NCBI GenBank assembly: GCA_031266895.1
Contig: JAISAD010000002.1
Coordinates: forward strand, 1 to 36,787
Reading direction: 5' to 3'
DNA: 36,787 nucleotides
Source: Bacteroidales bacterium
Lineage (GTDB): Bacteria > Bacteroidota > Bacteroidia > Bacteroidales > WCHB1-69
This document shows, in pieces, positions 1 to 36,787 of this stretch. Numbering within the stretch: position 1 is the stretch's first letter; every line of letters begins with the position of its first letter. The notes below the pieces were generated by a model. That model made no database searches, was not told the DNA's origin, and worked only from the letters and a program-made list of their open reading frames with translations. The position numbers and the translations under genes are program-made.

Positions 1-321
1 CTGGCGAGCAGACCCGCAGGGGGCACGGGATCGGCAAGGGGAGCAGCAGGGAGAGAGGACTTTTCAGCAGTTAAGGTGTCGCCCAATCCGGCACGCGAAT
101 ACTGCTCGTTCAGCTGGGACTTTGGCACGAGCGCTCAGGAGCATCATTTTCAGCTGAAAATCACGGATGCTTCCGGCAGGCTTATGCTTACCCAGCCGCT
201 CGAAGGAGCACAGGGTCAATGGGTTTGGGATACCAGAGTAGTTGCGCAAGGCAGTTATGCCTACAGCGTAACTAATGGCAGCGTTCAGTTGGGAAACGGG
301 AAAATTATAGTAGCGAAATAA
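1..321 (+). CDS. 3' end of a T9SS type A sorting-domain protein (partial, open from the window edge)
   Basis: Frame 1 is open from base 1. It reads VKVSPNPA...LKITDASGRL...QGSYAYSV...KIIVAK-stop, a typical T9SS C-terminal domain. Confidence 0.75.
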   Translation: MASRPAGGTGSARGAAGREDFSAVKVSPNPAREYCSFSWDFGTSAQEHHFQLKITDASGRLMLTQPLEGAQGQWVWDTRVVAQGSYAYSVTNGSVQLGNGKIIVAK

Positions 322-346
322 TAAAAATAATAAAATCTAATTTATA

Positions 347-799
347 ATGAAATCATTCAAATTCTCGATTAATGGCAACAAATATGCTGTGGACATTAAC
401 AGCATAGAGGGAAAAAACGTCGAATTAGAAGTAAACGGCACGCCTTATACCGTACAAATGGATAACGAAGCCGAAGTAGTGCAGAAAACCGTTAAACCGG
501 TGGTGAAAATTGCACAACCTGAACCACCGAAAGCAGCGCCGAAACCGGTATCCGTGCCACAAGCGCCGGCTGCAGCCAGAAGCGGTTACAGTATCAAATC
601 GCCTCTACCGGGCGTAGTACTTGATGTCTTTGTAAGGCAGGGCGACACCGTGAAACCGGGACAGCGTGTGCTCCTGCTGGAAGCCATGAAAATGGAAAAC
701 AACATTGATGCCGACAAAGAGGGCGTAGTAAAAGAGATAAAAGTACAGCGTAATGACTCCGTAATGGAAGGCGACGTTTTAATTATTATTGAAAATTAA
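347..799 (+). CDS. Biotin carboxyl carrier subunit of a Na+-translocating decarboxylase (MmdC-like)
   Basis: EAMKMEN biotinylation motif, Pro/Ala-rich linker, and adjacency to the decarboxylase beta subunit. Confidence 0.9.
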   Translation: MKSFKFSINGNKYAVDINSIEGKNVELEVNGTPYTVQMDNEAEVVQKTVKPVVKIAQPEPPKAAPKPVSVPQAPAAARSGYSIKSPLPGVVLDVFVRQGDTVKPGQRVLLLEAMKMENNIDADKEGVVKEIKVQRNDSVMEGDVLIIIEN

Positions 800-810
800 C
801 AGCTTGTAAA

Positions 811-1962
811 ATGAACTTTTTGGATTTTATAAAAAACGGACTGTTACAGTTCTTTAGTTACACCGGTTTTGCCAATTGTGAAGTCGGAAACATTATCATG
901 ATCATTGTAGGGATTATCTTTATCGCCTTAGCTATTATAAAGGAGTATGAACCCATGCTTTTAATTCCTATCGGACTCGGGATTATTGTGGGCAACATTC
1001 CTTTTACCGATGGTTTGCAAATTGGGGTTTACGAAGATGGTTCGGTACTCAACTACCTCTATTTCGGAGTGCTGAAAGGGGTGTATCCGCCACTGATATT
1101 CTTAGGTATTGGTGCTATGACCGACTTTTCTACCCTGATTTCCAACCCTAAATTGATTTTGATTGGAGCAGCTGCCCAGTTGGGTATTTTTGGCGCTTAC
1201 ATGCTTGCCCTGCTCCTGGATTTCAATCCTATGGAAGCTGCCTCAATCGGTATTATTGGCGGCGCTGACGGTCCTACGGCTATCTTTCTCTCATCAAAAT
1301 TGGCACCAAGCATGATGGGCGCTATCGCTATTTCAGCTTACTCTTACATGGCACTGGTGCCGGTAATTCAGCCGCCGGTAATGCGATTGCTCACCACCAA
1401 AAAAGAGCGTGTAATCCGTATGCGTCCGCCTCGCGTAGTATCACATCGCGAAAAAGTTATTTTTCCCCTGCTTTGCATTTTGCTTACCACTTTTCTAGTC
1501 CCCAGCGGGTTGCCATTACTGGGCATGCTTTTCTTTGGCAATTTATTGAAAGAGAGCGGTGTAACCAAACGTTTGGCGAACACGGCTGCCAATCCCCTGA
1601 TTGATATTGTTACTATCCTTATCGGTTTAACGGTTGGGGCCTCTACTCAAGCCAGCACATTCTTGAAAGTGGAATCTATCTTGATTTTTGCTTTGGGAGC
1701 AGCCTCTTTTATAATTGCTACGGCCGGTGGAGTATGTTTCGTTAAAATCTTCAATCTATTTTTGAAAGAGGGTAACAAGATTAATCCATTGATTGGAAAT
1801 GCCGGCGTATCGGCCGTACCCGACAGTGCTCGCGTATCGCAGGTAGAAGGATTAAAATACGACAAAACAAACTTCCTGCTTATGCACGCCATGGGGCCAA
1901 ATGTAGCCGGAGTTATTGGCAGTGCAGTCGCTGCAGGTATTCTGTTGAGTTTTCTGTACTAA
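811..1962 (+). CDS. oadB: Sodium ion-translocating decarboxylase beta subunit (OadB/MmdB family)
   Basis: Hydrophobic 383 aa protein with IGIIGGADGPTAIF, GAIAISAYSYMALVP and MHAMGPNVAGVIGSA family motifs. Confidence 0.93.
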   Translation: MNFLDFIKNGLLQFFSYTGFANCEVGNIIMIIVGIIFIALAIIKEYEPMLLIPIGLGIIVGNIPFTDGLQIGVYEDGSVLNYLYFGVLKGVYPPLIFLGIGAMTDFSTLISNPKLILIGAAAQLGIFGAYMLALLLDFNPMEAASIGIIGGADGPTAIFLSSKLAPSMMGAIAISAYSYMALVPVIQPPVMRLLTTKKERVIRMRPPRVVSHREKVIFPLLCILLTTFLVPSGLPLLGMLFFGNLLKESGVTKRLANTAANPLIDIVTILIGLTVGASTQASTFLKVESILIFALGAASFIIATAGGVCFVKIFNLFLKEGNKINPLIGNAGVSAVPDSARVSQVEGLKYDKTNFLLMHAMGPNVAGVIGSAVAAGILLSFLY

Positions 1963-3215
1963 ACAACAAACTGCCCGTTCAAAGCCACCCGCTCTACCTT
2001 GTTGCTGCCGAAAGCATAAGGCATAAACTCTATGGTAGAGACGGGTTTGGTGATAAAAAAGTTAGCTATTTTCCCTTTGGCTATTGATCCCAATCGGTCG
2101 CTGAGATCTAAAGCATAGGCTGTATTGATGGTTACTGCATTAAGCGCCTCTTCAGACAGCATTTTATACTTGATACAGCCCATGGAAAGAACAAGTTGCA
2201 TATTGCCGGATGGACACGAGCCGGGATTGAAATCGGAAGCCAATGCCACCGGCAAGCCAGCATCAATCATCTTCCTGACAGGGGCATAAACCATTCCCAG
2301 AAAGAATGCTGCTCCCGGCAATAGGGTAGGCATGGTTTCAGATTGAAGCAATGCTTCAATTTCGGCCTCACCGGTATATTCCAAATGATCAACCGAAAGG
2401 GCATTGTACTTCACTCCTGCCTGAATGCCGCCGGAATAATCAAGTTCATTGGCGTGTATTTTGGCTCTGAGGCCATATTTCATTCCCTGCATCAGGATGC
2501 GTTCGGTCTCCTCTACCGTAAAAAAGCCCTTATCGCAAAACACATCAATAAAATCGGCCAACTCTTCAGCCGCCACCATCGGGATCATTTCATTGATAAT
2601 CAGCTCCACATAGCAGTCTTGTCGGCCACGATACTCCACAGGTACAGCATGTGCGCCCAAGAAATTAGCCCGAATCGTGATAGGCGATTTCTCCTTTAAT
2701 TTCCTGATAACGCGCAGCATCTTCAATTCGTCTTCGGTAGAAAGGCCGTAGCCGCTCTTGATTTCTACCGCACCGGTACCCAGCGAAGCTATTTCTTCCA
2801 AGCGTTGCCATGCACTATCGAACAGCTCTTCTTCCGATGCCTCGTGCAGCCGTTGGGCCGAATTTAGGATACCACCGCCGCGCTTCGCTATCTCTTCATA
2901 GCTCAGACCCTTAATCTTATTGATATACTCTATTTCGCGACTGCCGGCATAGACCAAATGGGTGTGCGAATCACAAAAAGCAGGGAACACCATTTTTCCG
3001 GTAGCATCTACCTCGGTAAGCGACTCTTTAAGATTTTGCAACAGGACGGGCGAAAAAGCGCTCATCGCCCCAAATGCCTTAATCGTCTCACCCTCGGTGA
3101 GCAAAAAGGCATCTTGTATAGTATGCAATGTCTGCATATCCTTGCCGGCACGCCATACCGCCGGCTCCTCCTCTATTTGTACTAACTGTTTGATATTTTT
3201 AATTAATATAGCCAT
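1959..3215 (-). CDS. hutI: Imidazolonepropionase
   Basis: DSHTHLVYAGSR, GGGILNS, EIKSGYGL, HANEL, SVDHLE and ALASDFNPGS amidohydrolase motifs. Its stop overlaps the convergent oadB stop by 4 bp. Confidence 0.95.
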   Translation of the reverse strand: MAILIKNIKQLVQIEEEPAVWRAGKDMQTLHTIQDAFLLTEGETIKAFGAMSAFSPVLLQNLKESLTEVDATGKMVFPAFCDSHTHLVYAGSREIEYINKIKGLSYEEIAKRGGGILNSAQRLHEASEEELFDSAWQRLEEIASLGTGAVEIKSGYGLSTEDELKMLRVIRKLKEKSPITIRANFLGAHAVPVEYRGRQDCYVELIINEMIPMVAAEELADFIDVFCDKGFFTVEETERILMQGMKYGLRAKIHANELDYSGGIQAGVKYNALSVDHLEYTGEAEIEALLQSETMPTLLPGAAFFLGMVYAPVRKMIDAGLPVALASDFNPGSCPSGNMQLVLSMGCIKYKMLSEEALNAVTINTAYALDLSDRLGSIAKGKIANFFITKPVSTIEFMPYAFGSNKVERVALNGQFVV

Positions 3216-3229
3216 ACTTATGTTATATG

Positions 3230-4033
3230 TTAATTTTTAAATCTTGCAAAATATTCGTCTATTTCCGGTCTTAATTCCATGCCGGCTTTTTCGAAACAAT
3301 CTAATAATTCTGTGTATGCGCCTCTTCCTCCGAGAAAATCCCAAAATTCTTCAGCAACTTTTAATTCGTGTTCAAGGTCAAGCATTCCCCGCATTGTCCA
3401 GCGATTATAAGGTTGCGGTTCGTATGGGTTGTAGGGTATAGCGATTATTGTTTGAATCTTTGCATCAGGATTGGTGGCCAATGTAACGGCAACCCATTCT
3501 AAAAGAGTGCGTTTAAACTCCTTAAATCCTCCTGCATTTGGCTTAGCTGTCTTAATATCAAACAAATAGATAGTGTCGTCGTGTCCAATTACCTTCAAAT
3601 CTACTTTTGTTGGTTTAACGGTTTTCATTTCGCCTTTTTGACAAACCTTTCTAATTGCTTCTATTTCTTCCGATTTACATGGTTCAGCAATCGCCGTTGT
3701 CAAATTATCCATTATATTTTGGATAATTTGTTGCGCCTCAGACGAAATAAGTTTCCCCGAAATTTGTTGTAACTCTGCATTGGCAAAATTCAAGAGCGCT
3801 AATGATTTAGCAACCGGCTCAAAAATAGTCGTTCCGAAATTCGTACTCAACGAATGAATAAACGAATATAAGGCAATCCTATCCTTCCCCAATAGTCGAA
3901 AATGAAATGGCATAGAGGCAGGTTCAGGGTTGTAATTCTGAAATTTATGGCGCAAACTATCTATTATAACTTGCTGAATCTGCAATTTTTGTTCTCTTAA
4001 TCCACTATATTGTTTTTCAAACATTTTCATCAT
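3230..4033 (-). CDS. Type II restriction endonuclease, TdeIII/MjaII-like
   Basis: PD-(D/E)xK-type core VDLK...LFDIKTAKPN, plus MPFH.RLLG, FIHSLSTNFG and EEFWDFLGG segments resembling the TdeIII family. Its ATG overlaps the MTase stop (TAATG). Confidence 0.8.
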   Translation of the reverse strand: MMKMFEKQYSGLREQKLQIQQVIIDSLRHKFQNYNPEPASMPFHFRLLGKDRIALYSFIHSLSTNFGTTIFEPVAKSLALLNFANAELQQISGKLISSEAQQIIQNIMDNLTTAIAEPCKSEEIEAIRKVCQKGEMKTVKPTKVDLKVIGHDDTIYLFDIKTAKPNAGGFKEFKRTLLEWVAVTLATNPDAKIQTIIAIPYNPYEPQPYNRWTMRGMLDLEHELKVAEEFWDFLGGRGAYTELLDCFEKAGMELRPEIDEYFARFKN

Positions 4034-5619
4034 TATTTTGCTTTCAAATGAAAAATACTCTCCGAGTATGCTGTTTTATCCTTTTCCGTTCTATTCAACA
4101 CAGGACGTTTGAATTGGTTTGCAATTTGCATTCCTGCTTTTTCGGCAATGGTTGGATACATATTATATTTGTCGTTTGCCACAAGAAAAATATCGTAATT
4201 ATCTGCCAAAAAGTACTTGCAATTATTCAAAACATCGGCAATTCCTTGAATATAACTTGTTTGTGCTTCTTTTTTCTGACCTTTGTAAAGCGGTCCGATC
4301 TCCAATTCATCTTTTCGCTCAAAGTCGAATAAATCGTAAGCATAGGCGTGTTGCTCGTGGTAGTCAATCAGTCCAACATAAGGCGGTGAAGAAAATATGC
4401 CTTTAATCTTCTTTTCTTCAAATAGTTGCTTAAACGCAGGATTGTTATGTCTGATTTGTTCATAAATATCCATGTTTCGACTATCGCCGGTTAAACAAAG
4501 CTGAAATGTGTCGGTTCTCAATTTGTTAAACTGCTGCAAACGCTTAACGGTATCTTTAGAATAGGTTTTCCACCATTTTATAATAGAAAAGAGAGGTTTA
4601 CACATCTTGCCGTGCTTATGGCAATAATAGGTCGTATGAATGGGTTTCAACAGGGTGGCCAAATCGGCATGTGTAGTTGCCCGGCAACTGCGCATGGTAC
4701 GACTTAAAATAATACTGACTATGCATTTGGTATTAATATTACTGATTTTTTTTATTTCGGAAAAAACGAAATCTATCTCATTTCTAATATGTTGCGAATA
4801 CCATTTATCTAAAAAGGCATTGTTGGGTTCCTGTTCTAACTGGATGTTATATTCTTGCACCAATCGTTTAAATACCGGCAAAAATAATTTTTCTTTTTCT
4901 AAAGCATATTCGAACTCATTGATTTCCCCATTTCTTAAACGGTATTTATATTCAGGAACAGGAAAATGTTGATTATTAAATTGATACAATTCTTGCAATA
5001 ATTTTTCCTCAAAATCAATAGCATTAGAACTCTTAACAAACTCCTGTAACAGCCGAGTAATTCTATCAATTTCATGTTGTAAATCAACAAGGTCATATCT
5101 GGTTATTTTACAATTGCTAATCAACGCATTAAAGGCCGAAATGTCAACCCCTATGGCATGCATCCCTAATTCGCAGGCCTGTACCATGGTTGTGCCGCTA
5201 CCAGAAAATGGGTCAAGAATAATATCCCCTTTTTTAAAATAAGTTTTTGTTTTAAATTTATCCGTATGTTCATCCAAAAAATACTCAACCAGTTGCGGAA
5301 TAAATTTCCCTTTATAAGGATGCAAGCGATGAACATGTTTCGTAGTTTCGGCCTCTTTATACTGATCAAACGACAGTGCCCAATTCAAATCAGCGCCCAA
5401 TTGTTCTCTAAAATTTATCTCTCGCGAGCCGTTGTAAGATTGATAGTAATTGCATAAATCCTCAAAAGCAATCCGAGTAGAGCCGTTTTCGCCGATTTTC
5501 TTTACGCGCCCATATTGAATTAAATAAGAAATGTTGGATGCGGTTACATTTTTCCCGGTATATTCGCTTGCCCACTGAGCGGCCTCTTTTATGGTAAATA
5601 GTCGGTTTGAATTAATCAT
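4033..5619 (-). CDS. Amino-DNA methyltransferase (probably m4C, alpha motif order) with N-terminal HTH-like domain
   Basis: HPYKGKF, motif I DPFSGSGTT and motif IV SPPY. Start moved to 5619 because a TATTTTTG promoter element (5634-5641) lies inside the longer ORF call. Confidence 0.88.
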   Translation of the reverse strand: MINSNRLFTIKEAAQWASEYTGKNVTASNISYLIQYGRVKKIGENGSTRIAFEDLCNYYQSYNGSREINFREQLGADLNWALSFDQYKEAETTKHVHRLHPYKGKFIPQLVEYFLDEHTDKFKTKTYFKKGDIILDPFSGSGTTMVQACELGMHAIGVDISAFNALISNCKITRYDLVDLQHEIDRITRLLQEFVKSSNAIDFEEKLLQELYQFNNQHFPVPEYKYRLRNGEINEFEYALEKEKLFLPVFKRLVQEYNIQLEQEPNNAFLDKWYSQHIRNEIDFVFSEIKKISNINTKCIVSIILSRTMRSCRATTHADLATLLKPIHTTYYCHKHGKMCKPLFSIIKWWKTYSKDTVKRLQQFNKLRTDTFQLCLTGDSRNMDIYEQIRHNNPAFKQLFEEKKIKGIFSSPPYVGLIDYHEQHAYAYDLFDFERKDELEIGPLYKGQKKEAQTSYIQGIADVLNNCKYFLADNYDIFLVANDKYNMYPTIAEKAGMQIANQFKRPVLNRTEKDKTAYSESIFHLKAK

Positions 5620-5685
5620 TGTTATTCTGTTTACAAAAATATCACTGTGTAAAATTACGAAAAAATAGGCTCTCGTCATCGTTTA

Positions 5686-6891
5686 CTAATTCTGATTTTT
5701 TTTGCTGGATTTCAAATTTCCGATAGCTACTGCGGTCAAATAGAGCAGACAGGCTAAGGTTACGATAAAGGCATATCGGGGATGAATGCTGGCTGCCGCT
5801 CCGGTAAGCAACGGCACAAAAGCAGCTCCAACAATGGCAGTAATCATCAGTCCCGAAATTTCGTTAGTCTTTTCCGGCTTGTGCTCAATGCAGATTGAAA
5901 AAATGAGTGGAAAAATATTGGCAAATCCTACCCCAATCAGTATAAAACTGAGCCATGTTGTTACGGCATTGTAGGGCATAAAGAGCATCAAATTACCTAA
6001 AATGGATATTATTATTGTAGTAATTAAAAACAGGCTGGCTTTCATATAGCGTAATATCACACCCCCGAAAAAACGACCGAAAAAGAGAGCTAAAATCAGT
6101 ACAATATTGCCCATAGCAGGGCCAATCTCAGGATTATTCTCTTTTAGAATCGTGGGGATGCGATTGAACATGGAGGCTTCTGCACCGCAATAGAAAAAAA
6201 TAGCGAGGAACATCAGCAAAATATAAGGATCTTGCAGAGCTAATAGGCAGTTTTTGAATGTGGTAGGTTTTTCCGGATTACCCTCTTTGGCATTGGGGAC
6301 AAAGAGCAGTACCAAAAAGAGAGTGAGCAGTAATACTACAGCAAAAATAGGGAATAAAATCCGAAAACTAAGGTCTATCGTAATGCCGTTTTCCGGATTT
6401 TGTGCCGAAAACCATCCATATTTTACCAGTGAAGCGCCTATCAAAAGCAATATGAGCGAGGTAGAGAGCGTTCCGATGGCTTTAATAGCTTGTGCAAAAG
6501 AGAGATTGCTGGAATATTGTCCTGCTGCCGACACATCACGCATCAGCGGATTTCCTGACACCTGCAAAATGGTTGCACCTGCACCCATGAGCAGTACCGC
6601 CAGCAGAATAATGGGGAAATTGAAAGCCATTATCGGCAAAATAGCTCCCAGCAAAAAGAGTATCAGGCCAATAATCAGCATTTTCTTTTTGCCGATTATG
6701 GATTGCCGTACCCCCATAGGTACGGACAAAAGACCAAACATTAGCATCCCTGCAAAGGAGACCAGAGAAGCCATAAAAGGCGAAATGCGGAACGCACTTT
6801 CTACTACAGAAACCAATTGTCCGGCGGCATCGCCAAAACCCATGGCCAAAAAGACCAAAAAAACCGAAAAGAGCGATAGTGATTTTTTCAT
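5686..6891 (-). CDS. MFS sugar permease (FucP/GluP-like)
   Basis: About 12 hydrophobic segments with GATILQVSGNP, IFFYCGAE, GRFFG and ANIFPLIFS motifs. Likely start MKKSLS at 6891. Confidence 0.85.
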   Translation of the reverse strand: MKKSLSLFSVFLVFLAMGFGDAAGQLVSVVESAFRISPFMASLVSFAGMLMFGLLSVPMGVRQSIIGKKKMLIIGLILFLLGAILPIMAFNFPIILLAVLLMGAGATILQVSGNPLMRDVSAAGQYSSNLSFAQAIKAIGTLSTSLILLLIGASLVKYGWFSAQNPENGITIDLSFRILFPIFAVVLLLTLFLVLLFVPNAKEGNPEKPTTFKNCLLALQDPYILLMFLAIFFYCGAEASMFNRIPTILKENNPEIGPAMGNIVLILALFFGRFFGGVILRYMKASLFLITTIIISILGNLMLFMPYNAVTTWLSFILIGVGFANIFPLIFSICIEHKPEKTNEISGLMITAIVGAAFVPLLTGAAASIHPRYAFIVTLACLLYLTAVAIGNLKSSKKNQN

Positions 6892-7407
6892 TTTGTTAAA
6901 TTCAAATTCATTATTATTCGACAAAAATACGAAAAAAATATTTTGCATCGTAGAATGCTGATTATCAATGTAATTATTTAATAGGTGATTGTTTTTGAAA
7001 AGCCAGCTCCTGCCAAAAAGGAGTAATTGTACCTTTTTGATGATATTGTACTTTCCATTATTAAGACAAATTTCAATTTGTCTTCTGCTATTCCTTTGCC
7101 CGTTTAGCCATTTCTTTATTTCCCTGTCCTTTTAATTTTTTCCTGTTTCTGCAAAAATAACACTTTAATCAGGGAACTCATTTTGGGGAATATTGCAGTT
7201 TTGCATGGTATCCTTTCCGGCTATTATATATTGACGGCAGAATTATTTTATAGTAGGATATGAAATAGTGGAGGAAATAGTAAAAAGAAACATCCTTTTT
7301 ATTGCTTAGATTTCATGTAATCATTTGAATAGTAAATAGATGTATATATGCGAATAAATTTTACAAAGGCAATATAGAAAAAAATAGCATGTTGCTAAAA
7401 ATTATCC

Positions 7408-7415
7408 TATTTTTG
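7408..7415 (+). promoter_or_regulatory. Bacteroidota sigma-A -7 element upstream of the DUF1015 gene
   Basis: TATTTTTG followed by CAGC, about 90 nt before the ATG. The same context recurs before many genes in the window. Confidence 0.6.
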
Positions 7416-7507
7416 CAGCAGTTTTCAAGCAGGATTAATGGGGCTTCGTCTCGGTTTGAAAAAAGAAGAAACAGCATTTTGAAGTCCCCAAAAATACAAA
7501 TATAATT

Positions 7508-8758
7508 ATGGCAATTGTAAAACCTTTTAAAGGATTAAGACCACCTCAAAAAATTGTAAAGCAACTCGCTTCTCGTCCTTATGACGTGCTAAATTCGGAT
7601 GAAGCCCGCAAAGAAGCGGCTGGCAATCCATACTCTCTGTTACGGGTTACCAAAGCCGAAATCGACCTGCCGCAAGGGATAGACGAACACAGTCAGGCCG
7701 TATATGATAAGGTGGTGGAAAATTTTAACCTGTTTAAACAAAACGGCTGGCTGGTAAAAGAAGATGAAGAAAAATTCTATATCTATGCGCAAACTATGGA
7801 CGGTCGCACCCAATACGGTATTGTTGGGTGTACTCATATTGACGATTATTTGAACAATCACATCAAGAAACATGAGCTTACCCGCAAAGATAAAGAAGAA
7901 GATCGCATGATTCATGTGCGCATCACCAATGCCAATGTGGAGCCGGTATTTTTCTCTTATCCCGCCAACAAAGATATTGATGCTATTGTAGAGAATATTG
8001 TGAAGAATCAAGCTCCAGAATATGATTTTGTAGCAGATGACGGTTTTGGACACCATTTTTGGGTTATCAGCGACAAGGCTACCAACGTGCGCATTGCCGA
8101 AATTTTCAAAAATGACATCCCTGATCTTTATGTAGCTGATGGACATCATCGTACGGCTGCCGCCGCTTTGGTAGGCAGTGAAAAACGCAGCCAGAATCCT
8201 AACCATAACGGCACGGAAGAGTATAACTATTTTATGGCAGTAATCTTTCCTGATAATCAATTGAAAATTATTGACTATAACCGTGTAGTAAAAGATTTGA
8301 ATAACTTGTCAAATGAAGCTTTTTTTCAACTTTTATCGGAATCGCTAATCGTAGAAAAAATGGGTGCCGATATCTACAAACCGGCTAAACTACACGAATT
8401 TAGCATGTATTTTGAGGGTGAATGGTACCGGTTGACGGCAAAACCGAGAACATACAACGATGATGATCCTATTGGCACACTTGATGTTACTATTCTTTCC
8501 AATTTGGTATTGGATAAAATACTTGGCATTAAAGATTTAAGAACCGACAAGCGGATTGATTTCATAGGCGGCATTCGCGGCTTGGGAGAACTGAAAAAAC
8601 GGGTGGACAGCGGTGAAATGCGCGTAGCTTTTGCTCTCTATCCGGTATCCATGAAACAATTGATTGACATTGCCGATTCGGGTAATATTATGCCTCCGAA
8701 AACAACTTGGTTTGAGCCAAAATTGCGTTCAGGTTTAGTAATTCATGAGTTGGAATAG
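7508..8758 (+). CDS. DUF1015 family protein
   Basis: PYDV, IKKHELT, YVADGHHR and MPPKTTWFEPKLRSGL motifs. Confidence 0.9.
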   Translation: MAIVKPFKGLRPPQKIVKQLASRPYDVLNSDEARKEAAGNPYSLLRVTKAEIDLPQGIDEHSQAVYDKVVENFNLFKQNGWLVKEDEEKFYIYAQTMDGRTQYGIVGCTHIDDYLNNHIKKHELTRKDKEEDRMIHVRITNANVEPVFFSYPANKDIDAIVENIVKNQAPEYDFVADDGFGHHFWVISDKATNVRIAEIFKNDIPDLYVADGHHRTAAAALVGSEKRSQNPNHNGTEEYNYFMAVIFPDNQLKIIDYNRVVKDLNNLSNEAFFQLLSESLIVEKMGADIYKPAKLHEFSMYFEGEWYRLTAKPRTYNDDDPIGTLDVTILSNLVLDKILGIKDLRTDKRIDFIGGIRGLGELKKRVDSGEMRVAFALYPVSMKQLIDIADSGNIMPPKTTWFEPKLRSGLVIHELE

Positions 8759-11057
8759 CACTCATAAAATAAGAATAATTGCTATAAGCACTATAGCCGC
8801 CTTACTGTTGGGTATAGGCGGCTATTTGTTATGGAATAAAGGCAACCTGCGTGAAACCATAAAGCGTGAGAGCGCAAAACAGTTTGATTATGAATATATT
8901 CCAAATCAAAATATAGTTTTGGATTCGCGTATGGTTACATTTCGGAAAGATAGTCTATATGCTGATTTTCGCCGACACTTTCGTCTTCACTATCAGACGT
9001 TGGCAATGGGCGTTTTTGCCGATAGCAGCCGTTTGTTACTCATCTCCGAACCTCCGCCCTATTTTGAGCTGGACTCTATTCGCACACTTTTTGTCAAATT
9101 TACCCATAGCATCGAAACACGCTATCATAGAATGGGTTATGACGGGCGTGTTACCGATATTTTGATTTCAATAGCCAACGCCACCACCGAAAATATGCAA
9201 AATATCATCAAGGCGCTTGCCAAGCAGCTCTATCTTTCCGATTATAAGGCATTTGCCATGCCTTTGCCTGTTGAAAAAAAGCGAGCTTATTTTGCCAAAG
9301 AAACCCTCGACTATCAAATCTCTCTTGATGAATTTAATCAGTGGTTTTTAAAAGATAAGGAATTATTTGTAAGTCAAAAAGATACGATAGAAACGGATAG
9401 TATTCAATCCATTTTTACTCAACGCAAGCGGGGTGTTTTTTTTAGCAAAATACCCGGTTTTATAGCGTGGGCTATCCCCAAAAAAGGTGATTTGGGCGAA
9501 TACGTGCATGACATTCGACAGTTTACACTGGATGCTGACTTGATTTTGGGCGCTTTAGCCGACTCTGCTACTCTGATCATTATCGGGAGAGAACGGGAAG
9601 CCCCGCTCTATGAGTTGCCGCCACTCAATGTGGAGTCTGTCCTGCTGCTGGCCTCTATCACCGAAAAGGAACTGTCACAAAGTCTGGATGTCAATGATTT
9701 TATGGCTGGCAAGATGCCTAACGGCCACGATTGGTGTCCTACATACTTGAGTAAAGAATTGGAAAACACAGAAATAGGGCATCTTTTAACCATTACCGAT
9801 ATTTTATTGAAAGACTGGTCGGAAAACGGCAGCATACAGGAAGCCTATTACCGCTATCCTGAACCAAATTACTATCCTTTCGACAGACCGCTGTTTCGCA
9901 AACTTGGCCTTAATGAACTGGTTTATAACTGGAATACTGATAATGCCATGTATGCTATTGATTTAGAAAATGTTACAATTTACACACCCAATCACACCGG
10001 CGCACTGCCTGTATCCTATTTCAATTCGCAGGAGCGCAGTATCTCTATCGGTCATCGTTATGAATTGCAGGCTTATCACTATTTTGCCACACTGAATAAC
10101 ACCGATTTGGCTCGCGTGGTGCAATATACCACACTCTATCAGCTTTTTACAGATAATGAAATTTACTATTCGGGTAATATACACAGTTCCCCACCCAAAA
10201 ATAAGGCTTACCTGCTCTATAAGCCTGTTTTGCGATTGTTGGGTGTATTTAAAAACATGTCAAGCAAAGAGATAACCTGTTTCGCGGATACACTGTCGCA
10301 CATTCAGTTTCGCGATTATCAGAACAAGCAGGTGGACGAGGCCATGCTGCGCAATGAGAATGACTATCATTTTACTTACAGCGCTACCGATCGCGACCGC
10401 ATTTATCAAGATATAAAAGGACACACTACCCAACAGATTGCACAGGAGTTTTACGGTATGCGGCAACTGTTGAATGGATTATCGGAAGAAAATTTGCAAC
10501 GGTTAGCCAAATATTTGTCTTACCCACGCGGCTTTCGCCTGCAAAACCGTACTGATTACACCCTCTATTTGCAAGCGCGTCAAACTAACCAGCTGCTGCG
10601 CACTATTGGCAAAAACCATCTTCCCCTTTTACATATTGATCTCAACGAAGTAAAAAATTTCTATGTCAATAATTTGGCTTCATCATCTGCCAGATATCTT
10701 AAAACACCCTCTATCATAATTACTTACAATGATATGTTGACCACTGGCGGGCACAATCTTTCTTCACGCATCAGCCGTGTAAAATCGACTGCCAACTACA
10801 AGCGCAACAATTATCATCCCACTGATTACAGCCGACCGGTAGTGGAAAACGCTCCTGCTACTCCGACACCGCTTCCGGTCAAAACGCCAGCAAACACGCC
10901 TGCGAAAGACAGCGCACCGCGTCCTACAACTGTTATCACTGCTCCTCCAAAAAGCAAGAATGCATCCACCACAGGTAAAGCAACATCGCCCCAAGCGAAC
11001 ACTCGTCCACGCAGCACCGTAATTTCGAGTGCCCCGCGCGGTACACGGGGGTTTTAA
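8745..11057 (+). CDS. Hypothetical protein with an N-terminal membrane anchor and a Pro/Thr-rich C-terminal tail
   Basis: 770 aa ORF with TM segment IIAISTIAALLLGIGGYLLW, overlapping the DUF1015 stop by 14 bp. No family recognised. Confidence 0.75.
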   Translation: MSWNSTHKIRIIAISTIAALLLGIGGYLLWNKGNLRETIKRESAKQFDYEYIPNQNIVLDSRMVTFRKDSLYADFRRHFRLHYQTLAMGVFADSSRLLLISEPPPYFELDSIRTLFVKFTHSIETRYHRMGYDGRVTDILISIANATTENMQNIIKALAKQLYLSDYKAFAMPLPVEKKRAYFAKETLDYQISLDEFNQWFLKDKELFVSQKDTIETDSIQSIFTQRKRGVFFSKIPGFIAWAIPKKGDLGEYVHDIRQFTLDADLILGALADSATLIIIGREREAPLYELPPLNVESVLLLASITEKELSQSLDVNDFMAGKMPNGHDWCPTYLSKELENTEIGHLLTITDILLKDWSENGSIQEAYYRYPEPNYYPFDRPLFRKLGLNELVYNWNTDNAMYAIDLENVTIYTPNHTGALPVSYFNSQERSISIGHRYELQAYHYFATLNNTDLARVVQYTTLYQLFTDNEIYYSGNIHSSPPKNKAYLLYKPVLRLLGVFKNMSSKEITCFADTLSHIQFRDYQNKQVDEAMLRNENDYHFTYSATDRDRIYQDIKGHTTQQIAQEFYGMRQLLNGLSEENLQRLAKYLSYPRGFRLQNRTDYTLYLQARQTNQLLRTIGKNHLPLLHIDLNEVKNFYVNNLASSSARYLKTPSIIITYNDMLTTGGHNLSSRISRVKSTANYKRNNYHPTDYSRPVVENAPATPTPLPVKTPANTPAKDSAPRPTTVITAPPKSKNASTTGKATSPQANTRPRSTVISSAPRGTRGF

Positions 11058-11130
11058 GAGAAAAAGTTTGTGGCGAGAATGGAAAAATGGGTGGTATTGT
11101 ATCTAATATGTTGATTGGTAGTCAACTTAG

Positions 11131-11202
11131 TACTCCCGCCGGGAATCGAACCCGAATTTAAAGTTTAGGAAACTTTTGTTCTATCCATTGAACTACAGGA
11201 GC
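11131..11202 (-). tRNA. tRNA-Arg(CCU)
   Basis: Reverse complement GCTCCTGTAGTTCAATGGATAGAACAAAAGTTTCCTAAACTTTAAATTCGGGTTCGATTCCCGGCGGGAGTA. Anticodon arm AAAGT-TT-CCT-AA-ACTTT and T-loop GGTTCGATTCC. A TAATTTTG element lies just upstream (11214-11221). Confidence 0.95.
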
Positions 11203-11274
11203 AAAAAGGGCTGCAAAATTACGAGAAATTTTTGAAATACCGAACCGATTAGGTTGCACAATAGTAAAAACAAA

Positions 11275-11308
11275 AACAGGAAGAAAATAATTTTATTTTC
11301 TTCCTGTT
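11275..11308 (-). terminator. Intrinsic terminator of the adhesin gene
   Basis: Perfect inverted repeat AACAGGAAGAAAATAA-TT-TTATTTTCTTCCTGTT followed by T-runs on the minus strand, 20 nt past the stop. Confidence 0.75.
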
Positions 11309-11327
11309 CGATTCGGATAATAGATTG

Positions 11328-13706
11328 TTAGTTGATAACAATTTTGTGAATTGATGTTTTCCCGTTGCTTTCTACCTGAATAAAATACATGCCGGAAACT
11401 TTATTGATAGTACGTTGCGTATAAGCATTTAGAGCAAATGTATCAATTACTTTGCCTGTTATATCATAAACTTTTATGTTGGATTTTTCGCTAACGGTGA
11501 TATTTACATCTCCTTTTGACGGATTTGGGTAAATATTCACGTTATTGATAGTTGCTGCTTCAATACCCGATTTTGGAGAGACGTCAATATCATCAATCTT
11601 TAGGAGTTCAGCATCGTAGCAATCATGGTGACGCCACGCAATATAAATATTTTGTCCGGCATAAGCAGCAAGATCAATCGTTTTGAGAGTCCAATCGGTC
11701 GTTGTCAAATCTTCCGTTAAAATAGCAGTGAAATTAGCTGCTGCTGTTCCTGTTGTAGAAATCATAACCGAATAATGTTCGCTTGCCCCATCTTCATTAT
11801 AAGTATCACCCACCCAATAGGTTAAAATAGCCCCTGCAGCAGGTATGATTAAAGGTGGCGTGATTAAATAATTATCGGGAGTAATACCTCCGCTGCTAAC
11901 CCAAGATTGAGAAGCTGCAAAAAAACTGCCGGAATGTGCATCATACATAGGCAAATTAGGGTCGTCCGCAGATTCTCTTATCATCCAGTTATAACCATCA
12001 TTATTGGCATCTATTGCTGTCCAACAGAGAGGGATTGAAGTGGAAGCATCAAAATTTTCCGTGAATGGTAATGTACTTGCTTCACAAACCGTATTGGTAA
12101 CGGTAATTGTTGTGCTGTCATTTTCAGTATTTTCATCACCGGACAAAATAACTCTAACCGTAATGGTGTGGTTGCCGGCTGCACTTAAATTAGCAGTAGC
12201 TTGAAAGGTGTAGCTTTGAATTGCCAAACTGGCAATATTCCCGGTGAAATCTTCAACAGTTTCTGTGCCGCCATCCACGGTTAACCCAAGTTGCATTGTT
12301 GTAATCGGGTCGGACCCAAAATTCCTGATATTTACTGTAACCGATTCTGTAGCAGTTAAATTTGTGCCTGAAACAGGAGCAGTAATTGCCGTAACAGTAG
12401 CATCGTTTGTTGCAAGCTCGGCACAGGTTGCCGCATAGTCTTGTAACAGATAGCCGGTAGTAAGATTCGAATAACCAGCTCCGTTTAATGGAGTCGTATA
12501 AATGTCGATTCCATTTTGGTCATAAATAGTAAATACTTCTTCGCCATAAGGAATATATCCCCAATATGAACCATCTAAAAATGCAAATGTTACAGTGCCA
12601 ATATAAACATCAAAAGTAAGAGTTTCCGGAGCAGCTTCTGTTCCAGTACTGGTATATAATAATGTCGTAACAACATTGTTCTGGAAAACGGCAACAGTGC
12701 CTTCCCAACCATCTTCCAAAGCATCGTACATGGTTATTGACCATTGGCAAGGAGTCCCTTTTTCTATATCTTCGATTGTGGTAGAAACAGAGGGACAACC
12801 GTCAAATTTTGCAATAATTTCAATATCAAATAATCCGTCTGGGCAGTTTTGATATGTATAAGAAGTAACAATTCCTGCAAGAGCAGTTTCTATTGTGGCT
12901 CCGTTAACAATAATTTCATAGCTGTCAGGAGCATTATCAATGTCCCAGTTTATCACCAAGTCATTCCCTTGTACAATAGCGGTTTCGTCAGAGAATATTG
13001 AGGTACAACCAGCAGGGTCATAAACAGCAACATTATCAATACCGAGCCAGAATCCATCGGTACCCTCATGAACAAACGCAATATAAATGTCTTGACCGGC
13101 GTAAGCACTTAAATCGACAGTTTTTTCTGTCCATGATTCATATTGAATTTCTGATTCTGATAAAATGTTTGTAAAAGAAGCAGGATTAGCATCCGTTGTA
13201 GAAACTTTTACACTATAAGTTTCATCGTATGGAGTTGTTCTAATCCAAAAAGAAAAAACAATTTCTGTGGTTACTGAAATTTGAGGTGTAATTAAAAAGT
13301 TGTTGGGGGTAAGAGTGGCCCCGGGTGAGCCTAATTGACCGGTATTAAGATACGAAGCAGATACGGCACATTTAGAGTTAGCAACTCCGAAACTTGACAA
13401 CATAGCTGAAATGGTAGATTCGGTATTAATTACCCAATTGTAGCCATCTGCATCTTGGTCAACAATTGTCCAACCTGCCGGTGGAAAAGTTTCACCTTCA
13501 AAGTTTTCAATTACATAAGACGCTGATTTTGCCAAAAATGTAGATTGAACCGGTTGTTGTTGCGGGTTCAAGTAACGATTTGTTACTGCTTTTGGTAAGG
13601 TTTTGTTGTTAGATGGTTGTTTAACTGCAATTGCTCCATTCTCTTGCTGAGCATTTAAGCCAATCGTAATAAATACGATACTGATTAATGATACTAACTT
13701 TTTCAT
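11328..13706 (-). CDS. T9SS-secreted protein with two cleaved-adhesin (choice-of-anchor J) domains and a CARDB-like domain
   Basis: Signal peptide, two W..IDADxDGYNW...TP.N.LITP...DL.AYAGQ.IYIA..H domains, and C-terminal NIYPNPSKG...VYDITGK...GMYFIQV...KIVIN. Confidence 0.85.
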   Translation of the reverse strand: MKKLVSLISIVFITIGLNAQQENGAIAVKQPSNNKTLPKAVTNRYLNPQQQPVQSTFLAKSASYVIENFEGETFPPAGWTIVDQDADGYNWVINTESTISAMLSSFGVANSKCAVSASYLNTGQLGSPGATLTPNNFLITPQISVTTEIVFSFWIRTTPYDETYSVKVSTTDANPASFTNILSESEIQYESWTEKTVDLSAYAGQDIYIAFVHEGTDGFWLGIDNVAVYDPAGCTSIFSDETAIVQGNDLVINWDIDNAPDSYEIIVNGATIETALAGIVTSYTYQNCPDGLFDIEIIAKFDGCPSVSTTIEDIEKGTPCQWSITMYDALEDGWEGTVAVFQNNVVTTLLYTSTGTEAAPETLTFDVYIGTVTFAFLDGSYWGYIPYGEEVFTIYDQNGIDIYTTPLNGAGYSNLTTGYLLQDYAATCAELATNDATVTAITAPVSGTNLTATESVTVNIRNFGSDPITTMQLGLTVDGGTETVEDFTGNIASLAIQSYTFQATANLSAAGNHTITVRVILSGDENTENDSTTITVTNTVCEASTLPFTENFDASTSIPLCWTAIDANNDGYNWMIRESADDPNLPMYDAHSGSFFAASQSWVSSGGITPDNYLITPPLIIPAAGAILTYWVGDTYNEDGASEHYSVMISTTGTAAANFTAILTEDLTTTDWTLKTIDLAAYAGQNIYIAWRHHDCYDAELLKIDDIDVSPKSGIEAATINNVNIYPNPSKGDVNITVSEKSNIKVYDITGKVIDTFALNAYTQRTINKVSGMYFIQVESNGKTSIHKIVIN

Positions 13707-13887
13707 GACTAATGATTTTTAGTTATTAAAATGAATTATTTGCTGCAAAGATACAAAAAAGGAGTTTGATATATGGGGTTTTTATTGTATGAAATTCTTA
13801 TTATTCAATGAACCCGCAAAAAATATAACTTGCTGCAGTTTAATTTTTTAAGGTTTTATGAAAGGGAAATCTAAAATGTTTCCAATA

Positions 13888-13913
13888 AAAAAGAGGGACA
13901 AAGCCCTCTTTTT
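13888..13913 (-). terminator. Intrinsic (bidirectional-type) terminator downstream of ssb
   Basis: AAAAAGAGGG-ACAAAG-CCCTCTTTTT, about 25 nt past the ssb stop. Confidence 0.8.
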
Positions 13914-13937
13914 GTACGGAAATACTGTTTGACAGTG

Positions 13938-14384
13938 TTAGAATGGCAATCCATCGCTTGATTCGGAGACAAATGTTGTTTCCTCCGATTCGAAGGATTC
14001 GGGGACAATTTCGCCGACCGGTACTTGCACGGCAACACTTTTTGCGCTCTCGTCGGCTTTGCCGCCCAGCATGGTGAAAGTCGAAACTTCCACTTCGGTA
14101 ATGTAGCGCTTTGAGCCATTTTCTTCCCAGCTACGTGTCCGCAATTTACCCTCCAAATAGATTAACTTCCCTTTAGTGAGGTATTTTTCTGCAATTTCGG
14201 CCAAATTGCGCCAGCAGACAATGCTGTGCCACTCGGTTTGCTCCATGCGATTTCCTTCTTTATCTTTGCGGATTTCAGAGGTGGCTAATGTGAAAAACGC
14301 CTTTTTAGCGCCATTTTCGAAACTCCTGATTTCGGGGTCTTTTCCTAAACGCCCGATGAGAATAACTTTGTTAATTCCAGACAT
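13938..14384 (-). CDS. ssb: Single-stranded DNA-binding protein
   Basis: INKVILIGRLGKDPE, TEWH, EGKLRTRSW and an acidic tail ending DGLPF. Confidence 0.96.
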   Translation of the reverse strand: MSGINKVILIGRLGKDPEIRSFENGAKKAFFTLATSEIRKDKEGNRMEQTEWHSIVCWRNLAEIAEKYLTKGKLIYLEGKLRTRSWEENGSKRYITEVEVSTFTMLGGKADESAKSVAVQVPVGEIVPESFESEETTFVSESSDGLPF

Positions 14385-14567
14385 AATTTATAGGTTTTAA
14401 AATTCGGGGCAAAGATACAAAAAATTCGTATATTATAATCAATTTTTGAAAAATGTTTTTTTGCGTTGCAAATCAATAAATTTCACTCAATTTGTCTCTC
14501 TTTATTGGCCTCTTTTTAATTATAAATGCCGATTAGGCATAAGTTGAAACTGAAAAAATAGCAGAGT

Positions 14568-16715
14568 TTAGGAGTCAGAATCCAAATTTCTCATGGAAAG
14601 CGAGATCCGTTTTCTATACATATCCACTTCAAGTACTTTCACCTTAACTTTTTGATTCAGCTTTACCACAGTATTGGGATCGGTGATATATCTATTTGTG
14701 ATTTGGCTGATATGCACCAATCCGTCTTGATGTACACCTATGTCTATAAAACAGCCGAAATTGGTAATGTTTGTAATAATTCCGGGCACAACCATTCCAG
14801 GCTTCAAATCATTGATGCTGTTTATGTTTTTGTCAAATTCAAACAGGTCGAAATGCGCTCTGGGATCACGGCCGGGCTTAGTCAACTCCTGCATAATATC
14901 CCTGAGAGTGGGCATTCCTGTTTTGTCGGTTATAAAGAGCTGTAAATTTAACCCTTTGCGCAAGGCCTCGTTTTGTAACAGTTCTGTAACAGTGCAACCG
15001 GCATGTTTAGCCATTTCATCCACAATATGATAGCTTTCGGGATGTACGGCGCTGGCATCCAGCGGATTTTTAGCGCCATGAATACGCAGAAAACCGGCCG
15101 CCTGCTCAAAAGCCTTATCGCCAAATCGCGGTACTTTTTTCAGTTGTGTGCGTGAAACAAATGCTCCATTGGCATTGCGGTAGTCCACAATATTTTTAGC
15201 CAGCGCAGGTCCCACGCCCGACACGTATGACAATAATTCCTTACTGGCCGTATTGACCTCTACGCCCACGTAATTCACGCAGCTTTCCACCACATTGAGC
15301 AGACTTTTCTGGAGGTGATTTTGATTTATATCGTGCTGGTATTGCCCCACGCCAATAGATTTTGGTTCTATTTTGACCAGTTCGGCAAGCGGATCCATCA
15401 GGCGGCGACCGATAGAAACAGCGCCACGAACCGTAACGTCATAATCGGGAAATTCGGCGCGCGCTACCTCAGAAGCCGAATAGATAGAGGCGCCACTCTC
15501 ATTCACTGCAATGGTGATTACTTCGCGCTCAAAAGGAATGCTGCGCACAAAATGTTCGGTTTCGCGGCCTGCTGTGCCATTACCAATGGCGATAGCTTCT
15601 ACCTTGTATAAATTTACTAAATGCCTTAATGTTTTGGAAGCCAGTTCATACTCCTGCTGTGGCGGATGCGGGTAAATGGTATCAGTGTGCAGTAATTTAC
15701 CTTGCTTGTCAAGCACCACAACTTTGCATCCTGTACGGAAACCGGGATCAATGGCCAATACTGTTTTTTGGCCGAGCGGTGCAGCCAGCAGCAGCTGGCG
15801 CAGGTTGGCTACAAACACTTTAATAGCCTCGTTATCGGCGCATTCTTTGTAGAATTTACGCATTTCGGTTTCCATTTGAGGTTGGAGCAAGCGCTTGTAA
15901 GCATCCACACAGGCGAGCCACACCTCATCAGCGGCATCGTTATCGCTCTTAATGCAGTGGCGCTCCATAATATCCAGCGCCCGCTCTTCGTCGGGCATTA
16001 CCGAAAGGCGCAAAAAGCCTTCGTCTTCGCCTCTAAACATGGCTAATACCCTATGTGATGGCGCTTTAGCTAAAATTTCTTCCGAATTAAAATAGATTTC
16101 ATACTTACTGCCCTCTTCCTCTTTGCCTTTTACCACTTTGGAAACAATAACACCCTCGCGTTGAAACATGCGGCGCATTTTATCGCGTAAGGCGGAATCT
16201 TCGCTTACCCATTCGGCCACAATATCGCGTGCACCGGCCAGCGCCTCTTCCATTGTGTTGACTCCTTTTTCTTCATTAATAAACTTGGCTGCAGCCGCCT
16301 CCACATCAAAACGGTCTTGCTGGTAGAGCTGTTTCGCCAATGGCTCCAACCCCTTTTCGATAGCAATTGTAGCACGTGTTTTCCGTTTAGGACGGTAGGG
16401 AAGGTAGAGATCTTCCAGCACTGCCATTGTAATGGCTTCGTTCAACTGTTTTTCCAATTGCGGGGTCATTTTGCCCTGTTCGGTAATGGAATCGATAATC
16501 GTGGCACGGCGTTTATCCAGCTCCACCCATTTGTTGTACAAATCCCTGATTCGAGCCAATTGCACCTCGTCGAGACTGTTTGTGGCCTCTTTGCGATAAC
16601 GTGCAATAAAAGGAATGGTAGCGCCCTCATTGAGCAACTCCAAAGTGTTTTTTACCTGCATTTCTTTTACGCCCAACTCTTTGGCAATAATGGCAGCATA
16701 GTTTCTTTCAGTCAT
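14568..16715 (-). CDS. tex: Tex family RNA-binding transcriptional accessory protein
   Basis: GATIPFIARYRKEAT, AIDPGFRTGCK, ESGASIYSAS, IGVGQYQHD and a C-terminal S1 domain (FIDIGVHQDGLVHISQ). Confidence 0.95.
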   Translation of the reverse strand: MTERNYAAIIAKELGVKEMQVKNTLELLNEGATIPFIARYRKEATNSLDEVQLARIRDLYNKWVELDKRRATIIDSITEQGKMTPQLEKQLNEAITMAVLEDLYLPYRPKRKTRATIAIEKGLEPLAKQLYQQDRFDVEAAAAKFINEEKGVNTMEEALAGARDIVAEWVSEDSALRDKMRRMFQREGVIVSKVVKGKEEEGSKYEIYFNSEEILAKAPSHRVLAMFRGEDEGFLRLSVMPDEERALDIMERHCIKSDNDAADEVWLACVDAYKRLLQPQMETEMRKFYKECADNEAIKVFVANLRQLLLAAPLGQKTVLAIDPGFRTGCKVVVLDKQGKLLHTDTIYPHPPQQEYELASKTLRHLVNLYKVEAIAIGNGTAGRETEHFVRSIPFEREVITIAVNESGASIYSASEVARAEFPDYDVTVRGAVSIGRRLMDPLAELVKIEPKSIGVGQYQHDINQNHLQKSLLNVVESCVNYVGVEVNTASKELLSYVSGVGPALAKNIVDYRNANGAFVSRTQLKKVPRFGDKAFEQAAGFLRIHGAKNPLDASAVHPESYHIVDEMAKHAGCTVTELLQNEALRKGLNLQLFITDKTGMPTLRDIMQELTKPGRDPRAHFDLFEFDKNINSINDLKPGMVVPGIITNITNFGCFIDIGVHQDGLVHISQITNRYITDPNTVVKLNQKVKVKVLEVDMYRKRISLSMRNLDSDS

Positions 16716-16870
16716 AAATTGTTTTTTTAGAAGTGCAAAAATAGCGATTTTCTCTTAGAAGTATCTTGAACCTCCATTTTTGAGGATAATTTGTTTTTAA
16801 GATTATGCATTCGCACTATAATAAATATGGAATAAAATATTATTTTTGCAAGGAAATAAATAAAGATGTA

Positions 16871-19800
16871 ATGAGACGTTTTTCGTTAGTAATATTCCTG
16901 ATTTCAGTATCGTTTTTTGTTAGTGCACAAAAATTTAGCGGATTTTCCGGCGATGTAGCCAAAACCGCCGACGAGGTGAAAGCCTTTATCGAAACTGCGC
17001 CAAAGGACCGTCAAAGGGAGGGCGATGAATTGGTAAAGCAATTTGAACTGCTGTGGAATAAAGGAGCTGTTGCCGCGCCCGTGCAACACGACTTTATAGA
17101 GACGGCCAACCAGTTAATAGATAAAAAATTACGACCGTTTCCTCACTTTAGGGCCTTTATGCTGGCCTACTTGGCTTTTGCTCAAAGTGAACATATTGAT
17201 ATACATGCGGACTGGAAAAGTTGCGTAAGCTATTTTATTAATAGCGAACCGGGTAAATTTTCGGATTATATGAACACCTATGCCGATTTTTTCAGGGGAA
17301 AATACCTTAATAATAAATCGAACGTAAAATGGCGTGTGGATGGTTCGCTAGACAGAATGGGCATTGATAAGGAGCCTTATTTGAGCTTTAAAAATGTAGA
17401 TTTAACAGGCGCCTCCTTGCAGGACAGTCTGACAATAATCAACACATCGGGGCGCTTCTTTCCGCTTTCCGGCAATTGGGAAGGAAAAGGCGGTGAAGTA
17501 AACTGGGCACGCGCAGGCTTGACCGACCAGGTGAAAGCTACGCTTGATAATTACAGGGTTGAGGTTAAATTTGCCTTTTTTAAGGCCGAAAATGTTACTT
17601 TCTACTATCCGAAACTGTTTGCTCGACCGCTCAAGGGCAGGCTGGAAGAGAAAGCAGGCCTGGAGGTGAGTGAAGAAAAGGCAACCTACCCGCGCTTTAA
17701 AAGTTATGAAAACACGCTGACTGTCAAGGGAATGTATGAAAATGTGGATTACATTGGCGGCTTTGAGATGCGGGGAGGATCGGTACTTGGCTCTTCCGAT
17801 AGCATTATTCCGGCCAAAGTGCTGGTGCGCAATGCAAAAGGGAAACTTGTAGTAAAAGTCGAGTCGTACAGCTTCCTCTTTCGTCCTCAAAACCTTTTAT
17901 CGCAGGATGCCCGCATCTCCGTCTATTTCGACACCGATTCGATTTACCACCCTGCGGCTAATTTCAAGTACAATTCCGATATGCGCGAGCTGATTGTATC
18001 GCGCCCCAAAGATGGCGTAGGCAGATCGCCATTCTTCGACTCCTACCACAAAATGGACATTTATGCGGAGTCTATTCAATGGAAAACCGACATGGAACGC
18101 ATTGAAATCAAGCCGCTTGTGGGAATGCAAAGTTCAAGTCCTGCCCGCTTTGAATCGCAAAACTACTTCAACTCGCAGGTAATGCGCGAAATGCAGGGAT
18201 TTAATGAAATTAACCCCCTTTATACGCTGTGGGAAGTTTTTCATCGCAACAAATTGAATCCCTTAACATTAAACCAGGTGTGCAGCCATTTTAAAAAATC
18301 GCCGGTAGATATCAGGCGCCTGCTAATTGACATGGCGGCGTTCGGATTTATTGAATATGATGTAATAAACGACAGGATAATCTATCGCCGCAAGCTGGCA
18401 CAGTATCTGAATAACGATATAGATAAAATGGACTATGACAATATTGTGCTGGAATCGAACACGCATTTTGCTACTATTGACTTGGTAACCAATAGACTGA
18501 ATATAACCGGCTGCGAATTTTTTGTATTAAGCGATGCACAGATTGTCAATGTTTACCCCACAGGCGGCAAGGTTACGGTAAAGCGGAATCGGGACATGGA
18601 TTTTTCGGGAAAAATTATTGCCGGACTGTTTGATTTTGCTTCGCATCAGTGTGAATTTAACTATGATAAATTCGAGGTAGGCATGAATGTTATTGACACC
18701 CTGATACTCTATTCGGAAGACATGAACGCCCCCGTAAACATGTATGGAGAACACAAGCTACGCCGCATTCGTAGCGTAATTGAAGAACTTTCGGGAACAC
18801 TCTACATTGACGTCCCCGGCAATAAAAGCGGGCGGGTAGATTATCCCGACTATCCCATGTTTGAGGCACGCAAGGGAGGACATGTATTCTATGATAAGCA
18901 AGAGGTGCTGGGCGGTGTTTACACGCGCGATCGCTTTCACTTTTCGTTAGACCGGTTCATAATCAAGAACCTGGATAACTTTTCTATCGATTCAATGAAA
19001 TTTTCCGGCCGGCTGATTTCGGGTGGAATTTTTGAAGATATTGAAGAGCCGTTGCAGATTCGCCCCGACTTTTCGCTGGGATTTGTCTATAAAACCAATC
19101 CTTCAGGAATAAAAATGTATGAGGGAAGGGCTACCTATCATAATGTTATTGACTTGAGCAACAGAGGCTTGCGCGGCAAGGGAACAATACAGTACCTCAC
19201 CTCTACCACCATAGCCGACGATTATATCTTTTATCTCGACTCCACTACGGGCAACCCCTCGTCTCACGTAGTAGCGCCCCAAATAGCCGGCACGGAATAC
19301 CCGCCGGCCTCGGTCGTAAACGCTCGCCTCTTCTGGCAGCCCTATCAGGAACAGATGTTTGTTTATACAAAAAACAGCCTCATGGATATTTTTGGCGAAA
19401 CCAGGCTGAGCGGCTTTTCCAGGCTCACCCCTTCGGGAATGTATGGCGGAGGCGTACTCGATTTCAAGCGGGCCGACCTTATCTCGCAGCATTTCACATT
19501 CCTGCACCATGCCCTCCTGGCCGACTCTTCGAACCTGCGCATCTTTATGACCGAGGAGAAAAAAGAACAGGTATTCAGTACCAGCAACTACCTGTCGGAC
19601 ATTAACTTCCAAACACGCAAGGGAGCCTTTACTTCGCGGGACGGCTTTTCTGAAGTGTTTTTTATTAAAAATGAGTACAAGGCGCGTGCAGACTATTTTG
19701 AATGGAGTCCGATTGACGACAACCTGCTGAGCTTCAAATGGAATGACCCCTATGCCGGTGTTGATATAAATGGACAGCCGGCCAGAGACCTTATGGATAT

Positions 19801-21358
19801 GGCAAGCAGCGGCAATGAGCTTACCGCTACCCGGCCGGAATGCAGGGGATTGACTTTCAATGCGGCGACGGCCGATTTTGACTTTGGCACAAATATTATC
19901 AAATGTACCGGAGTGCGCTACATTGATGTGGGCGATGCCGCCGTAATTCCCGATAACGGACTGATTACCATTAGAGAACATGCCGACATGGATTTGCTGA
20001 CCGGTGCCCGCATCGTAGCCGGCCGTCTTGGCAAATTCCATGAGCTGTACCGCTGCACCATAAAAATTACAGCCAAAAACAACATGCGCGGCTCGGGCAG
20101 TTACGACTATGTGGATGAAACCGATAGGGTACAGACTGTTGCCATGGACTCTATATGGTTTTATCAGCAGACAAGGGCAGTAGGGAAAATTTCGCCTGAA
20201 AGCGATTTCAAGCTCAGTCCGCATTTTGGCTTTGACGGCAGGGTAGAGCTGAATAGCCTCAACGAATTTCTCTATTTTGTGGGCGGCGTTGAAATTATGC
20301 ACGATTGCGACAACGTCAAATACGCCCGCCTGCGCATCCTGCAGCAGGTAAATCCGAAAGCTATCTACCTGGAAATCCACAATCGCAGCAAGGATGTAGC
20401 AGACCGCAAGGCAGTAGTGGCCATAGCTTCGGCCAACCGCACAGGACGCATCTATACCTGCTTCGGTGCAGCCAAAGACCAGTTTAATGATGCGGAATAT
20501 ATTTCAACATTCGGCTACATCACCTACGACCACGCCTCTAACGAATTTCGGGCAGCCTCCATGGCCAAACTGGAAGACCCCTCGCAGCCCGGCAATATTA
20601 TTCGCTTGAATAAGTATGACTGCATAGCCACCGGAACGGGAGCTATTGACATGGGAACTAAGCTGGGACGGGTGGACTTTAAGACTTCGGGCACGATTAC
20701 CAATTATATGAAAAGCGACTCGGCCGACATGCGCCTCTCGGCCTCTATTGACTTTTTCTTCTGCGAGCCGGCCATGAAAGTAATGACGGACGATATTGAA
20801 AATTCAGGCTCGATTGATTTCTTTGACCCCTCCTCAGACGACGATTACGAGCAGGCTTTATTCAACATGCTGGGCGAAAAGGCCTACGAAAAATACAAGA
20901 GCGAACTGGCAAATACCGGCCGCGTAAAGAAAATACCCGATGCGCTAAAAATAAAATTCCTCTTCTCCAACGTCAAATTCAGGTGGGACGAGGCAAACTC
21001 GGCCTTTATTTCGCAAGCGCAGCTCTATCTGGCTGTTTGCAACAGCAAAGAGGTGGACAGGGTAATGCCCGGCCGCTTGGTAATAGAAAAAAAAGGCTCG
21101 CGCAACCGTTTCTACTTCTACACCGAATTTGACAGCCACTTCTATTTCTTCCAGTTTGAAAACAACAGCATGTACGGCTTTTCGTCCAGCACCGCATTCA
21201 ACGAAGCCATTCAGGCAGTATCGCCCAGCAAGCGCGCCTTGAACTCGGCCAGGGGTCTGCCCGCCTACAGCTATAAGCTGGGTAACCGCAGCCAAAAAAA
21301 CAAATTCGTAAAGAAATACTACAGCCTTCCCAAAGCGGAAGAAGGCAGCGGAGAATAG
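16871..21358 (+). CDS. Large secreted beta-rich hypothetical protein (about 1495 aa)
   Basis: Long ORF with signal peptide MRRFSLVIFLISVSFFVSAQ at 16871. A TATTTTTG element at 16841-16848 supports this start over 16805. Confidence 0.8.
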   Translation: MRRFSLVIFLISVSFFVSAQKFSGFSGDVAKTADEVKAFIETAPKDRQREGDELVKQFELLWNKGAVAAPVQHDFIETANQLIDKKLRPFPHFRAFMLAYLAFAQSEHIDIHADWKSCVSYFINSEPGKFSDYMNTYADFFRGKYLNNKSNVKWRVDGSLDRMGIDKEPYLSFKNVDLTGASLQDSLTIINTSGRFFPLSGNWEGKGGEVNWARAGLTDQVKATLDNYRVEVKFAFFKAENVTFYYPKLFARPLKGRLEEKAGLEVSEEKATYPRFKSYENTLTVKGMYENVDYIGGFEMRGGSVLGSSDSIIPAKVLVRNAKGKLVVKVESYSFLFRPQNLLSQDARISVYFDTDSIYHPAANFKYNSDMRELIVSRPKDGVGRSPFFDSYHKMDIYAESIQWKTDMERIEIKPLVGMQSSSPARFESQNYFNSQVMREMQGFNEINPLYTLWEVFHRNKLNPLTLNQVCSHFKKSPVDIRRLLIDMAAFGFIEYDVINDRIIYRRKLAQYLNNDIDKMDYDNIVLESNTHFATIDLVTNRLNITGCEFFVLSDAQIVNVYPTGGKVTVKRNRDMDFSGKIIAGLFDFASHQCEFNYDKFEVGMNVIDTLILYSEDMNAPVNMYGEHKLRRIRSVIEELSGTLYIDVPGNKSGRVDYPDYPMFEARKGGHVFYDKQEVLGGVYTRDRFHFSLDRFIIKNLDNFSIDSMKFSGRLISGGIFEDIEEPLQIRPDFSLGFVYKTNPSGIKMYEGRATYHNVIDLSNRGLRGKGTIQYLTSTTIADDYIFYLDSTTGNPSSHVVAPQIAGTEYPPASVVNARLFWQPYQEQMFVYTKNSLMDIFGETRLSGFSRLTPSGMYGGGVLDFKRADLISQHFTFLHHALLADSSNLRIFMTEEKKEQVFSTSNYLSDINFQTRKGAFTSRDGFSEVFFIKNEYKARADYFEWSPIDDNLLSFKWNDPYAGVDINGQPARDLMDMASSGNELTATRPECRGLTFNAATADFDFGTNIIKCTGVRYIDVGDAAVIPDNGLITIREHADMDLLTGARIVAGRLGKFHELYRCTIKITAKNNMRGSGSYDYVDETDRVQTVAMDSIWFYQQTRAVGKISPESDFKLSPHFGFDGRVELNSLNEFLYFVGGVEIMHDCDNVKYARLRILQQVNPKAIYLEIHNRSKDVADRKAVVAIASANRTGRIYTCFGAAKDQFNDAEYISTFGYITYDHASNEFRAASMAKLEDPSQPGNIIRLNKYDCIATGTGAIDMGTKLGRVDFKTSGTITNYMKSDSADMRLSASIDFFFCEPAMKVMTDDIENSGSIDFFDPSSDDDYEQALFNMLGEKAYEKYKSELANTGRVKKIPDALKIKFLFSNVKFRWDEANSAFISQAQLYLAVCNSKEVDRVMPGRLVIEKKGSRNRFYFYTEFDSHFYFFQFENNSMYGFSSSTAFNEAIQAVSPSKRALNSARGLPAYSYKLGNRSQKNKFVKKYYSLPKAEEGSGE

Positions 21359-21398
21359 CGAGCAACGGCTTCGTGCCTCGCAATGACGGATAATTATC

Positions 21399-21498
21399 AA
21401 AAAAAGCAACGGGGTTACTAACTACCCCGTTGCTTCCTTTAAATACAAACCATTAAATATAAAAAAATTTAAACTGCATGAATAAACAAGAAACATGC
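21399..21498 (-). ncRNA. Putative array sRNA 1 (GCAUG-hairpin subfamily)
   Basis: -7 element 21503-21510, terminator hairpin 21406-21433 plus U-tract. Ends approximate. Confidence 0.55.
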
Positions 21499-21651
21499 GC
21501 TGCAAAAATAGCAAAAAAAAATGAATAACAGCGTAAAACAGCAAAAAAAACCTTCAACCTACTTTACAACTAACCTTCCGCAGTAAAATTGCCGCTAAAA
21601 TGCCAGCATCATTCCGCAACACGCTCCGTTGGAACAGGAAAAATGAGCATC

Positions 21652-21730
21652 AAAAAAAGCAACGGGGTAGTTTAGAAACCTCGTTGCTTCCACAAAAAAT
21701 TCAAGCTGCATGAATAATCAAGAAACATGC
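21652..21730 (-). ncRNA. Putative array sRNA 2 (GCAUG-hairpin subfamily)
   Basis: -7 element 21735-21742, hairpin 21659-21687 plus U-tract. Confidence 0.55.
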
Positions 21731-21881
21731 GCTGCAAAAATAGAAAAAAAAATGAATAACAGCACAAAACGGCAAAAAATCTTCAATCTACTTAATTAAC
21801 CTGCTGCGGTAAAATTGCCGCTAAAATACAAACATCATTCTGTAACACGCTCCGCTGGAGCAGGAAAGGTGAGCATTTTTT

Positions 21882-21941
21882 AAAAAAAAACAACGGGCTA
21901 CTTAACCCCATATGCGCCCGTTGCCTTCTTTCATTAAAAAC
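21882..21941 (-). ncRNA. Putative array sRNA 3 (short 5' segment, 17-nt terminator loop)
   Basis: -7 element 21946-21953, hairpin 21891-21923 plus U-tract. Confidence 0.5.
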
Positions 21942-22097
21942 GCTGCAAAAATAGAAAAAAAAAGTGAATAACAGCACAAAAACGGCAAAAAAAATCTTCA
22001 ATCTATTTAATTAATTAACCTGCCGCAGTAAAATTGCCGCTAAAATGCAAACATCACTCCGCAACACGCTCCGCTGGAGCGGGAAAAATTGAGCATC

Positions 22098-22193
22098 AAA
22101 AAAAAGCAACGGGCTATACAATAGCCCGTTGCCTCCTTCTAAATAAAATATAAAATTAAAAAATTAAAAATCGCATGAATGATAAAAACATGC
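22098..22193 (-). ncRNA. Putative array sRNA 4 (GCAUG-hairpin subfamily)
   Basis: -7 element 22198-22205, hairpin 22106-22132 plus U-tract. Confidence 0.55.
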
Positions 22194-22347
22194 ACTGCAA
22201 AAATAGGAAAAAAAATGAATAACAGCGCAAAACGGCAAAAAAAAACCTTCAACCTGTCTTACAACTAACTTACCGCAGTAAAAATTGCCGCTAAAATGCC
22301 AGCATCATTCCGCAACACGCTCCATTGGAACAGTAACAATGAGCATC

Positions 22348-22415
22348 AAAAAAAGCAACGGAGCTAGCTGCTCCGTTGCCCCTTTTCATGCTAATGAAAA
22401 CGTACATTTATTTCC
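22348..22415 (-). ncRNA. Putative array sRNA 5 (UUUCAU/AUGAAA subfamily)
   Basis: -7 element 22420-22427, hairpin 22355-22379 plus U-tract. Confidence 0.55.
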
Positions 22416-22567
22416 GCTGCAAAAATAGGGAAAAAAAATGAATAACAGCGCAAAACAGCAAAAAAAATCTTCAACCTGTTTCACGATTAACTTACCGCAG
22501 TAAAAATTGCCGCTAAAAAGCAAACAACCTTCTGCAACACGCTCCATTGGAACAGAAAAAAAGCATC

Positions 22568-22635
22568 AAAAAAAACAACGGGGCTAGCTGCCCCGTTGCC
22601 CCTTTTCATAAAATATGAAACAGAGCCTTATTTTC
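22568..22635 (-). ncRNA. Putative array sRNA 6 (UUUCAU/AUGAAA subfamily)
   Basis: -7 element 22640-22647, hairpin 22576-22598 plus U-tract. Confidence 0.55.
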
Positions 22636-22791
22636 GCTGCAAAAATAGCAAAAAAAATGAATAGCAGCGCAAAACGGCAAAAAAAAAAATCTTTAACCTG
22701 TTTCACAATTAACTTACCGCAGTAAAAATTGCCGCTAAAATGCCAGCATCATTCCGCAACACGCTCCATTGGAACAGTAACAATGAGCATC

Positions 22792-22873
22792 AAAAAAAGC
22801 AACGGGATACCTTATTGCCCGTCGCCTTCAATTTAACAAAAAATTTTAATGTGCATGAAGCAAAAAAACATGC
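22792..22873 (-). ncRNA. Putative array sRNA 7 (GCAUG-hairpin subfamily)
   Basis: -7 element 22878-22885, hairpin 22799-22825 plus U-tract. Confidence 0.55.
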
Positions 22874-22963
22874 GCTGCAAAAATAGAAAAAAATATTGAA
22901 TAACGGCACAAAACGGCAAAAATAAATATTCGTTACAGAAAACAATCGCCCGTGCAATTCATT

Positions 22964-23078
22964 AAAAAAAAGCAACGGGCTACTGTAAAACCCGTTGCCT
23001 CCTTCTTTTTATTTATGAGTAAACCTCTTTGCGCTTCAGAAACGCTACCAAAACCAAAAGCGCACAAAAATCAAAAGC
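22964..23078 (-). ncRNA. Putative array sRNA 8 (longest, extra UGCGCU/AGCGCA stem)
   Basis: -7 element 23083-23090, hairpin 22972-22998 plus U-tract. Confidence 0.55.
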
Positions 23079-23233
23079 GCTGCAAAAATAGCAAAAAAAA
23101 ATGAATAACAGCACAAAACGGCAAAAAAAAAACCTTCAACCTGCTTTACAACTAACCTTCCGCGGTAAAATTGCCGCTAAAATGCAAACATCACTCCGCA
23201 ACACGCTCCATTGAAACAGTAACAATGAGCATC

Positions 23234-23294
23234 AAAAAAAGCAACGAGCTATATAGCAGCCCGTTGCCCCTCTCATTATGTACAATTTATCTTC
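23234..23294 (-). ncRNA. Putative array sRNA 9
   Basis: -7 element 23299-23306, hairpin 23241-23267 plus U-tract. Confidence 0.55.
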
Positions 23295-23449
23295 GCTGCA
23301 AAAATAGAAAAAAATATTGGATAATAGCACAAAACGGTAAAAAAAAACCTTCAACCTGTCTTACAGCCAACTTTCCGCGGTAAACTTTCCGCTAAAAAGC
23401 CAGCATCCTTCCGCAACACGCTCCGCTTGAAACAGGAAAAATGAGCATC

Positions 23450-23511
23450 AAAAAAAAACAACGGGCTATATAACAGCCCGTTGCCCCTTTCGTCATGAAA
23501 GTATTTTATGT
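23450..23511 (-). ncRNA. Putative array sRNA 10
   Basis: -7 element 23516-23523, hairpin 23459-23483 plus U-tract. Confidence 0.55.
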
Positions 23512-23554
23512 ACTGCAAAAATAGAAAAAATATTGGATAACAGCACAAAACGAC

Positions 23555-23624
23555 AAAAAAAAGACAACGGGGCTAGCTGCCCCGTTGTCCCTTTTCACAA
23601 AATATGAAAACATACATTCTTTTC
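23555..23624 (-). ncRNA. Putative array sRNA 11 (UUUCAU subfamily)
   Basis: -7 element 23629-23636, hairpin 23563-23589 with a compensatory GACAAC/GTTGTC change. Confidence 0.55.
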
Positions 23625-23763
23625 GCGGCAAAAATAGTAAAAAAAAATGAATAACAGCGCAAAACGGCAAAAAAAACCTTTAACCTGTCTTACAGCCAAC
23701 TTTCCGCTAAAAAGCAAACAACCTTCTGCAACACGCTCCATTGGAACAGAAAAAAAGCATCAT

Positions 23764-23831
23764 AAAATAACAACGGGGCCAGCGGCCCCGTTGCTCCTTT
23801 TCATAGAATTATGAAACAGAATATTTTTCTC
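23764..23831 (-). ncRNA. Putative array sRNA 12 (UUUCAU/AUGAAA subfamily)
   Basis: -7 element 23836-23843, hairpin 23771-23793 with an interrupted U-tract. Confidence 0.55.
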
Positions 23832-23973
23832 GCGGCAAAAATAGCAAAAAAAAATGAATAACAGCGCAAAACGGCAAAAAAAAACTTCAATCTACTTATA
23901 TTAAATAATTTGCCGTGGTAAAATTGCCGCTAAAATGCAAACATCTCTCTGTTGAAACAGGAAAAAAAGCATC

Positions 23974-24038
23974 AAAAAAAAGCAACGGGCTATATCGCAG
24001 CCCGTTGCCTATGGAAAAGTGTAATGCACTTAAAAAGC
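23974..24038 (-). ncRNA. Putative array sRNA 13
   Basis: -7 element 24043-24050, hairpin 23982-24008 plus U-tract, and an internal AAGTG/CACTT stem. Confidence 0.55.
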
Positions 24039-24196
24039 ACTGCAAAAATAGTAAAAAAAAATGAATAACAGCACAAAACGGCAAAAAAAACTTCAATCTA
24101 CCTTATAATTAACTTTCCGCGGTAAAATTGCCGCCCTGCTGCCATACTGCACACATACACGCCCGCAGCAAGCCATCGCCGTCAATCAATTAATAA

Positions 24197-24511
24197 TCAC
24201 GCTTTCTGCCGGCCCTTCAGGACCCTCCTTGCCGTGCGAATTGGAATAGCGGGCATAAAGATGCGCCTCTGTAGCCCTCTGCTCCATGCGAAATCTGCAA
24301 GTATTAGCGGGAAACCTGCAGGAGGTAGCTCGAAAGCTGCTCTTGAAATCCCAAAAACTGCAAATATTAACAAGAAAACTGCATACGGAAATACGAGGCT
24401 GGGGAGCGCATTTTGAGACAGTGCTGCCGTGCGGCTTAAAATGCCCGAAAACGGCATCTCGAGAGCGGTATTCCGACTCGCCGATAGTGCAGTACAAACT
24501 GTTGCTGGCAT
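24197..24511 (-). CDS. Possible 104 aa hypothetical membrane protein upstream of the array
   Basis: TATTTTTGCAGC element at 24548-24555, A-rich leader TAAATCAATG, and one hydrophobic stretch (LVFPYAVFLLIFAVFGI). Could instead be non-coding. Confidence 0.3.
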   Translation of the reverse strand: MPATVCTALSASRNTALEMPFSGILSRTAALSQNALPSLVFPYAVFLLIFAVFGISRAAFELPPAGFPLILADFAWSRGLQRRIFMPAIPIRTARRVLKGRQKA

Positions 24512-24588
24512 TGATTTAGGAGTTTTGATGATTAAAATATTCGGCTGCAAAAATACAAAAATAATGGCAAAGTCAGATATTTTCGTTA

Positions 24589-25962
24589 TTACTTTACAAT
24601 CCTGTCGAGAATAGCCACAATCTGAGCGCGAATGCTCTTGGCTTTGTGGTACAGGAAATCGCCGCGCCACCAGAATCCAAAGCGGGTAAACCTCATCAGC
24701 TGCTTCTTTACCATTATTTTTCCTCTTATATATACTACCAGGCTTACAGGCACAGACCCCAGATAGCACAGCGCAATCCACCACACTCCCGTAATATGCC
24801 ACACTGTAATAAAGGTAGCAATAAACCAAATGGGGTAAGAAATCAGGCAGGAGATGCCGAAATGAAACGAGTTGTGAAGCATCGGATCTTTTATCTTTCT
24901 GGTTATTAGCGTGCTGGCATTATAGGGTATAAAGTTGGTAATGCAGCCGTAAATTAAAAGCGGAATCAGCAGCAGCGCCAGCAGAGTTCTGAAAACAACT
25001 GTTCCAAACGAAATCTTCTCGGCCAGAACCCAGTCGTAAACATGCAGCTTGTCGAGAGTAACGGAGTACTCGCGTGCCTTCAGCATCAAGGCATTAAAAT
25101 CTTCGGGATTATCGTCCCGCAACCGGTCAACCGAAGCTACAATCTTTTGTTCCGCCTTGAGGATGTTGGGATAGTACCAGGCCTTTTGCCCCTCCCTCTT
25201 CACCACATTCCTGGCATAAAGTGTTCTTAAAATATCATACTCTTCATACAGCGCCTTATCCTTAATATTAAGCATCAGCCCCTGAATTCTCTCATGCGCC
25301 CACTCTGTTAAGACCTTTCTGGCCCTGTCGGGATGCTCCCTGTACAAATCGTACAGCTCTTCAAACGAGAAAGGCTCTCCGACGGTGATAATCAGCTTGT
25401 GCTGAAACCCGAAGTAGTGGGAGTAGTGGTTGGAACAGGGCAAGATATAGACAGGCTTTTCAAAGTTCATCTCCTCGGCAGCCGAGAAGGCAATGCGGGC
25501 AAAGCCCTTTTTGAAAGAGCCCAGGTGATGGCAATCCTCATGTCCTGCCTCAGGAAAAAGGCACACCACGCCGTTGTCCGAAAGGATGCGGGCAGATTTG
25601 CTGAAAATAGCCGAGTTTTCGCGCACGCTTCCGCTACCGCTGCTCGCATCGCGTGCCCTGTAAGCAGGCATAATGCGCAGAAGGCGCAGCAGCTTGGCCA
25701 CAAAATCCTTCTTAAAAATATCGGAACGGGCTATGAAAACAGGATAGCGTCCATCCTTTCTGAAGGCAAAGAGAATGCCCAGGGCATCAGACAGCCCGTT
25801 TTGATGATTGCTTATTACCACTACAGGCTTTTTTCTGGGTATGCGCTCCCGATTCAGCACATAATATTTGCTGTAGAAGATGTATTCGTGAAAAAAATTA
25901 ATGTACGGATGCAGTACGGAGTACTTAAAGTTGGGCTTATCTACACGTTCAAAATCAATCAT
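24589..25962 (-). CDS. Glycerolipid acyltransferase (PlsC-like) with C-terminal TM helices
   Basis: NHQNGLSD (HxxxxD), FIAR, PAYR, LFPEAG and FKKGFARIA acyltransferase blocks. -7 element at 25990-25997. Confidence 0.88.
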   Translation of the reverse strand: MIDFERVDKPNFKYSVLHPYINFFHEYIFYSKYYVLNRERIPRKKPVVVISNHQNGLSDALGILFAFRKDGRYPVFIARSDIFKKDFVAKLLRLLRIMPAYRARDASSGSGSVRENSAIFSKSARILSDNGVVCLFPEAGHEDCHHLGSFKKGFARIAFSAAEEMNFEKPVYILPCSNHYSHYFGFQHKLIITVGEPFSFEELYDLYREHPDRARKVLTEWAHERIQGLMLNIKDKALYEEYDILRTLYARNVVKREGQKAWYYPNILKAEQKIVASVDRLRDDNPEDFNALMLKAREYSVTLDKLHVYDWVLAEKISFGTVVFRTLLALLLIPLLIYGCITNFIPYNASTLITRKIKDPMLHNSFHFGISCLISYPIWFIATFITVWHITGVWWIALCYLGSVPVSLVVYIRGKIMVKKQLMRFTRFGFWWRGDFLYHKAKSIRAQIVAILDRIVK

Positions 25963-26206
25963 AACTGTTTATTTATAATAATTAAGCTGCAAAAATACAA
26001 AAAAAGGCAACGCCTTTAATTTTCTTAATCAAATTATTTTCGCGTGATGTTAAGCATGTGTCTGTCTGCTTTAAAAGAATTAAAAAACATCGGGCAGAGA
26101 AGGGCTGCCCCAGGCCTGTTTTATGTCGCCAAAGCTCTGATGGAGACAGGGCTGCCATATCAAAAAATTAGTGTATTTTTGCGCTTTTTAAAATATAAAT
26201 GCGATT

Positions 26207-27805
26207 ATGGCTACTAAATATGTATTTGTGCTGGGAGGGGTAGTTTCCGGCCTGGGAAAAGGAATTACGGCTGCCTCGCTGGGCAGGCTGCTGAAATCAA
26301 GGGGCGTGAAGGTTACGATGCAAAAGCTGGATCCCTATCTGAATGTGGACCCCGGCACTATGAATCCTTACCAGCACGGCGAGGTTTTTGTTACCGAAGA
26401 TGGCGGGGAGACCGATCTTGATATCGGCCATTATGAGCGCTTTATTGACGAGAATCTGAATAAGTATTGCAATGTTACGGCAGGTAAGGTTTATTATTCG
26501 GTGATTGAGAATGAGCGCAACGGCGTTTATGCCGGCACAACGGTGCAGATGATTCCGCACGTTACCGATATGATTCAGGATAAAATCCGGCTTAATGCCC
26601 AGAGCAATGGCGCCGAGGTGGCTATTGTGGAGGTGGGCGGCACGGTGGGCGATTACGAGAGCCTGCCTTTTCTGGAGGCTATTCGACAGTTTTCGATAGA
26701 GGAGGGTGCCGCTAATTGCATGTATATTCATGTGGCGCTTATTCCTTTTATTACGCCCAGCAATGAGCTGAAGACGAAGCCGGCGCAGCATAGTGTGAAG
26801 GAGCTGCTCAGCATTGGCATTCAGCCCGATATTCTGGTGTGCCGCAGCGACCGCCCTCTGGAGATGGAGATTAAGCGGAAGCTGTCGCTTTTCTGCAATG
26901 TGAAGCCGGAAAATATTATTGAGAATATAAATATGCCTTCGCTTTACGAGATTCCCCTCGCGCTTGAGGAGAAGGGCCTGGCGCAGCGGGTGATTGAGCG
27001 CTTGAATCTTAGCTGCCGCGAGAAGGATTTGACGGACTGGCAGGAGATGGTGGATAAGAGCAGGAAGGCAGTTTCGGAGACTCATGTTGCGCTGGTGGGG
27101 AAGTATATAGAGCTGAAGGATGCTTATTTGAGTGTGGTGGAGGCGCTGAAGCATGCTTCTATTCACTGCCTGACGGAGCTGCATATCCACTGGTTCGATT
27201 CTGAAGATATTACGGAAAAAAACGCCGGCACGCTGCTCAAGAGTATGAATGGAGTTATAATTCCCGGCGGCTTTGGCTCCCGTGGCATTGAGGGTAAGGT
27301 GAATGCTGCCCGCTATGCCCGCGAAAATAATATTCCCTACCTGGGCCTTTGCCTGGGGATGCAGGTTGCTATTATTGAGTATATGCGCAATGTGGTTGGC
27401 CTGAAGGAGGCGCACAGCAAGGAGATTGATTCCGATACGCCGCATCCGGTTATTGATTTTTTGCCCGGGCAGAATGAGTACAGTATTCTCGGCGGTACTC
27501 TGCGCCTGGGGCAGTACCCTTGCAAGCTGAAGCCGGATACCAGGGCGTTTGAGGCCTATGGCTGCGATTCTATTTCGGAACGCCACCGCCACCGCTATGA
27601 GGTGAATAATGATTACAGGGCTATGCTGGAGGAGCACGGTATGATAGTGTGCGGCACTTCGCCCAATGGTAATATTGTGGAGATGGTCGAAATCCGGAAC
27701 CATCGCTGGTATATGGCCTGTCAGTTTCATCCTGAGTTTAAGTCGCGTCCCAACCGTCCGCATCCGCTCTTTTTCGGGTTTATCAAGGCGGCTATTGAGC
27801 AGTGA
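26207..27805 (+). CDS. pyrG: CTP synthase
   Basis: GGVVSGLGKG, KTKPAQHSV, PGGFG, GLCLGMQ, ERHRHRYE and QFHPEF. -7 element at 26174-26181. Confidence 0.98.
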   Translation: MATKYVFVLGGVVSGLGKGITAASLGRLLKSRGVKVTMQKLDPYLNVDPGTMNPYQHGEVFVTEDGGETDLDIGHYERFIDENLNKYCNVTAGKVYYSVIENERNGVYAGTTVQMIPHVTDMIQDKIRLNAQSNGAEVAIVEVGGTVGDYESLPFLEAIRQFSIEEGAANCMYIHVALIPFITPSNELKTKPAQHSVKELLSIGIQPDILVCRSDRPLEMEIKRKLSLFCNVKPENIIENINMPSLYEIPLALEEKGLAQRVIERLNLSCREKDLTDWQEMVDKSRKAVSETHVALVGKYIELKDAYLSVVEALKHASIHCLTELHIHWFDSEDITEKNAGTLLKSMNGVIIPGGFGSRGIEGKVNAARYARENNIPYLGLCLGMQVAIIEYMRNVVGLKEAHSKEIDSDTPHPVIDFLPGQNEYSILGGTLRLGQYPCKLKPDTRAFEAYGCDSISERHRHRYEVNNDYRAMLEEHGMIVCGTSPNGNIVEMVEIRNHRWYMACQFHPEFKSRPNRPHPLFFGFIKAAIEQ

Positions 27806-28069
27806 TTTTTTTTGTGCGACAGGTTGTTTTTAGAGTTTGGGAAAGTCAAGTTAAAAGTAAGTTTTAGAAGTTTTTTAAAGATGGAATTGATGAATAAGAG
27901 TTAGGATGTTTTTAGGGTAGAATACTTTGCTATCAGGAAATTTAGCGATTTTTCTAGCATGCCAAGATTCACGCAGTGCGTGAGCTTGACTTATTTCGGC
28001 ATGCTAGGTTACGCTAAATACCACTGATAGCGAGATATTGTTAAGTATCACGCTTTTTTTATTAAAATT

Positions 28070-28426
28070 ATGGGAATAGATTACAGCAGGCAAATGGGCA
28101 GGAAAATAGCTACGAAAGGAAGCAGGAAAAGTGTTATCAGAGTTATGGATATTGTGTATATGGAGAGTAGCGGCAATCTGATTACCATCTATTTGAAGGA
28201 TGGAGCAACAGATTATGATATTAAGCCGCTTCATGAGTTTGAGTCCGAGTTGTTTGATTATGGTTTTTTCAGGATACATTATCACACGCTTGTAAATGGG
28301 CGCTATGTCACGGGAACCGATGCAGGCGAAAGGGTGGTGATGTTGAAGGAAAAGAGACTGAAAATATCCAGGCGACGGCTGAAGGCATTCAATTTGTGGA
28401 TTTCGAGCAATCCGGTTACAGGGTAG
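28070..28426 (+). CDS. Stand-alone LytTR DNA-binding domain protein
   Basis: DIVYMESSGN, FFRIHYHTLVN and LKISRRR. No receiver domain. Confidence 0.85.
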   Translation: MGIDYSRQMGRKIATKGSRKSVIRVMDIVYMESSGNLITIYLKDGATDYDIKPLHEFESELFDYGFFRIHYHTLVNGRYVTGTDAGERVVMLKEKRLKISRRRLKAFNLWISSNPVTG

Positions 28427-28429
28427 TTT

Positions 28430-28511
28430 TGACCACTTACACTAGATTTTTGACCGTTTATCAAAAAATCTGCCCGTTTGGGGGTAGATAAAAATAGGCA
28501 TATTATTTTTG
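28430..28511 (+). promoter_or_regulatory. Putative LytTR direct-repeat operator plus promoter
   Basis: TGACCACTTA (28430), TGACCGTTTA (28451) and TGCCCGTTTG (28471), spaced 21 and 20 bp, then TATTTTTG at 28504-28511. Confidence 0.65.
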
Positions 28512-28555
28512 CGGCGTAAATTAATGTAATTTTTTAACTGAAAAAACGAATTAGA

Positions 28556-29041
28556 ATGAAAAAAGTAATTAGCATTGTGATAGTGGCAATAGCATTAGTG
28601 ACAATTTCCTGCAACAAGGAAACAACGGAAAAAACAGTTAGTAATGTCCTAACCGAACAAACCCAACCAACTGTAGAAAAAGCAAAACAGTTAGTATTTG
28701 AAATATGGTGGGATGAATGGGGGAGAAAGAAAAAAAATTGTGATGGAGCGGGGCTTTGCAATTTTCATATATCCCTCAGAATAGAGGAGATTAAAGAGGA
28801 GAATCATACTATTCTTTATTATGGTGATGACAATGAAGAAGGAAGGATGTATGCGGATATTTTGATAGACAATTATTTTCAATTTGATGAGGAAGGGACA
28901 GATTTCTACATTGATGAAGATTTGTACAGCCAAGACCAGTATGGACAATTGTATATGATTCCAGCGGGGCAATACAGGTTTAATAAAGGATTGGGCAAAC
29001 TTGGGGGCTATACTATTCCCGTTATTGCTGTTAAAAAATAA
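28556..29041 (+). CDS. Hypothetical lipoprotein
   Basis: Signal II ending VTISC and a GRKKKNCDGAGLC cysteine motif. Confidence 0.8.
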   Translation: MKKVISIVIVAIALVTISCNKETTEKTVSNVLTEQTQPTVEKAKQLVFEIWWDEWGRKKKNCDGAGLCNFHISLRIEEIKEENHTILYYGDDNEEGRMYADILIDNYFQFDEEGTDFYIDEDLYSQDQYGQLYMIPAGQYRFNKGLGKLGGYTIPVIAVKK

Positions 29042-29099
29042 AATTGAACAAAGTAATTGCAGGATGGTTACTTTGTTGTGTAAATTTCTTCTTTAAGTT

Positions 29100-29669
29100 A
29101 TGAGTACGAAATCTTTTATACTGGGAGTATCTCTAATATTGGCATTAGCCTGTACAAGTTGCATAGTCATTGAGATAAAGGCGCCAACAAGATACAGCGG
29201 TTTTGACCAATTAACCTCTCCAGAGAAAAACAGGGTTATGTTTATCACGGATACCGTACCATACAGCTATGGCGCCGATTCTGTTGTGTTTGCGATAACA
29301 GCAACACAATTAAAAACCTATATGAATCAATTTGACAGTTGTTTAATCTATTTTTGGAAACCTGATTGTGCTGCGCCCAATTGCAAATCTCCTGTCGCAG
29401 TTCAGGAGTATTGCCAAAGGAATAATATCCAATTTGTTCTGATCGGTGAAAATTATATTGCAGCAAAAAGTATGCTTGTCATGAGTTCGATATTGGAATA
29501 TCCAAAATTTGTAATCAATACTTTTCACTACGACGCAGACCTCCAACGTGTCTATAAGCGCAAGTTTAAACAGGAACTGTTTGGTGATTCGGAATATGAT
29601 AAAAATCCTTATGCCATATATTGGATTTACCGAAATGCTATATTCAGGAAGTTTTTTTTCGAGAATTAA
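29100..29669 (+). CDS. Hypothetical lipoprotein with a possible degenerate thioredoxin-like fold
   Basis: Signal II ending CTSC and the segment LIYFWKPDCAAPNC. Confidence 0.7.
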   Translation: MSTKSFILGVSLILALACTSCIVIEIKAPTRYSGFDQLTSPEKNRVMFITDTVPYSYGADSVVFAITATQLKTYMNQFDSCLIYFWKPDCAAPNCKSPVAVQEYCQRNNIQFVLIGENYIAAKSMLVMSSILEYPKFVINTFHYDADLQRVYKRKFKQELFGDSEYDKNPYAIYWIYRNAIFRKFFFEN

Positions 29670-29803
29670 ATCATTTTATGTAGCTTCCTGCTATTATGTC
29701 AAGGCGCCTAACTGTAATGGCATATTCTGCTTTTATATGAATATCACTAAGTGATTTTTTGTGTATTTTTGCCAATCAATACTAATTTAAAATAATAAAT
29801 ATT

Positions 29804-30067
29804 ATGTTTGCACATTCGGAAAATCGAAGGAAACCTTTAATTCCATTCTCTAAAATTCAACAGCATAAATACCTGTTTTTCGTCCTGTATGATTTATGGA
29901 TGGGAGTGGTTACCTGGCTGTTGTATGAAACATTTTTCACTTCAAGACCTCTGTTTTCATTGCGCAGCTTATTTTATTTAGTACTATTACTCTGGGGACA
30001 CTGTTTTGTTGCTGTTTTCATCTATGAAAAGATGCGCAAGAGGCATGAAAATAAAGGAGAAATATAA
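29804..30067 (+). CDS. Small two-TM membrane protein, paralog A
   Basis: Two hydrophobic helices, aligns with the next ORF, and has a -7 element at 29764-29771. Confidence 0.7.
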   Translation: MFAHSENRRKPLIPFSKIQQHKYLFFVLYDLWMGVVTWLLYETFFTSRPLFSLRSLFYLVLLLWGHCFVAVFIYEKMRKRHENKGEI

Positions 30068-30078
30068 TCTTAAATGTT

Positions 30079-30345
30079 ATGATTACACATTCGGAAAATC
30101 GAAAGAAAAAATTAAGGTCATCACTTTTTACACTGGCGCAAATAGAGCGACATAAGTATCTCTGGTTCTTTTGCATGGATTTGGGAATGGGGCTAACGGC
30201 ATGGCTGCTCACCAATTTGGTTTTTGATCCCAGGCCGCTCATGTCGTCCCGCAGCCTTCTGCAGCTGTTTATCACGCTGTGGCTGTTTTATCCGGCTGTT
30301 TTTTTTATGTATGAACAAATGAAGGCTAAAAGTCAAATTAAGTAA
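30079..30345 (+). CDS. Small two-TM membrane protein, paralog B
   Basis: Shares HSENR, HKYL.F, DL.MG...WLL, RPL.S.RSL and AVF.YE.M with paralog A. Confidence 0.7.
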   Translation: MITHSENRKKKLRSSLFTLAQIERHKYLWFFCMDLGMGLTAWLLTNLVFDPRPLMSSRSLLQLFITLWLFYPAVFFMYEQMKAKSQIK

Positions 30346-30372
30346 CGGCCGCTTGTGAAGAATAGCATAAAT

Positions 30373-30792
30373 ATGAAAAAATATCTGCTTTTGTGGGTTA
30401 TATGGCTTTTGGGCAGCTGGATTTACGCGCAGGAAAAAGTGCATTTTAAGCTTAATCTGGCTAAAGGGCAATCTTTTACGGTTGCTCAAACCGTAAAGAC
30501 CGGCAGCAGTCAGGAAATTAATGGACAAACAAGCACAACCGATATAATTGTCAAGGAAACCCATCAGTACAGCGTGGTAAAGGTAATGGATACTGAAATG
30601 GTTTTGAATATGCAGAAAACAGATTTTGAACTCTCTATGAACAGAGGCGGGGGCATGTTCAATAGCACAGTATCGCCGCAACAGGCAGACGACCTTAATC
30701 CGCTCAGTCCCGCCACTCAAATGGCTGCCATGCTCAACCGCTCTGTTACTGTTCACCTGTCGCCCGTGTCAGCTGTTTTTGCCCGAGTATGA
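30373..30792 (+). pseudogene. Truncated secreted protein (DUF6263-like N-terminal half)
   Basis: Signal peptide MKKYLLLW...AQ, then KLNLAKGQSF...QEINGQ. The ORF ends shortly after running into thioredoxin-derived sequence. Confidence 0.55.
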
Positions 30793-30994
30793 AGAAGTTG
30801 CGAAAGCGATGCACAAAAAAGCAGGATTTTACAAGCTGGATTTCGATCTGTGCAAGGCCACTAATGAGCGGCATCAAGTAGCCGCCATTCCTACAATCAT
30901 CATTTTTAAGGAGGGGAAAGAGGTTAAACGCTATGTTGGCCTTACTTCAAAAGAGCGAATTATTGCTGATTTGAAAGTAATTGCAAATTATTGA
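30758..30994 (+). pseudogene. Thioredoxin remnant lacking its N-terminus
   Basis: In the 30779 ORF frame, 30758 onward reads CRPCQLFLPEYEEVAK...AIPTIIIFKEGKEVKRYVG. The expected W and N-terminal strand before the CxxC are absent. Confidence 0.7.
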
Positions 30995-31073
30995 AAGCAA
31001 TTTTTCTCCCGTTCATTGAAAATTTTAAAATTTTCCGTATTTTTGCTGTTCATTTTATCCAATGTATTAAGTC

Positions 31074-32921
31074 ATGAGAAAAATAGGATTTAAGTTGTTG
31101 CTAATTGTTGCAATACAGTTGCTTATGGTTAACTTTGTGCATCTTTATGCCCAAAAAATAAAAAGTGAAGAGGTGCCCGAAGAGGTAATGGATGCCTTCA
31201 ATGGCGAATATGCGGGAGTAAAAGTAATGTCGTGGATGCTTGATAGCAAGCAATATGTCGCAACCTTTAAGGATGATGGTTCGGTAGGGAAAGCGGTTTA
31301 TACCGCTGATGGCACATGGCTGCGCACCACTTACGATATTCCTAAGGCGGAGTTGCCGTCTGCTATTGAGCATTTTGTACTTACAACTTATGGTAAGGAC
31401 TACGGGATTTCGCTCTCCTGTCTGGAAGAGTTGCCTGATGCGCCGCTTCATTACTATATTGAAGTAAAGATGAGTGGAGTAGGGATGGAGGCTTCTCTCC
31501 TCACTTTCGATACGGAGGGGAAGTTGCTGACGCGCAAGGATGCTGAGAGTGTAGCCGTTAACAGCAGCTCCGAAGCGAAGCCGGACAGGCAGGGCAGCTC
31601 CGCATCAGACAAATCTGCTGCTTCCACCAGGCCGACTGCTACTGATAAGGGAAAACAGGCCTCTGCTAAAGGCGCTTCTGTATCCACTGCACCGGCACAG
31701 CGTACCGGTGGCACAGCCCAAAATGGAGTATATAGCGCTAAAACATCTACCGTTACTACGCAGCCCGTGACGACTAAAAGCAACACCTCTTCCGCTGCCA
31801 AGCCGACTGAAACACCTAAGACAACAACCTCTTCTTCGGCTAAAAAGCCAGCCGATACAAAACCGGAAACTGACAATGCTGCCAAAGTGCAGGCTCAAAA
31901 AGAGGAAAATATAGCCAAGGCTAAGGAAAAGGCAGAAAAGGAGGCCGCCGAAAAAGCCAAAGCAGAGGCAGCCGCCAAAGAAAAGGCTGAGAAAGAGGCT
32001 GCTAAGCAGGCAGAAAAAGAGCGCAAGAATGCTGTTACCGACCAGTACGGCAATGTGTCCGTGCCTCCTGACCAGGTTCCCGTGGCCGCAGCCAAAGCTT
32101 TGATCAAGAAAACATCAAGTAAGGAAGAGCTAAACTGGTTTAAGATTGACACGTTTTATGTGGCAAAATGTATTGTGCAATCCAGAAAAAATGAATTTTT
32201 CTTTACGAAGAGCGGAGAATGGGTAAAGACCTTAATCATATTGCCCGAAGAGGGCGTTACGGCGAATCCGTCGAAGCATCTCTCTACTTTCTACAAAGGG
32301 TACAAGTTTGTGAGCGCCATGAAAGAGCAAAATCCTTCAAAAAATGATATTTTGATGGTAGAAATCTATGAAAAGGAGAATATTAAGCAAAAACTGATAA
32401 CTACCGTGCTGTTCGATAAAACCGGCAAGCTGATTAGAAGCATTGACCCCAATTATCAATTGACAGGCGAAGAGGAGGAGTCGGAATCGGATAAAAAGCT
32501 GGAAAAATATTACGAGAAAATGGATATGAGCTTGCAGGAAGACCCCTCGAAAGGCATTCCGGCTAATATTGTAAACGCTTTCAAGGCCAAATATCCGAAA
32601 ATAACGGCTTTCACATGGGAGAGAGATGACGATGGCAACTATGTAGCCAACTGGTTTGGGGTTAAGGGTAAGGAGGCATGTGTTATCGGGCAGTCAGCCA
32701 ATGTGCTCGAAACCCACACGATGAGCAATATCGATAATCTTCCCATGACGATTCAAAGCTATATTAAGGAAAACTATAAAACCTATAAAGCCATTGAGTT
32801 TTACAATGTTAAGGCGCTATTGGAAAAAAACAGCTACTATAAGGTAGTGGTAGAATCTAAAAAAACAAAGGCATCTGAAGTGCTGTGGTTTACTACTACC
32901 GGACGTTTTATTGAAAGGTAG
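31074..32921 (+). CDS. Secreted protein with multiple PepSY-like (BLIP-like/DUF2874-type) domains and a low-complexity linker
   Basis: Repeated VP..V..AF...Y..., Y.A.F, G.W..T and LP.AI..(F/Y) units, an S/T/A/K/P-rich linker and AKEKAEKEAA repeats. Confidence 0.75.
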   Translation: MRKIGFKLLLIVAIQLLMVNFVHLYAQKIKSEEVPEEVMDAFNGEYAGVKVMSWMLDSKQYVATFKDDGSVGKAVYTADGTWLRTTYDIPKAELPSAIEHFVLTTYGKDYGISLSCLEELPDAPLHYYIEVKMSGVGMEASLLTFDTEGKLLTRKDAESVAVNSSSEAKPDRQGSSASDKSAASTRPTATDKGKQASAKGASVSTAPAQRTGGTAQNGVYSAKTSTVTTQPVTTKSNTSSAAKPTETPKTTTSSSAKKPADTKPETDNAAKVQAQKEENIAKAKEKAEKEAAEKAKAEAAAKEKAEKEAAKQAEKERKNAVTDQYGNVSVPPDQVPVAAAKALIKKTSSKEELNWFKIDTFYVAKCIVQSRKNEFFFTKSGEWVKTLIILPEEGVTANPSKHLSTFYKGYKFVSAMKEQNPSKNDILMVEIYEKENIKQKLITTVLFDKTGKLIRSIDPNYQLTGEEEESESDKKLEKYYEKMDMSLQEDPSKGIPANIVNAFKAKYPKITAFTWERDDDGNYVANWFGVKGKEACVIGQSANVLETHTMSNIDNLPMTIQSYIKENYKTYKAIEFYNVKALLEKNSYYKVVVESKKTKASEVLWFTTTGRFIER

Positions 32922-32935
32922 AAAGGTTTTCCCAA

Positions 32936-35890
32936 TTATTTCACTAGCACCTCGTCAATAAAGATAAATGCCGGATATCCGGCGCCGGCATGCCATGCGG
33001 GCAAATCGCCATAATTTTCGGCTTTAATTCTAATGTAGCGTGCTTTGGCCTTTTTAGTAATCATAAAATCGGACGTGGCAGGCGTTTCATCGCTATCAGG
33101 ATAGGGATTTGCAAAAATGCCATAGTTTACATAATGCTCATTGTCATCCGATATTTCTACCGTCATATTTTTAGGGAACAGTATCCAGGAACGGGTATCC
33201 TGTAAAAATCCTGCGCCAATCTGTTCAACATCCTGTACCTTGCGCAAGTCTATAACAGCTTCAAAATCAGTGTCCTGGTAGCCTTGCCAGCCGCCTAGCC
33301 GCCAATTGACGCTGCCCCTAAGGTTGTCAATCAGGCCATCGGGGCCATCGGCGGTATATTGTGCATTATATTTGGATTTTAAGGCAATATCCCTGTTCTT
33401 TTCAAATTTGTAGTATTGGCTGCTAGCCAATTGGCTGCGCCCCCTTCCCAATTGATATGTAACAGCTTGTATTTCAGTATTTTCTTTAATTAAAACAGGC
33501 TGCTCATAACGCAAGGATTTTTGATTGGGAAATGAGCCATCTAAGGTATAATATATGAAATACGGGGCATCATTGCCCAATTTATTAGCCTCGTTTACCG
33601 AAAGCGACACGTACAAACTGTCTTTAAACGTGTGCAAAGCCGGCTCAAAAACAGGCGAAGTGAGCAATGTAGGCTCTACTTCGCTTTTCGGGCAAGATTC
33701 AGGTTCAGTAGCCCAACTTGCAGGCTTATTACTCATATTAAACTTCAAAACGCCCCCGTTTTTTATATCGTCGTAAGTTATATATGAGCGGTTTAGAGGC
33801 GTGCCGTTCAGCGTTGCCTCTTTGATGTAATAATTTTCGGGCGACTGATTTTCGCAAATTACCGTGAAAGTTTTGCCGTTTTCCAGTCGCATTGTTGCCT
33901 TGTCGAAAATGGGCGATCCGATAATATACTGATTATCGCCCGGACATACCGGATAGAAGCCCATAGCGCTAAAAACGTACCATGCCGACATCTGCCCGCA
34001 ATCTTCATTACCGCACAAGCCGTCAGGTTTTGAGGTGTATAGCTCCTGCATGATTTGGCGCACCAGTTGTTGCGTTTTATATGGTTTTCCTGCATAATTA
34101 TAGAGATAGGCGGCATGGTGGCTCGGCTCGTTTCCATGCGCATATTGTCCTATCAGTCCGGTAACATCTGCTTGATTGCGCCCTGTGGTGGCAGCTTGGG
34201 TATGAAAAAGCGAATCTAAAAACCGTTCAGCCTGCGCCTTGCTGCCCATGAGTGCGATATAGTTGGTAAAATCATGCGGCACGTATGTAGAGTATTGCCA
34301 CGAATTGCCTTCGGTAAAGTGGTTGTTGATTTCGGTGGGAGCAAAGGGTTGCATAAAGCTGCCATTAATAATAGGATGCATAAAGCCGGCGCTATCCATC
34401 AGGTTTTTGTAAAATTGACAGCGATAGATAAATTCATCGTAAGCCTGCTGATTGCCGATGGCTTTCGCAAATTGAGCAATACACCAGTCGTCATACGCAT
34501 ACTCCAGTGTTTTGGAAACCGACTCATGCTCCTTGTCGGCAGGGATAAATCCGTAGCGGGCATACTCGAGCCGTCCCAGCTTAGGCAAATTAGCGCTATA
34601 AATCATGGCTTTAAGTATCTTTTCTTTTTCGGCCTGCGTATAATCGTCTAAAATGCCCTTGCGGCAGGCATCATAAATTACCGAAACGGAGTGGTAGCCA
34701 ATCATGCACCATGTTTCAAAAGCCGAAAGCTCCCAAACAGTAAGCATGCCGCCCTGCTCGTAGTGGCGCATAAAAGTGTAAACAAAATCGCGGGTACGTG
34801 CGCGATCAATCAGAGCGAGTAGCGGATGCAGTGCGCGGTAAGTATCCCACAGCGAAAAGACGGTGTAAATATTATGATCGTGGCTTTTATGAATCTTGCC
34901 ATCCATGCCCATATAGGATCCATCTATGTTGTTAAATATATAGGGAGATGTAAAGCAATGATACAAAGCTGTATAAAAAATCCTTTTCTGCTCTTCGGTG
35001 CCGCCTTCAACACCGATTTTGCTTAATTCATAATTCCAGCACTGTTGCGCATGCTGCTTTATCTTCTCAAAATTAAAACCCTTAATTTCCGCCTGATTTT
35101 TTTCGGCATATTCATAATTATCAATGCCCGAAACGGCTACTTTCAATATTACATTCCTGCAATTTTCAGCAAAATAGATGATCGCCTTGCAGTTTTCTCC
35201 CTCAATTTCGCTGTTGGCCGCGGGCGTTAACTTATCGTCAAGATAAAACTCCACTTTTTCAATCGGCTGCGAAAAGAGAATCGAGAAACTCAATTTTTGA
35301 TGAGTATTCCATGCGGAAGAGTTGCGGACGCCGCTGATTTTAGCCTGTTTCTTATCGTATATAATCTTGCTGTACAAAACTTTATCTCGATGCTGCAAAT
35401 CCAGAATTACGCCTCTTGCCTTTTTCCCTGCTGGAAAGGTGTAGCGATGTACGCCCACCCGCTCTGAGGCAGTCAGTTCTGCCCTGATTTTTATTTTGGG
35501 CAGCCAAACCGCATAATAGCCGGGTGCAGCTGTTTCGTCCGCATGGCTGAACGGTTGCGCATATTCGCTATTAATTACTGACGGCATGCCGGTGAAAGGC
35601 ATCAGCAGCACATCGCCATAGTCAGAGCAGCCCGTACCGCTCAGGTGAGTATGCGAAAAGCCATAGAGCAGGCTATCGGAGTAGTGGTAGGCCGAACAAC
35701 CATCCCAGCCATCAAGGCGTGTGTCGGGGCTTACCTGCACGCCTCCAAAAGGCACAAGCGCCCCAGGAAAGGTGTGGCCGTGAAAATCGGTTCCGACAAA
35801 AGGATTTACATAATTTACAGGAGCTTGCTGCGCCCAGGCAGCGCTTCCAAACAGGGCAAAAACAACTAAGATAAAGATCTTTTTTCGCAT
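32936..35890 (-). CDS. GH92 family alpha-mannosidase with C-terminal Fn3-associated and discoidin-like domains
   Basis: YVNPFVGT, GHTFPGA..PFG, GFSHTHLSGTG, FSLWDTYRALHPL, TLEYAYDD, GNEPSHH, GNEDCGQMSAWYVFSAMGFYP and YYTLDGS.P. Confidence 0.95.
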   Translation of the reverse strand: MRKKIFILVVFALFGSAAWAQQAPVNYVNPFVGTDFHGHTFPGALVPFGGVQVSPDTRLDGWDGCSAYHYSDSLLYGFSHTHLSGTGCSDYGDVLLMPFTGMPSVINSEYAQPFSHADETAAPGYYAVWLPKIKIRAELTASERVGVHRYTFPAGKKARGVILDLQHRDKVLYSKIIYDKKQAKISGVRNSSAWNTHQKLSFSILFSQPIEKVEFYLDDKLTPAANSEIEGENCKAIIYFAENCRNVILKVAVSGIDNYEYAEKNQAEIKGFNFEKIKQHAQQCWNYELSKIGVEGGTEEQKRIFYTALYHCFTSPYIFNNIDGSYMGMDGKIHKSHDHNIYTVFSLWDTYRALHPLLALIDRARTRDFVYTFMRHYEQGGMLTVWELSAFETWCMIGYHSVSVIYDACRKGILDDYTQAEKEKILKAMIYSANLPKLGRLEYARYGFIPADKEHESVSKTLEYAYDDWCIAQFAKAIGNQQAYDEFIYRCQFYKNLMDSAGFMHPIINGSFMQPFAPTEINNHFTEGNSWQYSTYVPHDFTNYIALMGSKAQAERFLDSLFHTQAATTGRNQADVTGLIGQYAHGNEPSHHAAYLYNYAGKPYKTQQLVRQIMQELYTSKPDGLCGNEDCGQMSAWYVFSAMGFYPVCPGDNQYIIGSPIFDKATMRLENGKTFTVICENQSPENYYIKEATLNGTPLNRSYITYDDIKNGGVLKFNMSNKPASWATEPESCPKSEVEPTLLTSPVFEPALHTFKDSLYVSLSVNEANKLGNDAPYFIYYTLDGSFPNQKSLRYEQPVLIKENTEIQAVTYQLGRGRSQLASSQYYKFEKNRDIALKSKYNAQYTADGPDGLIDNLRGSVNWRLGGWQGYQDTDFEAVIDLRKVQDVEQIGAGFLQDTRSWILFPKNMTVEISDDNEHYVNYGIFANPYPDSDETPATSDFMITKKAKARYIRIKAENYGDLPAWHAGAGYPAFIFIDEVLVK

Positions 35891-35993
35891 ACGGTTATCG
35901 TTAAATCAGAATTTAATTTTTAAGCGTGCAAAGTTACAAAAGTTTTTCCTATTTTTGCACTTTAAATCAAAACAACTATTAAAAACCGATTTT

Positions 35994-36452
35994 ATGAAAA
36001 GATTTATAATTTCCATGGTATGCTGTATGGCGATGAGCTGTATAAGCTACGGGCAAAGCCCAATGGAAAAGGTATATGGATATGATGCTTCCGGCAACAG
36101 AATACTGCATCATGTGCTTACCTTCCGAAGCCAAACAGTACACACTGACAGTAATAAGGAAGATTCCGTCGAAACAGCGCCGCCACCCTATTACACGGAG
36201 CAGATAGGCTCACTGCAGCTTAATGTCTATCCCAATCCGACATCGGGTCAGGTGAACATAAGTGTATTAAACCCTGTGGAGTCGGTTAGCGGCTCCATCC
36301 GGATTTACACGTTGCAGGGGCAATTGTTGCGTACCCGGCAGGTTGATGCGCCGAATTGTACTATAGATTTATCGGGCGAGCCGGCGGGCATTTACCTGGT
36401 AAAAGTGCAGTTGAACCGTTTTGAGCAGGAGTGGAAAATCATAAAAGAATAG
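35994..36452 (+). CDS. Small T9SS type A sorting-domain protein
   Basis: Signal peptide, YGYDASGNRI motif, and VYPNPTSG...IYTLQGQ...GIYLVKV...KIIKE. -7 element at 35950-35957. Confidence 0.85.
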   Translation: MKRFIISMVCCMAMSCISYGQSPMEKVYGYDASGNRILHHVLTFRSQTVHTDSNKEDSVETAPPPYYTEQIGSLQLNVYPNPTSGQVNISVLNPVESVSGSIRIYTLQGQLLRTRQVDAPNCTIDLSGEPAGIYLVKVQLNRFEQEWKIIKE

Positions 36453-36464
36453 GGGAGGTAAAAG

Positions 36465-36787
36465 ATGAAAAATAGATACAGTTTATTATGGATAAAAAGA
36501 ATCACAATTATTGCCTGTTGCTTGGTCTTCACTTTGGGCAAGGCGCAAAACACCGCGTTGCCGGTAGGCAGTTTGCCCGGCAGCATAGACGTATCGGCCA
36601 CAGGAGCGGCCACTTACAGCATTCCCATAGAAGTAGTCCCGGGTACGGCGGGCATACAGCCCCATCTGTCCATAGTCTATAACAGCCAGTCGGGCAGAGG
36701 ATTGCTGGGCATGAAATGGACACTTGGCGGACTGTCGGCCATATCAAGAGCGCCTCAGACAACCTATTACGATGGTCGTCAAATGGG
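36465..36787 (+). CDS. SpvB/TcdB N-terminal domain protein, probably RHS-repeat (partial)
   Basis: Missing from the ORF track because it runs off the window. My translation: MKNRYSLLWIKRITIIACCLVFTLGKAQNTALPVGSLPGSIDVSATGAATYSIPIEVVPGTAGIQPHLSIVYNSQSGRGLLGMKWTLGGLSAISR. Confidence 0.85.
   Translation, partial: MKNRYSLLWIKRITIIACCLVFTLGKAQNTALPVGSLPGSIDVSATGAATYSIPIEVVPGTAGIQPHLSIVYNSQSGRGLLGMKWTLGGLSAISRAPQTTYYDGRQM

What the first reader, a model, noticed from the sequence alone, without database searches (positions are those of the whole stretch)
21396..24134. Array of 13 self-contained small-RNA expression cassettes (promoter, variable RNA, terminator)
Seen: every unit carries, on the minus strand, TATTTTTG followed by CAG or CCG. 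TATTTTTG is the element preceding tex, pyrG, DUF1015 and the acyltransferase here. In the four units I counted (2, 6, 8, 10) a TTTG lies 22-23 nt upstream. Then come about 20-80 nt of unit-specific sequence, a GC-rich hairpin and a 7-9 nt T-rich tract. Established: TTTG...TAnnTTTG is the Bacteroidota sigma-A promoter, and hairpin plus U-tract is an intrinsic terminator. Inference: 13 separately transcribed RNAs of about 60-115 nt. Unlike CRISPR, each variable segment has its own promoter and terminator and needs no processing nuclease. The nearest precedent I recall is the FopS paralogous sRNA family of Bacteroides thetaiotaomicron; homology is not established.
Basis: partly seen in the sequence, partly recalled or inferred. 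Interest (0 to 1): 0.92.

Follow-up and report, generated by a model that had tools for sequence, protein, structure and literature searches.

The report
Tandem array of thirteen predicted small-RNA genes
A termite-gut Bacteroidales genome carries thirteen head-to-tail mini-genes, each with its own promoter and terminator around a short non-coding RNA, which most likely form a family of sibling regulatory RNAs, an arrangement already known from cyanobacteria but not yet shown to be expressed here.

Summary
On the minus strand of 21399-24080 lie 13 units, each with an invariant TATTTTTG -7 box followed by CAG or CCG, a 22-85 nt body, a GC-rich hairpin and a 7-9 nt T tract. The hairpin keeps pairing through compensatory changes and its stem motif occurs nowhere else in the genome.

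A roughly 100 nt spacer is conserved at 10 of 12 unit junctions. The "variable" bodies fall into two paralogous groups plus three singletons, so they are not unrelated inserts.

No conserved ORF, plus-strand promoter, tRNA, Rfam match or cas gene was found. No homologue was found in about 300 related genomes, phages or plasmids. The element sits at a single locus in a 2.0 Mb termite-gut MAG.

Best reading: a tandem array of sibling sRNA genes, each separately transcribed. This matches the architecture of cyanobacterial NsiR1 (12 tandem copies, each with its own promoter) without homology to it. Expression could not be tested because no RNA run holds the locus. Targets could not be predicted above shuffled controls.

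Verdict: a new member of a known kind, of moderate interest.

The parts
23974..24080 (-). Unit 1: promoter (-7 box 24043-24050) and predicted RNA 23974-24042
   Evidence: RNA fold z -4.6
23764..23873 (-). Unit 2: -7 box 23836-23843 (followed by CCG), predicted RNA 23764-23835, weaker T tract
   Evidence: z -4.8
23555..23666 (-). Unit 3: -7 box 23629-23636 (CCG), predicted RNA 23555-23628; no spacer A after it
   Evidence: z -7.2
23450..23553 (-). Unit 4: -7 box 23516-23523, predicted RNA 23450-23515
   Evidence: z -5.6
23234..23336 (-). Unit 5: -7 box 23299-23306, predicted RNA 23234-23298; G-U pair in terminator stem
   Evidence: z -3.9
22964..23120 (-). Unit 6: -7 box 23083-23090, longest predicted RNA 22964-23082, with an internal 17-nt tandem duplication (23043-23089); followed by a short unrelated spacer
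   Evidence: z -5.2
22792..22915 (-). Unit 7: -7 box 22878-22885, predicted RNA 22792-22877 (group I body, 5' hairpin)
   Evidence: z -2.9
22568..22677 (-). Unit 8: -7 box 22640-22647, predicted RNA 22568-22639 (group II body)
   Evidence: z -4.2
22348..22457 (-). Unit 9: -7 box 22420-22427, predicted RNA 22348-22419 (group II); stem changed on both sides (GGAG/CTCC)
   Evidence: z -4.3
22098..22235 (-). Unit 10: -7 box 22198-22205, predicted RNA 22098-22197 (group I)
   Evidence: z -6.3
21882..21983 (-). Unit 11: -7 box 21946-21953, shortest predicted RNA 21882-21945
   Evidence: z -4.1
21652..21772 (-). Unit 12: -7 box 21735-21742, predicted RNA 21652-21734 (group I)
   Evidence: z -3.9
21399..21540 (-). 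Unit 13: -7 box 21503-21510 (upstream TTTA instead of TTTG), predicted RNA 21399-21502 (group I); its hairpin lies 41 nt after the stop of the convergent 1517-aa gene
   Evidence: z -5.5
23886..23973 (-). Spacer A copy after unit 1 (with a 13-nt deletion)
23679..23763 (-). Spacer A copy after unit 2 (15-nt deletion)
23349..23449 (-). Spacer A copy after unit 4
23133..23233 (-). Spacer A copy after unit 5
22690..22791 (-). Spacer A copy after unit 7
22470..22567 (-). Spacer A copy after unit 8
22248..22347 (-). Spacer A copy after unit 9 (96% identical to the copy after unit 7 over 125 nt)
21996..22097 (-). Spacer A copy after unit 10
21785..21881 (-). Spacer A copy after unit 11
21553..21651 (-). 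Spacer A copy after unit 12
24095..24205 (-). Partial spacer A (3' half only) in front of unit 1
   Evidence: model R1 hit, 32.5 bits
24134..24563 (-). Leader: a 14th TATTTTTGCAG box (24548-24555) directly after the acyltransferase stop, then about 420 nt with no terminator. It holds an orphan 104-codon frame (24197-24511) and two stretches weakly similar to group-I bodies (24292-24319, 24355-24382)
   Evidence: (family D11)

Best explanation
The locus is a tandem array of 13 paralogous ('sibling') small-RNA genes on the minus strand. Each unit is its own transcription unit. It starts at a strong Bacteroidota sigma-A-type promoter, whose -7 box TATTTTTGCA is the genome's commonest form, preceded by a conserved T-rich, UP-like region. 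About 5 nt after the box it starts an RNA of roughly 60-115 nt. The RNA usually has a 5' hairpin with a U-rich variable loop, then an A/U-rich linker and a purine-rich tract, and it ends at a strong intrinsic terminator. The array arose by repeated unit duplication. The promoter, terminator and a roughly 100 nt upstream spacer have stayed alike, through purifying selection and/or gene conversion. The RNA bodies have diverged into at least two groups. Inferred, not shown: the RNAs act in trans by base-pairing with mRNAs, as FopS/GibS and NsiR1 do. The genome's single RRM-type RNA-binding protein may assist them. The conserved spacer is probably upstream regulatory DNA that makes all units respond to one signal.
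For: The -7 box is invariant in 13 of 13 units, while neighbouring positions vary. Mean pairwise identity is 0.89 for the promoter, 0.78 for the terminator, 0.78 for spacer A and 0.52 for the body. TATTTTTG is the commonest -7 form upstream of long ORFs in this genome (229 of 551), and CA follows the box in 292 of 551. The promoter-only blastn hits in relatives lie in front of a gene starting like ribosomal protein L21 and in front of a structured RNA with a terminator. This fits a strong promoter type. Signals are on one strand only: 14 minus and 0 plus TAnnTTTG. For the terminator hairpin, 92.3% of 143 cells are paired and 5 of 11 pairs changed on both sides. None of 500 shuffles reached the covariation score, and slid controls paired in 31-56% of cells. 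Six G-U cells would be A-C mismatches on the plus strand. The stem motif is found 13 times in the genome, all in the array. Predicted RNAs fold better than shuffles, z -2.9 to -7.2. No conserved ORF exists across units, and spacer indels are not multiples of three. There are no tRNAs. The genome has one RRM_1 protein and no Hfq was found in an 89.6%-complete MAG. Architecture precedent: NsiR1, about 60 nt, 12 tandem copies with individual promoters (PMC9045159 passages). In B. thetaiotaomicron, 76% of intergenic sRNA candidates have the sigma-ABfr promoter, and a cognate start site plus a Rho-independent terminator define 'high-confidence' sRNAs (PMC7366714 passages).
Against: There is no expression evidence of any kind. 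The bodies, the supposed functional part, are the least conserved part of the unit, the opposite of what simple purifying selection on an sRNA gives. The upstream TTTG sits 22-23 nt before the box, whereas the genome's weak TTG enrichment is at 19-21 nt. Unit 13 has TTTA and unit 2 a weak T tract. No homologue was found in any other genome, so nothing shows conservation across species. Duplex energies of the bodies against 550 promoter-defined 5' UTR/start regions were no better than those of shuffled bodies. The generic terminator scan was not enriched. The whole array rests on one MAG contig.
Confidence: 0.55

Rival explanations
1. The array is a decaying duplication. One ancestral sRNA gene, or a bare promoter-terminator cassette, was amplified by unequal crossing-over. 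Most copies are now drifting pseudo-genes without individual function, and the flanks look conserved only because gene conversion homogenises them.
For: The bodies are the fastest-diverging part, with mean identity 0.52, lengths of 22-85 nt and many indels. Units are mosaic: spacer subtype does not track body group. There is no homologue elsewhere. Some signals have decayed, namely the T tract of unit 2 and the TTTA of unit 13. Sequences weakly similar to unit bodies lie in the leader (family D11).
Against: All 13 -7 boxes are intact. All 13 hairpins are kept, with compensatory changes. That is selection on each copy, and conversion alone would not produce compensatory pairs.
Confidence: 0.15
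2. The array is a DNA-level element. The conserved spacer A plus promoter is the functional part, for example an array of binding sites for a regulator or RNA polymerase. The short transcripts are by-products.
For: Spacer A (0.78) and promoter (0.89) are better conserved than the bodies. Spacer A shows no excess RNA folding on either strand; my means of the ten z-scores per strand are about -0.2 on the minus strand and -0.8 on the plus strand. Its hairpins gain nothing over shuffles, with 291 of 500 shuffles reaching the observed values. A stand-alone LytTR DNA-binding protein is encoded 4 kb away, at 28070-28426.
Against: This does not explain why each unit keeps a covarying terminator hairpin. 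No binding motif or cognate regulator was identified. Two units (4 and 7) keep promoter and terminator without spacer A upstream.
Confidence: 0.1
3. The functional products are read-through or precursor RNAs. Conditional read-through of the terminators gives longer RNAs that include spacer A and the next unit, as PrrH arises from the tandem prrF1-prrF2 genes. Alternatively the whole array is one precursor that is later processed.
For: Three small hairpins in spacer A pair in 99.2% of 119 cells. They contain many G-U pairs that would form only in the minus-strand RNA. The 14th promoter at 24548-24555 has no terminator before unit 1. PrrH precedent: PMC4211561 passages.
Against: The hairpin changes are one-sided only and no better than shuffles. 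Spacer A has no folding excess. The terminators look strong, with 8-11 bp GC-rich stems and 7-9 U. Thirteen conserved internal promoters would be unnecessary for a single precursor.
Confidence: 0.1
4. The units are small-peptide or type I toxin-antitoxin cassettes in tandem, like Ldr/Rdl or Ibs/Sib.
For: Tandem intergenic repeats of a few hundred bp are typical of such loci (PMC2887945, abstract only). Several minus-strand frames of 34-40 codons, rich in Phe, start in a body and run through the terminator into spacer A.
Against: These frames occur in only 6 of 13 units. They use different reading frames in spacer A and read through a strong terminator. Their Phe content comes from the T tract. 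Spacer indels are 1-2 nt. There is no plus-strand promoter for an antisense partner, 0 TAnnTTTG.
Confidence: 0.03
5. The array is a CRISPR-like or other acquired-spacer array, or a dispersed REP/MITE family.
For: There is a superficial alternation of conserved and variable segments.
Against: The bodies are paralogous to each other, not unrelated. The conserved 'repeat' would be about 190 nt and would include a promoter and a terminator. No cas-like gene lies in the window. There was no match to 50,697 phage or 72,556 plasmid records. The unit occurs at one locus only in the genome.
Confidence: 0.02

Closest known systems
NsiR1 array of Nostoc/Anabaena sp. PCC 7120
   Same: [quoted passage not shown] Each repeat encodes a short sRNA (about 60 nt there, about 60-115 nt predicted here) transcribed from its own promoter, and the copies differ in sequence (PMC9045159 passages).
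   Different: No sequence relation was found, and there is no Rfam hit. The phylum and promoter type differ (DIF1/HetR-dependent there, sigma-A TAnnTTTG here). Seven NsiR1 copies are identical and five slightly divergent, whereas here no two bodies are identical and they differ in length up to fourfold. One NsiR1 copy is antisense to the neighbouring hetF 5' UTR, and no such overlap is seen here. NsiR1 is experimentally shown; this array is prediction only.
FopS / GibS sRNAs of Bacteroides thetaiotaomicron
   Same: The phylum is the same. It is a multicopy paralogous sRNA family (14 members). Some members have canonical sigma-ABfr promoters, and the RNAs end in a Rho-independent terminator hairpin. 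FopS sRNAs repress translation by pairing near start codons and are bound by an RRM protein, RbpB (PMC11697453 passages). This genome has one RRM_1 gene.
   Different: The 14 FopS paralogues were found across the genome by a homology search, and I saw no mention of a tandem arrangement ('tandem' occurs 0 times in that text). They share a conserved single-stranded 5' seed with few changes. Here the copies are tandem, the 5' parts differ most, and they mostly form a hairpin. No Rfam family reached even E 10 apart from chance-level names. Whether the FopS model is in release 15 I could not verify.
Other tandem sibling sRNAs (PrrF1/PrrF2, OmrA/OmrB, AbcR1/AbcR2, csRNAs)
   Same: Adjacent paralogous sRNA genes each have a promoter and an intrinsic terminator, with conserved ends and divergent middle parts (PMC4211561 passages).
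   Different: Those sets comprise 2 to 6 copies, not 13. None is from Bacteroidota.
CRISPR arrays with a promoter in each repeat
   Same: Each unit of an array is transcribed from its own promoter without needing a processing nuclease.
   Different: Here there are no cas genes, no short identical repeats, no acquired spacers, and each unit has its own terminator.

Membership tests
Tandem sibling-sRNA array (NsiR1-type architecture) | Head-to-tail direct repeats at one locus | tested here: met
   There are 13 units with spacing 113-252 nt, at a single locus in the genome.
Tandem sibling-sRNA array (NsiR1-type architecture) | Each repeat has its own promoter | tested here: met
   Met at the sequence level only. 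The -7 box is invariant in 13 of 13 units, lies on one strand only, and is the genome's commonest -7 form.
Tandem sibling-sRNA array (NsiR1-type architecture) | Each repeat ends in an intrinsic terminator | tested here: met
   The hairpin plus T tract is present in 13 of 13 units. Covariation is reached by 0 of 500 shuffles.
Tandem sibling-sRNA array (NsiR1-type architecture) | Discrete short transcripts are detected | not testable with these tools
NsiR1 family proper (homology) | Sequence and structure match to the described family | tested here: not met
   No Rfam family reached its gathering score in the array. At E up to 10 there were only chance-level names.
FopS | Conserved R1' seed in a single-stranded 5' stretch | not testable with these tools
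Here the 5' parts differ between units and mostly fold into a hairpin.
FopS | 12-15 paralogues found across the genome, conserved within Bacteroidaceae | tested here: not met
   All copies lie in one tandem locus. None was found in 60 relatives by blastn or in 150 family plus 150 order genomes with model R1.
FopS | Match to the deposited Rfam model | tested here: inconclusive
   There was no match, but I could not verify that release 15 contains the FopS model (one search found no accession).
CRISPR array | Short near-identical repeats separating unrelated spacers, with cas genes nearby | tested here: not met
   The conserved part is about 190 nt. The bodies are paralogous. No cas-like domain was found in the window's ORFs. 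There was no phage or plasmid match.
Type I toxin-antitoxin tandem repeats | Conserved small hydrophobic ORF plus an overlapping antisense RNA with its own promoter | tested here: not met
   No ORF is shared by the units. Indels are not in threes. There are 0 plus-strand TAnnTTTG sites.
REP / MITE dispersed repeat | Many copies scattered over the genome | tested here: not met
   Of the 14 matches in the own genome, 13 are in the array, and the 14th is a 24-nt generic promoter match on C69.

The most novel reading that the evidence does not exclude
The array is a built-in diversification device for regulatory RNAs. Gene conversion keeps promoter, terminator and upstream control region uniform, so all 13 units fire together, while the RNA bodies are driven apart by diversifying selection or transcription-associated mutation. 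The cell would then issue a co-regulated 'library' of different guide-like sRNAs from one locus. Conditional terminator read-through might add composite RNAs that include the conserved spacer.
Probability: 0.1. Interest if true: 0.7.

Novelty: new member of a known kind. Interest (0 to 1): 0.4.

Why it matters
If the units are expressed, this would be one of the largest tandem sibling-sRNA arrays described. As far as my searches reached, it would also be the first in Bacteroidota, a phylum whose RNA regulation lacks Hfq and ProQ and is only beginning to be studied. Conserved control regions around strongly diverged RNA bodies make a natural case for studying how sibling sRNAs duplicate and acquire new targets. 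The host is an uncultured termite-gut bacterium known from one MAG, which limits immediate testability.

Tried and rejected
Rfam: at gathering threshold on the whole window only a tRNA at 11131-11202 matched. At E up to 10 on 21200-24700 there were 13 chance-level hits far below their cut-offs.

Homologue searches:
- blastn of one 222-nt unit in the own genome and in 60 relatives gave only short promoter-like hits. On inspection these were ordinary promoters.
- Covariance model R1 (terminator plus spacer A) was run on 150 family genomes. It gave one 28.9-bit hit, which is an ordinary intergenic terminator with no repeat.
- R1 on 150 order genomes gave four single hits at E 0.002-0.009 per genome, which is chance level.
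- Phages and plasmids gave no match.

Pattern scans of genome contigs and metagenome contigs: my 15- and 16-nt patterns were too short. blastn of the array against all 240 loci held at that point found nothing. These scans are therefore uninformative, and their caps are spent.

Synteny: the acyltransferase loci of 10 relatives (about 41% amino-acid identity) have no array, no 1517-aa gene and no orf104 next to them.

Sequencing runs: no RNA holder was listed. One DNA run of a termite gut metagenome holds 0.92 of the sampled words and may be the source sample.

Target prediction:
- blastn-short of the bodies against the genome gave one 17-nt perfect antisense match as the best hit. It pairs U1 with C59:4434-4450, in the 5' UTR of an exported protein, at E 0.002 before correction for 13 queries. 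This is a lead only.
- RNAduplex of the 13 bodies against 550 5' UTR/start regions was no better than 3 shuffles each. An earlier version timed out.

Spacer A as structured RNA: there was no folding excess on either strand and no support over shuffles.

Coding readings: no shared ORF. orf104 has no Pfam or NCBIfam family and no homologue among 5.8 billion clusters at near length.

Invertible-promoter reading: the only inverted repeats are the terminator palindromes.

Other long-period tandem repeats in the genome all have periods divisible by three, so I presume they are protein repeats. I did not check them further.

Literature: searches found no description of such an array in Bacteroidota. 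This covers only the held open-access library, and supplements were closed. The FopS alignment and seed are in figures and supplements that I could not see.

Full report
WHAT IS THERE

Reading the minus strand of 21000-24600 with repeat finders and a motif scan confirms 13 head-to-tail units between 21399 and 24080. Each unit has an exact TATTTTTG followed by CAG (11 units) or CCG (2 units). A body of 22-85 nt follows. Then comes a hairpin whose stem reads GCAACGG..CCGTTG with a variable loop, and then 7-9 T. From the end of the box to the end of the T tract is 64-119 nt. This gives RNAs of about 60-115 nt if transcription starts a few nt after the box; that start distance is my assumption from the -7 naming of the box in PMC7366714. 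The same box precedes tex, pyrG, DUF1015 and the acyltransferase. The window is a whole contig (C26) of a 2.0 Mb, 89.6%-complete MAG with 42% G+C. The only sequencing run found to hold the stretch is a termite gut metagenome.

First, between the T tract of one unit and the promoter of the next lies a conserved stretch of about 100 nt, which I call spacer A. It is present at 10 of 12 junctions and absent after units 3 and 6. Half a copy lies in front of unit 1.

Second, the bodies are not unrelated. U7, U10, U12 and U13 share a 5' hairpin with a variable U-rich loop. U2, U3, U8, U9, U4 and U5 share another hairpin and a purine-rich tract. U1, U6 and U11 stand alone. Sixteen of 78 body pairs exceed the 95th percentile of shuffled controls, where about 4 are expected.

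Third, the degree of conservation runs opposite to simple expectation. Mean pairwise identity is 0.89 for the promoter, 0.78 for the terminator, 0.78 for spacer A and 0.52 for the body.

Fourth, a 14th copy of the box at 24548-24555 follows the acyltransferase stop directly. About 420 nt follow it with no terminator. This stretch holds an orphan 104-codon frame with no family and no homologue.

ARE THE SIGNALS REAL?

Promoter. TATTTTTG is the commonest -7 form upstream of long ORFs in this genome (229 of 551), usually followed by CA. It is invariant in all 13 units while nearby positions vary. The only blastn hits of a unit in 60 relatives were its promoter part. On inspection two of these lie in front of a gene starting like ribosomal protein L21 and in front of a structured RNA with a terminator. 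This suggests a strong promoter type with a T-rich upstream region.

The upstream TTTG is present in 12 of 13 units but lies 22-23 nt before the box. The genome's weak TTG enrichment is at 19-21 nt. According to PMC7366714 (passages) the -33 element is not always identifiable in the phylum, so I give it little weight either way.

Terminator. On an alignment of the 13 hairpins, 92.3% of 143 cells pair and 5 of 11 pairs changed on both sides. No shuffle of 500 reached the covariation score, and sliding the partner dropped pairing to 31-56%. Six G-U cells would be A-C mismatches on the other strand, so the constraint is on the minus-strand RNA. The stem motif occurs 13 times in the genome, all here. 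The predicted RNAs fold better than shuffles, with z from -2.9 to -7.2. Against this, the generic terminator scan was not enriched (12 against 8.9 +/- 2.6) and saw only 6 units, because it caps loops at 8 nt.

WHAT IT IS NOT

- It does not encode protein. No ORF is shared across units. The 34-40-codon frames in 6 units run through the terminator and use different frames in spacer A, whose indels are 1-2 nt.
- It is not a type I toxin-antitoxin array, because there is no plus-strand promoter.
- It holds no tRNAs and matches no Rfam family.
- It is not a dispersed repeat; it occupies one locus.
- It is not CRISPR-like. The bodies are paralogous, there is no cas-like gene in the window, and there is no phage or plasmid match.
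- It is not an invertible promoter, because the only inverted repeats are the terminator palindromes.

SPACER A

Three small hairpins can be drawn in spacer A that pair in 99.2% of cells and contain many G-U pairs. All changes are one-sided, however, and 291 of 500 shuffles do as well. The structure was also derived from these same sequences. Neither strand folds better than dinucleotide shuffles; my means of the ten z-scores per strand are about -0.2 for the minus strand and -0.8 for the plus strand. I therefore read spacer A as DNA, not as a structured RNA. It is most likely an upstream control region shared by the units, kept alike by selection and/or gene conversion. This is inference, and why it is better conserved than the RNA bodies remains unexplained.

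RELATIVES

None were found. The searches were blastn in 60 relatives, covariance model R1 in 150 genomes of the family and 150 of the order, and the acyltransferase loci of 10 relatives. The few weak single hits are at chance level, and the one I inspected is an ordinary terminator. The nearest genomes held are distant, at about 41% identity for the acyltransferase, and the genus has no other representative. The negative result therefore says only that the array is not found in those searched. My two collection scans used patterns that were too short and are uninformative.

HOW IT MOST LIKELY WORKS

Shown at sequence level: there are 13 one-strand cassettes, each with a selected promoter box and a selected terminator hairpin. 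Inferred: each makes its own short RNA. The RNAs are sibling regulators that pair with mRNAs through their U-rich loops and linkers. The genome's single RRM protein may assist them; no Hfq was found. All units respond to one input through the shared upstream region. I could not predict targets. The best antisense match is 17 nt, pairing U1 with a 5' UTR on C59, and is a lead only. Duplex energies against 550 5' regions equal those of shuffled bodies.

COMPARISON AND VERDICT

The architecture is that of the NsiR1 array of Nostoc, with 12 tandem copies of a roughly 60 nt sRNA, each with its own promoter and some copies divergent (PMC9045159 passages). On a smaller scale it resembles PrrF, OmrA/B and AbcR (PMC4211561 passages). 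In its own phylum the nearest functional analogue is FopS/GibS (PMC11697453 passages). FopS comprises 14 paralogues with a conserved 5' seed, so this array works like it at most and is not a member. I file the finding as a new member of a known kind. It is a neat array, real in the sequence, probably a co-regulated sibling-sRNA cluster, unusual for the number and divergence of its copies and for its phylum. It is not a new principle, and it is untested for expression. Confidence in the separately transcribed sRNA-array reading is 0.55, and interest is 0.4.

Noticed in passing
window 24134-24563 (minus): A 14th TATTTTTGCAG box lies directly after the acyltransferase stop. About 420 nt of higher-GC sequence follow it without a terminator. 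An orphan 104-codon frame (24197-24511) starts 36 nt after the box and has no Pfam or NCBIfam family and no homologue. Two stretches (24292-24319, 24355-24382) weakly resemble group-I bodies. This could be a leader RNA, a small membrane protein or decayed units.
   Followed up: partly
window 16805-21358 (+): A 1517-aa protein converges on the array. It has no Pfam or NCBIfam family. Protein-atlas look-alikes are roughly 1500-aa hypothetical proteins of Bacteroidota. It was not found beside the acyltransferase in 10 relatives.
   Followed up: partly
genome contig C59:4434-4450: A 17-nt perfect complement to the body of unit 1 lies in the 5' UTR of a gene for an exported protein, downstream of a TATTTTTG box. 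A second 18-of-19 match lies inside an ORF on C138:10950-10968. This is a possible target lead, not significant after correction for 13 queries.
   Followed up: partly
window 28070-28426 (+): A stand-alone 118-aa LytTR DNA-binding domain protein is encoded 4 kb from the array. Regulators of this type bind direct repeats upstream of promoters. No link to spacer A was tested.
   Followed up: no
window 3230-5679 (-): A restriction-modification pair: a TdeIII-type restriction endonuclease and an N6/N4 DNA methylase.
   Followed up: no
window 36465-36785 (+), cut by the contig end: The start of a protein with an SpvB-type N-terminal domain, as found in Tc-toxin or Rhs-like proteins. Only 107 residues are present.
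   Followed up: no
L009 (G028:C87, about 37950-38110, minus): In a relative, a promoter resembling the array's promoter drives a roughly 150-nt sequence with a long closing stem and a terminator. It reached no Rfam gathering score. It could be a 6S-like or other stable RNA.
   Followed up: partly
window 22917-22924 (minus): An extra TATTTTTG lies 39 nt upstream of the box of unit 7, in the short unrelated spacer after unit 6. Units 6 and 7 may be joined by a deletion or a different recombination event.
   Followed up: no
window 23043-23089: The body of unit 6 contains its own 17-nt tandem duplication of 2.7 copies, which accounts for part of its extra length.
   Followed up: no
window 8745-11057 (+) and 28556-30792 (+): A 770-aa protein and several small ORFs of 87-189 aa have no Pfam family.
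   Followed up: no
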